A stretch of DNA of 46,968 bases from Candidatus Peregrinibacteria bacterium (GTDB taxonomy: Bacteria > Patescibacteriota > Gracilibacteria > UBA1369 > LOWO2-01-FULL-3): the NCBI GenBank assembly GCA_016186245.1, contig JACPLZ010000011.1, positions 1-46,968 of the forward strand, read 5' to 3'. The translations under genes and the position numbers were made by a program. This document shows, one piece after another, positions 1 through 46,968 of the stretch. Numbering within the stretch: the stretch's first letter is position 1; every line of letters starts with the position of its first letter. The notes beneath the pieces were generated by a model, which was not told the DNA's origin, did not search any database, and worked only from the letters and a program-made list of their open reading frames with translations.

Positions 1-104
1 TGTCATCCAACCGTGTCATCCAACCGTGTCATCCAACCGTGTCATCCAACCGTGTCATCCAACCGTGTCATCCAACCGTGTCATCCAACCGTGTCATCCA
101 ACCA
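1..104. repeat. 13-bp tandem repeat TGTCATCCAACCG, 8 copies, running off the left window edge
   Basis: Units start at 1, 14, 27, 40, 53, 66, 79 and 92. Seven are identical and the last ends in A instead of G. The core TGTCATCC is the reverse complement of the GGATGACA core of the array at 27916-28248. Confidence 0.95.
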
Positions 105-131
105 TGTCATCCCGAACTTGTTTCGGGATCT
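105..131. repeat. Hairpin module TGTC-ATCCCGAA-CTTGT-TTCGGGAT-CTC, same family as the modules at 28012 and 28178
   Basis: Perfect 8-bp stem (109-116 pairs with 122-129) with the 5-nt loop CTTGT. It sits directly 3' of the minus-strand stop codon at 133-135. Flanks TGTC and CTCT match the 28012 and 28178 copies. Confidence 0.8.
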
Positions 132-132
132 C

Positions 133-423
133 TCATCCCAAATGTTTCCAAAAGCACTCTTGGCAGTAAATAACAAAAGGACTCTCCGCCCTGTATGTGC
201 TGATTATTTCTTTCCGGCATTTATCGCAGGTCCTTTTAAAAAGTTTCCTTTCGTTCCTCAAGCTTAATCTCCTCTGTCTGCGACAATCGGGGCAAAGCTC
301 GGGATTTGGCAGCCCTTTTTTCTTATAAAATGCTTTCTCGGCCTGAATAATTAAAAATTCTTTTTCACATCCTTTGCACGTTACTTTTTCACTTTCGATC
401 GTTGGATTTGCAGTTGTATTCAT
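133..423 (-). CDS. Small zinc-ribbon protein (96 aa, 8 Cys in four CxxC pairs, including CxxC-x17-CxxC)
   Basis: Motifs CKGC...CPDCRRQRR...CDKC-(17 aa)-CQEC. It aligns by eye to both the N- and C-terminal modules of the 18902-20557 protein. It starts 17 nt downstream of the cysteine-rich ORF, in a different frame. Confidence 0.8.
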   Translation of the reverse strand: MNTTANPTIESEKVTCKGCEKEFLIIQAEKAFYKKKGLPNPELCPDCRRQRRLSLRNERKLFKRTCDKCRKEIISTYRAESPFVIYCQECFWKHLG

Positions 424-440
424 GATTTTTGGATTAAAAA

Positions 441-1418
441 TTATTTTATAAATGCAGGCTTTTCCGATAATTCCATCGTTGCATTGCTGTCTTCAAACGG
501 ATATGTAGATGGTAAAAACTGCATGTATTCGCCACTTTTCAACATTTCTTCTTTTATCTGCGCAACTTTTTTGGAATATTCATCTTTGGCATACTGCTCG
601 TTAAAAATTCTGTACTCCGCATGATTCAACGAAAAACATCCAAAACAGTCATGCGAATTATAGACCAGCTCGCAATGATCCAGATCATGATTGTCAAAAC
701 ATGTTACGCAAAAATTACAGTTTGTCAGATTCATTTCCGCCATGACTTCATAGTTAAGTTCAGAGTTATAATAGCTGTTGCTCATATCCATACAATCTTT
801 AAGGCTTACAGCGTTATTGCAATACATACAGTCCTCCAATTCCTTCACGTCAAAACAGCGTAAGGCATTTCTTGAATTATAAACATAATCTCCGGTGAAA
901 TTTTCATTATTCAACTGGTGCACATAAAGGTGAGGCACTTTCTTTTTTACATCTTCGAGCATTTCCTTCATTTCCTCGGTAGAAAGCGTGTTTTTAAGCT
1001 GTTTCACTTTCTCGAAATATTCTTCTTTTGAATATTGCTTATTACCGATCATGTACTGCTTGCGTCTCAAACCTGTGCAGCCGAAACAATTTTTGCATCC
1101 TGCGCAATCGAAACAGTAATCACAATCTGTGCAGTTAACGCAATCCTGTGAGTGATTAACATTATAGCAGTCAATACAGTCCACGCAGTCATAGCAGAGC
1201 CGGCATTTTTGGCAGTAATCGCAATCGGTGCAATCCTCCGAATCATAAAGCCAAAAGCCATAATAACAGTCCTGATCAAACTCACTCCCGCACAAAAGAT
1301 GACAATTTTTCAGATTTCCGCAGTAGCTGACATACGGACTGTTTTCGCAATTAACCGCCACCAGTGCCATCTTTGGCGCCGCCAGTCTAACTTCCTCCAT
1401 TTTTTTGAGATAAGACAT
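441..1418 (-). CDS. Cysteine-rich protein (31 Cys), core paralogue of the 18902-20557 protein
   Basis: Two runs of 8 Cys at strict 3-residue spacing: CTDCDYCQKCRLCYDCVDCIDC and CVNCTDCDYCFDCAGCKNCFGC (nt ~1077-1232). Each Cys block is followed by an N-x-QY-x-K-[DE]-EY helix motif. The ORF track starts at 1457, which overlaps ybeY by 28 nt. The ATG at 1418 (MSYLKK) avoids the overlap and matches where similarity to the paralogue begins. Confidence 0.8.
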   Translation of the reverse strand: MSYLKKMEEVRLAAPKMALVAVNCENSPYVSYCGNLKNCHLLCGSEFDQDCYYGFWLYDSEDCTDCDYCQKCRLCYDCVDCIDCYNVNHSQDCVNCTDCDYCFDCAGCKNCFGCTGLRRKQYMIGNKQYSKEEYFEKVKQLKNTLSTEEMKEMLEDVKKKVPHLYVHQLNNENFTGDYVYNSRNALRCFDVKELEDCMYCNNAVSLKDCMDMSNSYYNSELNYEVMAEMNLTNCNFCVTCFDNHDLDHCELVYNSHDCFGCFSLNHAEYRIFNEQYAKDEYSKKVAQIKEEMLKSGEYMQFLPSTYPFEDSNATMELSEKPAFIK

Positions 1419-1429
1419 AAAAAATCTTT

Positions 1430-1885
1430 TTAGTTTTCCAGCACCTTCTTTGCCCATCCCTCCATCTCCGTCTCCTGCCTATCATTCTCATGGTCAAATC
1501 CAAAACAGTGCAGTAACGCATGCACAAACAAAACTTCCATTTCCTTACTTACCGTATGGCCTTTTTCTTTTGCCTGCTTTTTAGCAGTATCTATCGAAAT
1601 AAAAATATCACCCGCAATCACATCGCCTTTCTTTTTTTTGTATTCGGTTATTTCCAGATATGCAAACGATATCACGTCCGTGGGACTGTCTTTTTTTCTG
1701 TATTCGCGGTTCATTTCATGCATCGCTTTGTCATTTATAATTACCAGGTCTATCAGCCCGTTTCGCCCATACAGCCTGCCATCGACAAGTTTTTTAAGAA
1801 CTTTATAAAACTTTTTGATCCTCTTTTCAAAAAGAGTTTTATCAACTTTTATTTTTGTCTCGTTTGTAAAATCAAGTTTCAGCAT
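1430..1885 (-). CDS. ybeY: Endoribonuclease YbeY (rRNA maturation factor)
   Basis: 151 aa with the zinc motif HALLHCFGFDH (HxxxHxxGxxH) near the C-terminus. Size is typical for the family. Confidence 0.9.
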   Translation of the reverse strand: MLKLDFTNETKIKVDKTLFEKRIKKFYKVLKKLVDGRLYGRNGLIDLVIINDKAMHEMNREYRKKDSPTDVISFAYLEITEYKKKKGDVIAGDIFISIDTAKKQAKEKGHTVSKEMEVLFVHALLHCFGFDHENDRQETEMEGWAKKVLEN

Positions 1886-1907
1886 ACCGGCGCATTATAA
1901 CATAGCT

Positions 1908-2885
1908 TTATTTTTGCCAAAGACTTTCATAAATTTCCCATTCCTCTGCGTCAATTTCCCAATAAGGATATATTGCGACACCGGTAAAATTATCCTCATT
2001 GCTTCTGAAATTATTCAGTCCTGAAGTTATTCCTTTCAACCCGTTTTCGATATTTTCCACTTTTGGATTAAAACTTTCCTTTTCCTCGTCATATGAGGGA
2101 ATTCCAACAAGTAATTCTTTTCCGGCCAATAAATTTGACAGCCAAATAGTCTGCTCCCTCACAAGCAAACAATACAGCCATCCACTATTTATCCCTGTGT
2201 CATAAGCCATAACTACAATTTGATCGGCGTATTTTGCGACATTCCGATAATTCACTTCCGAATTAAAATTTTCAAATTCGCGAAAATTCTTCAATACCAA
2301 TATCAATGATTGAGGAATAAATTCCGCCAGCGCCACGGAAATTTTTTTCTCATCCGGCAGCGCCACTCGTGTTTCCTTGAGCAATTCAATAAAATCCAGA
2401 TCGCCATCCCATACCGGCTCAATGTCAAAATGCACGCCGTCAAATCCAATCAGTCCTGAAAAAATCAAAGCCTGCTTGGCGATATTTTTTCTAACTTCTT
2501 CATCGGCCAGATTTATTTTACTTCGCAATTGCCCCAGCCAGGCCTGATAGCGGATATTCTTATCGAATTTTCTGGCCTTATCAATGAAGTTGAAAGCAAA
2601 ATTATAAGTGTCCGGATCAATATTTCCATCTTCCATCAGCGGTCCGGCATGCACAAAAACAAGATCGATTTCATGTCTGGTTAAATTCTGAATCAACTCC
2701 TTGATTTCCTGATTGGATTTTTTTTCACCAAGCCATTCATGCCCTATCCAGGCCGCATTGTGCCCTTTATTGTAGAATGAACCGGGCTCGTTTGCCGACA
2801 AGCCTATGCCAAAATACCAGATCAAAAAAACAACCATGGCCAGAAAAAGTGTCAAAACAAACTTAAACCACGATCGTTTTTTCAT
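1908..2885 (-). CDS. Membrane-anchored TIM-barrel glycosyl-hydrolase-like protein (GH18-like)
   Basis: N-terminal TM segment (FKFVLTLFLAMVVFLIWYF). The motif FDGVHFDIEP resembles the GH18 DGxDxDxE catalytic signature. It overlaps the upstream gene by 4 nt. The functional call is tentative. Confidence 0.6.
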   Translation of the reverse strand: MKKRSWFKFVLTLFLAMVVFLIWYFGIGLSANEPGSFYNKGHNAAWIGHEWLGEKKSNQEIKELIQNLTRHEIDLVFVHAGPLMEDGNIDPDTYNFAFNFIDKARKFDKNIRYQAWLGQLRSKINLADEEVRKNIAKQALIFSGLIGFDGVHFDIEPVWDGDLDFIELLKETRVALPDEKKISVALAEFIPQSLILVLKNFREFENFNSEVNYRNVAKYADQIVVMAYDTGINSGWLYCLLVREQTIWLSNLLAGKELLVGIPSYDEEKESFNPKVENIENGLKGITSGLNNFRSNEDNFTGVAIYPYWEIDAEEWEIYESLWQK

Positions 2886-3415
2886 ATTTTATTTAAAGCG
2901 TCATACATAATAATCCCATAACATACCGAAACATTCAAAGAATTTGCCCTGCCAAGCATCGGTAACTCCACGGCCATGTCTGCCATGGCCATTACTTCAT
3001 CGGATACCCCATTAACCTCATGGCCAAACACAAAACATACAGGATACCCATACGCAGCTTTTGAATATTCAACGGAGTTATTGGCCAATTCCACGACCGC
3101 GATTTTTACACCCTCTTTTTTAAGCTTTTTTAAAACTTCTACGGCGCTTTCATTATATTCCCACGGAACCAACTCCTCTGCGCCAAGGGCTGTTTTGGAA
3201 ATTTCCCTGCGTGGCGGACAGCCTGTAATACCGCAAAGATACAGTTTTTTCAGCAATACCGCATCGGACGTTCTGAAAATCGACCCCACATTATATAAAC
3301 TTCTCACATTATCAAGCAGGGCAAAAATCGGATTTCTTTTTTTCTTCCTTACTTTTGCCGCGCTTGGCTTTTTTTTGAGAATTTCTTTATGACTCCGTTT
3401 CTTCATCCCTGGCAT
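2882..3415 (-). CDS. SpoU/TrmH-family RNA 2'-O-methyltransferase
   Basis: Motifs NVGSIFRTSDA, FVFGHEVNGVS and LGRANSLNVSVCYGIIMY match the three SpoU motifs. A basic N-terminal extension is present. An alternative ATG lies at 3406. Confidence 0.85.
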   Translation of the reverse strand: MPGMKKRSHKEILKKKPSAAKVRKKKRNPIFALLDNVRSLYNVGSIFRTSDAVLLKKLYLCGITGCPPRREISKTALGAEELVPWEYNESAVEVLKKLKKEGVKIAVVELANNSVEYSKAAYGYPVCFVFGHEVNGVSDEVMAMADMAVELPMLGRANSLNVSVCYGIIMYDALNKI

Positions 3416-5525
3416 TTATAAACGTCAAAGTACGATTAATCAAATCCTGTAATTCCTGTTCTGTAATGGGATCTTCGGGTCTGAAAAATTCATCATCATC
3501 TACAATGCCATTTTCCACGCCAAAATTAATATAGCGCGGATACCACCACATATGGCTGATTTTACTGTTTACATCAACAAAATAGGATTTTTGACTAGTC
3601 AGATTTTCTTCCGATCCCAAATCTCTTATCAGCTCAAAACGATACCTTGGAAACACCAGATCATTTGCGCCAAAAATAATCTTTAGCGCCTGGATTCTGG
3701 TAACTTGATCATCCGGTTTAAAAGGACTTCCATACTCACTCATATAACCGTTGACTATCCCAAGCAGGGTCGCCGTATTGACGGCTTCGTAGTAGGGATT
3801 TTCAGGCTGTACATCGGGATAAAGCACCAATGGACCCTCCAGATTTATTCCGTCGTATGATGACATTGCCATAAAATTAAACAGACAGAAATCAATATAA
3901 TCTTTGCATTGATCCAGGACATCAACTTTTTTCTTTTTCAGGTCAAACTGATCCAGAATTACCGTCAGGATTTCCCCCCTGGCCAAAACACTTCCTTGGC
4001 TATCCAAAACAGGTCTTTCATGGCCAAATATTTCATTGTTTCCGGGAAAAATAAATACTTTCCCGTTATTTACTGCAAATTTCCCTTCAGAATATCTTGA
4101 GCCTACAACAATATCCTGTACGCCATCATGATTAAAATCCATCACTGCGGCGCTATATCCAAACCAGTCATCTGCATTTTCACCGTGGATTAAAGAATGG
4201 ACATCTTTTTTACTGATACTGAATATTTTATCGTACCCGATAACATCTCCATACACGATATACACGTCGCCTGGAGCATCGCTGACCAATGTATTGATGC
4301 CGGGCGCCCCAACTATCACTTCATCCTTTTTATCTCCATTTATGTCGGAGAGAATCACACTGGCGCCGGGTATGGCCTCATCATTTGCATCATTGATTAT
4401 CGCATCGGGAACAAATGGAGAATTTTTTTTGGAAAGGAATCTTTCTCCGCCGAAATAAATTTTAATCATCGCGTCTTTTCGGTCTCCGGTATAAGGAAAA
4501 GAACTGATAGCCATATCATCTATCCCATCGCCGTTTATATCGCCGGTGTCCAGGTCAAACCCGAACCATTGTCTGTTTTTATCTCCTTCAAGCGTTATCG
4601 AAGCAATATCAACAATCCTCGGAAAAAGTTTTTTGCCGCTGTACATATACATTCTGCCGGCCTGCTCGTTTTTGCCAATTGTGGAAGAATATGCTCCCAT
4701 GAGCACATCATTTTTTGTGTCCCCATCTATATCCGCAACGCCTATCGATGCCCCAAAACGCTCCCCTGGTTTATTTCCCCTGAAAAGGACATTTTGATCT
4801 TCACTAATCCCGCGTATGGATCCATAATACGCGCTTACATTGCCGGATTTTGGATAATTAATGGAATCGGAAAAAGGCGAACTGACAAGCAAATCATCGG
4901 TGCTGTCACTGTCAATATCGCCTGTCGCAAGTGAATATCCAAAACCATCTCCATCCCTGAAACCTTTCAAAATTATGTCCGCCCTATTTAATGAAAAATC
5001 AAAATCCGTCTGGATATTTTTAAAAGCCTCCGGTGGGCGGCCATTCATTATATACACTTTTCCGGTGTGATTTCCCTCAAATGAAGCCTTAAATGCTCCA
5101 ATAGCAAAATCTTCAAATCCATCACGATTAAAATCACCGGTAGCCAGGGATGTCCCCAATTGATCTCCCCCGCTTTCTCCAAAAAAACTGATGTCATGAT
5201 AGTCGCTGCTCCCTTCCACGATGGAATTACGGCCGAATATCAATTGTACCATTCCACTCCATTGGCGATTGTCGTAAGTGGCAAAAGGAGAAGAAACAAT
5301 TAAATCATCCAAACCATCATTATTAAAATCTCCGCTGACAATTTCCGCTCCAAACTGTCCGCCAGGATATGTCCCTGCAAATTCGATTTTATCAACGGAA
5401 AGAGCTGTATCAAGCTCGTGGACCATTTTTAACGCAAAGACGCTGTTAAGCGGAAAGAATAAGGCAAAAACACTTAAACAAAAACAGAGAATTGCTTTGA
5501 AATGAGGATTCAACATCCAGCCCAT
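3387..5525 (-). CDS. Secreted FG-GAP/VCBS-repeat protein with a C-terminal SLH-like domain
   Basis: Repeated FG..x..GDxNxDGxDD units (for example FGYSLATGDIDSDSTDDLLVSSP and FGFDLDTGDINGDGIDDMAISS). The C-terminal part (YPDVQPENPYYEAVNTATLLGIVNGY...FKPDDQVTRIQALKII) resembles an SLH domain. The ORF track begins at 5657, only 5 bp from the divergent start at 5663. The ATG at 5525 (MGWMLNPHFKAILCFCLSVFALFFPLNSVFA) gives a normal signal peptide. Confidence 0.85.
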   Translation of the reverse strand: MGWMLNPHFKAILCFCLSVFALFFPLNSVFALKMVHELDTALSVDKIEFAGTYPGGQFGAEIVSGDFNNDGLDDLIVSSPFATYDNRQWSGMVQLIFGRNSIVEGSSDYHDISFFGESGGDQLGTSLATGDFNRDGFEDFAIGAFKASFEGNHTGKVYIMNGRPPEAFKNIQTDFDFSLNRADIILKGFRDGDGFGYSLATGDIDSDSTDDLLVSSPFSDSINYPKSGNVSAYYGSIRGISEDQNVLFRGNKPGERFGASIGVADIDGDTKNDVLMGAYSSTIGKNEQAGRMYMYSGKKLFPRIVDIASITLEGDKNRQWFGFDLDTGDINGDGIDDMAISSFPYTGDRKDAMIKIYFGGERFLSKKNSPFVPDAIINDANDEAIPGASVILSDINGDKKDEVIVGAPGINTLVSDAPGDVYIVYGDVIGYDKIFSISKKDVHSLIHGENADDWFGYSAAVMDFNHDGVQDIVVGSRYSEGKFAVNNGKVFIFPGNNEIFGHERPVLDSQGSVLARGEILTVILDQFDLKKKKVDVLDQCKDYIDFCLFNFMAMSSYDGINLEGPLVLYPDVQPENPYYEAVNTATLLGIVNGYMSEYGSPFKPDDQVTRIQALKIIFGANDLVFPRYRFELIRDLGSEENLTSQKSYFVDVNSKISHMWWYPRYINFGVENGIVDDDEFFRPEDPITEQELQDLINRTLTFINARDEETES

Positions 5526-5572
5526 TATGAGTACTGCAATTATTGAAGTAAAGATTTTATAAACGGCGCCGC

Positions 5573-5963
5573 TAGACACGAGTAGACAATTAAAGTACAA
5601 TCGCGCCGAATTTGTCCACTCTCTGTCTATACACTGTCTATAGACATTACTAGACATAAAATATGCAAGTAGACAACGCTCAAAAACAGTACAATTTAAG
5701 TCGTGAAGCGGCTAGTAAACTGCTTAAAGTCTCAATGCGGACACTGGACAGGTATTTGGGTGGCAAAAAACTGTCTAGTCAACTAGTCAACGGTAGAATA
5801 TGGCTCAATAAAGAGGAAATAGATTCTTTATTGCATGATAAAAATCGTGCGGTGGTAGTAGACAAAGTAGACATGTCTACATCCAAAATGTCTATAGGCG
5901 TCCACATGGACAATGTAGACAATATGGACAGCCCGGAGCAGGACGCTGTCGACATCCTGTCTA
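5573..5963. repeat. Cluster of 14 TAGACA/TGTCTA hexamers, including two perfect palindromes
   Basis: TAGACA at 5573, 5583, 5641, 5651, 5670, 5859, 5868 and 5916. TGTCTA at 5624, 5635, 5772, 5874, 5889 and 5958. Palindromes are TGTCTATAGACA (5635-5646, intergenic) and GTAGACATGTCTAC (5867-5880, inside the CDS). The exact 13-mer CTGTCTAGTCAAC occurs at 5771 and 5957. Confidence 0.85.
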
Positions 5964-6322
5964 GTCAACCGCGAAAAATCAGCCAGCAAAGCGGCAGCGG
6001 CAATGCTTATAAAAAACTTTTTGAAGAACTGCGTGATGAGCTTCGCGAGAAACAGGAACGTCTGGAAATTGCCAATTATCGCGTCGGTCAGCTCGAGGCT
6101 CAAGTCCGAAATAGCATCCCCATGCTTGAATATCATCGCGAAAATTTTGAAAAGCAGCGGGTGCAGCAGGAGCTTTCCGGTAAGCTTGAGGAGTCCACAA
6201 GCCTGATCAAACAGCTATATTTAAAAATAAAATATGAAAGCTTCGGCAAAAAGTTGTTTTTGATTATTCTGTTGGGCGTACTGGCGTTACAGCCATTGTG
6301 GCTTTTGCTAAGGGACATCTGA
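5663..6322 (+). CDS. Excisionase/MerR-type HTH protein with a coiled coil and a C-terminal transmembrane anchor
   Basis: N-terminus YNLSREAASKLLKVSMRTLDRYLGGKKLSSQLVNGRIWLNKEEIDSLL fits the HTH_17/excisionase pattern. The middle part is heptad-like (LRDELREKQERLEIANYRVGQLEAQVR). The C-terminus is hydrophobic (LFLIILLGVLALQPLWLLL). Confidence 0.75.
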   Translation: MQVDNAQKQYNLSREAASKLLKVSMRTLDRYLGGKKLSSQLVNGRIWLNKEEIDSLLHDKNRAVVVDKVDMSTSKMSIGVHMDNVDNMDSPEQDAVDILSSQPRKISQQSGSGNAYKKLFEELRDELREKQERLEIANYRVGQLEAQVRNSIPMLEYHRENFEKQRVQQELSGKLEESTSLIKQLYLKIKYESFGKKLFLIILLGVLALQPLWLLLRDI

Positions 6323-6395
6323 AAAACCCTACAACGCTTTGTGTTGAGCATGTCATGGTGAGCAGATTTCTGCGTAAGCAAAAATCCCTTGACCG

Positions 6396-7013
6396 CTATT
6401 TCATCTGAATAACCTCACGTCTCTCCATCTCAATTTCCAGAGATGGATACACGGCTTTAAGCCGGCTCAAAATTCCCCCGGGCATTTCCATCGTGCCGGC
6501 AAGCACAGCATAATCCCCTATCGCCTCGAAAACATACGGAGCGGATAGAATACTGCCGTTTAAAAGTATTTGCCCCTGCGGCAGCATATCGAAACCGGCT
6601 GTTGTATTGCTGATTCTTATGCCATTTACCGACACTCCCTGTGCGCCTGACGCAAACAGTTCATTCACAAAATCTACAAACCAGGACGTTGGCAGCGCGC
6701 CCTGTATTTCAATGGCAATGCCATTTCCAAAAACAGCATCATCCCCTTTAAGTTTCTTATATTTTTCGATTTCAGTCTGGATTGCTTCCAGCGCCAGATT
6801 TCTATTTGATAACTGTTTTATATTCAACTCAAGATCCTGTATTTCCTTTTTCAAATCTTCATTTTTCTGTTTCAAAATTTTTATTTCCTGAAAAACATTG
6901 CTTTCCGCATCACGATCGAATAATTCAGTTACTCTGTCTGTGCCGCCAGCCCTAAGCCCTAAAATGACTACTATGCCCAAAACAGCCACGAGAATATAAA
7001 TTTTATTGTTCAT
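6396..7013 (-). CDS. DUF881-family protein (division/cell-wall associated)
   Basis: N-terminal TM segment, a coiled coil, then ASGAQGVSVNGIRIS...LNGSILSAPYVFEAIGD, the DUF881 signature. Confidence 0.85.
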   Translation of the reverse strand: MNNKIYILVAVLGIVVILGLRAGGTDRVTELFDRDAESNVFQEIKILKQKNEDLKKEIQDLELNIKQLSNRNLALEAIQTEIEKYKKLKGDDAVFGNGIAIEIQGALPTSWFVDFVNELFASGAQGVSVNGIRISNTTAGFDMLPQGQILLNGSILSAPYVFEAIGDYAVLAGTMEMPGGILSRLKAVYPSLEIEMERREVIQMK

Positions 7014-7744
7014 TTTTGAACCAGATTTAAATAATCCGTCCTTAAGTCGCCATTATAAATTGGCGCTACGATGCTGTTGCTTTTCTTTATCTTAAAAGTC
7101 AGGCCATTTTTATTCATTCTCGCATAAATATCCGGCAAAAGCTCTCTGCTCAAAAGTCTCTGCAAAATAACATCCTGATCGCCAATAGCTGTAATTATAA
7201 ATGGCGCCGCCAAATGGGAGTTATTTACAAGGATGGTTGTACCGACAGCGGCAACCGCCGAGCTGGCAATTATGCGCTGTCCATTGACCGAAATAGCCTC
7301 TGCGCTTGCCGCATTAAGAATGTTAACGATGTCGCGGATGTCTGCTGCCTGGACCAGCGCTTCGGGCTGGTTTGGTGAATTCCCGTCATTCAACAGGATT
7401 TCCACTCCTTTTCCGCTTGCCTCCACAAGCCCAATATCTTTTTTTAATTTTTCCAGAATGTCCAGACTGACCGAAGCCGTTTGCATATCAAGCTCTTTTT
7501 GGGATTCATCAATCTGTTTGCGCAAAAATACGATCCTGCTTTGAAGATAAGCCTGCTCGTCAAGGAATGTTTTTATCAATTCTTCCCTGGTTTCCAATTC
7601 GTCAGATGAAAGAATATCTCCGGTATTTTTGCCGTAGATACTCCATGCCAAAACCAGTCCAAGAATTATTACGCTCAACAGGATTGTTGCAACAGCATTT
7701 TTCCTCATCTGCAGAATAATTATTGACAAAAAAACAATAACCAT
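7010..7744 (-). CDS. DUF881-family protein, second paralogue
   Basis: ASAEAISVNGQRIIASSAV...ILVNNSHLAAPFIITAIGD. It overlaps the downstream paralogue by 4 nt. The alternative ATG at 7708 (MRKNAV) is more plausible because it leaves a 67-bp divergent spacer to murI. Confidence 0.85.
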   Translation of the reverse strand: MVIVFLSIIILQMRKNAVATILLSVIILGLVLAWSIYGKNTGDILSSDELETREELIKTFLDEQAYLQSRIVFLRKQIDESQKELDMQTASVSLDILEKLKKDIGLVEASGKGVEILLNDGNSPNQPEALVQAADIRDIVNILNAASAEAISVNGQRIIASSAVAAVGTTILVNNSHLAAPFIITAIGDQDVILQRLLSRELLPDIYARMNKNGLTFKIKKSNSIVAPIYNGDLRTDYLNLVQK

Positions 7745-7775
7745 CTTATCTGTTCTTTACAAGCAATAAAATAAA

Positions 7776-8588
7776 ATGATTGGAATTTTTGACTCGGGAT
7801 ATGGTGGTTTAACTGTTTTTAAGCCGATAATCGAGCTTTTACCGGAGTATGATTATATCTATCTCGGAGATAGCGCCCGCGCGCCTTATGGTGGAAGGAG
7901 TGGGGAAGTGATCAAGAAATTTTCCGAAGAAGCTGTGGAATTTTTGTTTAAACACGGGGCGAATTTGATAATATTTGCTTGCAATACCGCATCAAGTCTC
8001 GCACTTAGGCACGTGCAGGAAAAATATTTAAAAGGCCCTAATGAAAGAGAACGGAAAATTTTGGGTGTCCTCATCCCTGTTGCGGAGGAAGCGGTTAAAA
8101 CGACCAAAAACGGCCACATTGGAGTGATTGGCACAAAAGCTACGATTCAATCGAAGGTTTATGAAACTGAAATCCACAAATTAAAACCGCACATCAAAGT
8201 TTTTCAGCAGGCCTGTCCGCTGCTTGTGCCGTTTATTGAAGAAAACTGGCATAAAAAACCGGAGGCAAATTCGATCTTGAAGAAATATCTGCTTCCGTTA
8301 AAAAGCACTCACATAGATACTCTTATTCCGGGTTGCACGCATTATCCATTGATGATTGGTCAAATTGAAAAATATATGGGCAAAAAGACCAAAATCCTGC
8401 ATTCCGGCGAAATCACTGCAGGAAAACTTAAAGAATATTTGGAGCGCCATCCTGAAATTGACAGCAAATTGGCGAAGAATAAAAATCGCACCTTTTTCAC
8501 TACGGACAATCCCAGGCGATTTAAAGAATTTACCGAGCAGCATTTTGGAATGAAAATCAAAATGCCGGCACAGATTGAACTGGGATAA
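7776..8588 (+). CDS. murI: Glutamate racemase
   Basis: Motifs IGIFDSGYGGLTV, FACNTASS and PGCTHYP, containing the two catalytic Cys. Length 270 aa. Confidence 0.95.
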   Translation: MIGIFDSGYGGLTVFKPIIELLPEYDYIYLGDSARAPYGGRSGEVIKKFSEEAVEFLFKHGANLIIFACNTASSLALRHVQEKYLKGPNERERKILGVLIPVAEEAVKTTKNGHIGVIGTKATIQSKVYETEIHKLKPHIKVFQQACPLLVPFIEENWHKKPEANSILKKYLLPLKSTHIDTLIPGCTHYPLMIGQIEKYMGKKTKILHSGEITAGKLKEYLERHPEIDSKLAKNKNRTFFTTDNPRRFKEFTEQHFGMKIKMPAQIELG

Positions 8589-8597
8589 AAACTTCTT

Positions 8598-8837
8598 TGA
8601 AAATAGCGGATATGATTGCGAAATTCCGAACGAGCGAGTTTGAAAATTTTGTCTGCCGAATCATGCAAATCATGACGAAAAAAGCGTGAAAAAAATCGCT
8701 GTCTGAGCGCTCCTGATGAAAGTCAGGAAGCGAGTTTGCGATTTTTAGCTTTTTAAGCTCATGATTTCAGGCTCGGCAGGCAAAACTTTTCAATCCCGAG
8801 CGAGCGAGGAATTTCGCAATCATATCCGCTATTTTCA
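8598..8837. repeat. Long imperfect palindrome A (240 bp) with 30-bp perfect terminal arms
   Basis: 8598-8627 (TGAAAATAGCGGATATGATTGCGAAATTCC) is the exact reverse complement of 8808-8837. Inner segments also pair (TTGAAAAxTTTTGxCTGCCGA, AAATCATGA, AAATCGC). The apical hairpin is CCTGA-TGAAAG-TCAGG. It fills the gap between the convergent murI and guaA genes. Confidence 0.9.
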
Positions 8838-8844
8838 TGAAAAT

Positions 8845-10647
8845 TTACTCCCATTCAATAGTGCCGGGAGGTTTATTTGTCACATCGTAAAAGACCGCCG
8901 AGATTCCTTTTAATCCGATCAGCCGTTTTATAAGTTCGTTCAATTTTTCAAAATCCATTCTGTAAAAATTTGCCGTCATGGCCTCTTCGCTGCAAACCGG
9001 CCTTAGGACAAGCGATTCTCCACTTTGATTATTCACTTTTAATGGCAGTAAAACTGTCGGGAATTGCCATATCTCCCTGTTGATTTTGGCTTCAGCAAGG
9101 TAATTCATCACAATCATATCAGCCTGTTGGATAGTCGAAATACGCTCTCTGCTCAGGTCTGAAGGGTCGACCACAAAACTATCAAAAGCATCAGGAGATA
9201 AGCCATAAACTACCCTGTTCACACCTTTAAATTGATTAGTCAGTCGACTAGACAGAGTGTCCAGGTCATCCCAAGAAAGTGGCTTGCCGTAGACCAAAGC
9301 TGGATGTCGATAAGTGCGTTCATCCCCCTGTACGCCCACGCTTTTTATCGGCAATACTTTTATTTTCATACCAAAGCGATCGGCAATTTGCTGCATTTCC
9401 GCTTCCAGCGATTCTTTTGACTCAATATTATCCAACCCTTTGGCGCACAGACATCTCACCGCCAACCCTGGACCAGGAAAAGGATGCCTCCATACCAAAT
9501 GCTCCGGCAGCCCCAGTCGCTCGCCAACGAGACGCACCTCATCCTTGTACAGCTGTTTTAAGGGTTCAATCACTTTACCGGCCTCATCAAGTTTTTTTAT
9601 CCGCTCAACTTGATTATGATGTGTCTTTATCACATCGGCATGTCTGGTGCCGCCGGTTTCAATTGTGTCGGGGTAAATTGTTCCCTGTCCCAAAAACCAT
9701 TCATCTGGATTTAAACCCAGCCTTTCGGAAACTTTTTCCTGTATGTCCAAAAATAAATCGCCAATAATCTGGCGTTTTTTTTCCGGCTCATAAATTTCTT
9801 TTAAGGCCGCAAAATATTCTTCACTTGCATCGTAGACGTGCAGGTTCCCAATGCCTACGGATTTCAAAGCTTCTTCGACTTCTTTTCTCTCATTCATGCG
9901 CATAAAACCGGTATCCACAAACAGCCCATACACACGATCTGACCCCAAAACTTTTTCCAAAAGCAAAAATGCCACTGTGCTGTCCACCCCGCCGCTGATC
10001 ATCAAAAAAACTTTTTTACCACCCACCTTCATCTTTATTTCTTCCATCATTTTTTCCACGTACTGGTCAAGATTCCATTCGCGTTTTGCGCCTGTCAATG
10101 CGATAAAATTTTCAAAAATCTGCTTGCCACAGGGCGTATGGGTTACTTCCGGATGGAACTGCATGGAGTAGAAATTTCGCTTGTAATCGGCCATCGCAGC
10201 AATTGGACAATCCTCTGTCCCTCCAACAATTTCAAATCCTTCCGGCACTTTTACCACTTGGTCAAAATGACTCATCCATACTTTTTCCTCATTTTCCAGT
10301 CCTTCAAAAATGCCTTTTTTCTGCTGGAACTTCACAACCGCAGGACCATATTCGCTCATCACGCCGGGCTCGACTTCGCCTCCCAAAGCATAGGCCGTCA
10401 TTTGATGGCCATAGCAGATTCCCAAAACGGGGACTCCCAGTTCATAAATACCCGCATCTGCTTTTGGACTCTCCGGTGCATTTACGCTTGCAGGCCCTCC
10501 GGACAAAATAATTCCCATGTAATCTTTCAGTTTTTGCGCAGGAGCAGTGCCATCTAAAATCTCCGAATAAACACCCATGCGTCTGACCCGGTTGGCAATA
10601 AGATGCGCGTATTGTCCTCCAAAATCCAGTACTGCAATCTTGTCCAT
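8845..10647 (-). CDS. guaA: GMP synthase (glutamine-hydrolysing), long 600-aa form
   Basis: GATase region (GICYGHQM, QFHPEV), ATP-PPase P-loop (SGGVDSTV) and C-terminal PPGTIEWE. The region after HPFPGPGLAVR carries an extra segment of about 75 aa compared with the roughly 525-aa E. coli-type enzyme. Confidence 0.95.
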   Translation of the reverse strand: MDKIAVLDFGGQYAHLIANRVRRMGVYSEILDGTAPAQKLKDYMGIILSGGPASVNAPESPKADAGIYELGVPVLGICYGHQMTAYALGGEVEPGVMSEYGPAVVKFQQKKGIFEGLENEEKVWMSHFDQVVKVPEGFEIVGGTEDCPIAAMADYKRNFYSMQFHPEVTHTPCGKQIFENFIALTGAKREWNLDQYVEKMMEEIKMKVGGKKVFLMISGGVDSTVAFLLLEKVLGSDRVYGLFVDTGFMRMNERKEVEEALKSVGIGNLHVYDASEEYFAALKEIYEPEKKRQIIGDLFLDIQEKVSERLGLNPDEWFLGQGTIYPDTIETGGTRHADVIKTHHNQVERIKKLDEAGKVIEPLKQLYKDEVRLVGERLGLPEHLVWRHPFPGPGLAVRCLCAKGLDNIESKESLEAEMQQIADRFGMKIKVLPIKSVGVQGDERTYRHPALVYGKPLSWDDLDTLSSRLTNQFKGVNRVVYGLSPDAFDSFVVDPSDLSRERISTIQQADMIVMNYLAEAKINREIWQFPTVLLPLKVNNQSGESLVLRPVCSEEAMTANFYRMDFEKLNELIKRLIGLKGISAVFYDVTNKPPGTIEWE

Positions 10648-12233
10648 TATTTCATCTTCTTAAGAAGTTTTTTGGCTTTTTCCATCGCCTTTTTTTCTTT
10701 TTTGACAGTGTCCTCAAGCGGCCTCATAAGAGGGAACATCACCACATCTTTTAAATTATCCTGCGCACAAAGCAGCGTAATCAGGCGGTCAACACCCATG
10801 CCCCAGCCGGACACGCAGGGCATCCCGTGTTCCATCGCCAGCAGATATTCTTCATTCATCATCATGGCCTCCTCATCGCCCTGGGCCTTTGCCAAAGACT
10901 GTTTTTCAAATCTCTCGCGCTGATCAAGAGGATCCACGATCTCGCTATATGCGTTGATAATTTCCCATGTATTCACCAAAAGCTGAAAAGTATCGCACAA
11001 CCTTGGATCATCATCGTTTTTACGCGCCAATGGTTTTGTGCTTAAAGGATGCTGGATAACAAAGGTCGGTTGAATCAATTTCGGCCTGGAAACTTTTTTA
11101 TATAAATGATCGACCAGATTTCCATATCCCAGATTTTCCGCGCCATCGATGACGATTTTTTTCCTTTTGATTTCTTTCAATAGGGAAGCCGGTTCATCAA
11201 ATTTTAGCACATCAATACCGCAATCTTTTTTAATCAGTTCTGTGAATTTTTTGCGCGGCCAGGGAGGAGTAAAATCAATGTCCACTTCTTTGCCATCCCT
11301 GTCTTTTACTTTGACTTTCAACGTTCCCAGCAGTTTTTTTAAAATAGCCACAAACATCCGTTCGGTAAATTTCATATTGTCATCGTAATTCCAATAAGCG
11401 GCGTAATGCTCGATCATCGTAAATTCCTGGAGATGGCTCGGATCAAGACCCTCATTTCGGAAGCATCTGGCCACCTCGAAAGTTTTTTCAAAACCGCCTA
11501 CCATGGCCATTTTCTGCCACAATTCACCGGCCGCGATCCGCAGATAAACATCAATGTCGAGCGCATTATGATGGGTGATAAACGGTTTTGCAGAGGCGCC
11601 GGATGAAACATTTTCCAGCACCGGAGTTTCAATCTCGACAAACCCTTCCGACCAGTAAAATTCCCGAAAAGCGCGGACAAGATTGCTTCTCAAAATAAAT
11701 CTTTGCAAAACATCTCGATCCATGACGGTATCGAGATAACGCTGTCGATATTTGGTTTCCTGGTCTTGCACACCGTGCCATTTTTCCGGCAGAGGACGCA
11801 GAGCCTTGGACAGTAAAATCACTTTGGAAACCAGCGCTGTAATCTCGCCATGTCTTGTTTTAAACAACTCGCCTTCAACGCCGATAAAATCCCCCATGTC
11901 AATTTTTCGGATGAATTTATAGGCTTCATTGCCCATCAAGTCCTGCATGAAGCAGACCTGAATTTTCCCCGAAAAATCCTGGATATGTCCAAATGTCAGT
12001 TTCCCATGCTCACGCAAAGTCATCAGTCGTCCGCAAAGTTTAAGTGGATTTTTGGAAGGATTTTTTAGAATGGCATCCGCCTCGCGCAAGGTGTCTTTTG
12101 AGCCTTTCTCAAGCGCGTCTATGGCGAAATGTGTCCGCTCAAAACGCGCCGCATATGGATTTATTCCCTGCTTTCGCAGCTCCGCCACTTTCTGCAAACG
12201 TACATGAAACTCATTGTTATCGGCACCGGACAT
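10647..12233 (-). CDS. lysS: Lysyl-tRNA synthetase, class II
   Basis: Motifs YRQRYLD, FVEIETPVLE, FRNEG, EFTMIEHY and GWGMGVDRL. Its stop overlaps the guaA start by 1 nt. Confidence 0.95.
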   Translation of the reverse strand: MSGADNNEFHVRLQKVAELRKQGINPYAARFERTHFAIDALEKGSKDTLREADAILKNPSKNPLKLCGRLMTLREHGKLTFGHIQDFSGKIQVCFMQDLMGNEAYKFIRKIDMGDFIGVEGELFKTRHGEITALVSKVILLSKALRPLPEKWHGVQDQETKYRQRYLDTVMDRDVLQRFILRSNLVRAFREFYWSEGFVEIETPVLENVSSGASAKPFITHHNALDIDVYLRIAAGELWQKMAMVGGFEKTFEVARCFRNEGLDPSHLQEFTMIEHYAAYWNYDDNMKFTERMFVAILKKLLGTLKVKVKDRDGKEVDIDFTPPWPRKKFTELIKKDCGIDVLKFDEPASLLKEIKRKKIVIDGAENLGYGNLVDHLYKKVSRPKLIQPTFVIQHPLSTKPLARKNDDDPRLCDTFQLLVNTWEIINAYSEIVDPLDQRERFEKQSLAKAQGDEEAMMMNEEYLLAMEHGMPCVSGWGMGVDRLITLLCAQDNLKDVVMFPLMRPLEDTVKKEKKAMEKAKKLLKKMK

Positions 12234-12245
12234 GGAGGCATTATA
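12234..12245 (-). promoter_or_regulatory. Candidate -10 box TATAAT placed 6 nt upstream of the lysS ATG (leaderless geometry)
   Basis: The minus strand reads TTTTATAAT-GCCTCC-ATG. The hexamer is at 12240-12245. No Shine-Dalgarno sequence is possible in a 6-nt spacer. Confidence 0.45.
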
Positions 12246-12302
12246 AAAGGCGGAAAGCTAATTTACCAGTCATAACTGAACAATTCCACACCCACGCCAA
12301 AA

Positions 12303-14942
12303 TTATTCGCTCACCCCGTACTCTTCAAACTTCCTCGTCTTTTCAATATCAAGAAATTTCATCTGCTCTTTTTTGAAAGCAAGCTCCACATGTCCAACAG
12401 GGCCATTTCGATGCTTGCGGATATACACATCCGTAACACCTTTTTTTTCGGTATCTTCCTCATAATAATCTTCACGATAAATCATCAGCACCACGTCGCT
12501 GTCTTGTTCAATCGCACCTGAGTTATGCGACACAATATTATTTGCTAAAAAGCAAGATTCTTGTGGAACAGTCATGTCGTAAACCTCCTCTTCACCGGCA
12601 GCCTCAATTTTCACAATTTTATCCCAAAATAAATTATTATTACATTCCAGCTCTAAATCATGATCTGCAAGCCAAAAAGCGTAATTAAACACCAAATTTC
12701 GTGAAGGAGAAAAATTAAAATGGGCAGAGCCACAATAAGAAACTTCCCTTAACTCTGCCATTTGTCTAGCCGTTAAACCTACTCTTTCCATAGATTTTTT
12801 TATCTTAGTAAATATCTGTTGCGGCAAAGTATCAATATCTGTATTTGGAATAACGCCTTCCAGGGCTTTGCTCAATTTCACTGCTTGTGTTTTTCTTGGG
12901 CCAAAAGATCCGACATGGTTCAGAAACTTTTTTAAATCTTTTGCGCCATAAATAGTCACCATATAATTTGGCTTATATTCCCCTTTACGAACACGATATA
13001 TTCTTGCAACTATTCCAAATCTCAACAGCAGCGTCATTACATCAAAAGCTAAACCCTGGCTGTTTGTTGAGTAATGAATAACATGACTACATTTGCTGTT
13101 TCCTTTTCTTGTAAAAATAGTCCCATCGGTAGCCCAAAGGTGACGAAGCAGGGTTGCTATTTTTTGATTGCTTAGCTTAAAAGCCGCCACCGGAATACGT
13201 TTCTGATGGGATCGTTGCCCAAATATTTCCAATTCTCTAAACCATTTGTTGACACCGTCATAATGCCATCGATTTCCATTTCCGCTCAATAAAAGCTGAT
13301 GCCAGCTCCTTCTTCCCTTATATCTTGTTACTTTCATGCCAAATTCTTTCTCAGCTGCCTTTTTTACAAAAGCGCTGTTTTCCTCAGAGCTCGTGGTATA
13401 TCGCATCGGAGCATTATTCAAATAGCTTCCGTCACCGATCATTTGTCCCAGCAGGCCAATCCGATAATCAGACCAATCCTCCGCGCCATCCGGTTCTGGC
13501 AACTCATGAGCAATGGCTATCCTCTCTCCCTTTTTCATCATTCCAATTTTTTTCCATCCATCTCCTGTCATCAGTCGATGATTTGCAGTTGCAGTAACCT
13601 CCAGGCCTGTTGCCAATTTCACTTTAAATACAGGCTTTGTCCCGACCTTCCAAACTTTTTCACTTTTTGATTTAATTAATTTCCCTTGAGTATTAACTGC
13701 CAAAACTTCCGGTTCTTTATCCACCAATTCTTTAACCGGCACTCTGGTTCCATCTGCCAAAGTTATCAAGGTATCGCCAACAAGACATTCCCTCAAATCC
13801 GACAATTGCGGGATTTTACTCGGCCTTAATTCCACCGCTCTCGACAGCTGTGAGAGGGCGATAATGGGAATAGAAAGATCGCGCGCCAGAGCCTTTAACG
13901 ACCGCGAAATTTCACTGATTTCCTGCACGCGGTTTACCTGGAAAGAACCCGACATTCCTGTACTCATAAGCTGCAAATAATCGACCACAAGCAAATCCAG
14001 GCCGCTCTCCATTTTTAATCGTCTGGCTTTTGCTTTTAATTCCGCAATCGAATTTCCAATCGAATCATCGATAAAAATTTTCATGGAATTTAATTCATCC
14101 ATCACCGCTCCGATTTTACCAAAGTCCTCATCGGTCAATTGCCCGGTCCTCATCTTCCACGAATCTACGGAAAGCAGACTACAAAACATGCGCTCCACAA
14201 GCTGCTCCTTGGACATTTCCAGAGAAATAATAGCCACGGCATGCCCCTTTTTGGCTACATTCTGGGCTATATTCAATGCGAGAGCGGTTTTGCCCATTGA
14301 CGGCCTTGCGGCCAAAACAACAAGATCTGATGGCTGCAGGCCTGACAAAATATTATCCAGTGATTTAAATCCTGTCGGAATTCCACGATATTTTTCCTTA
14401 ACATCAGGATCATGGAGGTCGGAAATTTTTTCATAGGTTTTATTGAGGACATCTTTGATATGGACAAATCGATCCGCCATAAACGTCTGGGAGACGCCAA
14501 AAATCGTTTTTTCCGCATTGTCGATCAGATTTTCAACATCTTCATTTTCCATGTATCCAAAGCCCTTAATCGTATCTCCTGCAATGATCAGTTTCCTCAA
14601 AATCGCCTTTTGCTTAACAATCGTCGCGTATTGAAAAATGTGGGTCGCGGTAGGGACTTCATTGGCCAATTGGGCGAGATAGGAAGCTCCGCCGATCAAT
14701 TTCAACTCACCGCGGTCTTCGAGAATATTAACAAGCGTGACAAGATCGATAGGGGAGCGCTTGTCGTACAAATCGAGAATTGCCTTATAAATAAGCCGAT
14801 GGGCATCATGATAAAAGTCCTCCGGTTTGAGAAAATCGGAAATCTTGACGATCGCGTCTTTATCGATCAGCACGGAACCTATAGCCGATCTCTCGGCCTC
14901 CAGACTGTGCGGCGGCACATGTGAATCCATCAAATTGGCCAT
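12303..14942 (-). CDS. dnaB: Replicative DNA helicase DnaB, intein-containing precursor (879 aa; 457-aa extein)
   Basis: Walker A (ARPSMGKTALAL), LVVVDYLQLM, and SQLSR...SDLRE|C...HN|SGAIEQDSD. The insertion interrupts the conserved DLRESGxIEQDAD motif. Confidence 0.95.
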   Translation of the reverse strand: MANLMDSHVPPHSLEAERSAIGSVLIDKDAIVKISDFLKPEDFYHDAHRLIYKAILDLYDKRSPIDLVTLVNILEDRGELKLIGGASYLAQLANEVPTATHIFQYATIVKQKAILRKLIIAGDTIKGFGYMENEDVENLIDNAEKTIFGVSQTFMADRFVHIKDVLNKTYEKISDLHDPDVKEKYRGIPTGFKSLDNILSGLQPSDLVVLAARPSMGKTALALNIAQNVAKKGHAVAIISLEMSKEQLVERMFCSLLSVDSWKMRTGQLTDEDFGKIGAVMDELNSMKIFIDDSIGNSIAELKAKARRLKMESGLDLLVVDYLQLMSTGMSGSFQVNRVQEISEISRSLKALARDLSIPIIALSQLSRAVELRPSKIPQLSDLRECLVGDTLITLADGTRVPVKELVDKEPEVLAVNTQGKLIKSKSEKVWKVGTKPVFKVKLATGLEVTATANHRLMTGDGWKKIGMMKKGERIAIAHELPEPDGAEDWSDYRIGLLGQMIGDGSYLNNAPMRYTTSSEENSAFVKKAAEKEFGMKVTRYKGRRSWHQLLLSGNGNRWHYDGVNKWFRELEIFGQRSHQKRIPVAAFKLSNQKIATLLRHLWATDGTIFTRKGNSKCSHVIHYSTNSQGLAFDVMTLLLRFGIVARIYRVRKGEYKPNYMVTIYGAKDLKKFLNHVGSFGPRKTQAVKLSKALEGVIPNTDIDTLPQQIFTKIKKSMERVGLTARQMAELREVSYCGSAHFNFSPSRNLVFNYAFWLADHDLELECNNNLFWDKIVKIEAAGEEEVYDMTVPQESCFLANNIVSHNSGAIEQDSDVVLMIYREDYYEEDTEKKGVTDVYIRKHRNGPVGHVELAFKKEQMKFLDIEKTRKFEEYGVSE
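12522..13787 (-). mobile_element. Intein (422 aa) with a LAGLIDADG homing-endonuclease domain, inserted in DnaB
   Basis: Begins with Cys386 (CLVGDTLITLADG, codon 13785-13787). Block B is TANH. Two LAGLIDADG-type motifs are present (LLGQMIGDGSY and LRHLWATDGTI). It ends in VSHN (Asn807, codon 12522-12524), followed by the +1 Ser. Confidence 0.9.
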
Positions 14943-15054
14943 AGTGGAAATTCTTGATTTTGGATCAGAACTATAGATTTTCGCGGAGCAAAAATCAAGT
15001 TTTGTATTGTATCACAGTTAAGTTTCCATTGGTCGCAGGATTGCAATTGATTAA

Positions 15055-15215
15055 GGAACCTCTGAAAAACCTCCAACCTACTGCAATTTTCAGAATTTGG
15101 CTGCAAATGATTCATCTCTCGTCGACGTATCTTTTCTGATATGCCTCCTCGAGCTTCATCATTTTCGCTCAAATTCTGAAAATTTCGTAACGGCCGGAGG
15201 TTTTTCAGAGGTTCC
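15055..15215. repeat. Long imperfect palindrome B (161 bp) with 20-bp perfect terminal arms
   Basis: GGAACCTCTGAAAAACCTCC (15055-15074) is the exact reverse complement of 15196-15215. An inner 15-mer AATTTTCAGAATTTG also pairs. It lies in the divergent spacer between dnaB and yraN. Confidence 0.9.
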
Positions 15216-15283
15216 ATAAAAGATTTTAGAATAATTTAATAAGTTGATGCTAGCGTGGCAATGTCTAAATTCTAAAAACACAG

Positions 15284-15661
15284 ATGCCAAGCCAAAAATC
15301 GCAACTTGGAACTCTCGGCGAAAATTACGCGGAAAGTTACCTGGTTTCACGGAATTATCTTATTCTTTGTAAAAATTACCGCTGCCGGTTTGGTGAAATA
15401 GATATCATCGCGGTTGACTATTCGAATGGGGAATTATGTTTTGTTGAAGTCAAAACCCGCACCTCCTCACTCTTTGGCGAGCCGCAGGATGCCGTGGATT
15501 ACCGGAAAAAAGAAAAAATTTTCAAAACTGCGCTGCATTTTTTTCAGACATCAACACAAAAACACCCGTCTATTTGGAGAAGTGATGTTATTGCCGTAAA
15601 ATTGGACGCAGAGCGCCGGTTTGCCGGAATTGAACATTTTAAAAATATTTTCAATGGATAA
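15284..15661 (+). CDS. yraN: YraN-family (UPF0102) PD-(D/E)xK endonuclease-like protein
   Basis: 125 aa. GEIDIIAVD...LCFVEVKTR is the family signature. Confidence 0.85.
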   Translation: MPSQKSQLGTLGENYAESYLVSRNYLILCKNYRCRFGEIDIIAVDYSNGELCFVEVKTRTSSLFGEPQDAVDYRKKEKIFKTALHFFQTSTQKHPSIWRSDVIAVKLDAERRFAGIEHFKNIFNG

Positions 15662-16643
15662 AGAACAGAAAAAAGCGTTTGCGATAGGCATTTTTGCTTT
15701 CACGGTAATTGCCATTGGCGTGATTTTTTTCCTTTTTGGTGATCGGATTTTACGCGGGAAACTGGAAATTACAGCCGAAACGCCATATTCCGTGGAGATA
15801 TTTGATGGGGGCATTTACAAATGTTTGAGTACGCCATGTGTGATGGATTTGTCATACGGCACTAAAGATCTGCTGCTTAAAAAAGCGGATCATAAAACGA
15901 TTATTGCCGAAGCAAAAATTGGAATTTGGAAAACTGAAAAACTTGCGTTTGAATTTGAAATAAATCCGCAGATTACCCGCGCCGAGTCGCTGCCGGAAAC
16001 ATTGCCGAAAAAAGAATACCGGCTTGTTGAAGCTAAAAATGGCATGCAGAAACTGATAGAGGCCGGTGATGATCGCGGGTTGGCTATTGTTTATTTTAAT
16101 CCACCGCTGAAAAACAGCCGCATTATAGCCGGCGAAAAAACAGCTCTGATAATGGAAGATACCGCTGTTTATAAAATTGATCTCGAAAAAAAATCGCGCG
16201 AAATAGTGGAGAATAGGGAATTTTTGGATATTGTTGAAGGCAACTGGTCGCCTGACGGACATTATCTGGTTTTTACGCGGAAAGGATTGCCGAATTTATG
16301 GCTGTTTGACGGCCTGAAAGTTTTTGAAACTGATTTGAATATCGGCTTAAATCAGACCGCTTGGGCTTACGACAACAGTCTGGTTTTTGTAACGGAGCAG
16401 GGCGCCGGTACCGCCGTCGAATCCGGCAAATACGGCAACAGTTACATCAATATTCTGGCGGAAAAATCTCCCGCCGGTTTTATCTTCGGTTTTTATCATC
16501 CCGATGAGAATTCGTACACGAAAATTGATACATTTGGTGAAATCCCATCGCTGCCACAAGGGTTGATTCCCTCAGCTACAGGCCATATAATCTACTTCCA
16601 AGCCGCCGGTGAAAACTTTAAAATTATTTTAAGAAAATTTTAG
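15654..16643 (+). CDS. Membrane-anchored protein with a PD40/TolB-like beta-propeller motif
   Basis: TM segment (FAIGIFAFTVIAIGVIFFLF) and WSPDGHYLVFTR. The ORF-track start at 15621 is TTG. The ATG at 15654 overlaps the yraN stop by 8 nt. Confidence 0.6.
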   Translation: MDKEQKKAFAIGIFAFTVIAIGVIFFLFGDRILRGKLEITAETPYSVEIFDGGIYKCLSTPCVMDLSYGTKDLLLKKADHKTIIAEAKIGIWKTEKLAFEFEINPQITRAESLPETLPKKEYRLVEAKNGMQKLIEAGDDRGLAIVYFNPPLKNSRIIAGEKTALIMEDTAVYKIDLEKKSREIVENREFLDIVEGNWSPDGHYLVFTRKGLPNLWLFDGLKVFETDLNIGLNQTAWAYDNSLVFVTEQGAGTAVESGKYGNSYINILAEKSPAGFIFGFYHPDENSYTKIDTFGEIPSLPQGLIPSATGHIIYFQAAGENFKIILRKF

Positions 16644-16694
16644 AAAAATTTAATCTTTGTTTGCCATAATAAGCTTCATCCTTAACAAAATATT

Positions 16695-18221
16695 ATGGCA
16701 AATAAAGTTTTTTCCTGTGCTTTCACGGGACTGGATTGCCGCATCGTGGAAGTGGAAGCGGATATTTCGAGCGGAATGCCAAATTTCTCAATTGTTGGAC
16801 TGGGTGACACTTCGGTACAGGAATCCCGCGAACGTGTCCGCAGCAGCATCAAAAATAGCGGCGCAACCTTTCCGCCAACCCGGAAAACGGTAAATCTTGC
16901 TCCAGCGGAAATCCGCAAGCAGGGGAGTCATTTCGACCTTCCGATAGCTGCAAGCATTCTGCTCGCCAGCGGGCAAATCAAAGGCGGACCTCTTGAAAAT
17001 TCTCTTATCGTCGGTGAACTGTCTCTCGATGGAAACATTAAAGGCATTCACGGTATTTTGCCTATCACACAGCATGCAAAAGAACAGGGATTTTCCAGGA
17101 TTTTTCTGCCTGAAGTGAACGCCGGTGAAGCAGGTTTTATCGACAACATCGCCATTTACCCGCTTAATAATCTCCGGCAGTTTATTGATTATTGCAATTC
17201 TGGGATCAAAATTTGCGAATATGCGCGCGGAGAAAATGACATGCGGAATATTGGCGGCCAGGAACAATCAGACTACTCATTGTCGCAAATTATCGGATTG
17301 CACAGGGAAAAACGGGCGCTCGCCATTGCCGCTGCCGGCGGACATAATATCATTCTTGATGGGCCGCCGGGCACAGGCAAGACAATTTTAGCAAGGGCAT
17401 TCGCAGGTCTTTTGCCCCCGATGTCGCGCGATGAAATCCTCGAAACTACCAAAGTTTTTTCAATTGCGGGCATGATCGATCATAAAAATCCGCTTATAAC
17501 ACGCCGCCCTTTTCGGGAAGTGCATCATACGGCATCGGCTGTATCCATTATCGGGGGCGGAGATAAAAATCCCCGTCCGGGAGAGATCAGTCTGGCCCAT
17601 AACGGCGTTTTATTTTTTGACGAAATCCCGGAATTCCCGACAAAAATTTTGGAATGTCTGCGTCAGCCTCTTGAGGACAAATTTATCAACATCACCCGCG
17701 CAAATTTTTCAATTAAATTTCCAAGCAATTTTGTTTTTATAGCCACAATGAACCCATGTCATTGCGGCTATCGCAACGATCCTAAAATAAAATGCATTTG
17801 CAGCGATTATAATGTTTTGAATTATCGCAGGAAACTGTCAGGGCCGATCCTTGACCGGATAGATATTCTGCTCCAGGTACCCCTGGTTTCCATGAAGAAT
17901 ATTTTTGATGAAAACAGCATTGATGGGCAAAAAATGATTATCGGAAAAATCGCTATCGCCAGGCAAATTCAACTGGAAAGATTTAAGAACGACATCAGAA
18001 TCAGAAAAAATGCGGACATGCAGATAGAGCAGATTAAAAAATATTGCCAGCTTGGTCAGGAAAGCCAAAAAGCACTGGAGGAAGCACGCGAAAGGTTAAA
18101 TCTGTCGAATAGAGGATATATCAGAAGCATCAGGATTGCCCGCACCGTCGCAGACCTGGAATATTCGAGTAATATAAAAACCGAACACGTATTGGAGGCG
18201 CTGCAATTCCGTCATTCATGA
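16695..18221 (+). CDS. comM: YifB/ComM-family Mg-chelatase-like AAA+ ATPase
   Basis: Lon-like N-terminal domain (VEVDISSGMPNFSIVGL), Walker A (GPPGTGKT), Walker B (VLFFDEIPEF), and a C-terminal Mg-chelatase subunit ChlI-like region. Confidence 0.9.
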   Translation: MANKVFSCAFTGLDCRIVEVEADISSGMPNFSIVGLGDTSVQESRERVRSSIKNSGATFPPTRKTVNLAPAEIRKQGSHFDLPIAASILLASGQIKGGPLENSLIVGELSLDGNIKGIHGILPITQHAKEQGFSRIFLPEVNAGEAGFIDNIAIYPLNNLRQFIDYCNSGIKICEYARGENDMRNIGGQEQSDYSLSQIIGLHREKRALAIAAAGGHNIILDGPPGTGKTILARAFAGLLPPMSRDEILETTKVFSIAGMIDHKNPLITRRPFREVHHTASAVSIIGGGDKNPRPGEISLAHNGVLFFDEIPEFPTKILECLRQPLEDKFINITRANFSIKFPSNFVFIATMNPCHCGYRNDPKIKCICSDYNVLNYRRKLSGPILDRIDILLQVPLVSMKNIFDENSIDGQKMIIGKIAIARQIQLERFKNDIRIRKNADMQIEQIKKYCQLGQESQKALEEARERLNLSNRGYIRSIRIARTVADLEYSSNIKTEHVLEALQFRHS

Positions 18222-18342
18222 TAATCTTTTAGAATTGTACACTGCGGCGTCAGCTGCACCATTTTCTATTCGCTGTACCGGTAAGTACAGCTCGGTCGAA
18301 AATGGCTTGCTTTCTTGCATTGCAGTAATTCTAAAAGATTAT
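18221..18342. repeat. Long imperfect palindrome C (122 bp) with 16-bp perfect terminal arms
   Basis: ATAATCTTTTAGAATT (18221-18236) pairs with AATTCTAAAAGATTAT (18327-18342). Inner paired blocks are ACTGC, CCATTTTC/GAAAATGG and GCTGTAC/GTACAGC, with loop CGGTAA. It starts at the last base of the comM stop codon. Confidence 0.85.
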
Positions 18343-18351
18343 CCAATTGAA

Positions 18352-18366
18352 TGATATAATCCGCCC
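18352..18366 (+). promoter_or_regulatory. Candidate extended -10 (TGATATAAT) placed 6 nt upstream of the Nudix ATG (leaderless geometry)
   Basis: TGATATAAT-CCGCCC-ATG. The hexamer is at 18355-18360 and the ATG at 18367. Confidence 0.5.
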
Positions 18367-18909
18367 ATGACCGAGTGTTTTCGAATTTACGATTCCAATG
18401 GAAAACCGCAATCTACGTTAAAACCGCGTAATCAGGTACATGCGGATGGCGACTGGCATCGTGCCGTGGAAACATGGATTCTTAATTCAAAAAATGAATT
18501 GCTGATCCAAAAACGCGCCTCCGGTAAAGATTCCTTTCCCGACAAATGGGACGCCTCCTGCGCCGGACACATTGATGGGGATGAGGAAAGCATAAATACC
18601 GCCATCCGCGAGCTCAAAGAAGAACTTGGCCTCGAGATTAACGCAAGCGAGTTGCAATATCTTTTTGAAACCCGTGAAACAAATGTCACCAATAACGGGA
18701 GATTCATTGATAACGAAATCAAAGACATCTATTTGCTGGAACAAGACATTGATATAAATGATCTGAATCTTCAGGCTGAAGAAGTATCCACGGTACGATT
18801 TATCCATTTTCAAGACCTGGAAAAAATGATACAAGAAAACAGCGGTGATTTTGTCCCGCATAAAAATACTTACGCCGGATTATTTGCGTTTATCCGCCAA
18901 CATGCATAA
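18367..18909 (+). CDS. NUDIX hydrolase
   Basis: Nudix box GHIDGDEESINTAIRELKEELGL (Gx5Ex7REUxEExGU). Length 180 aa. Confidence 0.85.
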   Translation: MTECFRIYDSNGKPQSTLKPRNQVHADGDWHRAVETWILNSKNELLIQKRASGKDSFPDKWDASCAGHIDGDEESINTAIRELKEELGLEINASELQYLFETRETNVTNNGRFIDNEIKDIYLLEQDIDINDLNLQAEEVSTVRFIHFQDLEKMIQENSGDFVPHKNTYAGLFAFIRQHA

Positions 18910-20557
18910 AAACTGCCGGAACTGTCTGCAAAAATTCTCCATCTCCCAAAAGGATTTGGATTTCTATAAAAAACTCAATATCACCGGGCCAACTTTTTGC
19001 CCTGATTGCCGCCAACAAAGGCGTCTTATGTGGCGAAATGAACGCACGCTCTATAGGCGCAAATGCGATGGTACCGGCAAGGAAATTATTTCCGTATATT
19101 CTGCCGACAAGCCTTTTCCTGTATATGAAAATGAATACTGGTATTCCGATAAATGGGACGCTCTCGACCACGGACGCGATTTCGATTTTAGCAGGCCGTT
19201 CTTTGAGCAATTTTCCGAATTGATGAATGTGGTGCCTCAATTAGCCCGTTCTGCGGTGCAAAACCTAAATTGTGATTTCACCAATCAGGTTGGCTGGTGT
19301 AAGAACTGCTACCTCATTTTTGAAGCTGATTTCAATGAAAATTGTTACTATTCAAATAACATTTATGAATCACGTTTTACGATGGACAGCCTTATGGTCG
19401 TAAATTGCGAACTTTGCCATGAATGCGTTGATTGTTACGACTGCTACAATCTTAAATTTTCCCAGAATTGTAAAAATTGCTCCGATTCCTGGTTCCTAAA
19501 AAGCTGTATTGGCTGCCATAATTGCTATGGCTGTATAAATCTGCGCAACAAAGAATATTATTTTCTGAATGAAAAATATTCCAAGGATGAATATGAAAAA
19601 AAGATCGCGGCCTTAAATTTGAGCACCACAGAACAACTGGAAAAAGCCCGCCTGAATTTTTTGGAGTACTGCAAAAAATTTCCCCACAAATACATGGAAG
19701 GCAATCAAAACGAAGATTGCACCGGAAATTACATGTCCAATAATCAGCGTTGTTATGACTGTTTCGACATCAACAATTGTCAGGATTGCAGATATATTTT
19801 CAATTCCCGATATATGAAAGACTGCTGCGATGTTACTGTTTTTGGCTCCCGCGAGGGAGCCGAACTTTGCTATGAAGTGCATGAAACCGGCGCTGCCACC
19901 CGAAATATCATCGGCAGCGATCAGATATGGAGCGACTGCTACGATATTTTTTATTCCAAACTTTGTCTATTTAACAGTCATCATCTTTTTGGATGCGCGG
20001 GACTGAAAAAACAGAGTTACTGCATCTTCAACAAAAAATATTCACCGGAGAAATATGAAGAATTAAAAAACAAGATAGTAGATCATATGAAAAAAACCGG
20101 CGAATGGGGAGAATTTTTTCCGGCTACAATATGTCCTTACGGCTACAACGAAACTGTGGCAAATGACTGGTTTCCTCTGACAAAAAAAGAAGCCAAAGAC
20201 AAAGGTTACAAATGGAAAGACGCCGATCCTAGAGAATACAAACCGCAGACATATAAAATTCCGGTAAAAATAGAGGAAGTTTCCGATGCAATTGTTGATG
20301 AAATTTTGGCCTGCGGAGAGTGTGGAAAAAATTATAAAGTAATTATGGAGGAACTAAAGCTATATCGCCGACACAAACTGCCCATCCCTCAAAAATGTCC
20401 TGATTGCCGCCATAAAACCCGCTTTAACTTAAGAAATAAGCGCAATCTTTGTCAAAGAAATTGCAGGAAATGCAACGCCGAAATTATTACCACTTTCACT
20501 CCAGACCGCCAGGAGCCGGTGTATTGTGAAAAGTGCTATTTACAGACGGTCAATTAA
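18902..20557 (+). CDS. Cysteine-rich protein flanked by zinc-ribbon modules (fused paralogue of 441-1418 plus 133-423)
   Basis: N-terminal module: CRNC...CPDCRQQRR. Core: CELCHECVDCYDC...NCKNC...CIGCHNCYGC, plus two N-x-KYS-x-[DE]-[EK]Y helices. C-terminal module: CGEC...CPDCRHKTR...CRKC-(17 aa)-CEKC. The ORF-track start at 18845 is GTG. The ATG at 18902 (MHKNCRNC) overlaps the Nudix stop by 8 nt. Confidence 0.85.
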   Translation: MHKNCRNCLQKFSISQKDLDFYKKLNITGPTFCPDCRQQRRLMWRNERTLYRRKCDGTGKEIISVYSADKPFPVYENEYWYSDKWDALDHGRDFDFSRPFFEQFSELMNVVPQLARSAVQNLNCDFTNQVGWCKNCYLIFEADFNENCYYSNNIYESRFTMDSLMVVNCELCHECVDCYDCYNLKFSQNCKNCSDSWFLKSCIGCHNCYGCINLRNKEYYFLNEKYSKDEYEKKIAALNLSTTEQLEKARLNFLEYCKKFPHKYMEGNQNEDCTGNYMSNNQRCYDCFDINNCQDCRYIFNSRYMKDCCDVTVFGSREGAELCYEVHETGAATRNIIGSDQIWSDCYDIFYSKLCLFNSHHLFGCAGLKKQSYCIFNKKYSPEKYEELKNKIVDHMKKTGEWGEFFPATICPYGYNETVANDWFPLTKKEAKDKGYKWKDADPREYKPQTYKIPVKIEEVSDAIVDEILACGECGKNYKVIMEELKLYRRHKLPIPQKCPDCRHKTRFNLRNKRNLCQRNCRKCNAEIITTFTPDRQEPVYCEKCYLQTVN

Positions 20558-20562
20558 TTGTC

Positions 20563-23319
20563 TTAAATCAGATTCTTTTCTATTTCCTCGCACTGTATCG
20601 GTGTCAGATCATCGCCGGTATCATCATAATGCATTAAATTTCCCGGCTGATCGGCACCCTGATCATGCGCATGCGCATGGGGCTGGTCTTTATTTACCCC
20701 TTTACTTAACTGATGTGCCAGCTCATGTGCCAGTGTCCTATTGTCATGATCGGTGCTTTCGTCAACAGTCACACCATCAGTGGGATCATTCCATGACGCG
20801 CCCATGGTGTCATCATCCAGTTTGGGCACGTAATAAACCGGAATGCAGTTGCCGGACGGCGGATGCCTGTTAACCATTTCATCGAGTTCCGAATTCAGAT
20901 CAACATCTCCATCTCCGTTTGTATCCACGTCATTAAAATCCTGCGCCGTAAGATGCTCTATCGCATGTATGGCAATATCCAAAAAGAAATTGCAATCGCA
21001 CTGCTGCGCGTTTTTGGAAAAAATCTGCATCGCCGTAACGACATCGGTGCTCACGGTAACATCTGTGGCATCGCTGCCTTCAAAAATAAACACATCTACG
21101 CAGACGGATTTCCACGGTTTTACCTTGTACCACCACTTCCAGAATTCCTCGAAAATATCCCACATTTCTTCATCCGATTTATTCTCGCCGTCTGTATTTT
21201 TTATAACCGCATCCTGCACGTAAATAACTCCATCTCCGATTGAAGCAGCATTAAACAGCAGATCTCCCGCACGAATGGTCTCCGGCACGGTTGAAGCGGT
21301 ATTTTTTATAATTCCCTGAATGGAAATCATGCCATTTGCAGAATTCACACCCTTTATAAGTGGCGTGCCAAAGGCATCTCCCGGTATGGGATCCTCAATA
21401 TCCACAAACTGCAGCAGTTTATTTGATGGCATAAGATTGAAAGAAAATTCTCCCAGCTTTCCTTTATTTTTTGGAAAATAAATATACATCGGAACGGAAA
21501 ATTGCCCGGATTCTTCTTCCACCGCCTTTGGGAAATTCAGTTGTATCGGCAAAAACGCAACCTGGACCGTTTCTCCCAGGCTTATTCCGGAAGAAGTTGT
21601 TATCGTTACGTCGGAAACTCCCCAATCGCTTGCCGTCAGCTCAATTGTAAAGATACCGTTTTCATTATGTGAAATTTCAACCGATCCCATCGTAGCAACT
21701 GCCGAAAGATTATTATTCACCGAAGAATACGGCAGAACATTCCCATATTTATCCACTCCGGCAACTTCGATGATTGCGCGGTCAGGTCTGTCATTTTCAT
21801 AATCATAATTTACATTTTTCACTTTTACATCAGCAAATCGCGCAGGCTCGACATACACCATCGCCGCATTTTTGACATTCGTTGTTTCATCCGTAACCGA
21901 TAAAGTGAAATACCCGGATTTATCCGAATCAAAAACGGTTGAAAAACCGCCGTCTGCATTTGCGGTAAGATTCACATATTTTACAAAATCCCGTCCCGTG
22001 GAAATTTTCACCTGCGGCAGGATTGTTGGCGAAACCGGATCCCCATATTCATTTACAAAATCAACATCTACATATGTGCTGCCTCCCGCTGTAAAATTTT
22101 CCAAACCGCTTATCTCAATGTGATCGATATTGCCGCCATTTCCGGAAAAAACAGTGTCATTTGGACACTCCTGGGAAATTATATTGTTTGAAAGAATGTT
22201 TTCATAGCAGACCGTACAGCCGTTATCCCGTCCGATGCAATATGGCTCATCGGTTGAAATTGGTGTCTCCGATCCAACGGTGATTTTTACGTGATCCACA
22301 TAGCAGAGTATTTCTTCGTAATCGGAAGTGTCGGAAATACCTTCCGGCAGGTACCAGCAGGCAACATCAAACTGCTCCCGCATTAAATCGTCAAAATAGA
22401 CCATATTGTTTTTTTGCTCTTCTTTATGGCAAAACATCAGGCCAAAGCCATCAGCGTCATATCCGGTAATATCAATACCGCTCAAAACCTCTTCCACCCT
22501 TTCCCAGAAATCACCTTCATCGGAAAAATAGCAGAAGTTTTGGTCAAAATAAGTTTCATCAATCGGATTAAAATCACTTGTCTCGTAAAATGCTCCCGTA
22601 TTTCCAAACGGCCCGCCAGGCCCAAACAATCCTCCCGGCGCCAACGCCCCGTCATGGGGAATTTCATAATATTCAAACAATTCATCAGTCATATCCGCAT
22701 CAAAAGATTCAATATTTAAAACATCAATTTGTTTATTTCGATAAATCATTTCCGCGATATCCCCGCGATCCATTATCGCTCCGGCATCATTTTCGGCCAT
22801 AATTCCGCGCTTGGAGGCTAACTCAAAATATGGCTGATACCACTGTTCATTTTCTTCTTTTTCTCTCAAACTCCAGCCCTCCAATTCTCCAAGAATTTTC
22901 AGTGATTCCACTTGGTTTATAATTTGGTCCGGTTTAAATGTGCCATCAGGATAGCCGTTTACAATGCCTTCGGATTTCGCCTGGCATACGTAAGTTGAAT
23001 ACCACGCATCCGGCGGCACGTCCGGAAAACATTTTTCATAATTTTGCCCGGTTGCAACTCCGGTTCCTTCAAAAAGAAGTTTAAGAAATTCCGCACGGTT
23101 TATATTGTTTGAAGGACGATATTCGCGCAGACCATCGTTACTTTGATAGCCTTCTACAACGCCGGTGTTATAGAGAAAATAAATCGCGTCATAATTTTGA
23201 TTTTCCAGTTCAACATCGTTAAACATTGAATTTCTAACCTGCCCATAACCGCCTGCTGTCGGCACAGACATCGTCAAAAAGGCTAACGCTACAATAAAAA
23301 ACAGAATATATTTTTTCAT
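20563..23319 (-). CDS. Large secreted protein: N-terminal SLH domains, central beta-rich region, C-terminal HExxH metallopeptidase-like motif
   Basis: Signal peptide MKKYILFFIVALAFLTMSVPTAGG (ATG at 23319; the ORF track starts at 23349). SLH-like units FNDVELENQNYDAIYFLYNTGVVEGY and FPDVPPDAWYSTYVCQAKSEGIVNGYPDGTFKP. Ca-binding-like DTNGDGDVDLNSELD. C-terminal TLAHELAHQL...NLMHY. Confidence 0.75.
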   Translation of the reverse strand: MKKYILFFIVALAFLTMSVPTAGGYGQVRNSMFNDVELENQNYDAIYFLYNTGVVEGYQSNDGLREYRPSNNINRAEFLKLLFEGTGVATGQNYEKCFPDVPPDAWYSTYVCQAKSEGIVNGYPDGTFKPDQIINQVESLKILGELEGWSLREKEENEQWYQPYFELASKRGIMAENDAGAIMDRGDIAEMIYRNKQIDVLNIESFDADMTDELFEYYEIPHDGALAPGGLFGPGGPFGNTGAFYETSDFNPIDETYFDQNFCYFSDEGDFWERVEEVLSGIDITGYDADGFGLMFCHKEEQKNNMVYFDDLMREQFDVACWYLPEGISDTSDYEEILCYVDHVKITVGSETPISTDEPYCIGRDNGCTVCYENILSNNIISQECPNDTVFSGNGGNIDHIEISGLENFTAGGSTYVDVDFVNEYGDPVSPTILPQVKISTGRDFVKYVNLTANADGGFSTVFDSDKSGYFTLSVTDETTNVKNAAMVYVEPARFADVKVKNVNYDYENDRPDRAIIEVAGVDKYGNVLPYSSVNNNLSAVATMGSVEISHNENGIFTIELTASDWGVSDVTITTSSGISLGETVQVAFLPIQLNFPKAVEEESGQFSVPMYIYFPKNKGKLGEFSFNLMPSNKLLQFVDIEDPIPGDAFGTPLIKGVNSANGMISIQGIIKNTASTVPETIRAGDLLFNAASIGDGVIYVQDAVIKNTDGENKSDEEMWDIFEEFWKWWYKVKPWKSVCVDVFIFEGSDATDVTVSTDVVTAMQIFSKNAQQCDCNFFLDIAIHAIEHLTAQDFNDVDTNGDGDVDLNSELDEMVNRHPPSGNCIPVYYVPKLDDDTMGASWNDPTDGVTVDESTDHDNRTLAHELAHQLSKGVNKDQPHAHAHDQGADQPGNLMHYDDTGDDLTPIQCEEIEKNLI

Positions 23320-23355
23320 TTGAATGATGTTAGATTGTCCGGAGCTCATTCTGAC

Positions 23356-24069
23356 TCATTCTTTTTTTTCAGGCAAGCTCCATTTGGGGGAAGCAGCCGG
23401 ACGCGGGCGGGAGATCGTAAGATATTTTCCTTCGATTGGATAGAACCCGCTTATTTGATGGAAATTTCCGCCGGCTGAAATTAAAATATCCTCCGGTGTC
23501 TCGATATCAAGCCGGACGCGATTTCCAGTTTTAGCTTCGCCGCTTAAATCGACAAAAACGGGAAAAAACATATTTGAATCGGCGGGCAATTGTATTCCAA
23601 CTCCAGCAAATGTTAAATAACCGTCGTTTTTCCTGCCTTTTACATTATTGCCGTTTACATTGATGTAGCCGTTTTCCACGTCATCGACAGCTCCGCTTAT
23701 TTTGAATTTTAAATTTTTTATTTCGGTTGCGGTTTTTCCGGTTTTAAAATTTATTTTCATTATTTCGGCATTTTTTAATCCCGGAGCCGTAAAGGAATTT
23801 TCTGCATTTTGAGTGATGAAAAAAATAACATCCGCCTCGTTTTCTTTTTTGTCGACAAAATTATCGGCATTTTTTACAAAAGAAGATTTGATGGAAAATA
23901 AAGGAGATAAAGACTTTGCATCCGCCAAAGATTCTTTGGAACTGTGCAGCACGCTCGCAAAATATAATTTCCCCGCATTGGTATATGTCAGAGCCGATGC
24001 TGCCGTAATAAGCAGAATAAAAACCAGGTATCCCCTGAGAATTTTCACTATTGAATTGGCCCTGTTCAT
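23356..24069 (-). CDS. Membrane-anchored or secreted hypothetical protein (237 aa)
   Basis: N-terminal hydrophobic segment (YLVFILLITAASALTY). No motif recognised. It lies 6 nt upstream of the 928-aa SLH protein and is probably co-transcribed with it. Confidence 0.6.
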   Translation of the reverse strand: MNRANSIVKILRGYLVFILLITAASALTYTNAGKLYFASVLHSSKESLADAKSLSPLFSIKSSFVKNADNFVDKKENEADVIFFITQNAENSFTAPGLKNAEIMKINFKTGKTATEIKNLKFKISGAVDDVENGYINVNGNNVKGRKNDGYLTFAGVGIQLPADSNMFFPVFVDLSGEAKTGNRVRLDIETPEDILISAGGNFHQISGFYPIEGKYLTISRPRPAASPKWSLPEKKE

Positions 24070-24128
24070 TTTTATTTTTGTATGTTTTTTAATCTTTAGA
24101 TTATATCATTTTTAATCCGTCATAACAA

Positions 24129-24146
24129 TGCTATAATGCAGCCCAC
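24129..24146 (+). promoter_or_regulatory. Candidate extended -10 (TGCTATAAT) placed 9 nt upstream of the murA ATG
   Basis: TGCTATAAT-GCAGCCCAC-ATG. The hexamer is at 24132-24137. The leader would be absent or only a few nt long. Confidence 0.5.
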
Positions 24147-25400
24147 ATGCCGAAATTTATAGTTAATGGGGGAGGAAAACTTGCCGGAAACGTTACTGTA
24201 AGCGGTTCAAAAAACGCCGCTCTGCCGATCCTGTGCGCAGCGATGCTGACAGATGAAAAAAGTGTCCTTATGAATGTGCCGGACATCGAGGATGTTCATT
24301 CTATGATAAGAATTTTGGAGGAATTTGGAGCGGAAATTAAATTTGAAAAAAACACTGTAACCATCAATCCGGCAAAGTTAAAAGCGCACAGGCCCAATGA
24401 GAAATTGATAAAAAAAATGAGGGCGTCCATTTTGATTCTAGGCGCTTTGCTGCCGCGTCTGGGAGAAATAAAAATGGCCTTTCCCGGAGGCTGCGTTTTG
24501 GGAAAACGTTCGGTTTGGGCTCATGCGCACGCTTTCAAAAAACTCGGATGTAAAATCATGGATGAAAAAAATGGTCTCCATTTGCAGTGCAAAAAACTGC
24601 GCGGAGCGAAAATAATTCTGCCGGAACTAAGCGTTACCGCAACTGAAAATGCCATCATGGCGGCTGTGCTTGCCGCCGGCAAAACAGAAATCCATCTTGC
24701 CGCAGCTGAGCCTCACGTGCAGGATCTGTGCCATTTCATTAATAAGATGGGAGCGCGGATTTCCGGTATCGGCAGCAATATCTTAACCATCAATGGCGTA
24801 AAAAAACTCAATGGCGCCGAACACGGAATAACCGGAGATTACCTTGAGGCAGGCACATTTGCGATCGCTGCTGTCGCCACCGGCAGCAAATTAAACATAA
24901 ATGGAATTAATCCGGAGCATCTCGATGTCTTTTGGCAGAAGCTGGAGGAAATGGGAGTAAAAATCAGTTATGGGAAAGACTATATTACGGTTTTTCCGGC
25001 AAAAGAATTAAGGGCTATAGGACAGGTGAAAACAGCAATATATCCTGGTTTTCCAACTGATTTGCAGGCGCCTTTTGCCGTGCTGCTCACCCAGGCAAAA
25101 GGAGTTAGTAAAATTTTCGAGACTTTATTTGAAGGACGTTTAAATTACCTTTTTGAATTGGAAAAAATGGGTGCCCGGGTTGAGCTCATAAATCCGCATC
25201 AGGCTTTAATTATCGGCCCAAATGAGCTTACGGGAATGGCCATCTCAAGCTGGGATATCCGCGCCGGCGCGGCAATGGTAATAGCGGCAATGATAGCCAA
25301 AGGAACCACTGAAATTTCCAATATTGCCTACATTGATCGCGGTTACGAAAACCTGGATAAAAAACTCCGCTCCATAGGCGCGGAAATTAAGAGGGTCTAA
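24147..25400 (+). CDS. murA: UDP-N-acetylglucosamine 1-carboxyvinyltransferase
   Basis: GSKNAALPILCAAML and the active-site loop FPGGCVLGKRSV. Length 417 aa. Confidence 0.95.
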   Translation: MPKFIVNGGGKLAGNVTVSGSKNAALPILCAAMLTDEKSVLMNVPDIEDVHSMIRILEEFGAEIKFEKNTVTINPAKLKAHRPNEKLIKKMRASILILGALLPRLGEIKMAFPGGCVLGKRSVWAHAHAFKKLGCKIMDEKNGLHLQCKKLRGAKIILPELSVTATENAIMAAVLAAGKTEIHLAAAEPHVQDLCHFINKMGARISGIGSNILTINGVKKLNGAEHGITGDYLEAGTFAIAAVATGSKLNINGINPEHLDVFWQKLEEMGVKISYGKDYITVFPAKELRAIGQVKTAIYPGFPTDLQAPFAVLLTQAKGVSKIFETLFEGRLNYLFELEKMGARVELINPHQALIIGPNELTGMAISSWDIRAGAAMVIAAMIAKGTTEISNIAYIDRGYENLDKKLRSIGAEIKRV

Positions 25401-25407
25401 GGGCACT

Positions 25408-26265
25408 CTAAAACTCAAACTCAATTCTTCCTTCCAGATCATTCCGGCGGATTGTTTTAACTCCGGCCAGTTTGAGTCTTTCCAGCGCTTCTTTGTGAGG
25501 ATGCCCATAGCGATTGTCTTCGCCGGACTGGATTACCGTAATTTCCGGCCTCACTTTTCCAAGTAATGACAATGTGGATGAAGTTTTACTGCCATGGTGG
25601 CCGGCTTTAAAAATATCCGCCTTTAAATTCACGCCGGATTCTACGAGCTGTTTTTCCGCTTCGGCTTCAAGATCGGCCGTCAGAAGAATAATGGTGTCTT
25701 TATATACGATTCGCACAGCAATTGCGGTATCGTTTACTTCTTCAAAAGCCTCCAGCAGCAGTTGATCAAAGGGATAAATAACATCAACCAATACTTGTCC
25801 AAAAGTAAAATCGGTTTCCGCATCAGCAACAAAAATTCCGGTATTTTGTGAAATAATTTCTCTTAATAATTCATCATAATATGAATTTTTATACTCCACG
25901 CCATTCAAAAGCACATTCTCCACATCGTATCTTTTCAAAACTTCCACAAGGCCACCAATGTGATCCTGTTGCGGATGAGTGGCAATCACCAAATCGATGG
26001 ATCGGTCAAAAAATGGCATTACTTCACTCAGCTCTTCAATCACTTTATTTCCAGGCCCGCCATCTATCAGAATTTGGTGATTTTCCGGAGTCCTGATAAA
26101 AATGCTGTCGCCCTGCCCAACGTTCAAAAACCATACATGCATACGGCCATCAGGCAGTTGCCAAAACATCAGTCCAAGGGCGCAAAATCCAGCCGCCAAA
26201 ATTCCCAAAATCCATCCTTTTATTTTTGCATTTACGGCAAACATAAATGCAACGGTAGCATGCAA
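25408..26265 (-). CDS. ComEC/Rec2-related metallo-beta-lactamase-domain protein (MBL domain only, single N-terminal TM)
   Basis: VGQGDSIFI, HPQQDHIGGL and AGHHGSKTSS. No multi-TM competence channel domain is present. The start at 26265 is TTG and the first in-frame ATG is at 26244. Confidence 0.8.
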   Translation of the reverse strand: MHATVAFMFAVNAKIKGWILGILAAGFCALGLMFWQLPDGRMHVWFLNVGQGDSIFIRTPENHQILIDGGPGNKVIEELSEVMPFFDRSIDLVIATHPQQDHIGGLVEVLKRYDVENVLLNGVEYKNSYYDELLREIISQNTGIFVADAETDFTFGQVLVDVIYPFDQLLLEAFEEVNDTAIAVRIVYKDTIILLTADLEAEAEKQLVESGVNLKADIFKAGHHGSKTSSTLSLLGKVRPEITVIQSGEDNRYGHPHKEALERLKLAGVKTIRRNDLEGRIEFEF

Positions 26266-26343
26266 TCATTAAATTTTTATAAAATCTTGCCATGTGGAAA
26301 AAAGTCATGGTTCGACAGGCTCACTATGACAATGACAGGCTCA

Positions 26344-27849
26344 CTATTTTCTCTTTTTTCCGATCAGTCTGCCTAAACCAAGGGATACGAGTATCAATGC
26401 CGCGACTCCAGGACCGGTTTCAGCCAGGACTACTTTGGCAATTGAACCTTCGCTTTCATTTCCAGCTTCATCTTTCTGCGTCAATTTAAACCAGTATTCT
26501 CCGGGCGCAAATTCACCGGCTTCATATTTATCGGCTGCCGGTTCAAGACCAGTTTGCTTGGAGTACGCATCACCTTTATTTCTGCTTAAATAGAGTATCT
26601 GTTCTACGGCGTCGCCTGCATTCTCTGCCGGCACTTTCCATTTAAGGGTTATCAGATATTTTTCCGCCTGCAGCAATTTTTCAGCGATAAAATTTGCGGC
26701 ATCTTTTGGCGGAATCAAATCATCGATACTGCCGGTTTCACCTTTTCCCTCGAAATTCATTGTCAGAATTCCCGCTTCAGGCAATTCATTTTCCGCTTCA
26801 TCGGTAATGCCAGCAACGGTGAGAATATAAGTTTTTTTACCTTGAGGAGATGTGGTCAAAATCGCGGTGGAATCTTCAGTCCCTTCGCTATTTGGGCTGA
26901 GCTCCACGCCCAAAACAGTGACACTTTCGGCAACTTCGTCATCCGATGTGATTACAAAATTTTCTGCCGGATCAATTCCCAAAACGATCCCTTCATTAAA
27001 ATCGACACGGATATGGGTTGCATCAATTGCTTCAACTGCAACCAGGGCTGGCGCATCCTTGTCTTCCGGCGCTTTCGGCTCGCCGCTGCCAACGAATAAA
27101 GCAGTGTCCGATGTGCCGCTGGAAATGGGATTTTCATATCTGTCTTTCACTCCCGTGCCAACTTCCAGTTTATAATTTACAAGTTCTTCCTGGGGTTCTG
27201 TTGTAAGAATAACGGTGCTCGCGCCCGCATCCGATGCGTCCATAATTGCCGCCAATACGTTCAGAGATTCAAAAGTATCATCATTTTCGATGGTAAATTC
27301 ATCCTGGGCATTTTCCGCAGGCAACACAACAGGCTCAGAAAAAACAACTTTTACTTCTTCTTGATTAAGCGCTTCAGCATCAGTAACTTTCGGCGCTTCC
27401 TCATCGGAGATATCGCCGGCATCAGCGGTTGGAATTACCTCCGCTTCCGGAGCCAATAGGCCGCTTTCATTTCCCGCTTCATCATAGGCGACAATGGAAA
27501 AATAATAGGTTGTATCATTGTCCAGATTTTCTACCGTGAATTCATAAAGACCATCGTCATTTTTTTCCGGAATTTTCGCGTCTGCAAAATTCGGATTTTC
27601 ACCATCAAGACTGTAAAATTCCCCCTGCTCTTTGACCTGTGTCAAACCGTAATGAATAAAATACCCATCAACCGCGACATTGTCTTCAACCCCGCTCCAT
27701 TCCACTTTCGCGGCGCTATCTAAAGGGGTAACCGTTAATTTCTCGATATTACCGGGATTTTCCGTGTCTTCATCGGCCTGCGCAATTACAGCAAGCGGAG
27801 TCGACAATAGCATCATTACGGCGGCAAGCATAAAAATTATCTTTTTCAT
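26344..27849 (-). CDS. Surface protein with fibronectin-type-III-like domains and a C-terminal LAETG sortase sorting signal
   Basis: Signal peptide MKKIIFMLAAVMMLLSTPLAVIAQA. Fn3-like motifs (VEWSGVEDNVAVDGYFIHYG, YYFSIVAYDEAGNES, YWFKLTQKDEAGNES). The C-terminus is LAETG followed by the hydrophobic stretch PGVAALILVSLGLGRLIG and the basic tail KKRK. Confidence 0.8.
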   Translation of the reverse strand: MKKIIFMLAAVMMLLSTPLAVIAQADEDTENPGNIEKLTVTPLDSAAKVEWSGVEDNVAVDGYFIHYGLTQVKEQGEFYSLDGENPNFADAKIPEKNDDGLYEFTVENLDNDTTYYFSIVAYDEAGNESGLLAPEAEVIPTADAGDISDEEAPKVTDAEALNQEEVKVVFSEPVVLPAENAQDEFTIENDDTFESLNVLAAIMDASDAGASTVILTTEPQEELVNYKLEVGTGVKDRYENPISSGTSDTALFVGSGEPKAPEDKDAPALVAVEAIDATHIRVDFNEGIVLGIDPAENFVITSDDEVAESVTVLGVELSPNSEGTEDSTAILTTSPQGKKTYILTVAGITDEAENELPEAGILTMNFEGKGETGSIDDLIPPKDAANFIAEKLLQAEKYLITLKWKVPAENAGDAVEQILYLSRNKGDAYSKQTGLEPAADKYEAGEFAPGEYWFKLTQKDEAGNESEGSIAKVVLAETGPGVAALILVSLGLGRLIGKKRK

Positions 27850-27878
27850 ATTTGTTTTATTTTTATTTTTATCACCGA

Positions 27879-27887
27879 ATTATAGCA
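27879..27887 (-). promoter_or_regulatory. Candidate extended -10 (TGCTATAAT) for the LAETG surface-protein gene
   Basis: The minus strand reads TGCTATAAT followed by a 29-nt A/T-rich leader to the ATG at 27849. The repeat array begins about 30 bp further upstream. Confidence 0.45.
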
Positions 27888-27915
27888 AAAAATAGCGGCA
27901 AAAGCAATGCTGGAA

Positions 27916-28248
27916 ATCCTGAAACAAGTTCAGGATGACATTTTTTGTGTCATGCCGGTTCAGGATGACATTTTTTGTGTCATGCCGGTTCAGGATGACA
28001 TTTTTTGTGTCATGCCGAACTTGTTTCGGCATCTCTTGAGGTTGATCGCTACGATAGATCCTGAAACAAGTTCAGGATGACACGATTAGAGTTCAGAATG
28101 ACACGATTAGAGTTCAGAATGACACGATTAGAGTTCAGGATGACACGATTAAAGTTCAGGATGACATTTTTTGTGTCATGCCGAACTTGTTTCGGCATCT
28201 CTTGAGGTTGATTGCTCCGATAGATCCTGAAACAAGTTCAGGATGACA
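27916..28248. repeat. Composite hairpin and tandem-repeat array built on the core GGATGACA
   Basis: Hairpin H1 (ATCCTGAA-ACAAG-TTCAGGAT) at 27916, 28058 and 28224. Three 30-bp units at 27927-28016. Hairpin H3 (ATGCCGAA-CTTGT-TTCGGCAT) at 28012 and 28178. Four 21-bp units at 28083-28166. A 94-bp segment is duplicated (27989-28082 and 28155-28248, 2 mismatches). Confidence 0.95.
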
Positions 28249-29491
28249 TTGATGGCGGTTCTATTTTCGTAATTTTCACCTTATCCACAACCTTTTTCTT
28301 CATTTTAACGACAAGTACTTTTGCCCTTTCCAATTCAATCATCTCTCCCTCCCTCGGAAATCTATGCAGATGCTCAAGCAAAAACGTATTAATAGTATCA
28401 TGCTCATTTGCCGCAAATTTCATTTTGAAAAAATCATTCACGTCTTCGATCAGCGTGGCCCCCGTGGCAATGATATTGTTACTATCGATAATTTCGATAG
28501 GGTGCTCCGAAGGATCAAATTCATCCACTATCTCTCCCACAATTTCTTCCAGCAGATCCTCCATGGTAACAAGGCCGGCCGTGCCGCCGTGTTCATCGAT
28601 CACTATGGCCATGTGCAGGTGTTTTCTTTGAAACTCTCTGAACAATTTGTCTATTTTTTTTGACATCGGCGCTTCCAGCGGCATGGTCAGTTTCAGCTCC
28701 TCCAGTTTCCTGTTATGGGGATGTTCATCATAAAATTTCAGCAGTTCTTTGATGTTGATTACGCCGATGATATTGTCGATAGTCTTGCGGTAAACTGGAA
28801 TCCGCGAATGAGAATGTCTGATGGCGAAATCCACGGCATCATCCAGCGTTGTAGCGCTTTCCAGAGCGCCAATTCCAACTCGCGGCGTCATGATCTCGCC
28901 AACCTCGATATCGTTAAATTCCAGCACGTTTTCAATGAATTCCTGTTCCTGCTTATTGATTGTTCCTTCCCTTGTTCCTATTTTCAGCATGGCAACAAGC
29001 TCGCCTTCCGTAATCGTACTGCTCTTTTTTGTCCCAAAAATTCTGTTTGCGACAATCACAACTTCTTTAAAAAACCAGACTATCGGATACAGAATGGTCT
29101 GCAGAAAATATATCGGGCGCGCCACCAAAAGAGATATTGATGCCGAATGTTGATGGGCAAAAGATTTCGGCAAAATTTCGCCAAAAACCAGAATCATGAA
29201 AGTCATGATACCTGTGGCGATACCTACTCCGGAATCGCCGAACAGTCTGGTAAAAACCACGGCTGCGTAGGCGCTCGCGCTGATATTTACAACATTATTT
29301 CCAACAAGGATTGTGATAAGAAGTTTATGCGGGTCCTCTTTCAGCTTTTTTAAAATACCGCTGTTGGCAGCCATTTTTGCCACCAATTCACTTACTTTTG
29401 ACGGTCTTAACGAAATCAATGCTGTTTCGCTCGCGGAAAAAAATGCGGACAGAATAACCAGTGCGGCCAGAACCAAAAATTGCGAAGACAT
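28238..29491 (-). CDS. CNNM/CorC/HlyC-family transporter (DUF21, CBS pair, CorC_HlyC domains)
   Basis: SASETALISL (DUF21), a CBS pair region (IMTPRVGIGAL..., IPVYRKTIDNIIGVINIKELL), and a C-terminal transporter-associated domain. The ATG at 29491 (MSSQFLVLAAL) is preferred over the ORF-track start at 29581, which would run through the divergent argS start. Confidence 0.9.
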   Translation of the reverse strand: MSSQFLVLAALVILSAFFSASETALISLRPSKVSELVAKMAANSGILKKLKEDPHKLLITILVGNNVVNISASAYAAVVFTRLFGDSGVGIATGIMTFMILVFGEILPKSFAHQHSASISLLVARPIYFLQTILYPIVWFFKEVVIVANRIFGTKKSSTITEGELVAMLKIGTREGTINKQEQEFIENVLEFNDIEVGEIMTPRVGIGALESATTLDDAVDFAIRHSHSRIPVYRKTIDNIIGVINIKELLKFYDEHPHNRKLEELKLTMPLEAPMSKKIDKLFREFQRKHLHMAIVIDEHGGTAGLVTMEDLLEEIVGEIVDEFDPSEHPIEIIDSNNIIATGATLIEDVNDFFKMKFAANEHDTINTFLLEHLHRFPREGEMIELERAKVLVVKMKKKVVDKVKITKIEPPSMSS

Positions 29492-29555
29492 ATTTTGGTG
29501 AAAAAAATGACTGAAACCAAAATATATGTTTTCTGGATTTTTCTCAAGAATTAAG

Positions 29556-29567
29556 TAAAATAACGCT
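29556..29567 (+). promoter_or_regulatory. Candidate -10 box TAAAAT placed 6 nt upstream of the argS-fusion ATG (leaderless geometry)
   Basis: TAAAAT-AACGCT-ATG. The hexamer is at 29556-29561 and the ATG at 29568. Confidence 0.45.
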
Positions 29568-32171
29568 ATGCAGCTGATCATAGACAGGAAAATTTTTGAT
29601 GAATATCACGACCTCAAAATAGGAGCGATAATAATCCGCGGATTTAACAACAGCAAAAGAAGCTCCGCAATCGAGAGTCTGCTTCGCGGCGTTTGCGCCC
29701 AGAGGCGGCGTGAATTCCAGGATAAAGACATCCACGAAAATCCGATGATAAAAGTATGGGATCAGACTTATGGACGGTTTGGAGTCAATCCAAAAAAATT
29801 TCCGCCGTCAATTTCAGCTCTTTTAAAAAGAATCCGGACCGGAAAATATCTGTCCCACATCAACCCTTTGGTAGACCTTTATAATTATTTTTCGCTGAAA
29901 TATCTGCTGCCAATCGGAGGTGAAGACATTGATTGGCTTTGCGGAGATTTGCGTCTGGCTTTCACAAAAGGGGGAGAGGCATTCCGTCCGATTGGTTCAA
30001 TAGAAGTGGAAACAGCCAAAGAAGGCGAAATAGCCTACATGGATAAGGGCGGCATAACCAGCCAATACTGGAATTATCACGAATGTGAAAGAACGAAATT
30101 CACGGAACGGACGACAAATGCCGTCATCTTGATTGAGGATTTGAGCAAAATGCACATGGATGAATTCGGCCGCATTCTGGATGACTTGCAGAATAATATT
30201 TTGAAATACATTGGAGGACAAATTGAATCTTATCTTTTGAATGAAGAAAATCCTGCCATTGAGCTCGGCGCTCAAGGCAGGACTCATGCCGATGATGCAA
30301 AAATCCCACAGCAGGAAAGAGCCCACTTTTTGGAGCAGGAGTTGCGGGCGGAACGGGCAGTCTCTCCGGCTTCCGCTTCTTCCAATTCAAAAAAAAAACC
30401 TTGGAACAGCTCAGGCTCTTCTAAGCAGCTTATTGTAGAGGATAAAACATCTATTAGGAGTAAAATCGGCAGTCTTTTTGTCAAAGCTTTGGGGCAAATC
30501 GCACCGGGATTAAAACCGGAAATCCGTCTGGAAAATCCAGCTTCCGTCGAACACGGAGATTATTCCTCGAACATCGCCATGCAGATCGCAAAATTTTTAA
30601 AAAAATCACCACGCGACATCGCGCAGGAAATTATCAGGAATATTACCAAAAACACTTTGATTGAAAAAGTTACAGTAGAAGGGCCCGGATTCATCAATAT
30701 TTTTATTTCTGAAAAAATTCTGAATAAAGAAATAAATTCCATCATAAAAAAAGATGGCAGTTATGGCTCATCGAAAATCGGCCACGATAAAACCGTCATT
30801 ATTGAATACAGCCAGCCGAATATCGCCAAACCTCTTGGCGTCCACCATCTGCTTTCCACGATTATAGGGCAGAGCATCTATAATCTTTTAAAGCTCCTTG
30901 GCTTTAAAGCGGTCAGCATTAACCATATCGGCGATTGGGGCACGCAGTTTGGCAAACTTATTCATGCGTATAAACAATGGGGGGATAAAAAAACAGTCGA
31001 AAAAAATCCGATCAGCGAGCTCCTTAAATTGTATGTAAGATTTCACAACGAAGCCGAAAAAGACCAATCTCTTGAGGACAAAGGACGCGAGGAATTTAAA
31101 AAATTTGAGGAGGGCGACAGCGGGAGCAGGAAACTATGGCAATGGTTTGTGGACGAAAGCATGAAGGAAGTGGAAAAAACATACGGCATGCTTGGCGGAA
31201 TTCATTTTGATTATGTCCAGGGGGAAAGTTTTTACGAAGATAAAATGGGGGCGATTTTCGAGGAAGGCAAGAAAAGAGGAATATTTGTGAAAGGGGAGGA
31301 AGGCGCTTATGTAAGCGTTTTTGACGATCCTGATATCCCAACTGTGCCGGTGCGGAAAAAGGATGGCGCCACTTTATATATAACCCGTGATTTTGCAGCT
31401 TTAAAATATCGTATTGATACATGGCATCCTGAAAAAATTCTTTACGTTGTGGACGTTGCGCAAATTCTGCACTTTAAACAGATATTCGCCACCGCCAGAA
31501 AATTTCCATGGTACGGCGGCGAGGGCGAACACGTAGTGTTTGGACGCATGCAGTTTAAGGATGGAAAAATGAGCACCCGGAAAGGCAATATTATTGCATT
31601 GGATGAAGTGCTTTCGGAAGCCATAAATCGTGCATTGAAAATCGTGTGGGGGAAAAATCCCGACCTTAAAAATAAGGACGAAATTGCGCGCCTCATAGGC
31701 ATCGGCGCAGTAAAATACAATATCCTCTCCCAAAACCGTATTTCCGATATTACGTTTGATTGGGACAAAATGCTTTCACTGGAAGGAAATAGCGCTCCGT
31801 ATTTACAGTACACCTATGCGCGCGCACGGAGCATTTTAAGGAAATCGGAGGAGAAAAATCTGCGGGAATCAGTCGCGGATGATGATTCTGCTCAGGGGTT
31901 CCCTCAGACCAAAATCAGAAATCTAACAGTGCATTTAAGCAAGTTTTCCGAATATATCGTTTTAGCCGCATCGGAATATAAGCCGAATATTATCGCAAAT
32001 TATCTTTATGATTTGGCGCAGAAATTCAATTCTTTTTACAATTCCGTGCCGGTGCTGAGAGCTGCCTCCGCAGCAGATAGAAAACAGCGTCTCAAAATAG
32101 TCAAAGCATCTTCTATAGTCATGAAAAACGGCCTCGGATTATTGGGAATCGAGACTGTTGAAGAAATGTAA
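29568..32171 (+). CDS. argS: Arginyl-tRNA synthetase with an N-terminal B3/4 (PheRS-beta editing-type) domain fusion (867 aa)
   Basis: Residues ~1-225 (MQLIIDRKIFDEYHDLKIGAIIIRGFNN...INPLVDLYNYFSLKYLLPIGGEDID) match the stand-alone B3/4-domain protein pattern. A Ser/Lys-rich linker follows (SPASASSNSKKKPWNSSGSS). The ArgS part covers residues ~300-867: Arg_tRNA_synt_N region (VEHGDYSSNIAMQIA), HIGH-region (PNIAKPLGVHHL), GKMSTRKG, and the DALR anticodon-binding end. Confidence 0.9.
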   Translation: MQLIIDRKIFDEYHDLKIGAIIIRGFNNSKRSSAIESLLRGVCAQRRREFQDKDIHENPMIKVWDQTYGRFGVNPKKFPPSISALLKRIRTGKYLSHINPLVDLYNYFSLKYLLPIGGEDIDWLCGDLRLAFTKGGEAFRPIGSIEVETAKEGEIAYMDKGGITSQYWNYHECERTKFTERTTNAVILIEDLSKMHMDEFGRILDDLQNNILKYIGGQIESYLLNEENPAIELGAQGRTHADDAKIPQQERAHFLEQELRAERAVSPASASSNSKKKPWNSSGSSKQLIVEDKTSIRSKIGSLFVKALGQIAPGLKPEIRLENPASVEHGDYSSNIAMQIAKFLKKSPRDIAQEIIRNITKNTLIEKVTVEGPGFINIFISEKILNKEINSIIKKDGSYGSSKIGHDKTVIIEYSQPNIAKPLGVHHLLSTIIGQSIYNLLKLLGFKAVSINHIGDWGTQFGKLIHAYKQWGDKKTVEKNPISELLKLYVRFHNEAEKDQSLEDKGREEFKKFEEGDSGSRKLWQWFVDESMKEVEKTYGMLGGIHFDYVQGESFYEDKMGAIFEEGKKRGIFVKGEEGAYVSVFDDPDIPTVPVRKKDGATLYITRDFAALKYRIDTWHPEKILYVVDVAQILHFKQIFATARKFPWYGGEGEHVVFGRMQFKDGKMSTRKGNIIALDEVLSEAINRALKIVWGKNPDLKNKDEIARLIGIGAVKYNILSQNRISDITFDWDKMLSLEGNSAPYLQYTYARARSILRKSEEKNLRESVADDDSAQGFPQTKIRNLTVHLSKFSEYIVLAASEYKPNIIANYLYDLAQKFNSFYNSVPVLRAASAADRKQRLKIVKASSIVMKNGLGLLGIETVEEM

Positions 32172-32175
32172 TTTT

Positions 32176-32268
32176 TGGCGGAGAGGGGGGGATTCGAACC
32201 CCCGCGGCCACTATTGTGACCCTACAGGTTTAGCAAACCCGCCTCTTCAGCCTCTTGAGTACCTCTCC
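32176..32268 (-). tRNA. tRNA-Ser (anticodon GCU), class II long variable arm, CCA encoded
   Basis: Reverse complement folds as acceptor GGAGAGG/CCTCTCC, 3-bp D stem, anticodon stem CGGGT/ACCTG with loop TTGCTAA, variable arm GGTCAC-AATA-GTGGCC, T arm GGGGG-TTCGAAT-CCCCC, discriminator G, then CCA. Confidence 0.9.
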
Positions 32269-32376
32269 AGTTTGCAAACGCCAGGGCATGATAACAGATT
32301 TTTTATATTTAGCAAAAAAGTTTTTGAGGACATACGGAATACGCCGACGAGAGATGAATAATTAAATTGGCGCTTC

Positions 32377-33711
32377 TTAAAATCCGTCCGGATCCCCGAT
32401 TTCAGCCGGATCGGCAAAAATACGGTAAAATACGGTTACCGCCATCGCTCTTGAGAACGGGACCTTGGCGTCAAAAGCCCCGTCTTTATCATTCATGAAT
32501 TTTAAATAACTCATTACCCTTATATACGGCAGCGCCCAATCGGAATATTCATCGCTTGGTATAAAATTAAATAATGCCTCGTCTTCAGCGTCAGATATGA
32601 CCACGCTGTCTTTCGTAAAACCCACCACATTGGCAATCATTTTAGCGGCCTGCTCGCGGGTTACCGGATCGTCGCAGCCAAATTTGCCGCCGCCGACACC
32701 GCTCCAGTAACCGGCATCAACGCCCGTATAGACGTAAGGCGCCGCCCAATGATCGGCAGGCACATCGGTAAAACCGCTTACATGGCTTCCATCAACGTCA
32801 ACTTCATGAGCTTCCAAAAGCATTTTGGAAAACTCGCAGCGTGTAGCGCCATCCGTTGGCCGGAAATTGTCATCATACTTGACCCAGCCTTTGGCGGCGG
32901 CATACCGTACAGGATCGTAAAACCATTCTCCTGCGGGAACATCAAGAAAGCTGTTATTATATTCAAAAAAGCCATCACTGTATGAATCAGATGATTTTGC
33001 CAGATCAAAATAACCAGGATCCATATTCACATAGCCGGTGGTATCGGTAAGCATCATTCCAAAAAGATCATCGGTTACTTTCCCATCCTCAGGCATATAC
33101 AAAATCGCATGTTTGGTTTTATCGTAATACGCCTGGACTATCAGCTCATTTGTAACCGAATGATAGACCTTACCTGTGGCAGGATCGACAAGCGGATAAA
33201 TATATCCATATTCCAGCGGAAGCTTATTGTCATAAACCGTTATTTCCCCAACATCTTTTTGCTCGGCGCATACTTCGGTGGTTGTAGTTAAACAGTGATA
33301 AATCGAACGATCGGTAAAATTGATCCTTGTGCCGTAGGCCTTTAAACTGCTCGTTGAATTACTGTTTTTTTCCAGACAGTAGACATCGCCGCTCGGCCAT
33401 CCTTCAACGCCTATGGCTCCTTCAGGAATAGTCAAACCGGGTACCCCATAATCTCCCGCAGGTACGGGAGTCCCGCCGGACGATGATACATTGCCAGTTT
33501 TCGTTCCATAATCACCATATGTGCCGCTATAGTCTGAACCATTATCGGTATAAAATGAGGGAGTCCAGGTGGAACTTTCATAATCTACATCCCAGCTTGG
33601 ATCATATGATCCTGAGTAATAATCATAACCGTCAAGAAACGCAAAAGCTGCCTGGGAAAAAATAAAAATCCCAAACAAGCAAAGAATAGAGACCTTCAAA
33701 AATTTTTTCAT
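32377..33711 (-). CDS. Secreted protein with C-terminal SLH domains
   Basis: Signal peptide MKKFLKVSILCLFGIFIFSQAAFA. SLH-like units FLDVPAGEWFYDPVRYAAAKGWV...FRPTDGATRCEFSKML and FTDVPADHWAAPYVYTGVDAGYWSG...VTREQAAKMI. Confidence 0.8.
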   Translation of the reverse strand: MKKFLKVSILCLFGIFIFSQAAFAFLDGYDYYSGSYDPSWDVDYESSTWTPSFYTDNGSDYSGTYGDYGTKTGNVSSSGGTPVPAGDYGVPGLTIPEGAIGVEGWPSGDVYCLEKNSNSTSSLKAYGTRINFTDRSIYHCLTTTTEVCAEQKDVGEITVYDNKLPLEYGYIYPLVDPATGKVYHSVTNELIVQAYYDKTKHAILYMPEDGKVTDDLFGMMLTDTTGYVNMDPGYFDLAKSSDSYSDGFFEYNNSFLDVPAGEWFYDPVRYAAAKGWVKYDDNFRPTDGATRCEFSKMLLEAHEVDVDGSHVSGFTDVPADHWAAPYVYTGVDAGYWSGVGGGKFGCDDPVTREQAAKMIANVVGFTKDSVVISDAEDEALFNFIPSDEYSDWALPYIRVMSYLKFMNDKDGAFDAKVPFSRAMAVTVFYRIFADPAEIGDPDGF

Positions 33712-33774
33712 AAATTTGGATTATTTACCAAAAAATTCTACCACTCATAAGCGGCATAAGAAAGTTTTTTATCT

Positions 33775-33864
33775 TGGCGGAGAGACAGGGATTCGAACCC
33801 TGGAGGGGATAAATCCCCTAACGGTTTTCAAGACCGCCGCTTTCGACCGCTCAGCCATCTCTCA
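33775..33864 (-). tRNA. tRNA-Ser (anticodon UGA), class II, CCA encoded; apparent U1-C72 mismatch
   Basis: Reverse complement folds with anticodon stem GCGGT/ACCGT and loop CTTGAAA, variable arm GGGGAT-TT-ATCCCC, and T arm CAGGG-TTCGAAT-CCCTG. The 3' acceptor strand is TCTCTCC-G-CCA. The 5' strand reads TGAGAGA where GGAGAGA is expected. Confidence 0.8.
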
Positions 33865-33911
33865 AAATAAAACGGATGCATATTAGTAAAGAATAAAACA
33901 AAACGCAATCA

Positions 33912-33940
33912 TTGACAAAACAAATAAATGCAAGTATAAT
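33912..33940 (+). promoter_or_regulatory. Consensus sigma-70-type promoter TTGACA-17 nt-TATAAT
   Basis: TTGACA at 33912-33917 and TATAAT at 33935-33940 with an exact 17-bp spacer. It lies 37 nt upstream of the ATG at 33978. Confidence 0.65.
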
Positions 33941-33977
33941 AGCACTATAGGTAAAACAAAAACATAACCCAAAAAAC

Positions 33978-36899
33978 ATGTTTTCAAACAGAATTCTCCA
34001 AAGATCGCTTTTGGCGATCGTTTTGCTTTCAACAATAATTGTTGCCGGCTGTGCAGATTCAAAAGATTTAAAAACAGACACAACAGGCGCAACAGACACA
34101 ACAGGCGCAACTCCAAGTGCCACTCCAACTCCAACTACCGATCCCGCCGTTACGGACACCAAAGCAAGCGGCCTTGCGGATCAGCTGAAGTGGGATATTG
34201 AAAATCATAAGAATCGCAGTGATGAACTCAAGAGAATGTCGAAAGAAGCCGATACCAGCAAAATTCCGGCGCTTCTGGATCAATGGAAAGTCAAACTGGC
34301 TGAACTCCAAAAATTTGTTGACCAGAATGACAACGACGGTTATTGGGACCTGAGAAATAATGATGTGCAGGATTTACAAACGCAAATAGATGAGGCTTTC
34401 AACACCGCTTATTCTTCTTCCAATTTTGCCAACAATAAAAATCAGGCGCTCAAGGATAAACCAAAACAGCTCAAGGATATTCAAAAGCAGTTGAAAGATC
34501 TTAAAAGAAATACCCGTAATTTTGAAACGCCGGTTGATACCACCTTGCTTCAGGGATATATAACCCAGCTTGAGCAATATATTCCGGTGATGCAGGCGAT
34601 TGCCAATAAGCCGACAGCTGGGTTGAGTGGTGATGATTTAAACGATCTTTCCAATGATATCTCCGATGTTATCCGCGACTTTGATGATGTGTCCCAGAAT
34701 TTTTATGACACGATAAATGATGTGAATGAAGGGGTGTGGGCGCAACAGCGTGTTGAGGATGCGAAAAAGGGGCTGCGCGATAAGGAACGCGGCATCAAGG
34801 ATATCAATCGGCAGTTAAAGCAGTTTACCAAAGATTTGGGCGAAACCGACTCTCGTGTTTCTGAACTCAAAGCAAAAGTTGGTGAAATGGAGACAACTAT
34901 CAATGCCATAAAAACTGCCGTTGACAATAACGACAGCGAAACTCTTCAGGATATAGATCAGGACTTTTGGGATTTGAATACTGAAGCATGGGATCTGACA
35001 AATGAATTGAACGAGGTACAGAACAGCGAACGCCAGAATAAAGATGTCGCCAAAAATTTAAAGGATAAACAAAAATGGCATAAAGACAAAGAACGCGAAT
35101 GTGAAAAAGTAAAATGCAATGACAGTGAAGCGGGAAAAGTTATCCAGCAGATGAGGGATTTGCTTCAGCAGATGGAAGAAGCGGTCAATGAAGGACGTTC
35201 ACAGGATTACTGGGATTTTGAATTTGAATACAACAACCTTGATCCGGAATTTTGGGATGTCATCAAAGGCAAACAGTCCGAGAAAGACATCCGCCGATGG
35301 CTTAAGGACGTGATCCGCGAGTGGAAGGATAAGGGGCGCTGGGTTGCCGATCTAGAAAGAGAGGCGGGAAGGGGAAGCAATGTGGTTGATGAAGAAGGCG
35401 TTGCCAGGCTGCAGGAAATTCACGATGGCGCGATTGCACAGTTAAAGGAAGCCGAAAATCTTTATAACCAGGGCAGTTATGATGATGCCCGCGATATCCT
35501 CGACGGATTAAATGATGTCCGTATGGAATTTGATGAGATCACAGGAAATTTCAACAAGGGCAGGGAGACGGAATTCAGCAAATTTGAATTGGAAAAGCTC
35601 GAGCGCGAAATCGAGGCTGGACTGGATGCTATCGATCAAAAACTTGAGAATGGTGAAATAACCCAGGAGAAAGCCGATACATGTACGGCTTTCGCTGAAA
35701 AAGCCACCGGCTATATTGGGCAGCTTAGGGAAATTTATGAAGAGGGACAAATGGGCGAAGCCAAGGAAATTATGGTGCGCATGGAAAATCTTGGCAATGA
35801 AGCCGACAGGGATTGCGGCGATATTTTTATGGAAACAGGCGACAATTACAACACTTTTAATGAATACTGGGTCCCGGAGAATCTACAGGGCACAGCCGAA
35901 GCAATTTTTGCCAAACTGAGCGGTGATCTTGAGGCCAAACTGATGGATAGGGTGCTTGAAAAATTGGCAGGTGTTACATCTCAATTTAATGATATTATCG
36001 AGCAATTCGGCAAAAGGTTTGAAGATATCATTGCCGGAAAACTGGAAACGATTTCTTTTATTTCCGAAGAATATCAGAATGAATTATTCAGCCGCACCGC
36101 ACAGATTTTTGAAAAAATTGAGCAGGTGGAGGGTGCTGCAAGCCGGCTTGCGCAGGATCAGCAGGACAGATTTAACAGCATCCGCGATCAGATTCTAAAC
36201 TATAATTTTTATGGCGATGCTGCCGGAAATGTAGAGGATTATTTGCAGGAATTTGAAGATTCCAGTTTGACCGATGAGGATATTGCGGCTTTGGAATCAA
36301 GAATTGATCAGGTGAAAAAGGATGCGGTGGTGGAGAAATTTAATCTTGGAATTATTCCTTTCCGCGATACGGATGATAATGAATGGTACACGGCTTATGT
36401 TGCCCAGGTTGCCAAAAATGGGATTGTAAACGGCAAAAGCGACGCACAGGGAAATCCAACCGGTTTCTTTGATCCCGGCGCCAATGTGACTATCGCTGAA
36501 ATGCTGAAAATGTCCCTTGAGGCTGCCGGAGTCGGCCAGGCGCCAGGAGTTCCTGCGCTTAGGCAGGCTGGAAATCATTGGGCGGTCGGCTATGTGAAAC
36601 GCGCCGAGGAGCTTGGTCTGGACATCGTAAAAGGACTTGATAATCTTGATCGTTATGCAACCCGCGCTGAAATCGTAAAGACGGCTTTGCAGGCAAAAGG
36701 AATAGTGCCAAATACTGCAAGCGGATCACCTTATGCCGATGTACCTGACAGCCATCCAGCATCAGCTTATATAGTCGAAGCAACATCACTTGGAATTGTG
36801 AAAGGTGATAGTAACGGCCAGACATTCCGTCCGGATGCCACTGTAAACCGTGCTGAAACGGCAAAGATTGTAAATAATCTGGCGGAGATAACCAGATAA
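33978..36899 (+). CDS. Lipoprotein-type signal, ~700-aa coiled-coil region and C-terminal SLH domains (973 aa)
   Basis: Lipobox LSTIIVAGC at the end of the signal peptide. Tandem TDTTGA repeat (18 bp x2 at ~34077-34112). Long charged heptad-like region with recurring [YF]WD motifs. C-terminal SLH-like units FRDTDDNEWYTAYVAQVAKNGIVNG and YADVPDSHPASAYIVEATSLGIVKGDSNGQTFRPDATVNRAETAKIV. Confidence 0.8.
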   Translation: MFSNRILQRSLLAIVLLSTIIVAGCADSKDLKTDTTGATDTTGATPSATPTPTTDPAVTDTKASGLADQLKWDIENHKNRSDELKRMSKEADTSKIPALLDQWKVKLAELQKFVDQNDNDGYWDLRNNDVQDLQTQIDEAFNTAYSSSNFANNKNQALKDKPKQLKDIQKQLKDLKRNTRNFETPVDTTLLQGYITQLEQYIPVMQAIANKPTAGLSGDDLNDLSNDISDVIRDFDDVSQNFYDTINDVNEGVWAQQRVEDAKKGLRDKERGIKDINRQLKQFTKDLGETDSRVSELKAKVGEMETTINAIKTAVDNNDSETLQDIDQDFWDLNTEAWDLTNELNEVQNSERQNKDVAKNLKDKQKWHKDKERECEKVKCNDSEAGKVIQQMRDLLQQMEEAVNEGRSQDYWDFEFEYNNLDPEFWDVIKGKQSEKDIRRWLKDVIREWKDKGRWVADLEREAGRGSNVVDEEGVARLQEIHDGAIAQLKEAENLYNQGSYDDARDILDGLNDVRMEFDEITGNFNKGRETEFSKFELEKLEREIEAGLDAIDQKLENGEITQEKADTCTAFAEKATGYIGQLREIYEEGQMGEAKEIMVRMENLGNEADRDCGDIFMETGDNYNTFNEYWVPENLQGTAEAIFAKLSGDLEAKLMDRVLEKLAGVTSQFNDIIEQFGKRFEDIIAGKLETISFISEEYQNELFSRTAQIFEKIEQVEGAASRLAQDQQDRFNSIRDQILNYNFYGDAAGNVEDYLQEFEDSSLTDEDIAALESRIDQVKKDAVVEKFNLGIIPFRDTDDNEWYTAYVAQVAKNGIVNGKSDAQGNPTGFFDPGANVTIAEMLKMSLEAAGVGQAPGVPALRQAGNHWAVGYVKRAEELGLDIVKGLDNLDRYATRAEIVKTALQAKGIVPNTASGSPYADVPDSHPASAYIVEATSLGIVKGDSNGQTFRPDATVNRAETAKIVNNLAEITR

Positions 36900-36919
36900 A
36901 GAGATTCCAAAAAATTCTT

Positions 36920-36948
36920 AAAAAGGCCTCATTCACTGGGGCCTTTTT
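36920..36948. terminator. Candidate bidirectional intrinsic terminator
   Basis: AAAAAGGCC-(11-nt loop)-GGCCTTTTT. An A-tract and a T-tract flank a short stem, between the convergent genes ending at 36899 and 36954. The stem is short and only partly GC. Confidence 0.5.
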
Positions 36949-36953
36949 TGATG

Positions 36954-38885
36954 CTATGCCGAAACAACTGCAAAACCGAATTGACCATTACCGTTTAACT
37001 GTAGGCCATTTTCCCTCAGAGTAGTTCTGATTTCCGGGATTCTTGTCAGTATCAGTTCCTTTCTATATCCAGTTTCTTTTGCGAGATCGTCAAGGTTTAT
37101 GTTTGGGTTTTCGGCAATTGCTTTGGCTATCTTATAGTCAAAATTTACCTGGAAGGAACATGATCCGAGCCTTTCAATTCTTACTAACTGGGCTTTCGCC
37201 ATTTCTGTCTTTCTCTGAGCAGTACCTTTTCTGACAGTGCCTGGTTCGATTTGTCCCAGACACAGTTTTAATTGTAAAAGCCTTAAAATATTTTCTTGAG
37301 GAGCTGGTACCCTTGTAAGTCTGCTGGTTAACATCATCTGCATGTAACTCTTTTCTATTTTAAGAAAAATTATATCGCCAATTTCAGCTTCTGTGACTTT
37401 AAACTTATCCTGGATATATCTTATATTGGCGGCGGTTGTTGTTATTGCAACAATCTTGCCATTCAGCTTGGACAGTTTTGTTCTTGTTAAGATAATTTCT
37501 TCTGTTATTTGAATGTCCAAAGGAGGTGCTTTTTCATCATCATCGTCGTTATCATCATCTTTGCCGTCATCGTCTTCATCTTCATCACTTTCAGCACTTT
37601 CAGCACTTTCAGCACCTTCATCCTCATCTATTTCTACTTCTTCTTCACTCTCATCGTCATCATTATCATCTTCATCCATTTCTTCTTCACCCTCATCATC
37701 GTCATCATCCACCCCCACACCCACCTTCTCTCCTGTTGATGATGGCAATTCTACGGCATCACGCAGGCACTGTTCCAGGTTCTGAGGCAATCCATCCAGG
37801 CCGCTGAAATTTTCAAATGCAGCCGCCTCTTTATCCAATTCTTCAATTTCCGACTGCAATTTACCGATTTTTATTTTCAATTCTTCTTCTCTTTTGCGGA
37901 ATTCCAGCACCTCTAAAAATTCCGGCAGGGCATCTTTCTTGTGCTGCAAAATACTATTTTTATATTTCGACCTAATACTTTTTGGCGGACGACTTCCCTT
38001 CGTATCATCTTCGGACATGCCGGCGATTCCAGTACAGATTTGTTTATAATTTTCCTCTATTTCATCGAGTCTTGTTTTCCATGTTTTGAATTCAGGATTT
38101 GTCTCCAACTGTTTTACTTTAGCATCTATTTCGGAAATTTTGCTCAGCATTTCTCCAATAGCCTGAATAGCATAACCGCGTTTGCATTTTAGATTGTGAA
38201 CATGTCTGGCAACTGCATTTTTGAGATGCCTTACTGCGGTAAAAACATCTCTGCGGCTGATGCCGGAGTTAAGCAAAACATATGGTGTCAGATTGTCCCT
38301 ATGTTCTTTTCCCCTGGCAACTTCCCAGAATCTTCGCGAGTATTTTACCTCAACTTTTTGACCGCAATGAATTTCTATTTCCCGACTTAGAAACCGCAGG
38401 CAACAATTGTAGGCAAAACTTCTTTGCTCTGGATCATCGGAAAACTGTTCGAAAATTTTTCTTATTTTACTGCCGATTGCGACAAACCCGGCCTTGGCCG
38501 CTTTGTCGAATGTGAAACTGTCTTTGTTTTGCAGCACAAAATTTAGAAAGGCTATATACTCTTCTCTTCTGCCTAATCTCAACATCAATTCTATGTAAAA
38601 TTTCATGTATTTTACTATTGATGAGATATTTGGATCATCTAGACGAGAAGAATCTATTTCCGGACATTCGGCTATTTTTGACCTGATTGGCAAACATATC
38701 GCGGAATCAATATCCACTCTTTTTGAATCTACATTGATATCGATGTCCACTTTTGACAGCGCATCTTTAATTTCCCGTATAATGCCGGTGAAAATGCCAT
38801 CGTCAATCCATGGCGGACGTATGAGAGAATTTGTTATTCCAAGCAGTAAATCATTGGTGATTCTGGCTTGAATTGGTCTGATCAT
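36954..38885 (-). CDS. Orphan 643-aa protein with a coiled coil, a 59-residue polyacidic tract and a possible C-terminal HTH
   Basis: No signal peptide or TM segment and no family motif recognised. The acidic tract DDDDDEGEEEMDEDD...DDDNDDDDE is at nt 37533-37709 (43 of 59 residues are D or E, including AES x3). The C-terminus (NLDDLAKETGYRKELILTRIPEI) looks HTH-like. Its own TATAAT is at 38911-38916 (minus strand). Confidence 0.75.
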   Translation of the reverse strand: MIRPIQARITNDLLLGITNSLIRPPWIDDGIFTGIIREIKDALSKVDIDINVDSKRVDIDSAICLPIRSKIAECPEIDSSRLDDPNISSIVKYMKFYIELMLRLGRREEYIAFLNFVLQNKDSFTFDKAAKAGFVAIGSKIRKIFEQFSDDPEQRSFAYNCCLRFLSREIEIHCGQKVEVKYSRRFWEVARGKEHRDNLTPYVLLNSGISRRDVFTAVRHLKNAVARHVHNLKCKRGYAIQAIGEMLSKISEIDAKVKQLETNPEFKTWKTRLDEIEENYKQICTGIAGMSEDDTKGSRPPKSIRSKYKNSILQHKKDALPEFLEVLEFRKREEELKIKIGKLQSEIEELDKEAAAFENFSGLDGLPQNLEQCLRDAVELPSSTGEKVGVGVDDDDDEGEEEMDEDDNDDDESEEEVEIDEDEGAESAESAESDEDEDDDGKDDDNDDDDEKAPPLDIQITEEIILTRTKLSKLNGKIVAITTTAANIRYIQDKFKVTEAEIGDIIFLKIEKSYMQMMLTSRLTRVPAPQENILRLLQLKLCLGQIEPGTVRKGTAQRKTEMAKAQLVRIERLGSCSFQVNFDYKIAKAIAENPNINLDDLAKETGYRKELILTRIPEIRTTLRENGLQLNGNGQFGFAVVSA

Positions 38886-38919
38886 TGGAGAAGGAAGCTA
38901 ACACCGGAAGATTATAAAG

Positions 38920-39651
38920 TCAATTTCTAAAATTTCTCAGCAGTTTATTGATATCTTCTTTTTTGTCGATAGCGTTAATGATCCTTGATCCTACCACTGC
39001 AATTTCAGCATATTTATGCACGGCTTGCACATGCTCTTTTTTTGATATTCCAAAGCCGACCGCCAGGGGGATTTTAAAATATTTTCTTGCGGTTTTTAAA
39101 TATTTCGCAAGCTTCGGATTTAAACTTTTACTCTGGCCGGTAGTGCCATATCTTGAAACGCAATACACAAAACCACGCGCATATTTTGAAAGTTTTTTTA
39201 ACCGTCCAACCGTTGTAAGCGGAGAAATAATTTGAATCGGATTCAGTCCGTATTTTTTACATGCGGCAAGATAATGTTCGTTTTTTTCTTCATAAATCGG
39301 CATGTCCGGCACTATCAATCCATAGCAGCCGCAAGCCTTAACTTTCTTGCAGAATTTTTCAACTCCATGTTTATAAATCACGTTGAAATAAGTCATAAAC
39401 AACAACTGCGCCTGCGGAAAAATTTTATGAATTTTTTCCATAAGTTCAAAACAGTCTTTTAATTTTACTCCATTTCTCAGCGCCACATCATTCGCGCGCA
39501 TGATCGTAGGCCCATCGGCCACCGGATCGGAAAACGGGATTTGTATTTCCAAAAAGTCCACTCCGCATTCAAGCATTTTTATGGCAATATTTTCGCTCTC
39601 TTTTAGAGTCGGATAGCCGGCAACAATATGTGTCATCAATTTATTTTGCAT
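38920..39651 (-). CDS. trpA: Tryptophan synthase alpha chain
   Basis: Motifs GYPTL, VDFLEIQIPFSDPVADGPTI and GFGIS. It overlaps trpB by 11 nt. Confidence 0.9.
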   Translation of the reverse strand: MQNKLMTHIVAGYPTLKESENIAIKMLECGVDFLEIQIPFSDPVADGPTIMRANDVALRNGVKLKDCFELMEKIHKIFPQAQLLFMTYFNVIYKHGVEKFCKKVKACGCYGLIVPDMPIYEEKNEHYLAACKKYGLNPIQIISPLTTVGRLKKLSKYARGFVYCVSRYGTTGQSKSLNPKLAKYLKTARKYFKIPLAVGFGISKKEHVQAVHKYAEIAVVGSRIINAIDKKEDINKLLRNFRN

Positions 39652-40825
39652 ATTCCTTTACGATAAAATAATCCTTGTCGCCGCGCCCAGAACAATTAAA
39701 AACAATTTTTTTATCTCTGCCAAGTTTTGGAGCAAGCTTTATAACTTCCGCTACAGCATGGGAAGATTCCAATGCCGCAAAAATTCCTTCGCTCTTCGCC
39801 AGCAGTTCATACGCTTCCAATACTTCCTTATCCAGCGCATAGGTGAATTTAATTCTGCCGATGTCATGCAGGTAGGCCATCTGCGGTCCCACGCCTGAAT
39901 AATCCAGTCCCGCGGAAATACTGTGCGTCTCCCGAATCTGCCCCTCTTCATTTTGCAGAAAATATGATTTAAATCCCTCCACGACTCCAACACTGCCGCC
40001 TTGAAAACGCGCCGCATGCTGGTTGCCATTTACGCCATTGCCGCCGGCCTCCACGGCAATCATCCTTACATGCGGATGATCCAAAAAGTTATAAAAAAGC
40101 CCGATTGCATTGCTGCCGCCGCCTACGCACGCCACCAGATAATCCGGCATACCATCAAGCTGTTTTGCCACTTCTTCTCCGATAATTTTTTGAAAAAAAG
40201 TATTCATCACAGGGTATGGATGAGGCCCGCAGACAGTGCCCAAAAGATAGTGCGTATTTACGGGATCGCCTATCAAATCACGCAACGCCGCATTGATAGC
40301 ATCCCTCAAAATCTGCCCGCCATTTTTTACCGATACCACCTCCGCGCCCAGTTTTTTCATCCAGAAAACATTCGGTTTTTGTCTTTCCATGTCCTTTGCT
40401 CCCATATAAATTCTGCATTTCATGCCAAGTTTTGCCGCGACTGTTGCTGTCGCCAATCCATGCTGTCCGGCCCCGGTTTCCGCGATAATTCTTGTTTTCC
40501 CCATTTTTTTAGCCAGCAAACCCTGTCCCAGACAATGGTTTATTTTATGTGCGCCGGTGTGATTAAGTCCTTCATTTTTAAGATAAATTTTTGCGCCGCC
40601 GAGTTTTTTAGTCAGATTCTCACAGAAATACAGGGGGGTGGGACGGCCGGAGTATGTCTCATATAATTGCTTTAGAGAAGCCAAAAAATCATCATCATGG
40701 ATTGCTTCAAAAAATACTTCTGTCAAATCCTCCATGACCGGTATCAGCATTTCCGGTAAATACCGTCCGCCATATTGTCCAAAATGGCCATCCTTATTTA
40801 GCAGATACTTTTTAAGTGATTTCAT
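39641..40825 (-). CDS. trpB: Tryptophan synthase beta chain
   Basis: Motifs GQYGGRYLPEMLIP, the PLP lysine motif HTGAHKINH, and GGGSNAIG. Confidence 0.95.
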   Translation of the reverse strand: MKSLKKYLLNKDGHFGQYGGRYLPEMLIPVMEDLTEVFFEAIHDDDFLASLKQLYETYSGRPTPLYFCENLTKKLGGAKIYLKNEGLNHTGAHKINHCLGQGLLAKKMGKTRIIAETGAGQHGLATATVAAKLGMKCRIYMGAKDMERQKPNVFWMKKLGAEVVSVKNGGQILRDAINAALRDLIGDPVNTHYLLGTVCGPHPYPVMNTFFQKIIGEEVAKQLDGMPDYLVACVGGGSNAIGLFYNFLDHPHVRMIAVEAGGNGVNGNQHAARFQGGSVGVVEGFKSYFLQNEEGQIRETHSISAGLDYSGVGPQMAYLHDIGRIKFTYALDKEVLEAYELLAKSEGIFAALESSHAVAEVIKLAPKLGRDKKIVFNCSGRGDKDYFIVKEYAK

Positions 40826-43029
40826 GTGTTTGTCATGGTTAGGAGATTTTTGCCGCGCAAAAATCCTTTTCCATTCATGTCGATAGCTTTCATCAGAGAT
40901 GTCCCCACAAGCACGGCATTAACCCGTTTGTCCAGTCTCTCCACGTCTTCCCTGGAATTGATTCCGCTTTCCGAAATTATTAGAATATTTCGCGGACATT
41001 TTTTCGCAAGCCGGTTGGTCACATTCAGATCCACGGAAAAATCCCTCAGATTTCTATTGTTAATTCCAATAATTTTTGCGCCGGATTTGACCGCGGTTTT
41101 TAATTCGTTTTCATTGTGGATTTCTACTACGACATCCATGCCAAGATTAGCAGCTACGCGGATGAAATTATGAATTTTCCCTTCATCCAGAATGCCGACA
41201 ATCAGCAGGATTGCATCTGCGCCGTATTCCCGCGCTTTATGAATCTGCCATTCTTCCATGATAAAATCCTTGCACAGAATTGGAGTATGCCTTGTCGCCG
41301 CCCTGGCCTGTTTCATGTAGTCAAAAGAACCTTCAAAATATTTTTCATCTGTCACCACGGATATCGCGCCGGCTCCGCTTTTTTCATAAATCCTGGCGAT
41401 TTTTGCCGCATCAAAATCTCCCTCGAAAATTTTCCCCGCGCTCGGCGAGGACTTTTTGATCTCAGCAATGACAGCAATACCTTTTCCGGAAACAGCTTCG
41501 CTGAAATTTCTGTCGGACTTCTTGAGGATTTTGCTTGCGGCAATTTCTTCCAGAATATTTTTTCCGTTTTTTGCCTGCAGGTAGCCCTCTTTAAGGTTAT
41601 CAACTTTTCCGGCAAGTCTTAATGCCATGGCGCAATTTACATAAACGAGATCGGCATGTCTGCTTGTGCATTTCCCTTCGATGATTTCTTTTGCAATTCT
41701 AACATTGAAATCGGCGGATCCTCCGGCAATTTTTTTGAATGAACATTTTTTTATTCCAAAATCTTCCGGTTCCAGAAAATATTTTTTGAGCTTTCCATTG
41801 TGCAGCTCCACTACTTTTGTTTTTCCAGTCAGCGTTATTTCGTCAAGACCGTCATCGCCGCAAACGATTATCACATGCTCTTTGCCCATCAGTTTGCAGG
41901 CCTCGGCGATCAATTCCATTTGATCTCTAAAACCAGTGCCGATGATCTGCTTTTTCACTTTTGCCGGATTTAAAAGCGGCCCCAGAATATTAAAAATTGT
42001 CGGCTTTCCAACCTGCTTTCTGGCCTCGGCAAAATATTTCATAACCGGATGAAAATTACGCGCAAAAATAAACGCAAGGCCGTTTAATTTGTAATCATTC
42101 TCCAATTGTTCCGGACTTTTATTTATATCAATGTCCAATTTCTCCAGCAGGTCAAAACTGCCAAAACGTCCGCTGGCAGCCATATTTCCATGTTTTGCGA
42201 TACCAACTCCCAGCTCAGCAAGTATAAACGCTGCAATGGTGGAAGTATTGATCCGCGCCAGCCCGGATCCTCCAGTACCGCAAATATCAATTGCATCCGG
42301 CATGTCCAGGGTAATCATTTTGGCGGTCATAAAATCTGCAAATGCTTTTAAATCGGCCGGTTTTATTTTTTCAATCGTATAATTCCCCAAAAATTTTATT
42401 TGCTCATTTAGCGGTAATTTCCCGTCAACGGTATCCTGCAGAAATTTTTCAACACTTGATTTTGGCGCATATTTTCCCACGACATTCTTTATAAGCTTCA
42501 TTCCCTGTCCGCGCTTCATTGTCAGGACGGATTCAGGATGAAATTGCACCGATTCAATCGGCAAAGTTTTGTGCATGACCGCCATCACCAGCCCGTCTGT
42601 TTTTGCCGTAATTTCAAAGCATTTTGGCGTTTTTTTTGCACACAGGGAATGATAGCGTCCGGCCAAAAAATTCTGATCCAATCCGGCAAAAATCCCTTTT
42701 TTATTATGCTTTATCGGGCTGCTTTTTCCATGCACCGGCTTCACAAATTTCAGGCTCCCGCCAAAATATTCAATCAATGCTTCATGTCCAAGGCACACCC
42801 CAAAAATCGGATATTTGAGATGATAACGGTCAATGAGTTTCATCATATTCCCCGCATTTTTTGGAATCGAAGGGCCGGGGGACAGCACGATCAAATCCGG
42901 CGCAATTTCATCCACCACATCTATATTTACATCATTTCTGTAAACACGCACATCGCAGCCAAGCTGCGCAAAATAATCAACAAGATTAAATGTAAACGAA
43001 TCAAAATTGTCTAACAGGAAAATTTTCAT
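40822..43029 (-). CDS. trpGDC: Trifunctional fusion TrpG-TrpD-TrpC: anthranilate synthase amidotransferase, anthranilate phosphoribosyltransferase and indole-3-glycerol-phosphate synthase
   Basis: TrpG part: FDSFTFNL, GVCLGHEAL, QFHPES. TrpD part: ICGTGGSG...KHGNMAASGRFGSFDLLE. TrpC part: IAEIKKSSPSAG, ISVVTDEKYFEG, ILCKDFI, VEIHNENEL, GINNRNLRDF, ISESGI. No PRA-isomerase (TrpF) segment follows. It has 4-nt overlaps with both neighbours. Confidence 0.9.
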   Translation of the reverse strand: MKIFLLDNFDSFTFNLVDYFAQLGCDVRVYRNDVNIDVVDEIAPDLIVLSPGPSIPKNAGNMMKLIDRYHLKYPIFGVCLGHEALIEYFGGSLKFVKPVHGKSSPIKHNKKGIFAGLDQNFLAGRYHSLCAKKTPKCFEITAKTDGLVMAVMHKTLPIESVQFHPESVLTMKRGQGMKLIKNVVGKYAPKSSVEKFLQDTVDGKLPLNEQIKFLGNYTIEKIKPADLKAFADFMTAKMITLDMPDAIDICGTGGSGLARINTSTIAAFILAELGVGIAKHGNMAASGRFGSFDLLEKLDIDINKSPEQLENDYKLNGLAFIFARNFHPVMKYFAEARKQVGKPTIFNILGPLLNPAKVKKQIIGTGFRDQMELIAEACKLMGKEHVIIVCGDDGLDEITLTGKTKVVELHNGKLKKYFLEPEDFGIKKCSFKKIAGGSADFNVRIAKEIIEGKCTSRHADLVYVNCAMALRLAGKVDNLKEGYLQAKNGKNILEEIAASKILKKSDRNFSEAVSGKGIAVIAEIKKSSPSAGKIFEGDFDAAKIARIYEKSGAGAISVVTDEKYFEGSFDYMKQARAATRHTPILCKDFIMEEWQIHKAREYGADAILLIVGILDEGKIHNFIRVAANLGMDVVVEIHNENELKTAVKSGAKIIGINNRNLRDFSVDLNVTNRLAKKCPRNILIISESGINSREDVERLDKRVNAVLVGTSLMKAIDMNGKGFLRGKNLLTMTNT

Positions 43030-44492
43030 TCTTTTATGGTTGTTAGAAACGCCTCCGCTTTATTTATTGTTTCCATATACTCCTTTTCAGGCTCCGAATC
43101 ATACAGCAAAGTTGCTCCTACCCTAAAGGTAAAATGGCCATCCTTAATATGCGCCGTCCGTATTATAATTCCCGTATCCATATCGCCCGAAAAAGTAAGA
43201 TAACCGATCGCGCCACCATAATATCCCCGCCGTGATTTTTCATTTTTTTCTATTTGCGTCATTGCGGCGATTTTTGGAGCGCCTGTGAGCGTACCGGCAT
43301 TCATGCAGGCAATAAGCGCATCCAGAGCCGTGAAATTTTTTCGTAATTGACCGCTCAGATGCGCAACCGTGTGCATCACTTTTGAATACTTCTCCACAAA
43401 GCGATAATCGCCGACCCTGATTCCCGGCTCGCAAATCCGCGCAAGATCATTTCTTCCAAGATCGATCAGCATATCGAGTTCGGCCCTTTCTTTTTCACTC
43501 TTAAGAAGATCAAGCATGTTTTCATGATCCTCAATCGGATCATTTCCGCGCCTGGCTGTGCCGGAAATCGGCCTTAAATGAACGGTATTATTTTCACACC
43601 GCACCATCATCTCCGGCGAAGCTCCTATCAATTGTTCATCGCCAAAATCAAAATAAAACAGGTATGGCGAAGGATTTATGTTGCTGTATTTTTTATATAG
43701 TTCAAAGGAATCACCATGGAATTCCCCACTCAAAGTATTGGAATATACGATCTCGTAAAGTTCCCCTTGCTTGGCCAGTTTCCGGGCATTTTCCACAAGT
43801 TTTTTATATTTTTGCTCGCTGAATTCAAACTTATCATCGCTGATTTTAAAATGATTATACCGGTGATCATGCCCGATTTTTTTTGCAATAAAATTGCAGG
43901 CCTTCTCCGCCTCGCTTAACGTCCTCCTGTACGCGGTGATCTCCGCACGATCTTTTAAATGATCAAAGAATATAAAGCTGTCGAACAAAAACAGCCTGAA
44001 ATCATCAACGCCATTTTCCGGAAGGACATCGGGAATATCCTCAAATAGCCTTATGAAATCATATGAAAAAGCCCCGTATAGGCCGATCAACTCTCTTTCA
44101 TTCATTTTAAACCGGCTGAGAAATTGTCTTATTGCTTCGGCTATATTTCTCCGTTTTGTTCGTTCGGTTTCTTTATTTGAGGCTTTCAATTTTTTTATTG
44201 TGCCTTCAATTTTATTCCCATTTTTTTTCACGCTATCGCAAAAATCAAAATGGCCAAACTCATTCAGGAATTTTCTTCCTCTTTCATTCAAAAGCCTGGC
44301 GGAAAAGTGATCATTTTTCCCGCGCAATTCCATAATCGGGTCGATTCCTATCAGGCTCAACCTGCCGTAAATATAAGAGATGTCTTTTGATTCAAACAGA
44401 AACCCAGGCGATGTCCTCACCTCTGAAAAAATACCGGCGGCACCGGTGCAATCAATTTTTTTTGAGAATTTTTCTAAAACCATCTTCTCCAT
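43026..44492 (-). CDS. trpE: Anthranilate synthase component I
   Basis: Motifs SPYLFYFDFGD, GASPE, GTLTGAPK and GGAIGY. The ATG at 44492 (MEKMVLEKF) or 44483 is preferred. The ORF-track start at 44570 lies deep inside the upstream gene. Confidence 0.9.
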   Translation of the reverse strand: MEKMVLEKFSKKIDCTGAAGIFSEVRTSPGFLFESKDISYIYGRLSLIGIDPIMELRGKNDHFSARLLNERGRKFLNEFGHFDFCDSVKKNGNKIEGTIKKLKASNKETERTKRRNIAEAIRQFLSRFKMNERELIGLYGAFSYDFIRLFEDIPDVLPENGVDDFRLFLFDSFIFFDHLKDRAEITAYRRTLSEAEKACNFIAKKIGHDHRYNHFKISDDKFEFSEQKYKKLVENARKLAKQGELYEIVYSNTLSGEFHGDSFELYKKYSNINPSPYLFYFDFGDEQLIGASPEMMVRCENNTVHLRPISGTARRGNDPIEDHENMLDLLKSEKERAELDMLIDLGRNDLARICEPGIRVGDYRFVEKYSKVMHTVAHLSGQLRKNFTALDALIACMNAGTLTGAPKIAAMTQIEKNEKSRRGYYGGAIGYLTFSGDMDTGIIIRTAHIKDGHFTFRVGATLLYDSEPEKEYMETINKAEAFLTTIKE

Positions 44493-44721
44493 ATTTAAGT
44501 TCCCGGGAACCGCGGCTGACTGTGCCCATGCTGACGCCCAGCTTTTTGGCCACATCTCTTTGCGGAACACCGTTATTAAGCAGTTTTACGATCTGCAGCC
44601 TCTTGGAAATTTCTTCCAGCTCTGCCGGCGTAAGGATATTGCTGAGAAATGACATCGCCAGTTTCACATCTTTTATGGATGTAATTGTCTCAGCCAGCTC
44701 GCGAATATATTTGTCGTTCAT
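44452..44721 (-). CDS. YerC/YecD (TrpR-related) family DNA-binding protein
   Basis: LTPAELEEISKRLQIVKLLNNGVPQRDVAKKLGVSMGTVSRGSRELKYGEDGF aligns by eye with the B. subtilis YerC pattern (LS.SQRFEVAKML...TGASTATISRV.RSLNYG.DGY). An alternative ATG at 44751 sits 4 nt downstream of a TGCTATTAT box. Confidence 0.75.
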   Translation of the reverse strand: MNDKYIRELAETITSIKDVKLAMSFLSNILTPAELEEISKRLQIVKLLNNGVPQRDVAKKLGVSMGTVSRGSRELKYGEDGFRKILKKN

Positions 44722-44842
44722 ACGTTCTATCTTAATAGTACATCGATACATTAGTATAATAGCAGGATAAAATCAATAGATTTTTTTGCAATACGGAAAA
44801 ATCACTCTTGCATGAAATGGATTGGAGTCCTACTATGCGGCT

Positions 44843-45052
44843 ATGGATATCTTTAAAAAAATAGTCATCATCGGATTGCTCGTTTTAGTGTTCCTGTTTG
44901 GCACGCTTACGATATTGTCAGCTTGGGGAGTGGTCAGCGATGACCTCGGCGAAAAATCCGGCGCGACCCTTGCCATAATTTTACTGCTGGCTCTTACCAC
45001 CGGTATCTGCGTGCGCGTCATAGTTAACAAAGACTACAAGTCCCAGAGATAA
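44843..45052 (+). CDS. Small two-TM membrane protein (69 aa), hypothetical
   Basis: Two hydrophobic helices (IVIIGLLVLVFLFGTLTILSAW and LAIILLLALTTGICVRVIV). The ORF-track start at 44822 is TTG and the ATG is at 44843. No homology support is available. Confidence 0.4.
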   Translation: MDIFKKIVIIGLLVLVFLFGTLTILSAWGVVSDDLGEKSGATLAIILLLALTTGICVRVIVNKDYKSQR

Positions 45053-45130
45053 GCTACGCTTACGCACGCATAAGCCACGCACGCCAAAACTCATGCTCAA
45101 GACGGCGTTTTTGCGAAGCAAAAATATCCA

Positions 45131-45259
45131 CAGAACTGCTCAAAATTGTTATTTTACAAGGAAGCAAGTCGTTTTTGTTTGAGCCGTACTTATTGGTACG
45201 GCGAAAGCAAAAACCGACGTAGTTGACGCCGTAAAATACAATTTTCAGCGGTTCTACTG
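45131..45259. repeat. Long imperfect palindrome D (~129 bp)
   Basis: The left arm GAACTGCTCAAAATTGTTATTTTAC...GTCGTTTTTGTTTGAGCCGTAC pairs with the right arm GTACGGCGAAAGCAAAAACCGAC...GTAAAATACAATTTTCAGCGGTTC. The apical hairpin is CCGTAC-TTATTG-GTACGG. The ctpA stop codon (45254-45256) lies in the right arm. Confidence 0.8.
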
Positions 45260-46483
45260 TAAATTTTTCAGATACTTTACAGCCGCCTCTTTCTGCGGAT
45301 CTTTCTTCTCCTGAATATCTTTTTCATTTATTTCCACGACAATATCCGGCGTCAGTCCTATCTTGTCTATATCTCTTCCTTCTGGAGTCAGCCATTTGGC
45401 TATAGTAAGCCTTATACTGGAACCGTCGGTAAATGATTCCACCTCCTGCACGGTGCCTTTTCCAAAGCTCATAGCCCCCAAAATTATTCCTCTCTTATGA
45501 TCCTGCACGGCGCCCGCCAAAATTTCCGAAGCCGATGCGCTGCTCTCGTTCACGATCACCACAAGGGGAACATTCAACAATTTGGTATTTCCATTCGTAT
45601 ACATGATTTCATCTTCTTTCCCCCTTTCTCTTAAAGCGACAGCCTTTGTATCTGCCGGCAGCAGGTATGACAAAAGCTCCACGGCGATGTCAAGATATCC
45701 GCCTCCGTTATAACGCAGATCAACTATCAATCCCTTTGGCTCATTCAAAACAAGCTCCGAAATCGCTTTTCCAAATTCCTGATTGGTAGTGTCGTTAAAT
45801 TGATTTACGCTCAGGTAGACAATATCCCCGTCAAGTTTTTCCATGGTAACGCTTTCAATTGTGATGCTGTCGCGCACAATTGTAACTTCAAATGGTATGT
45901 CGAGATTTTCACGGACAACAGTAAGGGTTACAGGAGTGCCTTTTGGTCCTCTGATTTTCATAATCGCATCAATCAGAGTCATTTCCGAAGCAAGATTGTC
46001 GTCAATTTTATAAATAATATCTCCCGCAAGTAAACCCGCTTTCTCCGCCGGACTTTGTCTCAACGGCGAAACAATCACCAGATTCTTGTGTTCAACGGTG
46101 AGCTCCGCTCCGATACCCTCCAGCTTGCCGTCAAGACTGGCGTTAAACTCCTTGCTCTCATCGGGCGTCATAAAAACCGTATATGGATCTTCCAGAGAAT
46201 TGACCATGCCGGCAATGGCTCCATAAACCATTTTTTGAGAATCGATTGCCTCCTCATGCACATATTTGTCTTCAATTTCCTTCCACACAGTCCAGAATAA
46301 TTCCAGATCCACATTTTCTGTCTGATCGCTCAAAACGGGCTCATCATCCACCGCCTTATTTTCATCAAACACATCCAGATAATTTGCCTGCCAACCGAGC
46401 AAAAATGAAAACACAGCCGCCACTATATAGCCGTATATATATTTATTTTTTTCCCGACTTTTTCCAAGACCGCGTTCAATCAT
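45254..46483 (-). CDS. ctpA: Carboxyl-terminal processing protease (peptidase S41) with a PDZ domain
   Basis: PDZ region (SPLRQSPAEKAGLLAGDIIYKIDD). S41 motifs LIVDLRYNGGGYL and SASASEILAGAVQD...FGKGTVQ. An N-terminal TM anchor is present. Confidence 0.9.
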   Translation of the reverse strand: MIERGLGKSREKNKYIYGYIVAAVFSFLLGWQANYLDVFDENKAVDDEPVLSDQTENVDLELFWTVWKEIEDKYVHEEAIDSQKMVYGAIAGMVNSLEDPYTVFMTPDESKEFNASLDGKLEGIGAELTVEHKNLVIVSPLRQSPAEKAGLLAGDIIYKIDDNLASEMTLIDAIMKIRGPKGTPVTLTVVRENLDIPFEVTIVRDSITIESVTMEKLDGDIVYLSVNQFNDTTNQEFGKAISELVLNEPKGLIVDLRYNGGGYLDIAVELLSYLLPADTKAVALRERGKEDEIMYTNGNTKLLNVPLVVIVNESSASASEILAGAVQDHKRGIILGAMSFGKGTVQEVESFTDGSSIRLTIAKWLTPEGRDIDKIGLTPDIVVEINEKDIQEKKDPQKEAAVKYLKNLQ

Positions 46484-46492
46484 CTAAAAAAA

Positions 46493-46968
46493 TTAATTTA
46501 TGAATTCAAGGATGCTTTTTATATTTAAGGCTTTTCCCGTTTGATCGTCAACTTCGACAATAACGGCGGAAAACTCCATTTTACCTTCAGTTTCAGGGTC
46601 ATGGCGTCCGGGAAGCTGTGTCAAAAACTGCTCGACAATCGGCCCCTTTTTCAGTCCAATCATGGAATTCAGCGGGCCGGTCATGCCAACATCGCTGATA
46701 AAAGCCGTGCCGCCATCAAATATTCTGGCATCGTTTGTCTGCACATGGGTATGCGTTCCGACAACTGCGCTCACCCTGCCATCAAGATAAAAAGCCAAAG
46801 CATGCTTCTCTGAAGTGGCTTCTGCATGAAAGTCTACAAAAACAGCCGCCGGTTTTTCATCGGAAATTTCTTTTAGAATTTTATCTGCAATTCTCAACGG
46901 ATCATCAAAATGCCCATGCATAAAAACCCGCCCGATCAGGCTTATCACAGCGACTTTTTTTGTGCCAA
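46493..46968 (-). CDS. ymdB: YmdB-like metallophosphoesterase (TIGR00282 family), N-terminus beyond the window edge
   Basis: VDFHAEATSEKHALAFYLDGRVSAVVGTHTHVQTNDARI...GTAFISDVGMTGP. The reading frame stays open to position 46968. Confidence 0.85.
   Translation of the reverse strand, partial: GTKKVAVISLIGRVFMHGHFDDPLRIADKILKEISDEKPAAVFVDFHAEATSEKHALAFYLDGRVSAVVGTHTHVQTNDARIFDGGTAFISDVGMTGPLNSMIGLKKGPIVEQFLTQLPGRHDPETEGKMEFSAVIVEVDDQTGKALNIKSILEFIN

Follow-up and report, generated by a model that had tools for sequence, protein, structure and literature searches.

The window analysed here is a stretch of 46,968 nucleotides from a Candidatus Peregrinibacteria bacterium (contig JACPLZ010000011.1). 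Near its first position lie two genes, one for an acidic, cysteine-rich protein (the core) and one for a small basic protein with two zinc fingers (the ribbon). Both are encoded on the minus strand, in the order ybeY, core, ribbon (table 1). An earlier note on this DNA described them as separate ORFs in different frames, 17 nt apart and each with its own ATG, and this description holds. Assignment of the core start to the ATG at 1418, rather than to a longer frame from 1457, is supported by the orthologous frames at four loci (L001, L022, L024 and L026), which have a stop codon 2–5 codons upstream of the conserved start. In agreement with the earlier view that neither protein has a signal peptide, both were found to lack hydrophobic or signal-like segments.

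The pair follows a conserved upstream synteny block formed by ybeY, a GH18-like gene and a SpoU methylase gene, and its synteny with ybeY/SpoU extends across genera. The ybeY–core interval showed no promoter-like site, and no sigma-70-like promoter or terminator stands out at the junctions of ybeY, core and ribbon. Downstream, the contig break is caused by a tandem array; another contig of the assembly (C12) opens with the reverse complement of this array and includes a 124-aa ORF and a methyltransferase gene, which are the syntenic downstream genes.

Table 1. Features of the core–ribbon locus and the fused paralogue in the window.
Feature	Position	Strand	Description
Tandem array	1..112	.	13-nt unit repeated 8.6 times; immediately 3′ to the ribbon gene
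Ribbon gene	133..423	-	free-standing double zinc finger; 96 aa, pI 9.3
Finger 2	154..228	-	residues 66–90, CxxC-x17-CxxC, zf_Tbcl_2/TIGR04272 type
Finger 1	283..378	-	residues 16–47, CxxC-x24-CPDC, zf_Tbcl type
Spacer	424..440	-	17 nt, A/T-rich; between core stop TAA (441–443) and ribbon ATG (421–423)
Core gene	441..1418	-	ribbon-less; 325 aa, pI 4.75, 31 Cys, two homologous ~150-aa units
Core repeat unit 2	489..938	-	residues 161–310; more degenerate Cys ladder, 10 Cys
Core repeat unit 1	939..1379	-	residues 14–160; holds both i+3 runs of eight Cys
i+3 Cys run	1077..1142	-	residues 93–114
i+3 Cys run	1167..1232	-	residues 63–84
ybeY	1430..1885	-	11 nt upstream of core start
GH18-like gene	1908..2885		upstream synteny block with ybeY
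SpoU methylase gene	2882..3415		upstream synteny block with ybeY
Fused paralogue	18902..20557	+	N-module (finger 1 only)–core–C-module; 551 aa

Sequence and predicted fold of the core

Cysteine makes up 9.5% of the core at a regular i+3 spacing, and the two exact runs of eight that had been counted in the ORF are present as described (table 1). In each of the two units, a beta-solenoid-like block with a Cys ladder closes with CFGC...L-R-x-x-Y-x-I-x-N-x-x-Y-[SA]-K-[DE]-E-Y and is accompanied by a helix. The internal duplication proposed earlier, with an N-x-QY helix behind each Cys block, is well supported: the halves align by hhalign with a probability of 99.95% (E=1.9e-37, 139 columns), and the motifs NKQYSKEEY (126–134) and NEQYAKDEY (273–281), one after each block, both lie in predicted helices.

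An AF2 model of medium confidence only (pLDDT 71.5 overall, 80–88 in unit 1) predicts a beta-solenoid-like fold, in which 4-residue strands recur at a period of 6 and the cysteines alternate between the short strands and the turns. When this model was compared with the PDB by Foldseek, the top matches were all beta-helices, none of them significant (TM about 0.1). Sequence searches of the core against Pfam, NCBIfam and the PDB returned chance-level matches only, and Pfam has no model for the core of the family. The earlier note had recognized no characterized function, and the profile searches likewise found no confident match to a characterized family.

Two kinds of thin solenoid invite comparison. 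The pentapeptide-repeat proteins Qnr and MfpA are acidic beta-solenoid DNA mimics, and the core is also cytoplasmic, acidic and, as modelled, narrow and solenoid-like; QnrB1 is the top, non-significant, Foldseek match of the core model (E=0.007, TM 0.10). The core nevertheless has periods of 3 (Cys), 6 (strands) and 12, with Cys, instead of a period of 5 with Leu/Phe, it has no Pfam Pentapeptide match, and it is not known to be connected with gyrase. The Tenebrio-type antifreeze beta-helix is built from 12-residue coils with interior Cys, and is a secreted, disulfide-bonded protein with a Thr-x-Thr ice face. Very thin coils and regularly spaced, interior-facing Cys would be common to both, but the core lacks a signal peptide, its Cys density is twice as high, and its Cys are interchangeable with Ser/Leu/Val. 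The 'cysteine-rich proteins' of the Peribacter paper were considered as possible members of the same family and rejected, as those are large exported proteins.

The ribbon: a free-standing double zinc finger

The ribbon contains the four CxxC pairs previously reported (C16/19, C44/47, C66/69 and C87/90), although the exact CxxC-x17-CxxC spacing that had been ascribed to it applies to finger 2 only, finger 1 being CxxC-x24-CxxC. An invariant Arg-rich helix (R48...R64) follows finger 1. The free ribbon is represented by 62 orthologous clusters at 53–82% identity, and its ligands are almost perfectly retained: the finger 1 cysteines C16, C19, C44 and C47 are kept in 62–63 of 63 free ribbons, the finger 2 set (C66-x2-C69-x17-C87-x2-C90) is invariant in 63/63, and all eight are present in 62/63.

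Residues 13–52 match PF13451 (zf_Tbcl) with 38.5 bits, above the cut-off of 24 (E=1.1e-9), and ribbon orthologues carry the same precomputed match. Finger 2 has the exact spacing of zf_Tbcl_2 (PF23477) and TIGR04272, but scores below the curated cut-offs. The window's ribbon reaches 11.1 bits with PF23477 (cut-off 27, E=0.33) and has no match to TIGR04272, the C end of the fused paralogue scores 22.9 (cut-off 27) and 17.6 (cut-off 36) with the two models, and some ribbon orthologues carry a precomputed PF23477 match. Finger 2 counts as a relative and not as a curated member.

In the AF2 model (pLDDT 86.6), the ribbon forms two beta-beta-alpha fingers, and the predicted beta-hairpin and helix of each finger recall the treble-clef fingers of zf_Tbcl, zf_Tbcl_2 and TIGR04272. 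The ribbon is distinguished from these by joining two different fingers in one 96-aa protein that is tied genetically to a solenoid core gene. A literature search on zf_Tbcl/PF13451 found no papers. Foldseek and a PDB profile search with the ribbon gave nothing significant, the matches being to tandem C2H2, PHD, YacG, Fur/PerR Zn sites and LIM/CRP (E=0.007). In the last of these, finger 2 shows a weak, marginal profile similarity to the C-terminal LIM finger of CRP1/CRP2, with similar spacing; the contiguous double-finger architecture of LIM is absent from the ribbon, in which 18 residues separate finger 1 from finger 2.

Each finger would bind one Zn through its four Cys. Small proteins of Methanosarcina mazei with CxxC-x17-CxxC motifs bind zinc, as measured by ICP-MS (PMC12704099), and the ribbon is likewise a small stand-alone Cys4 protein for which zinc binding is predicted. 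The Arg-rich finger helix would most likely contact either nucleic acid or the ATPase described below; contact with nucleic acid in particular, which the earlier note had suggested for the ribbons, is possible but doubtful.

The split form is old and conserved

A survey of fused and split forms across genomes places the window's core in a clade (tree support 99) whose members in other genomes have, in 17 of 17 cases, a free-standing finger gene directly downstream of the core. The spacers at these loci range from -4 to 74 nt (with one of 294 nt) and the frames are mixed. In the tree of the cores, a single branch (SH-aLRT 96) separates 43 ribbon-less from 112 ribbon-fused proteins, and on this phylogeny the split form is an old separate clade rather than a fused gene that has broken. 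Identity to the L001 locus is 75% for the core and 69% for the ribbon, compared with 71% for SpoU, 64% for GH18 and 48% for YbeY; the two proteins are conserved as much as, or more than, their housekeeping neighbours. We are in little doubt that core and ribbon constitute a real conserved split pair. The core can also exist without an adjacent finger gene, since for about half of the ribbon-less cores surveyed (21/43) the fetched flank does not contain a free ribbon.

The alternative that a sequencing or assembly frameshift, or a recent break, has divided what is really one fused (or decaying) core–ribbon gene could appeal to the short distance between the ORFs, to their joint resemblance to the core and one end module of the fused paralogue, and to the loci L001, L020 and L023, where the frames are in phase (with a single TAA between them in L001 and L020, and further in-frame stops in the L023 spacer), but it is effectively excluded because the two-gene form is kept in all 17 independent assemblies with different spacers and frames and an ATG for each gene, besides the age of the ribbon-less clade and the strong conservation of both products. 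Programmed readthrough or frameshifting that would join the ORFs was also rejected, as orthologues differ in the length and phase of the spacer and in the stop codon.

Relation to the fused paralogues

The core is 35% identical over 313 aa (E=9e-57) to the protein encoded at 18902–20557, one of 7 intact fused copies in the window's genome, which also has one broken copy. It begins at position 1 of the core profile and ends after the profile, with no covalent finger modules, the ribbon being a separate cistron. A profile of core-only proteins finds 3969 representatives, and most of the best 150 are fused; the core-only form comprises hundreds of ~320-aa proteins at 40–77% identity.

It had been proposed that the pair reproduces the core plus the C-terminal module of the 551-aa protein. 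This is correct for the core but not for the choice of module: the ribbon scores 109 bits on the N-module profile and 106 bits on the C-module profile; a true N or C module, by comparison, reaches about 150 bits with the profile of its own type and about 63 with that of the opposite type. The opposite assignment, to the N-terminal type, was suggested by an RNER signature and by 50% identity to the N-terminal module of the in-window paralogue versus 38% to its C-terminal module, and was rejected because the profile scores are equidistant from both types.

The fingers of the fused proteins have been lost in a complementary manner. Finger 1 is kept in 65/85 N modules and 25/85 C modules, and finger 2 in 26/85 N modules and 72/85 C modules, such that finger 1 is usually confined to the N end and finger 2 to the C end. 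Unlike most fused modules, the free ribbon keeps both fingers intact. The split pair shares with the ~550-aa finger–double solenoid–finger proteins of Peregrinibacteria/Gracilibacteria its finger types and a homologous core that is duplicated internally in the same way. Both forms may be linked to TrmB and to a soluble VirD4-like ATPase, whose genes adjoin the split form at orthologous loci but not in the window. It differs in that a single free protein, not covalent modules on the core, holds both intact fingers, in belonging to an old clade of its own with higher conservation, and in the greater regularity of its Cys ladder (i+3 runs of 8, against a median of 5).

A linked ATPase and a TrmB-type regulator

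At six loci (L003, L025, L026, L027, L029 and G002) the ribbon gene is directly followed by the gene for an orthologous P-loop ATPase, and a TrmB gene is found at nine orthologous loci (L001, L003, L021, L024, L025, L029, L030, L033 and L100). The ATPase is a single-copy protein of ~750 aa that has no TM segment and has a Walker A motif at residue 345. Its matches to the Pfam families T4SS-DNA_transf, TrwB_AAD_bind and DUF87, and to the TraG-D_C profile, relate it to the VirD4/TraG/TrwB coupling proteins. It departs from them in having, instead of an N-terminal membrane anchor, an N-domain of ~330 aa (Pfam DUF8128 in precomputed annotation, which our own profile scan did not recover), and its proposed partners would be the present, so far undescribed, solenoid proteins. 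Literature searches found no papers on DUF8128/PF26449 and none on the family.

The family is patchy and multi-copy, and is present in 44 of 101 genomes of the class. Family and ATPase occur together in 36 of these genomes, the family alone in 8, the ATPase alone in 0 and neither in 57, a table in which the genomes are related and not independent, so that its significance is overstated. The window's genome (0.92 Mb) has 9 family copies, equal to about 1.5% of the genome, and relatives reach 22 or more. Family members also occur in a 5.1-Mb genome labelled Bdellovibrionota, where at least 22 copies accompany one ATPase orthologue. In the window's genome, which is assembled to 87%, no ATPase orthologue was found (the best paralogue is 35% identical), and neither a TrmB gene nor the ATPase is adjacent to the split pair in the window. 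Either the pair works here without ATPase and TrmB, or both lie in the missing 13% of the genome.

Alternative functions

The linkage to a homologue of type IV coupling proteins (T4CPs) raises the question of whether the family, split pair included, is secreted cargo that the VirD4-like ATPase hands to type IV-like export, to act on or in a host or prey. Basic termini are typical of many T4SS substrates, and those of the family members are basic. The phyletic and positional linkage is tight, paralogues are numerous in tiny genomes, and the lineages concerned, CPR and a Bdellovibrionota-labelled MAG, live on other bacteria. A 2025 survey of Patescibacteria leaves orphan T4CP homologues unexplained, which would accommodate such a role, but it also notes that the majority of its 5,713 homologues are encoded away from virB4 and might have been exapted (PMC12102498). 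The ATPase, moreover, lacks a membrane anchor, the split pair sits in a housekeeping operon, and branch lengths and orthologue pairs indicate paralogues that are old and well conserved, not fast-evolving. Zinc-stabilized folded modules are also awkward substrates for export. Overall, we regard secretion as unlikely.

A multi-metal (Zn or Fe-S) scaffold was what the earlier note suggested, and the core CxxC ladder would then serve in storage, electron transfer or redox sensing by binding numerous Zn ions or iron-sulfur clusters. The abundance and regular spacing of the cysteines agree with this, as do two facing CxxC pairs per 12 core residues, the ≥90% conservation of 7/31 Cys columns, and a median of 30–32 Cys in ribbon-less cores, slightly above the 27 of fused ones. 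In the other 24 columns, however, homologues substitute Ser/Thr/Leu/Ile/Val freely, which fits buried packing positions and not ligands, and the alternation of Cys between strands and turns in the predicted model also speaks against a scaffold. The CxxCxxCxxxCP motif of 4Fe-4S ferredoxin-type proteins is absent from the core, which matches no Fe-S, Fer4 or metal-cluster family at E<=1 in Pfam or NCBIfam. Because Ser, Leu or Val is tolerated in homologues, most core cysteines look like solenoid-interior packing, and they would line the narrow interior of the coil; the near-invariant C75, C78, C111, C114, C237 and C261 could be metal sites. Multiple metal binding is thus plausible for the two Cys4 sites of the ribbon, and for the core it is improbable.

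Least convincing among the functional alternatives, and very improbable in our estimation, is an anti-phage or conflict system in which the solenoid paralogues are sensors or decoys working with a HerA/FtsK-type ATPase. Weak PADLOC matches of the ATPase (mad8, E=2e-12; HerA, E=0.004) point in this direction, but they reflect its generic P-loop domain, and the core, the ribbon and the fused paralogue match 0 PADLOC families at E<=0.01. The TrmB-like regulator resembles CasR/Csa3 wHTH domains and the family is patchy and multi-copy; the split pair, by contrast, is highly conserved and keeps its synteny across genera, unlike defence islands.

Proposed model and significance

We favour a model in which the two ORFs together make up a genuine member, ancient and two-cistron in form, of a cytoplasmic protein family not described before, whose members carry treble-clef zinc-finger modules on a beta-solenoid-like core that is acidic, duplicated internally and lined with cysteines. 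The core of the window's lineage has no finger module, and one intact copy of each finger type would be supplied by the separate, highly conserved protein of 88–96 aa encoded directly downstream. The charges of the acidic core and the basic ribbon are complementary, and this, with the adjacency of their genes, makes it fairly likely that the two assemble non-covalently into the same functional unit that is a single chain in the ~550-aa paralogues. Phyletic and positional linkage further suggest that the unit would work with the single-copy soluble VirD4/TraG/HerA-type ATPase, as an adaptor or a client, for which the case is evenly balanced, and that it may often be under a divergently transcribed TrmB-type regulator. 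The copy in the window's genome lies within a ybeY operon and has lost its adjacent TrmB gene. As an overall explanation of the locus, we consider this two-cistron finger/solenoid unit with a non-covalent complex and an ATPase link to be probable.

A broader reading is more speculative, and we hold it to be rather unlikely, if less so than secretion: that the pair is the minimal, naturally dissected form of a cytoplasmic machine in which finger/solenoid proteins are adaptors or clients of an orphan soluble VirD4/HerA-type ATPase widespread in Patescibacteria, that at least one large Bdellovibrionota-labelled genome shares this machine, and that the ribbon serves to attach the solenoid to nucleic acid or the motor. 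If true, the sharing of the machine with a Bdellovibrionota-labelled bacterium would tie it to a lifestyle on other bacteria.

The split form, the complementarity of the fingers and the Bdellovibrionota-labelled genome with its many copies are new here. The natural split shows that fingers and core need not be covalently linked, and that what is conserved as a requirement is a single finger of each type. It also provides a small conserved two-protein system that is far easier to co-express, pull down, analyse for metal and crystallize than the 550-aa paralogues. The strictly one-way co-occurrence with a soluble T4CP-like ATPase present in single copy offers a concrete partner for orphan coupling-protein homologues and makes the function of the family testable.

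Organization of the split locus

At the start of the window, a duplicated Cys-ladder protein without ribbon modules (the core) and a free double zinc-finger protein (the ribbon) are encoded by separate genes. The gap between ybeY and the core gene is 11 nt, and the core–ribbon spacer is 17 nt long and A/T-rich. Orthologous frames carry a stop a few codons further upstream, which places the core start at ATG 1418. The locus reads SpoU methylase, GH18-like gene, YbeY, core, ribbon, reverse-strand 124-aa ORF and methyltransferase, an order that is identical at three homologous loci in relatives (L001, L022 and L100). Contig C12 of the same genome opens with the reverse complement of the 13-nt array (G000:C12:1-60) and carries a 124-aa ORF and a methyltransferase, the same pair as that found 3′ of the ribbon in syntenic relatives. 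The array on both contig ends, together with this matching synteny, marks the assembly break C3/C12; with C12 supplying the downstream genes, the split locus is complete and syntenic.

Features of the split locus in the window.
Feature	Position	Strand	Remarks
ybeY	1430-1885	minus	PF02130
core	441-1418	minus	325 aa
ribbon	133-423	minus	96 aa
13-nt tandem array TGTCATCCAACCG	1-112		3' of ribbon, at contig end

Age and reality of the split

The two ORFs described in the earlier note are confirmed, while its interpretation of them is supported in part. All frames of 78 loci from species-representative genomes were scored with core and free-ribbon profiles; in the window's core clade, the core is followed directly by a free ribbon ORF in 17 of 17 members. 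These ORFs score 156–169 bits on the free-ribbon profile, against just 20–98 bits for ribbon modules within fused proteins, where N module, core and C module form one chain. Core–ribbon spacers range from -4 to 74 nt (with one exception, 294 nt in L003), each ribbon has its own ATG, and spacer phase and stop codon differ among orthologues. The variable spacers, the separate ATGs and the old clade contradict the idea that the two ORFs are the product of an assembly frameshift, and the variation in spacer length, phase and stop codon also rules out conserved recoding across the spacer; both are thus excluded.

When 155 core domains were placed in a maximum-likelihood tree, one branch (SH-aLRT 96) parted all 43 ribbon-less cores from all 112 ribbon-bearing ones. 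The window core belongs to a clade of 17 rows (support 99), each with an adjacent ribbon. Relative to L001, core (75% identity) and ribbon (69%) are conserved at least as well as the housekeeping neighbours SpoU (71%), GH18 (64%) and YbeY (48%). Judged by these sequence comparisons, the split pair is a real, old two-gene unit. It is a new variant of the zinc-finger/solenoid family, for which no description was found in the literature or Pfam.

Other arrangements also occur. A free ribbon lies upstream of another clade of ribbon-less cores (L042 and relatives' genomes G004, G005, G012 and G010:C5), and in a third architecture the C module is covalently joined to the core and an additional free ribbon gene comes immediately afterwards (G003:C8:13680-15191 and G008:C5:14208-15717). 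For approximately half of the ribbon-less cores, the flanking sequence retrieved contains no free ribbon. The spacer in L003 (L003:4970-5263) owes its length to inserted GCCCGGGC-type small hairpin repeats, and the ribbon ORF of this locus was missed by the gene caller, which called a reverse-strand ORF instead.

The ribbon and finger complementarity

As previously noted, the ribbon contains four CxxC pairs; the exact CxxC-x17-CxxC spacing belongs to the second finger. At 38.5 bits (Pfam cut-off 24) it qualifies as zf_Tbcl (PF13451), the type of finger 1, and has a weak zf_Tbcl_2 match over the x17 finger (finger 2). An AlphaFold2 model from 63 homologues (pLDDT 86.6) comprises two beta-hairpin-plus-helix fingers; no significant match was found among PDB structures and sequences. 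Stand-alone relatives form 62 clusters of 72–139 aa at 53–82% identity, and many share contigs with core-only proteins. Small CxxC-x17-CxxC proteins of Methanosarcina mazei bind zinc, as shown by ICP-MS (PMC12704099); for the fingers, support for zinc binding is at family level.

The ribbon had been equated with the C-terminal module of the fused paralogue at 18902-20557. This holds by position, since the free ribbon takes that module's place; it does not hold by profile. Using BLAST, the ribbon is 50% identical to the N-terminal module of this paralogue and 38% to the C-terminal one. Profiles were then built from the N and C regions of 85 full-length fused proteins taken as representatives. 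On its own profile, a true N region reaches a median of 148 bits and a true C region 151; on the opposite profile, the medians are 62 and 64, respectively. Free ribbons score 107.5 and 106 bits on N and C profiles, respectively (window ribbon, 109.4 and 106.0), and are therefore equidistant from both module types. The reason lies in the ligands: all eight Cys are present in 62 of 63 free ribbons, whereas finger 1 is kept in 65/85 N modules but just 25/85 C modules, and finger 2 in 72/85 C modules but just 26/85 N modules. In the typical fused protein, therefore, a working finger 1 sits at one end and a working finger 2 at the other; in the split system, one small protein provides both. This is the main new anatomical point of the analysis, and it suggests that what is conserved is the need for one finger 1 and one finger 2 per double solenoid.

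The core and its cysteines

The earlier account of the core holds up in its details: 31 Cys, including two exact i+3 runs of eight (63–84 and 93–114); a helix motif after each Cys block (NKQYSKEEY and NEQYAKDEY); internal duplication (hhalign probability 99.95%, E=1.9e-37); and no signal peptide, neither core nor ribbon having a hydrophobic segment. Searches of Pfam, NCBIfam and PDB sequences with the core gave no match. A word-indexed search retrieved 516 relatives, the best 120 of which are nearly all 305–335 aa long and 38–77% identical. The core model (pLDDT 71.5 overall, 80–88 over the first Cys block) shows stacked 4-residue strands and 2-residue turns, and its top Foldseek matches are without exception beta-helices or solenoids (QnrB1, pectate-lyase fold, tailspikes), none of them significant; on this basis the predicted fold is called solenoid-like with moderate confidence.

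The proposal that the core cysteines form a metal scaffold is weakened by their conservation. Across 75 aligned core-only proteins, conservation reaches 90% or more only at C51, C75, C78, C111, C114, C237 and C261; at the remaining ladder positions, 10–60% of sequences have Ser, Thr, Leu, Ile or Val instead of Cys. Moreover, the core has no ferredoxin motif and no Fe-S profile match. The substitutions fit small buried residues in a narrow coil and not a chain of metal sites. One candidate Zn site is possible in each core half (C75/C78 with C111/C114, and C234/C237 with C258/C261). The ladder is somewhat fuller in ribbon-less cores (median of 30–32 Cys, i+3 runs of 7–8) than in fused cores (27 Cys, runs of 5).

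Family distribution and linked genes

This genome (0.92 Mb, 87% complete) contains nine family members: one split, seven fused and one broken. In the broken copy (G000:C65:6691-7715), the N module and first core half share one frame (299-aa open frame), the core end and C module lie in another, and most of core unit 2 is absent; a pseudogene or an assembly error is the probable explanation. Of the 101 genomes sampled from the class, 44 have the family; relatives carry from zero to at least 22 copies.

The family is linked to a TrmB regulator and to a soluble VirD4/HerA-type P-loop ATPase. Nine loci (L001, L003, L021, L024, L025, L029, L030, L033 and L100) have a divergently oriented trmB gene upstream of the core, and in L099 such a gene flanks a ribbon-less core; the gene is absent from the window locus and L022. 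At L001, L021 and L100, TrmB, sometimes with an ORF of approximately 105 aa, lies between ybeY and core. In the window and in L022, ybeY and core are instead joined by a clean 11-nt junction; the dedicated regulator has thus been lost at the window locus.

In L003, L025, L026, L027, L029 and G002, the ribbon is followed on its own strand by the gene for the ATPase (approx. 750 aa). The protein matches T4SS-DNA_transf, TrwB_AAD_bind, TraG-D_C and DUF87/HerA profiles; its Walker A motif is at residue 345, and it lacks a membrane segment. The core–ribbon spacers of L025, L027, L028 and L029 contain a conserved extended -10-like TGATATAAT, a putative separate promoter from which ribbon and ATPase may be expressed where the ATPase follows. 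The orthologue is single-copy and occurs in 36 of the 101 genomes, all family-positive; eight, including this one, have the family only, none the ATPase only and 57 neither, a table to be read as a pattern and not a statistical test, since related genomes are non-independent. Many ATPase-bearing genomes encode it within 0.5–3 kb downstream of a family gene. A 2025 survey reported 5,713 Patescibacteria T4CP homologues, mostly distant from virB4, and suggested exaptation (PMC12102498). No ATPase orthologue was found in the window's assembled genome (87% complete), and neither TrmB nor the ATPase lies near its ybeY/SpoU-operon pair; either the pair works alone or its partner lies in the unassembled part.

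Fused family members are dispersed in at least 22 copies over a 5.1 Mb genome, larger than is usual for CPR bacteria, labelled 'Bdellovibrionota bacterium isolate STL-BDEC1' (L089/G120), which has exactly one orthologue of the ATPase (49% identity). One of these copies clusters in the tree with a Peregrinibacteria sequence. Provided that the label is correct, family and ATPase are associated here independently, and the family would not be confined to Patescibacteria. Many in-frame TGA codons interrupt family and ATPase genes in L086 (uncultured bacterium bin-4377) and the ATPase matches of G061 and G107, with 28 in one ATPase match. Such numbers fit lineages that read TGA as sense (Gracilibacteria-type code), in which the system would also be present.

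Proposed mechanism

The charges of the two proteins are complementary, the core being acidic (pI 4.75; Cys blocks alone, approx. 4.1) and the ribbon basic (pI 9.3). We consider it somewhat probable that ribbon and core would form a non-covalent complex equivalent to the fused protein. That this complex would act as an adaptor or client of the VirD4/HerA-type motor is an evenly balanced proposition, and contact of the Arg-rich helix behind finger 1, which is invariant, with nucleic acid is a tentative and rather doubtful one. Export of family members through the motor as secreted cargo is weakened by the motor's lack of a membrane anchor, and a role in defence by the absence of defence-profile matches and the housekeeping synteny of the split pair. 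The split form provides a clean experimental handle on the family and, in addition, the rule of finger complementarity.

Follow-up and report, generated by a model that had tools for sequence, protein, structure and literature searches.

Short phased repeats at the promoter of a DNA-binding protein serve both autoregulation and partition in the ParR-parC, omega-heptad and ParB-parS systems, and parS sites also occur inside parB/spo0J. The ram sites of RacA number about 25 and are dispersed over hundreds of kilobases, while the repeats of the pSK1 Par protein are said to sit just upstream of par. The membrane-fixed transcription factors ToxR, CadC and TcpP must catch their target promoters at the membrane. 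In RocS of Streptococcus pneumoniae and in pSK1 Par an N-terminal MerR-type winged helix-turn-helix (wHTH) is followed by an oligomerising coiled coil and, at the C-terminus, by an element that binds the membrane; each works as a single protein without an NTPase partner and is proposed to tether its target DNA to the membrane (PMC11500499). The plasmid of Par carries specific sequence repeats to which the protein binds (PMC11500499). RacA of Bacillus subtilis, which is made up of a MerR-like wHTH, a protease-sensitive disordered linker and a coiled coil, anchors DNA to the envelope via clustered centromere-like repeats, the ram sites, 14-bp palindromes rich in G+C that lie close to the chromosome origin (PMC4914108). 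BldC of Streptomyces and the excisionases assemble cooperatively, head to tail, into filaments on direct repeats that vary in number and are spaced by about one helical turn (PMC5859096).

The locus described here lies in a window of 46,968 nucleotides (the whole stretch of DNA that was analysed) and consists of the gene HYW82_00740 and a dense array of the hexamer TAGACA/TGTCTA (Table 1). Counting both orientations there are 24 copies in the window, 14 of which fall within 5573-5963, starting at 5573, 5583, 5624, 5635, 5641, 5651, 5670, 5772, 5859, 5868, 5874, 5889, 5916 and 5958. The window background predicts 0.084 copies per 391 bp (Poisson probability of at least 14 copies, 9e-27) and a uniform model 0.19, in agreement with the first-pass annotation, which had counted 14 copies where about 0.2 would be expected by chance. 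No second hexamer is as dense anywhere in the window when stretches of 391 bp are compared, and the next-densest are true tandem repeats. The array holds a 12-bp palindrome, TGTCTATAGACA (5635-5646), a 14-bp palindrome, GTAGACATGTCTAC (5867-5880), and a 13-mer, CTGTCTAGTCAAC, that occurs at 5771 and again at 5957; all three had been noticed at the outset and were located again. Six more sites are one-base variants (TGGACA, TGTCCA and TGTCGACA), at 5613, 5745, 5907, 5925 and 5947/5949. Of the exact copies, seven are intergenic or overlie the start codon; the coding sequence 5663-6322 holds the other seven, all in a single codon phase, either xTA-GAC-A (V-D) or xTG-TCT-A (M/L-S). Neighbouring sites of the leader block are spaced by 11, 11, 6 and 10 bp, and the module TGTCYA-N5-TGTCTA-N5-TGTCTATAGACA-N4-TAGACA recurs in loci L002, L001, L011, L013 and L016. 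The intragenic block codes for residues 66-101, within the disordered linker of the protein.

Table 1. Coordinates of the array, the encoded protein and the adjoining promoters in the window.
Feature	Position	Strand	Remarks
Divergent neighbour, FG-GAP repeat/SLH-domain surface protein	3387..5526	-	Upstream of the HTH gene in 60 loci
Predicted divergent promoter, FG-GAP/SLH gene	5525..5552	-	-35 TTTACT 5547-5552, -10 CATAAT 5525-5530
TAGACA copy 1	5573..5578	+	Predicted to serve as -35 for the HTH gene itself; TACAAT follows after 17 bp
TAGACA copy 2	5583..5588	+	Direct repeat, 10 bp from copy 1, in promoter spacer
Predicted -10 hexamer TACAAT, HTH gene promoter	5596..5601	+	Orthologues at the same offset: TAAAAT, TACAAT, TAGAAT, TAATAT
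Leader site block	5613..5656	.	TGTCCA 5613, TGTCTA 5624, TGTCTATAGACA 5635-5646, TAGACA 5651
Gene for 219-aa predicted tail-anchored wHTH protein	5663..6322	+	HYW82_00740, annotated hypothetical
TAGACA over codons 3-4 (M-Q-V-D-N)	5670..5675	+	N-terminus M-x-V-D-N seen again in orthologues
Winged helix-turn-helix coding region	5675..5845	+	Residues 5-61, beta-alpha-alpha-beta-beta-alpha; contains TGGACA 5745, TGTCTA 5772
Intragenic block	5859..5963	.	Six exact copies (5859, 5868, 5874, 5889, 5916, 5958); holds 14-bp palindrome 5867-5880; variants TGGACA 5907 and 5925, TGTCGACA 5947
Long alpha-helix coding region	5999..6253	+	Residues 113-197; presumed coiled coil; no motif copies
Predicted C-terminal transmembrane segment LFLIILLGVLALQPLWLLL coding region	6254..6310	+	Residues 198-216, then 3 residues

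By profile and by fold the encoded protein belongs to the MerR/excisionase-type winged HTH superfamily, which bears out the excisionase-type HTH proposed from the initial reading. HTH_17 (PF12728) matches 34 of 35 family members (best E = 2.5e-6) and MerR (PF00376) 21 of the 35, and several homologues carry a precomputed PF12728 match; HYW82_00740 alone scores 14.9 bits against HTH_17, below the cutoff of 27. In the AF2 model the wHTH (pLDDT 82-88) comprises a strand (residues 10-13), two helices (14-21 and 25-33), two strands (39-42 and 45-49) and a closing helix (50-61). It is followed by a linker of about 45 residues with predicted disorder (pLDDT under 50 from residue 67 to 110) and by a single predicted helix spanning residues 113-218 (pLDDT 91-97). 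The coiled coil of the first-pass annotation thus survives as a long helix, with the coiled coil itself presumed. This helix contains the part in which the family is most highly conserved, KQERLEIANYRVGQLEAQ..S.P.LEYH, and a search with the C-terminal module alone recovered it only in the HYW82_00740 family. The C-terminus is predicted to be a true transmembrane tail anchor, as had been suggested before: the segment is uniformly hydrophobic (Kyte-Doolittle mean 2.6 over 19 residues; family median 2.60, minimum 1.99), is flanked by K/R and has 1-6 residues beyond it in all members. The 450 homologues were found in Peregrinibacteria-type MAGs without exception and form no curated family. Searches of Pfam and NCBIfam with HYW82_00740 alone, and sequence searches of the PDB with the protein and the family profile, brought up nothing except the family and weak HTH matches; the family profile found no sequence relative in the PDB.

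The best structural matches of the wHTH are BldC and the excisionases (lambda, Pukovnik and Tn916 Xis, and RdfS), at 1.2-1.3 A. Foldseek returned BldC (6ama/6amk), Pukovnik Xis (4j2n), RacA (5i44), GlnR, the centromere-bound DNA-binding domain of pSK1 Par (8csh) and Tn916 Xis, with a probability of 1.00, a target-normalised TM of 0.74-0.76 and an rmsd in the range just given for BldC and Pukovnik Xis; since the search used the entire protein as query, the E-values are poor (0.015-0.2). RacA-DNA and the pSK1 Par-centromere complex superpose on the wHTH within 1.2-1.3 A as well. The arrays resemble BldC targets in the 10-11 bp spacing of their direct repeats and in their variable copy number (1-28) but have inverted arrangements too. 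BldC (about 68 aa) and the excisionases are small, soluble, stand-alone proteins, the former governing a large regulon and the latter acting in recombination, whereas HYW82_00740 adds a linker, a long helix and a predicted transmembrane segment. RacA shares its order of wHTH, linker and helix. Unlike HYW82_00740 with its direct anchor, RacA contacts the membrane indirectly via DivIVA, and it also binds DNA non-specifically; the locus studied here has a different motif in one compact array at the gene and no sign of an origin within -5.6 to +41 kb. With regard to RocS and Par, HYW82_00740 has no match to DUF536 at E <= 1, and this domain is outside the top 25 families of 35 members. A hydrophobic tail anchor is predicted where RocS and Par have a MinD-like amphipathic helix, sequence similarity is absent outside the wHTH fold, and the family is chromosomal and restricted to Peregrinibacteria, with a site array inside its own coding sequence. 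ParR, omega and ParB are ribbon-helix-helix proteins or contain a ParB HTH with a CTPase, and require the motor ParM or ParA, neither of which is encoded near HYW82_00740. The first-pass annotation had likened the cluster to parS sites within parB/spo0J; a search for ParB families in Pfam and NCBIfam found no match to HYW82_00740, and TAGACA is unrelated to the 16-bp palindromic parS. ToxR, CadC and TcpP differ in combining an OmpR-type wHTH with a periplasmic sensor, while the wHTH of HYW82_00740 is of the MerR/Xis type and the protein would lack an external sensor because so few residues follow the transmembrane segment.

The array is real and conserved across about 80 species. The comparison set comprised 79 orthologous loci from other Peregrinibacteria species, and clusters of the motif, for which the first-pass annotation had proposed to look in relatives, are present in them: TAGACA ranks first among hexamers around the gene in 54 of the 79, with at least five copies in 63 loci, at least ten in 36 and a range of 1 to 28 between species. 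The locus carries 15.8 copies per kb and 606 kb of flanking DNA 0.51 per kb, a 31-fold enrichment. Upstream non-coding DNA carries a mean of 3.75 copies per 150 bp, and the half of the gene that encodes the long helix 0.04 copies per locus. A regulon search of the flanks, a sample of only about 1% of each genome, yielded one composite site in 524 kb where 0.65 were expected, which is chance level. Small arrays away from the gene were seen in L075 (7992-8050) and L054 (8387-8436); given the size of the sample, a wider regulon or more arrays may exist elsewhere in the genomes. Unrelated satellites and tandem repeats dominated the matches listed, at least 120, of a metagenome-wide scan for TAGACA-N4-5-TAGACA-N4-5-TAGACA, and among these L154 alone carried a family member.

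The array is also helically phased. Across the orthologous loci same-orientation neighbours lie 10-11 bp apart, with echoes at 22 and 33 bp, and inverted pairs form a series with a period of about 10.5 bp. In non-coding DNA two plus-oriented sites are 10 bp apart in 47 cases and 11 bp apart in 27, and two minus-oriented sites are 11 bp apart in 46. Such a grammar is typical of sites that would be bound cooperatively on one face of the helix. One motif copy coincides with the -35 position: TNGACA is followed after exactly 17 bp by a -10-like hexamer in 53 of the 80 orthologous loci, a count that rises to 60 if 16-18 bp are allowed; promoters were called here by consensus matching only, with a consensus that may not reflect the promoter rules of the host organism. 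This spacing strongly favours one strand, with 54 of 279 sites in plus orientation showing it but only 4 of 213 in minus orientation, and because it recurs in so many loci one TAGACA copy is predicted to double as the gene's own -35 element. Close orthologues keep the arrangement TAGACA-N4-TAGACA followed by the -10 element. A distant clade has only 1-3 sites in an ordinary promoter, with one of them within the spacer. The array stays clear of the predicted divergent FG-GAP/SLH promoter in the source genome, the nearest site being about 20 bp beyond its -35, and the 'gtaaag' and 'cattatg' boxes of that promoter are conserved in orthologues.

Arrays extend into the 5' coding region of the FG-GAP/SLH gene in L027, L037 and L044 and reach up to 1 kb into this neighbour in the first two. 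The other neighbours are a DUF881 pair and murI, transcribed convergently; a literature search on DUF881 turned up no functional information. The first-pass annotation had taken this setting to fit a module; the neighbours were found as described, but about 60 species share the locus as a syntenic block of the core genome, with gene and position conserved across the lineage, and such whole-block synteny is in itself no argument for a functional module. GC skew is monotonic, without a switch, the stretch from -5.6 to +41 kb is free of dnaA, dnaN and parB, and there is no partner NTPase near the gene.

The TAGACA cluster is thus best understood as a conserved array of protein-binding sites, and the binder is most likely the product of the same gene. 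Autoregulation, formerly offered as the conservative alternative, is what the DNA most strongly and directly suggests, because a motif copy takes the place of the gene's own predicted -35 in most species and because the 1-3 sites of the distant clade are set in an ordinary promoter. We infer that the encoded protein is the binder, that binding represses the gene, that the long helix oligomerises and that tethering has a role in the cell. The array is probably the protein's own cooperative operator, serving autorepression and thereby holding the locus at the membrane. The N-terminal wHTH would hang on its disordered linker beneath a long, presumably oligomerising helix, and several membrane-anchored molecules could dock their flexibly tethered wHTHs on hexamers one helical turn apart in either orientation, forming a cooperative nucleoprotein complex that runs from the promoter over the leader and through the gene's first third. 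Occupancy of the array should shut out RNA polymerase, since one hexamer is the predicted -35 and another lies within the spacer, resulting in negative autoregulation; it would also keep this chromosomal locus at the membrane because the binder is itself fixed there. The 10 to 28 sites of many arrays are far beyond what autoregulation needs, which counts against this explanation.

Other accounts of the hexamers fare worse. That the cluster is a by-product of the protein sequence, a low-complexity V-D/M-S-T linker repeat or a codon or dipeptide bias, might be suspected from the linker consensus VDxVDMSTxxMSIDxxVDxVD, which is conserved in the main clade, and from the common codon phase of the coding copies. 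Half of the copies are non-coding, however, and synonymous choice has moved 6-fold toward the motif: V-D is encoded as GTAGAC in 52% of cases inside the gene against a background of 8% (P = 1e-43), and M-S as ATGTCT in 75% against 25% (P = 8e-16). The number of intragenic sites correlates with the number of peptide motifs (Spearman rho 0.78), and in clades whose arrays are wholly upstream the linker, predicted to be disordered, persists without the VD/MS(T) motif, for which reason the peptide is best read as an imprint of the DNA sites. TAGACA sites are selected as DNA and not as codons. The first-pass annotation had named a hexamer equally common elsewhere or a V-D bias as the findings that would undo its proposal; the enrichment over the flanks and the low use of GTAGAC outside the gene speak against both, and an origin in protein sequence or codon bias is ruled out, its probability being next to nil. 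Hardly more credible is a replication origin or iteron array, or an Xis/attachment recombination site of a mobile element, which the iteron-like phasing, the Xis-like fold, a dnaB gene about 6 kb away and the resemblance of the variant TTGTCCAC to a DnaA box might bring to mind. Besides the monotonic skew and the missing dnaA and dnaN, neither an integrase nor a Rep gene is found nearby, the syntenic core-genome setting is at odds with a mobile element, and a predicted membrane anchor with a coiled coil is unlike recombination directionality factors; both candidates were rejected on genomic context. It is very improbable that the motif acts as RNA, with UAGACA/UGUCUA in the leader and the linker region pairing over a long range and controlling translation or mRNA stability. 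The RNA of 5605-5965 does fold at -105.5 kcal/mol (z = -4.84 versus shuffles) and has an 11-nt perfect complement between 5638-5648 and 5887-5897, but such folding is an automatic by-product of a motif present in both orientations, and the 10-11 bp same-orientation periodicity has no RNA rationale. In seven loci the whole array (7-12 sites) is upstream of the predicted -10 and would stay untranscribed, and 190 sites in 53 loci precede the predicted transcription start; an Rfam search matched no known RNA family. Even so, the unusually stable fold of the transcript may lend it a minor part alongside the DNA sites. Binding by another trans-acting factor, a global regulator or a sigma-related factor of which the HTH gene is merely a target, is improbable to a lesser degree. 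TAGACA is one mismatch away from the -35 consensus TTGACA, which is itself 5-fold enriched in the region, and the motif is not tied to the HTH protein by covariation; with hardly any variation in the recognition helix and wing of the family, covariation yields no usable signal, and TCGACA-rich arrays go with higher genomic G+C rather than with protein changes. Yet the array follows one gene over about 80 species while flanking promoters are devoid of it, the encoded domain is of a structural class that binds phased repeat arrays, and both the two orientations and the intragenic positions are inconsistent with a -35 role for most copies. TAGACA is not a general promoter element, since its background frequency is at chance.

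Harder to set aside is the proposal that chromosome-membrane tethering is the selected function and autoregulation secondary, with a centromere-like or anchoring array positioning a region of the small CPR chromosome by a single component, as in RocS, pSK1 Par or RacA. These closest analogues favour a centromere-like or nucleoid-anchoring reading, which was the leading hypothesis of the first-pass annotation and is possible by analogy: the MerR-type wHTH, disordered linker, presumed coiled coil and membrane anchor parallel RocS, Par and RacA, the last two are among the top structural matches, and, like Par and RocS, the gene has no NTPase partner nearby. The size of the arrays, with up to 28 sites and the extension into the next gene, exceeds the needs of an operator, the array appears to be unique to this locus in the sampled DNA, and gene and position are conserved lineage-wide. 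Nevertheless we consider this function unlikely, though worth keeping in view, given that origin proximity is not seen, that a single short site gives little hold on a chromosome of about 1 Mb, that the few sites of the distant clade are placed exactly like a simple operator, and that DUF536 and the MinD-like amphipathic helix, which define RocS and Par, are absent. A somewhat more doubtful version holds that gene and array together are a self-contained tether between chromosome and membrane, encoded by a single gene, loading in cis and derived by operator amplification. The nascent wHTH, its mRNA still on the template, would capture its own promoter and early coding sites, and the tail anchor, made and inserted last, would pin the locus to the membrane. 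An ancestral operator of 1-3 sites would have been amplified to 10-28 phased sites, some of them in linker codons, and what had been an autoregulator would thereby have become a fixed point of chromosome anchoring in these CPR bacteria with their small genomes.

Whether read as operator or as anchor, the locus is a case of overlapping codes, in which a predicted array of DNA-binding sites is written into the codons of the putative binder's own disordered linker. The conservation of VDxVDMST as a DNA imprint is a warning against taking conserved linker motifs for protein function. If tethering proves functional, the emerging wHTH-coiled-coil-membrane class of RocS, Par and RacA would gain a member that has a genuine transmembrane anchor and acts at one defined site on the chromosome, and the question of how one DNA-binding protein positions DNA via the membrane would become more tractable. 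On the preferred reading, that of an own operator array with the locus held at the membrane, an uncharacterised lineage-wide protein family acquires a probable DNA target in CPR bacteria, whose chromosome organisation and regulation are almost unexplored, and the protein and its sites make a pair that is ready-made for biochemistry.

Within the promoter and first third of the HTH gene (CDS 5663-6322, plus strand; HYW82_00740) lie 14 of the 24 TAGACA/TGTCTA copies of the 46,968-bp window, all between 5573 and 5963. Against an expectation of 0.084 per 391 bp this gives a Poisson P of ~9e-27, and the 10 copies elsewhere are at chance level (shuffle mean 10 for the whole window). No other hexamer attains an equal density in any 391-bp stretch of the window, the runners-up being genuine tandem repeats, and the 47 kb contain no second TAGACA cluster. 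The cluster described in the first-pass annotation is thus borne out, as are its 12-bp palindrome (at 5635), its 14-bp palindrome (5867) and its duplicated 13-mer (5771 and 5957); six one-base variants (TGGACA, TGTCCA, TGTCGACA) occupy the same stretch. Of the 14 exact copies, seven fall in intergenic DNA or across the start codon; the other seven are inside the CDS and share a single codon phase, reading GTA-GAC-A (Val-Asp) or (A/C)TG-TCT-A (Met/Leu-Ser).

Orthologous genes carry clusters of their own. In 80 loci from different GTDB species (protein identity 30-62%), an unbiased hexamer count from -200 to +360 relative to the gene start placed TAGACA top or tied-top in 54 of 79. At least five copies are present in 63 loci and at least ten in 36 (median 9, maximum 28). 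The pooled density, 15.8 per kb, is 31-fold higher than in 606 kb of flanks (0.51 per kb); the variants TCGACA and TGGACA are enriched 10-fold and 7.5-fold. The extended motif reads approximately W-V-T-[A>C>G]-G-A-C-A, and its T is hardly ever preceded by another T. Sites are grouped in two blocks (-125 to +10 and +175 to +275) and are essentially missing from the C-terminal half of the gene (0.04 per locus). Between neighbours in the same orientation the distance is 10 or 11 bp, and echoes appear at 22 and 33 bp; for inverted pairs, two series (6/17/27-28/38-39 bp and 9/18-21/30-31/40-42/51-52 bp) give a period of about 10.5 bp, and abutting or overlapping palindromes (TGTCTATAGACA, TGTCTAGACA, TAGACATGTCTA) are common. 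Such a spacing grammar is characteristic of proteins that line up cooperatively on DNA, and the tolerance of both orientations would fit monomeric DNA-binding domains on long flexible tethers.

The intragenic sites raise the question of whether selection acts on DNA or on peptide. In the family alignment the linker peptide VDxVDMSTxxMSIDxxVDxVD is conserved, and it is made of the residues that the hexamers encode. A codon or dipeptide bias towards Val-Asp, flagged in the first-pass annotation, can be rejected as the origin of the hexamers: within residues 1-125 Val-Asp is written GTAGAC in 52% of cases vs 8% in flanking genes (Fisher P = 1e-43) and Met-Ser is written ATGTCT in 75% vs 25% (P = 8e-16), while the non-coding 150 bp upstream hold a mean of 3.75 copies, with two or more in 65 of 81 loci. 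In several species (L054, L061, L069, L074, L075 and others) the array is wholly upstream, and the linker has a similar length and no VD/MS motif; across the family, intragenic site count and peptide motif count rise together (Spearman rho = 0.78). Because of the non-coding copies, the synonymous choice and these upstream-only clades, selection is placed at the DNA level, and the sites have left their imprint as the conserved peptide. Being disordered by prediction, the linker can tolerate being written by a DNA motif. The in-frame ATGTCTA sites (5870-5890) also supply internal ATG codons, and four public calls (P0122, P0126, P0129, P0136) start orthologues there, giving 139-180 aa and losing the wHTH; these may be annotation artefacts, or alternatively an isoform devoid of the DNA-binding domain.

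One array copy seems to double as the -35 element of the HTH gene's predicted promoter. In the window, TACAAT 5596-5601 follows TAGACA 5573 at exactly 17 bp. Of 80 loci, 60 have a TNGACA copy with a -10-like hexamer 16-18 bp downstream, 53 of them at exactly 17 bp, and this 17-bp spacing favours plus-oriented upstream sites (54/279 vs 4/213 for minus-oriented ones). In the main clade a second copy falls within the promoter spacer and further copies fill the leader. With copies at -35, in the spacer and in the leader, occupancy would be expected to block RNA polymerase. A distant clade with shorter proteins has a minimal arrangement: its -35 is an ordinary TTGCCA or TTGACA, the spacer holds one TAGACA/TGGACA-like site, and ATGTCTAC lies at the start codon. 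The large arrays of the main clades may therefore have arisen by amplification of a simple autoregulatory operator. In the window genome the array does not overlap the promoter of the divergent FG-GAP gene. The predicted -10 of that gene (CATAAT) overlaps its first ATG, and a second ATG (5517-5515, minus strand), ~7 nt downstream of the -10, begins a signal-peptide-like sequence, a layout suggestive of a leaderless mRNA.

The 219-aa product has an identical counterpart, a hypothetical protein, in a Candidatus Peregrinibacteria MAG, and none of its 450 database relatives is annotated; the family is uncharacterised and lineage-wide. Its AlphaFold2 model, built on a 35-sequence alignment, comprises a compact domain, a linker and one long helix. 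Searched singly the sequence does not reach Pfam thresholds; among 35 family members HTH_17 matches 34 and MerR 21. In Foldseek against the PDB the N-terminal domain matches BldC-DNA complexes, mycobacteriophage Pukovnik Xis, RacA-DNA, GlnR, Tn916 Xis and the pSK1 Par centromere complex, the best of them at 1.2-1.3 A (TM 0.74-0.76, target-normalised). Profile and predicted fold thus place the protein in the MerR/excisionase wHTH superfamily. BldC-family, ParB or ToxR-type identity was rejected. The C-terminal 19 hydrophobic residues (LFLIILLGVLALQPLWLLL) average 2.6 on the Kyte-Doolittle scale and are trailed by only 1-6 residues in every family member, and for these reasons are assigned as a tail-anchor transmembrane segment, not an amphipathic helix. 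The excisionase-type HTH and C-terminal TM helix read from the DNA alone are accordingly upheld. Conservation within the protein is highest in the helix plus TM module. Searched alone, this module is confined to the family; it has no sequence relative in the PDB.

Features of the window, the encoded protein and loci from other genomes or contigs (L numbers)
Feature	Location	Remarks
Compact domain	residues 5-61	beta-alpha-alpha-beta-beta-alpha; pLDDT 82-88 (AlphaFold2)
Disordered linker	residues 67-110	pLDDT below 50 (AlphaFold2)
Single long helix	residues 113-218	pLDDT 91-97 (AlphaFold2)
Predicted FG-GAP divergent promoter	-35 5547-5552, -10 5525-5530	minus strand; conserved own boxes
Phased TAGACA arrays, FG-GAP/SLH 5' coding region	L027 3114-3252; L037 3040-3342; L044 2569-2596	0.6-1.4 kb upstream of HTH gene
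Compact distal arrays (e.g. TGTCTAGACAccTGTCTActTGTCGA)	L075 7992-8050; L054 8387-8436	intergenic, about 4 kb from HTH gene
Non-satellite TAGACA/TGTCTA arrays, unrelated metagenomic contigs	L188 325-569; L128 1065-1477; L155 2559-2834	10-11 bp spacing
Large SLH-domain (S-layer homology) proteins	3387-5526; 20563-23349; 32377-33711; 33978-36899	
DnaB helicase gene	12303-14942 (-)	879 aa
Arginyl-tRNA synthetase	29568-32171 (+)	867 aa; B3_4 domain fused N-terminally
Tandem array	1-112, contig end	13 bp x 8.6 (TGTCATCCAACCG)
Tandem arrays	27928-28017 + 28069-28166	30 bp x 3 and 21 bp x 4.7 (…TTCAGGATGACA…)

Composite sites (phased direct pairs or palindromes) occur once in ~524 kb of flanks from 81 genomes, vs 0.65 expected. 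Next to the main array, secondary ones occur within the FG-GAP 5' coding region (L027, L037 and L044), where the bound domain may span >1 kb, and in long intergenic regions (e.g. L076). The small distal arrays of L075 and L054, both from the upstream-only clade, are possible additional targets. Among the matches listed in a metagenome scan satellites predominate; the non-satellite arrays on three contigs, on which no family gene was detected, are probably iteron-like arrays of other elements. A different motif, GGATGACA/TGTCATCC, is repeated in tandem at two places in the window, the contig end and the gap between an Ig-like/fn3 protein gene and a CNNM/CorC transporter gene, and may be another binding-site array.

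The neighbours are the divergent FG-GAP/SLH surface protein, two convergent DUF881 genes, murI, guaA, an aspartyl/lysyl-type tRNA synthetase and dnaB. The adjacency to the DUF881 pair and murI invoked in the first-pass annotation is real, but because the block is syntenic in about 60 species it reflects whole-block synteny and not specific operon-like coupling. The dnaB gene is split by an intein with a LAGLIDADG homing endonuclease; its orthologue in L081 (457 aa) has none. The four SLH proteins suggest an elaborate cell-surface layer in this CPR bacterium.

The explanation that we consider probable is that the tail-anchored wHTH protein uses its flexible linkers and putative oligomerising helix to bind the phased array cooperatively, and would thereby repress its own promoter by occupying -35 and spacer; the binder being integral to the membrane, the bound locus would also be held there. 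The proposed mechanism resembles ParR/parC, omega and Par systems, in which a single array is both centromere and operator. BldC and Xis assemble cooperatively as filaments on repeats spaced by one helical turn (PMC5859096), the spacing found here, and RocS, Par (PMC11500499) and RacA (PMC4914108), which combine a wHTH with a coiled coil, connect DNA to the envelope. Membership of the RocS/Par family was rejected, as the 219-aa protein lacks DUF536 and has a TM anchor in place of the MinD-like amphipathic helix.

That tethering itself is the selected function, close to the membrane-tethering or centromere-like module first proposed, draws on the RocS/Par/RacA-like architecture and on array sizes well beyond operator needs, but no origin signal was found within -5.6 to +41 kb and a minimal-operator clade exists, which leaves it rather unlikely. 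Replication origin, iteron and att-site readings fail on genomic context. The invariant recognition helix offers no motif-protein covariation, so another protein might bind the array; this is improbable given that the array follows the HTH gene and not other promoters. Action at the RNA level is very unlikely. The transcript 5605-5965 does fold with z = -4.8, and an 11-nt complement joins leader to linker-coding block, but any motif that occurs in both orientations will fold strongly as a matter of course. A 10-11 bp period among same-strand copies is not explained by RNA, Rfam gives no match, and in seven loci the whole array (7-12 sites) is located ahead of the predicted -10, outside the expected transcript.

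The TAGACA array is a real and strongly selected cis-element paired with a wHTH protein family. It cleanly demonstrates a binding-site array imprinted on the disordered linker of its own putative binder, and it presents a candidate single-gene chromosome-membrane tether in CPR bacteria.

Follow-up and report, generated by a model that had tools for sequence, protein, structure and literature searches.

A soluble protein with predicted cysteine-lined solenoids between zinc-finger ends in Candidatus Peregrinibacteria: member of a large accessory family of proposed ATPase-linked binding proteins

The fused gene at 18902..20557 (plus strand) of the analyzed stretch of DNA, which is 46,968 nt long and referred to as the window in the following, appears on balance to encode a soluble protein from a very large accessory family that has no name and the members of which combine zinc-finger caps with cysteine-lined solenoids and would form a set of binding proteins linked to an ATPase. 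Neither a Pfam model of the core nor a relative with a solved structure exists for the family, and publications on it could not be found. To our knowledge, the 12-residue, Cys-lined beta-helix is a fold type otherwise known only from disulfide-bonded insect antifreeze proteins, and here such a helix is predicted in a reducing cytoplasm and with zinc fingers as caps. Organisms under strong genome reduction retain the family, whose share can reach about 5% of a 0.9-Mb genome, given 25 matched stretches that each measure at most ~1.7 kb.

The fused gene and its zinc-finger ends

Translation of the reading frame, which has no internal stops, yields 551 aa plus stop with 43 Cys (7.8%), and the start at 18902 overlaps the stop of the preceding Nudix gene by 8 nt (ATGCATAA). 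Homologous two-unit zinc-ribbon modules form both ends of the protein and enclose a duplicated Cys-rich core. Neither a signal peptide nor a membrane segment was found in it, with the Kyte-Doolittle hydropathy over 19 residues peaking at 0.88, and the protein is thus predicted to be soluble and cytoplasmic. The best homologue is 72% identical over the full length, and a 1:1 orthologue occurs in a Peribacteria genome (SH-aLRT 100 in the paralogue tree).

An earlier note on this DNA had described the gene as the fused counterpart of a split paralogue at 133-1418, which is borne out by the comparison of both loci. The split locus, on the minus strand, consists of a core-only paralogue of 325 aa with two solenoids and no ribbons (441..1418) and a 96-aa two-finger protein (zf_Tbcl plus CxxC-x17-CxxC; 133..423), which represents the detached end module. 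In BLASTP, the core of the fused protein aligns along 321 residues with the 338-aa open reading frame at 441-1457 (35% identity, E 4e-57), and the 96-aa protein aligns with the N-terminal module at 50% (E 7e-24) and with the C-terminal module at 38% identity (E 2e-20); judged by these alignments, the similarity between the two loci is far above chance. The core-only gene probably starts with the ATG at 1418, 11 nt past the ybeY stop. Its subfamily is conserved, with a length of about 320 aa and 394 homologues, and in the orthologous locus L127, 73% identical, a 92-aa equivalent of the 96-aa protein likewise sits behind the core-only gene. Residues 13-52 of the 96-aa protein match PF13451 with 38.5 bits (gathering cut-off 24); despite their identity to this protein, neither end module of the fused protein was reported by hmmscan for PF13451.

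The N-terminal module opens with a zf_Tbcl-type treble-clef zinc finger (18902..19036, plus strand, like all further parts of the gene), assigned by the identity to the 96-aa protein. It carries the motif C5-x2-C8 ... C33-P-D-C36-R and the basic helix RQQRRLMWRNER, is modeled by AF2 with a pLDDT of 85-90, and family members tend to have C8 and C36 together or to lack both (phi 0.94). The following second ribbon (19058..19147) is degenerate: in C55DGTGKEIISVYSADKPFPVYENEYW80, whose counterpart in the 96-aa protein is C66-x2-C69-x17-C87-x2-C90, C55 is kept, and T58, E76, and Y79 replace the other three Cys of the CxxC-x17-CxxC pattern. The motifs are as previously described, including the CxxC...CPDCR, the three missing Cys and the whole C-terminal ribbon. 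The loss itself is real but not peculiar to this copy, as the full set of four Cys is present in only 17.5% of 496 non-redundant members (0.005 expected by independence); across the family, positions 58, 76, and 79 are Cys jointly or never (phi 0.98-1.0).

At the other end, a further zf_Tbcl-type finger with a basic helix (20297..20437; C471, C474, C499, C502) is assigned by 38% identity to the 96-aa protein. Its ligands covary with phi 0.74-0.98 (0.98 for the pair 474-502), and 56.5% of the family have all four Cys, compared with 22% (0.222) expected by independence. The last finger, C521RKC524-x17-C542EKC545 (20438..20554), is complete in the fused protein and shows all four Cys in 94.7% of the family. 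It has the exact spacing of zf_Tbcl_2 (PF23477)/TIGR04272 and scores below both cut-offs (22.9 bits for PF23477, cut-off 27; 17.6 bits for TIGR04272, cut-off 36). From spacing and profile scores it is taken as a related but sub-threshold variant of these models. Besides, it gave a LIM-like match among PDB sequences (E 0.03). By motif, three Cys4 sites of the protein are predicted to be intact and one degenerate, with at least one intact site at each end. The end modules are thus of the same kind as zf_Tbcl (PF13451) and zf_Tbcl_2/TIGR04272, with ligand Cys covarying as sets; still, such domains cover only ~170 of the 551 residues, and those families are themselves uncharacterized.

The cysteine-rich core

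Between the end modules, the chain begins with a conserved cap or linker (WYSDKWDA..GRDFDFSRPFFEQF..VPQLA; 19148..19270; pLDDT 93-97), in which D83, W85, G91, D95, F96, F100, F101, Q103, F104, L107, P112, and N123 are invariant or near-invariant. A first predicted beta-solenoid of about eight coils of 12 residues (19271..19546) is recognized by Cys register, autocorrelation and DSSP, and is followed by a cap hairpin (YYFLNEKYSKDEY) with the invariant N223 and a helical insert (19547..19696; model helices 228-237 and 243-257). The second predicted solenoid (19697..20026) contains fewer Cys and was delimited by autocorrelation, with an every-third-residue register over residues 281-326. As the cap-hairpin motif recurs after solenoid 2 in a second BLASTP alignment, the core is internally duplicated. 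The post-solenoid region (helix ..HMKKTGEWGEFFP..YNET.A..FP; 20027..20191; pLDDT 91-97) is more strongly conserved among all the paralogues than any other segment, featuring the lowest family-wide entropy (1.75 bits) and the near-invariant residues H395, T399, E401, G403, F405, P407, Y415, N416, E417, and T418.

All statistics on the solenoids and their Cys refer to 569 family sequences, non-redundant at 70%. In solenoid 1, all Cys-bearing columns from 124 to 220 share one register, and the autocorrelation peaks at lags 3 and 12 (0.65 and 0.62, respectively); the corresponding values for solenoid 2 are 0.53 and 0.47. The AF2 models of the fused and the core-only protein reached a pTM of 0.84 and 0.79, respectively (pLDDT 79.9 for the latter). 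An AlphaFold check of the solenoid, proposed earlier, gave DSSP strands with a 12-residue period in the model of the fused protein, though the Cys-rich coils have a pLDDT of only ~60; in the core-only model, the solenoid 2 half displays long strands with pLDDT 88-96. Hence, the core is modeled as a narrow 12-residue beta-helix in which every third residue points inward, as in the antifreeze protein TmAFP. The inward positions are occupied by 46% Cys, 20% Ser, and 8% Leu, followed by Val/Ile/Asn/Ala/Thr, and His, Asp, and Glu are absent from the ten commonest inward residues.

The Cys of the core behave differently from those of the ribbons. They are exchanged singly for Ser, Leu, Val, Ile, Ala, or Thr, with His, Asp, and Glu not among the common replacements, and their number ranges from 8 to 38 per protein (family median 25). 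Compared with phi 0.94-1.0 within the ribbon ligand sets, covariation of their presence is weak, with a maximum phi of 0.48 and means of +0.13 at separation 12 and -0.13 at separation 6 (-0.53 for the pair 193/199, separation 6). All-Cys tetrads of the core occur at the frequency expected by independence (0.64 vs. 0.61 and 0.33 vs. 0.27). Given that core Cys are replaced singly, whereas those of the ribbons stay or disappear as whole sets, the core is better described as cysteine-lined than as the metal-stapled solenoid suggested by the earlier note, against which both the substitution and the covariation pattern speak. Judged by these patterns, the core Cys would be packing residues and neither obligate metal ligands nor disulfide pairs. 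Nevertheless, four inward Cys are present in most members in the coils 172/175/178/181 and 202/205/208/211, and metal binding may occur in these two Cys-rich coils (172-181 and 202-211).

The closest likeness in fold type is that to the Tenebrio molitor antifreeze protein TmAFP (PDB 1EZG), which has the 12-residue repeat TCTxSxxCxxAx. In TmAFP, every third residue of the 12-residue coil (Cys, Ser, Ala) fills a very narrow interior, and the family core shares this period and inward composition. However, no sequence or Foldseek match links the two. TmAFP disulfides pair residues i and i+6, a separation at which the negative mean phi of the family core shows that Cys are not paired across the coil. 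Moreover, TmAFP is secreted and has a Thr-x-Thr ice-binding face, whereas the family protein is predicted to be cytoplasmic and only 0.07% of the inward positions are surrounded by Thr-x-Thr. The likeness is therefore one of fold type and not of membership, and probably convergent. Hexapeptide left-handed beta-helix enzymes (LpxA, LpxD, GlmU, gamma-carbonic anhydrase) were the only, very weak, Foldseek neighbors of both models, which indicates that the core is solenoid-like. Homology to these enzymes was rejected (Foldseek E >= 0.04, TM-score <= 0.2, no hexapeptide Pfam match); their coil has 18 residues instead of 12, and no catalytic motif is conserved in the family.

The view that no characterized family explains the architecture has held up, as a strong match was absent from the Pfam, NCBIfam, PDB, and Foldseek searches. 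At E <= 1, the core gave only chance-level matches to the Pfam, NCBIfam, PADLOC, and PHROGs profiles, apart from phrog_15341 (function unknown), to which the core-only paralogue matches with 3.4e-10. Searches of the PDB by single sequence and by profile returned only the LIM-like match to the last finger, and Foldseek gave no match below E 0.01 for the two AF2 models against the PDB or for the fused model against BFVD. Likewise, the literature search found no paper naming zf_Tbcl/CxxC-x17-CxxC domains or Cys-rich zinc-ribbon families in Peregrinibacteria or Gracilibacteria.

Distribution, gene neighborhood and the linked ATPase

The family comprises more than 6,154 homologues; clustered at 50% identity, the core alone accounts for 2,958 clusters or more. 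The family is present in 16 of 301 sampled Patescibacteria genomes and in 28 of 124 Bdellovibrionota genomes, and a search of a 99%-complete genome from the same taxonomic family did not find it. The two copies stressed by the earlier note are those of the window; the 0.92-Mb genome (87% complete) contains nine loci, namely seven intact fused genes, one split, and one broken. Five other genomes have 13, 23, 18, 3, and 25 family matches, and more than 40 candidate stretches per genome are also reached. Family members are common to Patescibacteria and Bdellovibrionota at ~50% identity, and 1:1 orthologues of the paralogues are 50-72% identical. The paralogue tree leaves 25 of 50 inner branches open; due to this poor resolution, nothing but the 1:1 orthologue and the interleaved order of the phyla was taken from it. 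The family is thus patchy, multi-copy and accessory. Of the conserved cytoplasmic role proposed before, the cytoplasmic part agrees with the missing signal and membrane segments, and the conserved part does not agree with this distribution. Similarly, the assumption that the gene is no mobile accessory gene is right in the narrow sense that its relatives do not look like cargo of mobile elements and wrong in that it is accessory. No relatives were found in a plasmid collection, phage records contained a ribbon fragment only and IMG/VR one partial match, and the mobile-cargo reading was rejected on these grounds.

Other copies in the genome lie after purD, between pdxS and pdxT, and beside MazF, ParE, and AbiE-like modules, which indicates that the family inserts into unrelated operons. 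The Nudix hydrolase gene in front of the fused gene (18367..18909, plus strand; PF00293, E 1.9e-18) is such a local neighbor, as Nudix adjoins a family gene in none of 80 related loci, and the fused gene is probably read through from it. The ybeY gene (1430..1885, minus strand; PF02130, E 3.8e-34) stands upstream of the split pair by synteny only; in L127, where the core-only gene is a 73%-identical orthologue, a TrmB-like gene on the opposite strand lies between ybeY and this gene. The adjacency to both genes is local and no conserved partnership, so the link to them drawn in the earlier note could not be upheld. For annotation, this teaches that the overlap with Nudix or ybeY is uninformative on function here.

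More regular surroundings are seen in the relatives. At least two family copies, and up to eight, are present in 52 of the 80 related loci, forming co-directional arrays. A TrmB-like gene occurs in about 30 of the 80 loci and is placed divergently ahead of a family gene 23 times. This array regulator of ~250 aa is a full-length homologue of TrmBL2 (PDB 5BOX, E 3e-12, profile positions 4-249 to chain residues 7-262). TrmBL2 of Thermococcales (PDB 5BOX/5BPI/5BPD) is a TrmB-like DNA-binding protein without sugar sensing; the array regulator is homologous to it over the full length, but bacterial. The cassette of regulator and family gene also exists in Bdellovibrionota, where the regulator is 49% identical to the patescibacterial one. 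Regulators and family genes are paired one-to-one, and between pairs the regulators are highly diverged (~20% identity). No TrmB-like gene was found beside either family copy in the window, or adjoining family copies in this genome (87% complete).

At the downstream end of the arrays, a soluble VirD4/TrwB-like ATPase of ~750 aa is encoded in about 15 of the 80 related loci. It matches the models T4SS-DNA_transf, TrwB_AAD_bind, TraG-D_C, and TraD/CedD, and, unlike the generic patescibacterial VirD4-like form, has no membrane segment. As a search for the generic form was positive for 299 of 301 genomes, this form is uninformative, and only the soluble subtype tracks the family. Within the Patescibacteria sample, the best 13 full-length matches to the ATPase are all in family-positive genomes, ten of them within 1-7 kb of a family gene, and a search of five family-negative genomes gave no real match to the linked ATPase. 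In Bdellovibrionota, an ATPase with 50% identity or more occurs in 13 genomes, of which all 13 are family-positive, with the genes adjacent in at least four, a count whose thresholds were set after the data had been seen and whose related genomes are non-independent samples; soluble ATPases of 40-44% identity are encoded by 40 or more family-negative genomes of this phylum. In the genome studied (87% complete), the linked soluble subtype was not found, and the only VirD4-like genes seen were two membrane-anchored ones on other contigs. With no linked ATPase detected, the nine copies may act without it. Compared with type IV coupling proteins (VirD4/TrwB/TraD), the array ATPase is placed downstream of the paralogues like a selector with its clients, but it is soluble, and its flanks contain no channel genes, relaxase, or known adaptor.

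Proposed role and alternatives

The best inference from the gene context is that the paralogues are binding proteins whose basic ends are constant and whose acidic solenoids differ from paralogue to paralogue, and which would work with the ATPase. The ends have a median net charge of +2 and +6, the solenoids of -5 each. Orthologue-group-specific conservation lies mostly in the solenoids (1.0-1.1 bits vs. 0.4-0.6 at the ends); as the solenoid surfaces are conserved within an orthologue group and differ between paralogues, the targets are probably different. The basic ends and the conserved post-solenoid region would dock a shared partner, which may be nucleic acid, a hexameric ATPase, or both, and the acidic solenoid surfaces of the different paralogues would recognize different targets. 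Family proteins would thereby act as clients or adaptors of the soluble VirD4-like ATPase, and the fused gene would, in this genome, have been separated from regulator and ATPase.

A number of other explanations have to be weighed against this proposal. A metal-stapled solenoid, whose core CxxC runs would bind zinc, iron-sulfur, or copper for buffering, storage, or as a chaperone, is suggested by the sheer Cys content of the protein and of the family cores, as well as by the two coils with four inward Cys. Moreover, in L128 a distant core-only relative lies directly behind genes for a Fur-family regulator and a ZIP metal permease; it was the only such context in more than 80 loci and was not built on. 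This reading is nevertheless considered very unlikely, because core Cys are replaced singly, with His, Asp, and Glu not among the usual substitutes, their number per protein varies widely, and the all-or-none covariation of the ribbon ligands in the same proteins, which serves as an internal positive control, is missing from the core. Ligand sets kept or lost whole, as would be expected of metallothionein-like and metal-cluster proteins, are not seen in the core tetrads. Besides, nine to more than 40 diverged paralogues per genome exceed the need of a store. Least probable is a housekeeping factor of RNA or nucleotide metabolism that works with the upstream YbeY and Nudix. The 8-nt overlap, the 11-nt spacer after ybeY, and the resemblance of the basic zinc-ribbon modules to nucleic-acid binders fit such a factor; the rarity of the family, even missing from the 99%-complete relative, the lack of Nudix in all 80 loci, the TrmB-like gene that a close relative has between ybeY and the core gene, and the unrelated operons around the other copies do not. 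A family that is patchy, multi-copy, and found beside its own regulator and ATPase in relatives is no housekeeping factor.

The remaining alternatives take up the ATPase. Many Patescibacteria and Bdellovibrionota are host- or prey-dependent, and the paralogues could be type IV secretion cargo delivered into host or prey cells, with the VirD4-like ATPase selecting their basic termini. The adjacency and co-occurrence of family gene and ATPase in two phyla, the expansion into large arrays, and the basic charge of the termini are in line with this idea. It is rated as unlikely, since a membrane anchor is missing from the linked ATPase, the old and conserved paralogues show no fast-evolving effector signature, tightly folded zinc proteins should be poor channel substrates, and the nine copies of this genome occur with no detected linked ATPase. 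Additionally, only 148 of 5,713 VirD4 homologues of Patescibacteria have virB4 nearby, and a single homologue tested in an epibiont proved dispensable for epibiotic growth (PMC12102498). A defense or conflict system, in which paralogue arrays would sense invading elements and be coupled to a HerA/FtsK-type ATPase, finds some agreement in the arrays, often beside toxin-antitoxin modules, in the weak matches of the ATPase to mad8 (1e-11) and HerA in PADLOC, and in its strong match to the phage family phrog_5156 of PHROGs (function unknown; 1.7e-66). However, PADLOC gave no match to the family protein, and effector domains such as a nuclease or NADase are missing from the arrays; besides, the orthologues are deep and conserved, and plasmid and phage collections contain practically no family members, so that this explanation is judged quite improbable.

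A further-reaching version of the preferred binding-protein reading is that family and soluble ATPase constitute an undescribed cytoplasmic machine made of a hexameric translocase and a library of adaptors, each with its TrmBL2-like repressor, which would have been exchanged between Patescibacteria and Bdellovibrionota. This version is doubtful at present; if true, it would explain what some of the orphan coupling-protein homologues of Patescibacteria act on. The link to the ATPase itself offers a testable handle on these orphan homologues, of which 5,713 were counted in Patescibacteria (PMC12102498).

The fused gene and its split relative

The gene studied spans 18902-20557 on the forward strand and translates without interruption into 551 codons. 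A longer alternative frame begins at GTG 18845, but since full-length homologues start with MxKxC, ATG 18902 is taken as the start, which lies within an 8-nt overlap with the end of the Nudix gene upstream. Every motif cited in the earlier note is present, i.e., C5-x2-C8 and C33PDC36R in the N-terminal module, a second ribbon-like stretch on the same side with C55 as the sole remaining cysteine, and an intact last finger (C521RKC-x17-CEKC545). The proposed membership of this gene and the split locus in one family was borne out by BLASTP, in which the core aligned with the ORF at 441-1457 (35% identity, E 4e-57), and the 96-aa two-finger protein (133-423, reverse strand) aligned with both the N-terminal (50%, E 7e-24) and the C-terminal module (38%, E 2e-20) of the fused protein. 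In a second BLASTP alignment the core halves align with each other, and the core is thus an internal duplication.

Profile matches are confined to the ends of the family proteins. The 96-aa protein lies above the Pfam cut-off for zf_Tbcl (PF13451, 38.5 bits), and the last finger of the fused protein is sub-threshold for zf_Tbcl_2 and TIGR04272. Residues of about 90-445, queried as a single sequence and as an 85-sequence profile, had no match in Pfam, NCBIfam, PADLOC or PDB sequences, and a literature search found no papers naming zf_Tbcl-type or CxxC-x17-CxxC end domains. A collection of 5.8 billion proteins contains more than 6,154 homologues, labeled "hypothetical" or "zinc-ribbon domain containing"; the core alone retrieved 2,958 clusters at 50% identity, 1,131 of these below 1e-30. 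The core-only form, about 320 aa long, makes up a separate conserved subfamily. The core-only paralogue matches phrog_15341, a family of unknown function (E 3.4e-10).

Cysteines of the core and the predicted fold

For the analysis of cysteine behavior, 735 family proteins were aligned to a profile and thinned at 70% identity to 569. All cysteine-bearing columns of the first core half (residues 124-220) share one register of three, and the autocorrelation of cysteine frequency peaks at lags 3 (0.65) and 12 (0.62), with similar values in the second half (0.53 and 0.47). Inward positions are occupied by Cys (46%) and Ser (20%), followed by Leu, Val, Ile, Asn, Ala, and Thr, and outward positions by Tyr, Asn, Asp, Phe, and Glu. 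The core thus shows the pattern known from the 12-residue beta-helix of TmAFP, an antifreeze protein of beetles, with no match to that protein found here.

The ligand sets of the end modules served as an internal control within the same alignment. Cysteine presence covaries almost perfectly inside each of these sets (phi 0.94-1.0), and the highest phi of any core pair is 0.48, with a mean of +0.13 for positions 12 apart (stacked on successive coils) and of -0.13 for positions 6 apart (across the coil). Likewise, all-cysteine tetrads occur in the core at observed frequencies of 0.64 (202/205/208/211) and 0.33 (172/175/178/181) against 0.61 and 0.27 expected under independence, and in the ends at 0.175 against 0.005 (second N-terminal ribbon) and 0.565 against 0.222 (C-terminal zf_Tbcl). 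Because of this covariation and these counts, the end modules act as true metal sites, and the core cysteines as packing residues that can be replaced one by one, being neither metal staples nor obligate disulfide pairs. The solenoid stapled by metal through the C-x2-C runs, as suggested earlier, is therefore not upheld. The absence of three cysteines from the second N-terminal ribbon was described correctly, but it is no loss specific to this gene: since only 17.5% of the family keep the full set, an incomplete set is the majority state.

Structure models were obtained for the fused protein (85-sequence alignment, pLDDT 80.5, pTM 0.84) and, from an independent 80-sequence alignment, for the natural core-only paralogue (pLDDT 79.9, pTM 0.79). 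Both models are confident at the ends, in the caps and over the second core half, and the most cysteine-rich coils (pLDDT about 60) form short strands with a 12-residue period. Foldseek searches of both models against the PDB gave only weak beta-helix matches (E at least 0.04, TM at most 0.2), namely LpxD, LpxA, GlmU, gamma-carbonic anhydrase, and a phage tailspike, which are read as solenoid-like without a relative; against BFVD, the fused-protein model matched zinc-ribbon fragments only. The statements on fold and family carry high confidence.

Distribution and gene neighborhood

The two copies noted in the window belong to a total of nine loci in its genome (0.92 Mb, 87% complete): seven fused copies that are intact, the split pair, and a ninth, broken copy, with 36-42% identity among the copies. 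The broken copy (L016:296-1749; contig C65:6562-8015) consists of ORFs of 296 and 166 aa, lacks the middle of the core, has an in-frame TAG inside the match to its N-terminal module, and adjoins an AbiE-like two-gene module. Five other genomes gave 13, 23, 18, 3, and 25 family matches. In an even sample of the Patescibacteria, the family is present in 16 of 301 genomes; it was matched neither in a 99%-complete genome of the same taxonomic family nor in one of the same order. In the phylum to which a 5.1-Mb Bdellovibrionota assembly belongs, 124 genomes were sampled; 28 carry the family, and a single genome has as many as 41 candidates. Members from this phylum are 46-52% identical to patescibacterial ones, and the two sets are interleaved in a tree of poor resolution. 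Searches for relatives found none on plasmids and almost none in phages. A complete Peribacteria chromosome encodes a 1:1 orthologue of the gene studied (SH-aLRT 100), and old paralogues are thus conserved while certain lineages expand further.

Copies in the genome of the window adjoin or follow Nudix, ybeY, purD, and MutS genes, MazF, ParE, and AbiE-like modules, and HNH-like genes, with no neighbor common to different copies. One intact copy (L005:1183-2859; contig C33:7879-9555), whose longest frame overlaps the pdxS end, lies between pdxS and pdxT, which are adjacent as a rule, and is a further case of family insertion into an unrelated operon. Not one of 80 related loci has a Nudix gene beside a family gene, and where the split pair has a 73%-identical orthologue, ybeY and the core gene are separated by a TrmB-like gene. 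As neighbors are also unshared, the coupling to housekeeping genes, which had been taken to suggest a conserved role, is a local accident. In the window the order is comM, a 122-bp palindrome, Nudix, and the gene studied; in one relative (L037:4387-7644) the family gene follows comM directly. A distant core-only relative (L128:2680-4957) lies directly 3' of genes for a Fur-family regulator and a ZIP metal permease, the only metal-related context seen.

Among the 80 loci from other genomes, 52 comprise arrays of family genes in one direction (two to eight per locus), about 30 contain a TrmB-like gene (about 250 aa), and about 15 close, on the downstream side, with an ATPase gene (about 750 aa). 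The TrmB-like gene usually lies immediately upstream of a family gene in divergent orientation (23 instances), and its product aligns full-length to archaeal TrmBL2 (E 3e-12). Bdellovibrionota have the cassette of regulator and family gene as well; their regulator shares 49% identity with a patescibacterial one, while among the patescibacterial regulators themselves identity is mostly only about 20%.

Linked ATPase, proposed mode of action and minor observations

The linked ATPase matches DUF87/HerA, T4SS-DNA_transf, TrwB_AAD_bind, TraG-D_C, TraD, and CedD models as well as TrwB in the PDB, and it lacks a membrane segment. The generic patescibacterial VirD4-like form has an N-terminal membrane anchor, as in both copies in the genome of the window (C5:585-3275 and C16:1199-3679). 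Its presence in 299 of 301 sampled genomes makes it close to a phylum-wide core gene, in agreement with 5,713 patescibacterial VirD4 homologues of which just 148 lie near virB4, and for which exaptation was raised as a possibility (PMC12102498). The soluble subtype tracks the family: the best 13 full-length matches in the phylum sample (47-76% identical) are all in family-positive genomes, 10 of them within 1-7 kb of a family gene, and in the second phylum every genome whose ATPase reaches 50% identity (13 genomes) also carries the family, thresholds being set post hoc and related genomes being non-independent samples. In at least four genomes of that phylum the ATPase gene and a family gene lie side by side. 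No real match was found in five family-negative genomes; more distant soluble homologues (40-44% identical) occur in many such genomes. The linked subtype was not found in the 87%-complete genome of the window. One soluble ATPase (L018:6861-9104) matches phrog_5156, a phage family of unknown function, over most of its length (E 1.7e-66).

The ends of the family proteins are basic (median net +2 and +6; +7 and +8 in the gene studied) and the two solenoids acidic (median net -5 each). The post-solenoid region and the end modules are most conserved across all paralogues, and conservation within orthologue groups but not family-wide is concentrated in both solenoids. The constant parts might bind one shared partner, be it nucleic acid, the ATPase ring or both, and the solenoid surfaces might recognize a separate target for each paralogue; the family would then supply the ATPase with a set of adaptors or clients, each gene being controlled by a separate TrmBL2-like repressor. 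This adaptor mechanism is put forward tentatively, as possible rather than probable.

Other explanations are given less weight. That the proteins are secreted cargo, beside a VirD4-like ATPase that lacks a membrane anchor, is unlikely. Still less probable, and equally so, are a metal store, with metal-site behavior in the ends and packing behavior in the core, and defense sensors, with toxin-antitoxin modules often nearby but no PADLOC match for the family protein. A housekeeping role linked to Nudix or YbeY is hardly credible for a family so sparsely distributed in the phylum and multi-copy where present.

Repeats were seen as well. At the contig start (1-140), a 13-bp unit, TGTCATCCAACCG, is repeated in tandem (8.6 copies, 98% matches) and is followed, directly beyond the stop of the 96-aa gene, by a TGTC-tagged hairpin, ATCCCGAA-CTTG-TTTCGGGAT. 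This hairpin is similar to tagged hairpin repeats at 27916-28248 and may be the reason for the assembly ending here. Furthermore, the peptide MVRQAHHD(K/N/I) occurs at the starts of several unrelated ORFs on contigs C5, C32, C55, and C68 of the same genome, which suggests a dispersed DNA repeat translated into ORF calls.

Follow-up and report, generated by a model that had tools for sequence, protein, structure and literature searches.

What kind of element built the 333-bp array of hairpins and tandem repeats that occupies positions 27916–28248 of the 46,968-nt stretch of DNA analysed here (the window), and why is its fold conserved? The array lies between two genes of the minus strand. At its upstream flank is the gene of a CNNM/CBS/CorC_HlyC transporter-type protein of 447 aa (28238..29581, minus strand; Pfam PF01595, 8e-53, PF00571 and PF03471), which ends at 28238 as originally predicted. 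This stop falls inside the last hairpin of the array (H1 copy 3), and the last four codons of the gene (ATG TCA TCC TGA, that is, M S S stop) are the tag and the 5′ arm of that hairpin; residue 440 of the 447 is the last one of the Pfam CorC_HlyC domain. Public assemblies have no record identical to this protein. At the downstream flank is the gene of a secreted Ig-like/fn3 protein of 501 aa (26344..27849, minus strand), the C-terminus of which carries a LAETG sorting signal, a hydrophobic stretch and a basic tail. The array is upstream of this gene, with 67 bp between the start codon and the array edge. A promoter of the LAETG gene, which the original prediction had assumed next to the array, was not found, as no sigma-70-like promoter was detected in 27700–28400.

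Inspection of the array found all predicted modules in the places given for them, and each is either the whole or a part of one oriented unit, TGTC-AT·xyz·GAA-CTTGT-TTC·z'y'x'·AT-C. In a complete unit, a TGTC tag is followed by an 8-bp stem that opens with AT and encloses a 5-nt loop, and the first base after the palindrome is C. The hairpins H1 (ATCCTGAAACAAGTTCAGGAT; copies at 27916, 28058 and 28224) and H3 (ATGCCGAACTTGTTTCGGCAT; copies at 28012 and 28178) occur in the predicted numbers, three and two, but they are not separate modules, since H1 is H3 read on the other strand. At position 109 the stem has a third version, ATCCCGAA/TTCGGGAT. The degenerate hairpin pattern had 6 matches in the window against 0.00 expected, and the GGATGACA core, for which about 20 occurrences had been claimed, was counted 16 times, all within two loci (chance expectation 1.3). 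Overall, the window contains two loci with 6 full hairpin copies and 16 half-sites. TGTC stands immediately 5′ of the stem in 6/6 of these hairpins and C follows the palindrome in 5/6, the exception being that at 27940 on the minus strand; the tails read CTC or CTA.

The window and the contig both start inside the first locus, a 13-bp array (×8.6, positions 1–112, 98% matches by TRF). Its plus-strand tandem of 5′ half-sites, (TGTCATCC-AACCG) ×8 at 1..104, has a unit composed of a 5-nt upstream flank, the tag and the first 4 stem nt, and is followed on the same strand by a complete tagged hairpin (105..133; TGTC / ATCCCGAA CTTGT TTCGGGAT / C TCT) with a DNA fold of −7.3 kcal/mol (z −4.0) and a score of 48.1 bits (E 8e-12) in R1, a covariance model trained solely on hairpins flanking ssn genes. 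At the second locus, H1 copy 1 is a complete tagged hairpin of the minus strand (27912..27940; TGTC ATCCTGAA CTTGT TTCAGGAT on that strand), in which T replaces the conserved C after the palindrome and which has the lowest R1 score of all copies, 38.2 bits. Next to it is the 30-bp array (27928..28017; ×3.0, 100% matches by TRF), with units that join TGTCATGCCG to GTTCAGGATGACA and have TTTTTTG as spacer. The unit is the base of an H3–H1 head-to-head dimer with the centre deleted, and its tags alternate between the strands; the ATGACA-N7-TGTCAT mini-hairpin that each of the three units had been predicted to hold was confirmed (fold z −4.8).

The central part of the second locus is a head-to-head heterodimer (28008..28082) formed by H3 copy 1 on the plus strand (28008..28035; TGTC / ATGCCGAA CTTGT TTCGGCAT / C TC; DNA fold −7.9 kcal/mol, z −5.7; R1 48.3 bits), a 21-nt spacer and H1 copy 2 on the minus strand (28054..28082; R1 49.7 bits), both complete and tagged. 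The dimer arms are inverted repeats (I1/I2, 28 nt, 86% complementary), and the dimer as a single long hairpin reaches −21.1 kcal/mol (z −6.3). H1 copy 2 is also the 3′-terminal complete unit of a 21-bp array (×4.7, 28069–28166, 96% matches by TRF), in which four minus-strand 5′ half-sites (TGTCATYCTGAACT-YTAATCG, 28083..28166) each comprise a 7-nt upstream flank, the tag, the 5′ arm and 2 loop nt, without a 3′ arm. The four tandem units were thus real as predicted, but the likeness to iterons ascribed to them is superficial, since they are truncated 5′ half-sites lacking a hairpin. The predicted duplication was likewise recovered, at 98% identity, with a length of 95 nt instead of 94 bp (direct repeat D3, 27988–28082 and 28154–28248). 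Its second copy (28154..28248) contains a half-site, H3 copy 2 (28174–28201, plus strand; R1 48.3 bits at 28169–28204), a spacer and H1 copy 3, a complete tagged hairpin of the minus strand (28220..28248; R1 50.1 bits at 28218–28253), bringing the H3/H1 head-to-head heterodimers to two, each with a 21-nt spacer. As ssDNA, the window hairpins fold with z of −3.8 to −5.7, and the 13-bp and 21-bp arrays fold worse than shuffled sequence (z +3.1 and +1.9). Neighbouring units touch each other or have repeated linkers in common, and unique spacers are absent, so that the array is not a CRISPR array, as had been stated.

The spread of the element was evaluated by an exact-pattern scan for TGTCAT-NNN-GAACTTGTTTC-NNN-AT, which found at least 144 copies in 120 genome stretches from more than 15 phyla, including Patescibacteria, Bacteroidota, Spirochaetota, Melainabacteria, Nitrospirota, Pseudomonadota and others, against about 4–8 expected by chance according to our own estimate. 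Because the element is this widespread, confinement of the modules to the two loci of the window, the outcome that had been named as speaking against a functional structure, does not apply. Among the matches listed, the free stem triplets were fully complementary in 129/144 copies, against an average of 27 and at most 42 after shuffling. Across genomes, one stem position showed four Watson-Crick pair types and others showed two: one position among the matches listed had C-G in 53, G-C in 50, T-A in 30 and A-T in 2 copies, and another had T-A in 96 and C-G in 44. The stem differences are therefore true compensatory changes under selection for the hairpin, as the paired changes within the window had been taken to mean. 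The base after the palindrome, which the pattern leaves free, was C in 142/144 copies among the matches listed, and the tails across copies were CTC, CTA or CTT. The hairpins are mostly intergenic, with 18% of the matches listed lying inside long open frames vs 86% of the background. A covariance model had been suggested as a check; R1 recovered all six window hairpins in the tag orientation at 38–50 bits and nothing elsewhere in the window, and gave the same hairpins 9–12 bits in the opposite orientation.

The hairpin type and the Ssn-family genes are associated in both directions. In a neighbour census of ORFs within 600 bp of hairpins at 120 loci among the matches listed, the commonest recurrent ORF encoded a small GIY-YIG protein of 90–105 aa (PF01541, about 1e-15 to 1e-16). 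The gene stands between an inverted hairpin pair at L088, L099, L100 and L120, and at L120 the ssn gene is flanked by the same stem pair as that of the 28008..28082 dimer. The genome of the window is not among the loci compared, the closest of which is from a MAG at about 42% protein identity. Conversely, of 80 metagenomic relatives of the GIY-YIG protein, 61 had tagged hairpins, at both flanks in 39 and at a single flank in 22. The present hairpin subtype accounted for 37 of these 61, a share that is biased upward because the 80 relatives were seeded from proteins beside this hairpin type. Nearest protein neighbours had the hairpin type in common in 46/60 cases vs about 28 expected. Some members of the same GIY-YIG family, at ~50% identity, are flanked by the canonical Neisseria NTS cgtcATTCCCGCgcagGCGGGAATccag, and the family was linked to Ssn via these relatives, not via direct alignment with N. 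meningitidis SsnA. The PDB entry nearest to the GIY-YIG proteins is the UPF0213 protein 1zg2 (E 1e-5), and NCBIfam has no specific model for them, giving weak group-I-intron-endonuclease matches only. Binding sites for a protein encoded elsewhere, as originally proposed, were in this way supported, but the partner is a small GIY-YIG nuclease of the Ssn family and not the RAYT offered as an example. Within the 47-kb window itself, a local HMM search of the six-frame translation detected no ssn/GIY-YIG gene (best match E 0.43).

Ssn nucleases and their NTS/SRM hairpin repeats have been characterised recently (Chenal 2025, Nat Commun 16:2388; PMC11893778). They bind and cleave ssDNA only and cut upstream of the tag, the nucleotide 3′ of the palindrome is the most crucial one for binding, and RNA is not bound by SsnA (PMC11893778). 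In our judgement the array is very probably a mosaic cluster of CGTC/TGTC-tagged REP hairpins (Ssn-related motifs) that are recognition sites of an Ssn-type nuclease, which makes it a further example of a known system, because the same hairpin class flanks, and is cut as ssDNA by, Ssn nucleases elsewhere. An exotic-looking mosaic of hairpins and tandem repeats can now be identified accordingly as a cluster of Ssn recognition hairpins. When the DNA is single-stranded, the unit would fold into a hairpin presenting an oriented recognition site to the small single-domain GIY-YIG nuclease Ssn, which would bind it and nick the ssDNA a few nt 5′ of the tag; going by the literature, the fold under selection is that of ssDNA rather than RNA (PMC11893778). 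The H3–spacer–H1 dimers are probably ORF-less derivatives of the ~400-bp hairpin–ssn–hairpin unit present in many other genomes, and this genome presumably carries the cognate ssn gene outside the window. We infer that in this organism an Ssn acts on the window copies, and that recombination or variation around the adjacent surface-protein gene is influenced by the cluster. In the literature, Ssn affects recombination of transforming DNA, and in Neisseria the NTS clusters adjoin genes of surface, membrane and antigenic proteins (PMC11893778). With this parallel, the region upstream of the LAETG gene is a candidate site of altered recombination.

Several other explanations were weighed against the Ssn-hairpin reading. 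The original prediction of a REP/BIME-like mRNA-stabilising or terminator mosaic was right about the REP/BIME likeness; a primary role at the RNA level, as a terminator or 3′ mRNA stabiliser between the CorC and surface-protein genes, we consider unlikely. The array does directly follow the CorC stop and would be co-transcribed, stable stem-loops are present on the mRNA-sense strand, and REPs elsewhere stabilise mRNA (PMC3733652). Nevertheless, no intrinsic terminator (GC-rich hairpin and T-run) was found on the transcribed minus strand in 27700–28400, Rfam at gathering and permissive thresholds returned chance-level miRNA/snoRNA matches only, and the 13- and 21-bp arrays are unstructured. Furthermore, the determinants of the ssDNA nuclease account for the invariant unpaired tag and for the 3′ C, and SsnA itself shows no RNA binding (PMC11893778). 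That the DNA-level system is instead a classical REP/REPIN mobilised by a Y1 transposase (RAYT/TnpA-REP, IS200/IS605-type) encoded elsewhere is very improbable: the inverted dimers that can form a long hairpin, the BIME-like clustering and the extragenic position would all be expected of it, but the tag is TGTC/CGTC and not GTAG, the Y1 family did not recur within 600 bp in the census of 120 loci among the matches listed, where GIY-YIG was at the top, and no tyrosine-transposase gene flanked by CGTC repeats was found in an earlier survey (PMC3733652).

A copy-number switch, in which slippage of the repeats would control the LAETG gene 67 bp downstream, draws on the near-perfect tandem units (30 bp, 100%; 21 bp, 96%) just upstream of a surface-protein gene, on the Neisseria NTS clusters beside surface and antigenic genes, and on two independent short-read assemblies that match the window exactly and have their breaks in the arrays (window 105 and about 27956). 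Such breaks are, however, expected in the assembly of any multi-copy repeat, no length variants were seen, a promoter-like element was not detected in or near the array, and similar half-site arrays elsewhere adjoin ssn genes and not surface-protein genes, which leaves this switch with quite a small probability. The same breaks within both arrays, together with the start of the window inside the 13-bp array, could also be taken as signs of an assembly artefact, in which the repeat was collapsed or expanded. This we regard as extremely unlikely, since the array edges beside unique sequence were reproduced exactly in the two other runs, the same architecture recurs in unrelated assemblies and genomes, and real repeats typically show internal point differences of the kind present here (Y/R positions, 2 mismatches in 95 bp). 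Only the copy numbers of the arrays are really at risk, and the counts given here are as assembled from repeats where other assemblies break.

Returning to the Ssn-hairpin reading, the half-site arrays show a directional regularity: in 9/9 arrays from six genomes, counted without requiring the tag, tag-side half-sites are stacked 5′ of one complete hairpin, and similar half-site arrays with periods of 19–23 (also 43) bp are present beside ssn genes elsewhere. The 13-, 21- and 30-bp arrays are probably secondary products, in which the tag-side half with its upstream flank, or a dimer without its centre, was reiterated. The stacks may report in-cell processing of the repeats. It is conceivable, though doubtful, that they are an in vivo footprint of Ssn action and not of random slippage, and form a hotspot for local recombination and length variation. 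In such a footprint, the DNA would be nicked immediately before the tag and the template switched at the apex of the hairpin, which would reiterate the tag-side half; the stacked first halves could then pair in different registers, or in trans, with the only 3′ arm. The alternative cleavage sites that result would correspond in nature to the "DNA-guided" cleavage of split NTS seen in vitro, and the outcome would be a hotspot beside a surface-protein gene.

The present element resembles the described Ssn/SRM repeats in its oriented HGTCAY tag, which immediately precedes a palindrome that opens with AT, encloses a short loop and is followed at once by C. The window hairpins accordingly show an oriented HGTCWY motif beside a hairpin-forming palindrome. 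Both systems also have inverted hairpin pairs around a single-domain GIY-YIG gene of ~95 aa (here in other genomes), numerous ORF-less copies, and clusters that adjoin surface-protein genes. They differ in the core, which here is xyzGAA/TTCz'y'x' with the loop CTTGT, in contrast to TCCCGCG/CGCGGGA; in the hosts, which here include Patescibacteria, Melainabacteria, Spirochaetota and Bacteroidota and in the published work are mainly Pseudomonadota; and in the natural tag-side half-site arrays, absent from the description in Chenal 2025. The published SRM pattern, HGTCWYN(0-2)YYVSBRHN(0-5)WNVSBRGN(0-2)RNCYNB, was an operational query derived from 29 genomes of 4 phyla (PMC11893778); it matches 0/6 window copies and 0/144 others among the matches listed, and does match the NTS control. 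This hairpin subtype thus lies outside the published SRM pattern, which is not the biological definition. Among the hairpins associated with Ssn, the GAAC-TTG-TTTC subtype appears to form a major class, which spans many phyla, CPR/Patescibacteria included, and was overlooked by the SRM census. Because the pattern misses this very common subtype, censuses of Ssn–hairpin pairs are likely incomplete. The escape from the SRM pattern and the directional half-site stacks are what is new here, and both are minor. A calibrated covariance model and many ssn–hairpin pairs with varied stems could guide the choice of enzymes with new ssDNA specificities.

The likeness extends to the CGTC-tagged REP super-family, which includes Neisseria dRS3 and Rickettsia RPE-4/RPE-6 (Di Nocera 2013, BMC Genomics 14:522; PMC3733652). 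Shared features are the tag, CGTC or often TGTC, a stem of 8–9 bp from AT and a loop of 4–5 nt (in the window an 8-bp stem, AT-xyz-GAA, and the 5-nt loop CTTGT), a 3-nt unpaired tail, mainly head-to-head dimers that are often heterodimers, a position that in other genomes is mostly extragenic, with coding ends sometimes overlapped, and an occurrence in Bacteroidetes, Chlorobi and Spirochaetes besides Proteobacteria. In contrast, the tail here is CTC, CTA or CTT vs the consensus CCA, and the cluster here is dense, whereas clusters are rare in Di Nocera 2013. The text and supplements of that paper, which distinguishes four families, contain no string match to this exact sequence type, and a literature search with the hairpin sequence and the peptides of its spurious translations found nothing. 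With the GTAG REP/REPIN/BIME elements, the array has in common short tagged extragenic hairpins recognised as ssDNA, inverted doublets in mosaic clusters, and a nuclease-type gene in single copy, paired with many non-autonomous copies; the difference is that a GTAG tag and an HUH Y1 transposase are found there, and TGTC/CGTC and a GIY-YIG protein here. Clusters comparable to the array are the Neisseria NIME and the E. coli BIME.

The array at 27916-28248 is flanked by two minus-strand genes, a CNNM/CBS/CorC gene with its stop codon at 28238 and, on the other side, a gene for a 501-aa Ig-like/fn3 protein carrying a C-terminal LAETG sorting signal. All modules of the original prediction were recovered: three copies of H1 (ATCCTGAA-ACAAG-TTCAGGAT), two of H3 (ATGCCGAA-CTTGT-TTCGGCAT), a perfect 30-bp array (x3) and a 21-bp array (x4.7) within 27916-28248, and a hairpin with a third stem version at 109, into which a 13-bp x8.6 array at the window start runs. 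A near-identical duplicated block was likewise present, although its size is 95 bp (98% identity) instead of the 94 bp claimed, and GGATGACA proved limited to the array and the window-start locus but with 16 occurrences (1.3 expected), not about 20. A degenerate hairpin pattern matched six times in the window versus 0.00 expected.

Every array module was found to be a unit, or a fragment, of one oriented element, TGTC / AT-xyz-GAA / CTTGT / TTC-z'y'x'-AT / C-tail, with H1 being H3 on the opposite strand. Complete units lie at 105 (+), 27940 (−), 28008 (+), 28082 (−), 28174 (+) and 28248 (−), and 16 more TGTCAT tags mark truncated units. The copy at 27940 (−) has T instead of the 3′ C and the lowest model score, and may be a decayed site. 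The unit at 28248 (−) supplies the CorC gene end: the tag and 5′ arm provide the final four codons (ATG TCA TCC TGA) of the C-terminus ...EPPSMSS* at 28238-28250, so that the repeat defines both the protein C-terminus and the stop codon. H3 and H1 are joined head to head into heterodimers across a 21-nt spacer. Folding as ssDNA gave single hairpins of −6.1 to −7.9 kcal/mol (z −3.8 to −5.7), and the H3-H1 dimer is foldable into one long hairpin (−21.1 kcal/mol, z −6.3). Units of the 21-bp and 13-bp arrays hold the tag and 5′ arm only, and these arrays are less structured than their shuffled counterparts (z +1.9 and +3.1, respectively).

Confinement of the modules to these two loci, with no structural conservation in relatives, would have spoken against the original prediction. 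A scan for TGTCAT-NNN-GAACTTGTTTC-NNN-AT over one genome per species (596 Gb) yielded at least 144 copies on at least 120 genome stretches, compared with an estimated chance expectation of about 4-8 for 19 specified bases, and placed the hairpin in many phyla. By record title, hosts among the matches listed include many Patescibacteria lineages, Bacteroidota, Ignavibacteriota, Spirochaetota, Melainabacteria, Nitrospirota, Elusimicrobiota, Pseudomonadota, Bacillota and Dependentiae. The six stem bases left free by the pattern were fully complementary in 129 of the 144 listed copies (shuffles: mean 27, maximum 42), with one stem position occupied by C-G 53, G-C 50, T-A 30 and A-T 2 times and another by T-A 96 and C-G 44 times. 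Because the stem triplets covary across genomes, the first inference that the stem changes reflect selection for the fold was right. The equally free base after the palindrome was C in 142/144 listed copies, 18% of which fell inside long open frames compared with 86% of all bases. Listed copies are usually arranged as inverted pairs 10-40 nt apart, and the partner often differs in stem and loop. The sole archaeal bin among the matches listed, a Nanoarchaeota MAG (L009), carries a typical heterodimer, which may be genuinely archaeal or result from misbinning. The exact pattern was also seen on 31 stretches of IMG/VR viral contigs (L203-L233); these may be phage or prophage-flanking host DNA, and are a possible route for spread across phyla.

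When ORFs within 600 bp of hairpins were clustered across loci, the largest family was a GIY-YIG protein of 90-105 aa (PF01541, about 1e-15 to 1e-16), hereafter Ssn. At four loci (L088, L099, L100 and L120) its gene lies between an inverted hairpin pair, so that the short dimers resemble a hairpin-gene-hairpin unit of roughly 400 bp that has lost its ORF. In the reverse test, protein alignment against metagenomes gave 506 confirmed relatives, and among the best 80 (43-79% identical) tagged hairpins were found on both sides of the gene in 39, on one side in 22 and on neither in 19. Relatives are also flanked by cgtcATTCCCGCgcagGCGGGAATccag, the Neisseria NTS consensus, by GTCCCGGC-gaag-GCCGGGAC or by ATCCCGGGC-ttg-ACCCGGGAT, and nearest protein neighbours shared the hairpin type in 46/60 cases (about 28 expected). 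A covariance model built from 97 distinct ssn-flanking hairpins only, in whose alignment 3/8 stem pairs change on both sides, found 6/6 window hairpins (38-50 bits, E 7e-9 to 2e-12), in tag orientation only and with nothing else matched in 47 kb. The 47-kb window holds no ssn gene.

Two adjoining ssn copies in Mesonia (L099, 7296-8000), as well as L088 at 2532-3161, indicate that hairpin-ssn-hairpin units may be tandem, and other loci are bordered on each side by additional hairpin dimers, a layout compatible with local amplification of entire units. Other tagged hairpins, such as gtcattgcgag...cgaagcaatc, cattcccgcgaaagcgggaatc and the gaag-loop type, occur in the same genomes (flanks of L018, L044 and L072) and beside close Ssn relatives (L146, L155, L159, L161 and L187), which suggests several hairpin-nuclease specificities, sometimes in one genome.

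The tandem arrays share the form [upstream flank + tag + partial 5′ arm]n followed by one complete hairpin in tag orientation, with a break after stem position 4 in the 13-bp unit and after loop position 2 in the 21-bp unit; the 30-bp unit is an H3-H1 dimer minus its centre plus TTTTTTG. Similarly designed arrays (periods of 19-23 and 43 bp) were found near ssn genes or hairpins in L015, L128, L137, L156 (two arrays) and L187. Among arrays sharing sequence with a genuine tagged hairpin, the tag-side half was repeated in 9/9 and the 3′ half in 0/9, a count made without requiring the tag and drawn from six genomes, so that the arrays are not fully independent. Natural half-site arrays are not mentioned in the texts of PMC3733652 or PMC11893778; in vitro, an artificial first-half concatemer was cut once a second-half oligonucleotide was annealed (PMC11893778). 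In our view the tandem arrays arose secondarily, through slippage or nick repair at the hairpins, and any functional role for them is speculative.

Several other readings were weighed. Mobilisation by a RAYT-like transposase, an original candidate, is very unlikely, since the tag is wrong, Y1 association was not found among ORFs near the hairpins and the partner family is GIY-YIG. That the hairpins act as an RNA terminator or stabiliser is improbable: the minus strand lacks a T-run site in 27700-28400, which also counts against the terminator mosaic proposed before, there was no Rfam match, and the invariance of the unpaired bases suits a site of DNA-protein contact. A phase-variation switch for the surface-protein gene is doubtful to a similar degree, as no promoter-like site was found in or near the array. 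Misassembly is scarcely credible, given that two other runs yield identical array edges and the same architecture is seen elsewhere; in its favour, both short-read contigs break inside arrays, and array copy numbers are therefore provisional. Anatomy and context exclude iterons, which the 21-bp spacing had seemed to resemble, and CRISPR, in agreement with the first reading.

The window is ordinary chromosomal DNA with dnaB, guaA, aminoacyl-tRNA synthetase and trp genes. The DnaB helicase gene (12303-14942, −) is split by an intein with a LAGLIDADG homing-endonuclease domain (Pfam Intein_splicing, LAGLIDADG_3). The arginyl-tRNA synthetase ORF (29568-32171, +) and the divergent CorC gene share 14 bp at their starts. 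An extra N-terminal part of the synthetase ORF, about 300 aa long, contains a B3/4 domain (PF03483), and the ORF may be either a genuine fusion or two separate genes called as one. A 735-aa ORF (40822-43029, −) joins GATase (TrpG), anthranilate phosphoribosyltransferase (TrpD) and indole-3-glycerol-phosphate synthase (TrpC) domains and adjoins trpB-like and trpA genes. Four large SLH-domain proteins (3387-5657, 20563-23349, 32377-33711 and 33978-36899), one with FG-GAP repeats, together with the LAETG sortase-type substrate, make this a region rich in genes for the cell envelope, and tandem repeats within coding sequence are present at 34073-34136 and 37534-37709.

The array offers six complete oriented hairpin sites and 16 truncated ones between transporter and surface-protein genes. 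Following the literature, the hairpins would extrude where DNA becomes single-stranded, as it does in replication, recombination or uptake, and a cognate Ssn would bind the extruded hairpin and nick 5′ of the tag; for the window copies, this Ssn would be encoded elsewhere in the genome. The cluster probably arose through spread of ORF-less dimers and then local duplication, the latter shown by the repeated 95-bp block. As to its function in this Candidatus Peregrinibacteria organism, we infer that it may influence how the surroundings of the LAETG gene recombine. A ComM/Mg-chelatase-like AAA+ protein is encoded at 16695-18221 (+), and in other bacteria the ComM family has been connected with natural transformation. 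By analogy with Neisseria, where Ssn modulates transformation, this gene may be relevant.

The CGTC-tagged REP super-family (Di Nocera et al., 2013; PMC3733652), which takes in Neisseria dRS3 and Rickettsia RPE-4 and RPE-6, is defined by a CGTC, often TGTC, tag, 8-9 bp stems beginning AT, loops of 4-5 nt and a 3-nt tail, and occurs mainly as head-to-head dimers, often heterodimers; its authors found no dedicated transposase. The missing partner was supplied by Chenal et al., 2025 (PMC11893778), in which NTS/SRM hairpins flank small single-domain GIY-YIG proteins of the Ssn family (cd10448). Ssn binds the hairpins as ssDNA only, cuts a few nucleotides upstream of the tag and depends most on the C after the palindrome for binding; NTS clusters adjoin membrane or surface protein genes, and the NTS-ssnA-NTS unit was likened to a domesticated insertion sequence (PMC11893778). 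The window element fits these descriptors of CGTC-tagged REPs and has every structural determinant of Ssn sites, apart from the T for the 3′ C at 27940 (−), but the published degenerate SRM pattern, which matched the NTS control, matched 0/6 window copies and 0/144 listed copies elsewhere. We have therefore filed it as a CGTC-REP member and an Ssn-associated hairpin subtype outside the published pattern. The array is likely a cluster of CGTC-tagged REPs/Ssn-related hairpins, a new example of a known system, to which it makes two modest additions: a very widespread hairpin subtype that escapes the published SRM pattern, and a directional 5′ half-site array architecture.

Follow-up and report, generated by a model that had tools for sequence, protein, structure and literature searches.

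The window, i.e. the whole stretch of DNA that was analysed (46,968 nucleotides of a Candidatus Peregrinibacteria contig), contains at 29568..32171 (+) one open reading frame of 867 aa with an ATG start and a TAA stop. It encodes a B3/4 domain, followed by a disordered Lys/Ser-rich tether and a complete arginyl-tRNA synthetase (ArgRS). Four Pfam families were found in this order, all above their cut-offs: B3_4 (PF03483; residues 64-189, 85.1 bits, E 5.5e-24, cut-off 29.3), Arg_tRNA_synt_N (residues 302-380, 88 bits), tRNA-synt_1d (residues 389-732, 289 bits) and DALR_1 (residues 746-867, 114.5 bits). The argS equivalog model TIGR00456 spans residues 307-867 with 495 bits, compared to a cut-off of 261.65. 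The reading frame, the Pfam matches and TIGR00456 thus bear out the first-pass annotation, which had described a single 867-codon frame with a B3/4 domain, a Ser/Lys-rich linker and a complete ArgS; the N-terminal region does score as B3/4. In-frame ATG codons are found at positions 195 and 197 and then only at 338, inside the ArgRS N-domain. The ATG-free stretch, estimated before as about 135 codons, therefore measures 140 codons, and the estimate was essentially right. The coordinates of all features are collected in the table.

Table. Features of the fusion gene, with the evidence for each
Feature	Position	Strand	Evidence
CtdA-like B3/4 deacylase core (predicted), residues 1-225 including the CtdA-specific helical insert	29568..30242	+	Pfam, PDB sequence matches, Foldseek, pLDDT, pocket table
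Conserved post-domain motif, residues 230-265	30255..30362	+	58-fusion alignment, AF2 secondary structure, split-ORF ends
Disordered Ser/Lys/Pro-rich tether, residues 266-295	30363..30452	+	pLDDT, alignment length variation, sequence
ArgRS N-terminal (Add-1) domain	30453..30707	+	Pfam; helix from residue 296
ArgRS class I catalytic domain	30732..31763	+	Pfam, TIGR00456, Foldseek, motif table
DALR anticodon-binding domain and TAA stop	31803..32171	+	Pfam DALR_1

The genes adjoining the fusion are an ordinary housekeeping set (a CNNM/CorC transporter, an SLH protein and a tRNA-Ser). A T-box or guanidine riboswitch leader, as reported for other members, was considered and rejected, since the Rfam scan of the window matched two tRNAs only and the intergenic region upstream of the gene comprises only ~76 nt. 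Scans for promoter and terminator consensus sequences remained at chance level. Genetic code 25 is common in Gracilibacteria; it was rejected here, since there is neither an in-frame TGA nor a tRNA(UCA).

A run of ten A residues lies within the linker (30389-30398), and an in-frame TTG (codon 259, 30342-30344) is preceded by GGAG 6 nt upstream, near the place where split forms from sister genera start their ArgRS. These features would fit an assembly or homopolymer error, or an ArgRS made from an internal non-ATG start, so that the fusion would not be made in the cell. However, the modules on either side of the A-run are in the same frame, which is open throughout, while the other two frames are closed by stops within the linker. 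This four-domain order recurs in 105 further protein clusters (830-955 aa) from Gracilibacteria/Peregrinibacteria, and five other genera of the same family encode the fusion in one frame of 865-902 aa. With linkers of unrelated sequence, over 100 independent assemblies show such a single frame, and internal initiation would merely add free ArgRS to a fusion protein that is still made. The artefact was rejected on these grounds, and we regard it as extremely improbable that the fusion is not made. A true fusion instead of two genes, as proposed initially, is confirmed by the clusters and the five genera. In an alignment of 58 fusions the mean column identity is 57%, and many residues of the N-domain are invariant. 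In a census of Patescibacteria with the full-length protein (401 genomes sampled) ArgRS was unfused in most, among the matches listed.

The ArgRS part superimposes with E. coli ArgRS (5b63/5yym) at TM 0.87-0.90 and 34-36% identity in Foldseek. Like canonical bacterial ArgRS (TIGR00456), it has complete Add-1, catalytic and DALR domains; the Add-1 domain of known ArgRS binds the tRNA D-loop. Canonical enzymes comprise ~550-650 aa without an editing domain, whereas the window protein has ~295 extra N-terminal residues. It contains an MSTRK motif (KMSKS-equivalent) at residue 668. The HIGH position, H-x-G-H in canonical ArgRS, reads G-V-H-H (residues 424-427); of 134 fusions, 107 have G/A-x-H-H there, and H-x-G-H is seen in distant ones. 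This variant is presumably functional, because it is clade-wide in an essential gene present as a sole copy. The fusion is indeed the only ArgRS of the genome (a single PF00750 match; the genome is 87% complete), which provides tRNA-Arg with the anticodons CCU, GCG, UCG and UCU.

As judged from sequence and predicted structure, the N-terminal domain is of the CtdA type rather than the PheRS-beta type. CtdA is established as a free-standing canavanyl-tRNA-Arg deacylase (PMC10018355; PMC12449066), and structures of the CtdA-1 clade are available from P. canavaninivorans (PDB 9f7e) and S. enterica (PDB 9mkl) (PMC10018355, PMC12268091, PMC12449066). A phmmer search of the window protein against the PDB returned exactly these two entries (9mkl_A, E 6.3e-24; 9f7e_A, E 9.2e-22). 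The core of the domain is predicted with a pLDDT of 89-97, and Foldseek aligns 226-229 columns, i.e. the whole of CtdA, with TM 0.83-0.86 and an rmsd of 2.9-3.0 A. CtdA differs from other B3/4 domains by a helical insert (S. enterica residues 28-92 and 193-200; PMC12449066), and helices 33-50, 59-70 and 81-90 of our model (pLDDT above 90) correspond to it. About 150 uncharacterised relatives are closer to the window domain than the characterised CtdAs are. Fold with insert, significant sequence similarity and pocket positions are common to both, and so is the tRNA species, as implied by the ArgRS partner. In contrast to the free-standing CtdA of ~230 aa, the module makes up residues 1-225 of an ArgRS of 867 aa, to which it is covalently tethered, and it is followed by the extra conserved post-domain motif. 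CtdA is often under guanidine riboswitches in canavanine-exposed bacteria, whereas the window gene has no riboswitch, and the CPR-type genome has no canavanine link.

The PheRS-beta-type label given in the first-pass annotation was not upheld, since the CtdA-specific insert and the CtdA pocket are present. The B3/B4 region of PheRS beta (E. coli, T. thermophilus) belongs to the same Pfam family and has the same basic fold; it is a hydrolytic post-transfer editing site inside a synthetase, as predicted for the window domain. However, the window protein lacks the helices specific to PheRS as well as the B1, B5 and FDX-ACB surroundings, and no PheRS chain was among the best 50 Foldseek matches listed. 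CtdA G116 and Q173 correspond to H265 and G318 of E. coli PheRS (PMC12449066); like CtdA, the window protein has other residues than PheRS at these positions, namely Gly117 and Glu172. In the 87%-complete genome neither a B5 domain (PheT) nor a convincing PheS was found. A replacement of missing PheRS editing by the fused domain was considered and rejected, because pheST as a whole is simply missing from the assembly, an acidic pocket suits substrates that are basic, and CtdA is unable to take over the editing of PheRS (PMC12449066).

The pocket residues N106, G117, E119, S165, E172 and L188 of the window protein correspond to N105, G116, E118, C166, Q173 and I189 of CtdA, so that the pocket reads N-G-E-S-E. 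Two of the positions differ in ways for which CtdA data exist: the variants C166S and C166A remain active on Can-tRNA, and the functional CtdA of C. perfringens carries Glu at the Q173 position, while G116H and N105A are inactive (PMC12449066). Judged from this mutagenesis, the window protein shows a pocket that is predicted to be in a CtdA-competent state. The N-G-E core is kept in 86 of 105 close fusions and in 28 of 31 diverse representatives. The hallmark of CtdA-1, Cys at the C166 position, is shared by 80 of 106 fusions, with Ser in its place in the window protein.

This Ser bears on the substrate. The C166S variant of CtdA also hydrolyses Arg-tRNA-Arg effectively in vitro, and the wild type does so weakly at high concentration (PMC12449066). 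With the very high local concentration caused by tethering, the domain could deacylate cognate Arg-tRNA-Arg, or basic aminoacyl-tRNAs broadly, as a regulatory or quality-control brake. However, selection would hardly favour a futile ATP-consuming cycle where the sole ArgRS of a 1-Mb genome is concerned, the majority of the family has Cys instead of Ser, and ArgRS protects Arg-tRNA from CtdA in vitro (PMC12449066). Such a brake on cognate product is thus hardly probable.

Overall, we consider it probable that the organism's sole ArgRS carries a tethered, complete CtdA-family deacylase and thereby proofreads itself against arginine analogues on tRNA-Arg. After charging, the tethered domain would sample the 3' end of tRNA-Arg, either at release or while the tRNA body is held. 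It would hydrolyse the ester bond if the aminoacyl group is an arginine analogue, i.e. canavanine or another basic near-cognate. Genuine Arg-tRNA-Arg would be spared by the selectivity of the pocket and by the protection from ArgRS and EF-Tu, as is known from free CtdA (PMC10018355; PMC12449066). Some observations speak against editing. Canavanine is a legume metabolite, and exposure to it is not expected for this type of organism, a groundwater-type CPR bacterium. Hydrolysis of Arg-tRNA-Arg as by CtdA C166S would be costly for a protein with Ser at this position. Finally, sister lineages keep the domain after replacing the CtdA pocket residues. Nothing in the window or the genome points to canavanine or guanidine metabolism. 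Citrulline or ornithine stress arising from an arginine deiminase pathway was considered and dropped, since no ADI gene was found in the 87%-complete genome.

The region between deacylase domain and ArgRS consists of two parts. The post-domain motif, with the consensus DLGxxGRKxADDSKVPQQEKAHF in the 58 aligned fusions, forms a short strand and a helix (248-265) in the AF2 model with a pLDDT of 80-90; in the phmmer alignment the solved CtdA chains (~230 aa) stop short of it. The tether is predicted to be disordered (pLDDT <50 at residues 265-283), and homologues have tethers of about 20 to over 100 residues. In the sister genera g4 and g6 the domain and ArgRS are two translationally coupled genes. 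The split reading frames end with QEKAYFLKI or QEIAYFLENHK, i.e. they retain the first part of the post-domain motif. Since the tether is variable and natural two-gene forms exist, a tethered, trans-like deacylase is more plausible than a fixed cis-editing channel, and the fusion would most likely serve stoichiometry and a high local concentration. The proofreading suggested at the outset is supported as a prediction, since the domain is a member of the CtdA family, the only one among B3/4 domains for which deacylation of mischarged tRNA-Arg has been demonstrated (PMC10018355, PMC12449066); the proposed cis linkage is better described as tethered and trans-like.

In the split forms of g4 and g6 and in three families of the window's own order, the CtdA pocket residues are replaced. 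The N105-equivalent is Lys, Phe, Asp or His, and the G116-equivalent is Arg, His or Ala. The pocket-altered g4 copy is under strong purifying selection, with a dN/dS of 0.056 compared to 0.073 for the adjoining ArgRS; the domain can therefore be kept by something other than CtdA-type catalysis. Thus, the domain may also have a role that is independent of the pocket, and editing is perhaps not its sole role. A rival interpretation is that the appended domain is mainly non-catalytic and uses the CtdA scaffold, for example, to hold the acceptor end of tRNA-Arg, to hand off the product or to dock to ArgRS or another partner, with hydrolysis absent or secondary. It agrees with the retention of the domain, fused or coupled, after loss of the N105-, G116- and C166-equivalents, with a purifying selection on the g4 copy that exceeds that on its ArgRS neighbour, and with a motif beyond the solved CtdA chains that is kept in fused and split forms. 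Yet the window protein and about 85% of its close relatives have kept the complete CtdA-competent pocket, and the pocket chemistry co-varies with the amino acid of the partner synthetase, as would not be predicted from generic binding. With ArgRS and LysRS partners two acidic pocket residues are kept, while with TyrRS as the partner these positions are occupied by His/Tyr, Thr and Gln. Such dependence on the partner would be expected of a pocket that binds a substrate and not of a module that binds tRNA in a generic way. In addition, seven proteins share the coordinated replacement N-R-D-S/A-R-F, and such replacements look like re-specification rather than decay. A mainly non-catalytic scaffold is consequently rather unlikely for the window protein.

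The module has been fused repeatedly: to ArgRS, to class I LysRS, to class II LysRS (at either end) and to TyrRS. A comparable use of deacylase scaffolds as free-standing, fused or split forms, depending on the lineage, is known from ProRS INS/YbaK/ProXp, the AlaRS editing domain/AlaX and ThrRS-ed; these have another fold and serve other synthetases than the CtdA-type module. Editing pockets of trans-editing factors and synthetase domains degenerate in small genomes, and the pocket-altered lineages described here resemble this. The literature search returned no paper on an appended editing domain for ArgRS, LysRS or TyrRS and, under several names, no earlier description of a B3/4-ArgRS fusion, in agreement with the initial remark that no description of the architecture was known to its author. 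Tentatively, and with more doubt than for the window protein itself, the CtdA scaffold might be a general modular proofreading cassette on CPR synthetases without editing domains. Its pocket would have been re-specified repeatedly for different non-protein amino acids (e.g. N-R-D-S/A-R-F, N-G-H-T-Q and the Lys/Arg/His of the split forms). Alternatively, in the pocket-less lineages, it might have entered a new non-hydrolytic partnership with ArgRS.

ArgRS is listed in textbooks among the synthetases without an editing domain, and editing of tRNA-Arg was reportedly first shown in 2023, for the free-standing CtdA. If true, a CtdA built into ArgRS would provide this synthetase with its first editing module in cis. 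Considered along with the fusions to LysRS and TyrRS, this would suggest that near-cognate amino-acid stress on synthetases for basic and aromatic amino acids extends beyond legume canavanine. Cell-free or recoded translation systems may also profit from such proteins as ArgRS variants of high fidelity. The fused, split and pocket-altered forms within one bacterial order provide a natural series for the effect of tethering and for the fate of a scaffold after loss of catalysis. If the proofreading cassette or the non-hydrolytic partner is the correct reading, an undescribed layer of translational quality control would be added.

The frame is single and without an in-frame TGA, and the genome uses the standard genetic code (four tRNA-Arg isoacceptors, tRNA(UCA) not found). 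The four domains for which the first-pass annotation had proposed a Pfam search all lie in this frame, and with NCBIfam's argS equivalog model the protein reaches 495 bits, the cut-off being 262. In the genome searched (0.92 Mb, 69 contigs, 87% complete) this is the only ArgRS copy and the only B3_4 match.

Positions of the fused gene, its parts, its surroundings and homologous loci (nucleotides of the window unless a contig is named; residues of the fused protein)
Feature	Position	Strand	Remarks
Fused frame	29568-32171	+	867 codons, ATG to TAA
B3_4	residues 64-189	+	Pfam, 85 bits, above curated cut-off
Arg_tRNA_synt_N	residues 302-380	+	Pfam, above curated cut-off
tRNA-synt_1d	residues 389-732	+	Pfam, above curated cut-off
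DALR_1	residues 746-867	+	Pfam, above curated cut-off
In-frame TTG, codon 259	30342-30344	+	GGAG 6 nt upstream
G-V-H-H	residues 424-427; 30837-30848	+	class I HIGH position
CNNM/CBS/CorC transporter gene	upstream of argS		divergent
tRNA-Ser(GCU)	32176-32268	-	converges on argS, ends ~5 nt past its stop
SLH-domain protein gene	downstream, after tRNA-Ser(GCU)
tRNA-Ser(UGA)	33775-33864	-	beyond the SLH-protein gene
LysRS class II	10647-12233		unfused
DnaB replicative helicase	12303-14942	-	878 aa, with intein (N-terminal splicing region residues 385-458)
TrpG-TrpD-TrpC	40822-43029	-	one 734-aa protein
Split-form locus L009	G155, contig C6: 1193-3741
Split-form locus L010	G141, contig C1: 617-3168
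Split-form locus L011	G183, contig C8: 1298-3753

Residues 1–240 have only two sequence relatives among all solved structures, and both are canavanyl-tRNA-Arg deacylases: CtdA of S. enterica (9mkl, E 6e-24) and of P. canavaninivorans (9f7e, E 9e-22). An AlphaFold2 model (58 homologues, mean pLDDT 89) consists of two confident modules with a disordered segment (residues 265–283) between them as the tether to the Add-1 domain. When the model was searched against the PDB with Foldseek, the N-terminal module matched the entire CtdA chain (226–229 columns, TM 0.83–0.86, rmsd ~3 Å) and the C-terminal module matched ArgRS (E. coli 5b63/5yym, TM 0.87–0.90). Helices 33–50, 59–70 and 81–90 are the counterpart of the CtdA-specific insert. 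The B3/4 assignment of the first-pass annotation thus stands, whereas its likening to the PheRS-beta editing domain does not, since the module matches CtdA end to end, with its specific insert, and no PheRS chain is among the 50 PDB matches listed. A conserved motif at residues 230–265, a short strand and a helix, follows the core in both fused and split forms. In the alignment to 9mkl and 9f7e these two CtdA chains stop short of it, and it may be a docking element.

Hydrolysis of canavanyl-tRNA-Arg by stand-alone CtdA is experimentally established (PMC10018355), and mutagenesis has defined its pocket as N105, G116, E118, C166, Q173 and I189 (PMC12449066). Activity is lost in N105A, G116H/W, Q173G and C166G but kept towards Can-tRNA in C166S and C166A; residue 173 of C. 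perfringens CtdA is Glu (PMC12449066). At the matching positions the window protein has N106, G117, E119, S165, E172 and L188. Judged by the mutagenesis data this pocket is competent, because Asn, Gly and Glu are kept and both C166S and Glu173 are active states of CtdA. As C166S also hydrolyses Arg-tRNA (PMC12449066), the presence of Ser165 makes hydrolysis of cognate Arg-tRNA by the N-domain a minor alternative. Among 106 ArgRS fusions the pocket has Asn in 103, Gly in 89, Cys, Ser or Ala in 80, 11 and 5, respectively, and then Glu in 94. Seven fused ArgRS (P0078, P0081, P0085, P0087, P0088, P0090 and P0091) share a coordinated pocket, N-R-D-S/A-R-F, with exchanges of Gly to Arg, Glu to Asp, Cys to Ser/Ala and Glu to Arg. 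From its sequence, this looks like re-specification, not decay.

A search with residues 1–300 yielded, among full-length candidates, 105 further 90%-identity clusters (830–955 aa) with the same four domains, all from Gracilibacteria, Peregrinibacteria or Patescibacteria. Every one of the 13 genomes of the window's family, among 301 sampled from its class, carries the domain. In the family's genera g2, g3, g5, g7 and g8 domain and ArgRS share one frame of 865–902 aa; the frame of genome G250 is broken by a scaffold gap only. Linkers of the homologues are unrelated in sequence and range from ~20 to >100 residues, and the frame is always kept. Both alternative frames at the window's linker run into stops inside it. 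Since fused relatives are numerous, their linkers are always in frame and the other frames contain stops, an assembly or homopolymer artefact is excluded for practical purposes, and the earlier claim of a true fusion, not two genes, is borne out. The ATG-free stretch claimed before the ArgRS is real: codons 195 and 197 are ATG, and the next ATG in this frame is codon 338, within the ArgRS N-domain. In the fusion alignment, conservation of the N-domain equals that of the synthetase body, and many N-domain residues are invariant. Among the genomes listed, unfused ArgRS of 550–650 aa is the rule across the phylum and, outside the window's order, only a small minority are fused.

Two genera of the window's family, g4 (five genomes) and g6 (one genome), encode the domain in an ORF of its own (257–259 aa), which ends just past a conserved ‘...QEKAYFL’ motif. 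In g4 the ArgRS ORF follows 2 nt after the domain's TAA, and in g6 the two ORFs overlap as ATGA (ArgRS of 559–591 aa). Spacing of this kind is typical of translationally coupled genes, and coupling is predicted here for both genera. Split copies nest in a clade of fused proteins in the domain tree (support 99), so that secondary fission is the simplest explanation. TTG codon 259 of the window lies approximately where the split forms begin ArgRS. With its upstream GGAG it may be an internal start yielding free ArgRS, and separate translation of ArgRS is a minor alternative; the signal could also have arisen by chance within Glu-Gln-Glu codons.

At the N105, G116, E118 and C166 positions the split copies of g4 have Lys or Arg, Arg, Lys, and His or Gln, and that of g6 has Asn, His, His and Asn. 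Pocket residues, including the essential Asn, are also replaced in fused ArgRS of families f2, f5 and f7 of the same order. Loci L014 (G208, f7), L015 (G148, f5) and L016 (G287, f2) encode fusions of 863–982 aa in whose N-domain the Asn, Gly and Cys of the CtdA pocket are gone; of the query, only about residues 10–133 still match the f7 fusion. A comparison of two g4 species gives the split domain a dN/dS of 0.056 at dS ~1.1, below the 0.073 of the adjacent ArgRS. Together with the replaced pocket residues, this value indicates that selection keeps the scaffold even in lineages expected to have lost or altered CtdA-type catalysis. The main alternative to editing is a pocket-independent role of the scaffold; pocket loss with retention of the domain makes it a serious possibility in neighbouring lineages, and overall we regard it as rather unlikely.

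Partner enzymes bear on this alternative. The N-domain has 2,770 relatives among 1.84 billion representatives searched exhaustively with HMMER. Among the best 150 of these, B3/4 is N-terminal to ArgRS in 31, to TyrRS in six (one with a YbaK-type editing domain too) and to an amidase in one; class II LysRS is the partner in five (B3/4 N-terminal in three, C-terminal in two) and class I LysRS in two (P0141 N-terminal, P0106 C-terminal). Two have a GNAT acetyltransferase N-terminal to B3/4, and 96 are free-standing (<300 aa, some probably fragments). The architectures of P0229, P0177, P0239 and P0167 are tRNA_edit (YbaK-type) + B3_4 + TyrRS (825 aa), GNAT + B3_4 (two) and B3_4 + amidase; a canavanine-selective GNAT exists (PMC10416765). 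In a domain-only FastTree one 80-row group (support 90) takes in all ArgRS-linked copies, class II LysRS copies mostly form a separate group, and TyrRS copies lie in the other half. Domains linked to ArgRS or LysRS are acidic at the E118 and Q173 positions with Cys at 166; in TyrRS-linked domains these residues are His/Tyr, Gln and Thr, respectively. That the pocket tracks the partner synthetase is suggestive and, with only six TyrRS proteins of related sequence, not statistical proof. Such tracking is expected of a substrate pocket and is not predicted by a generic tRNA-binding role.

The ArgRS itself deviates at the HIGH position. The class I signature is H-x-G-H, and G/A-x-H-H is found in 107/134 B3/4-ArgRS fusions of the clade; more distant fusions have the canonical form. 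In the window the permuted signature sits in a sole-copy essential synthetase.

Fused argS stands alone. No T-box or riboswitch was found at argS, nor promoter or terminator signals above chance. ADI pathway genes were not found in the 87%-complete genome. PheT (B5) was not detected in this assembly, and PheS not convincingly, so that the pheST locus seems unassembled; a weak PF01409 match (11304–11486) falls in the class II LysRS gene. The Trp protein joins anthranilate synthase II, phosphoribosyltransferase and indole-3-glycerol-phosphate synthase.

We read the window protein as a tethered post-transfer editor, for which we infer hydrolytic activity, substrate and geometry. The ArgRS part would charge tRNA-Arg, and the CtdA-type domain, within reach on its flexible tether from the Add-1 domain, would sample the aminoacylated 3′ end. 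Arginine analogues would be hydrolysed off and Arg-tRNA-Arg spared, with extra protection from ArgRS and EF-Tu, which protect Arg-tRNA-Arg from free CtdA (PMC12449066). Two features speak against a fixed translocation channel as in LeuRS and IleRS: tether length is unconstrained, and working split forms exist.

The three CtdA papers (PMC10018355, PMC12268091, PMC12449066) do not mention a fusion, and no paper on ArgRS of these bacteria with a B3/B4, CtdA or editing domain came up in full-text searches. Source names of the 105 clusters read ‘arginine--tRNA ligase’ only; the first-pass annotation knew of no earlier description. CtdA is known as a stand-alone enzyme, whereas here its fold is tethered to ArgRS. 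What is new is that a known trans-editing family here forms an added domain of a synthetase for which none has been described.
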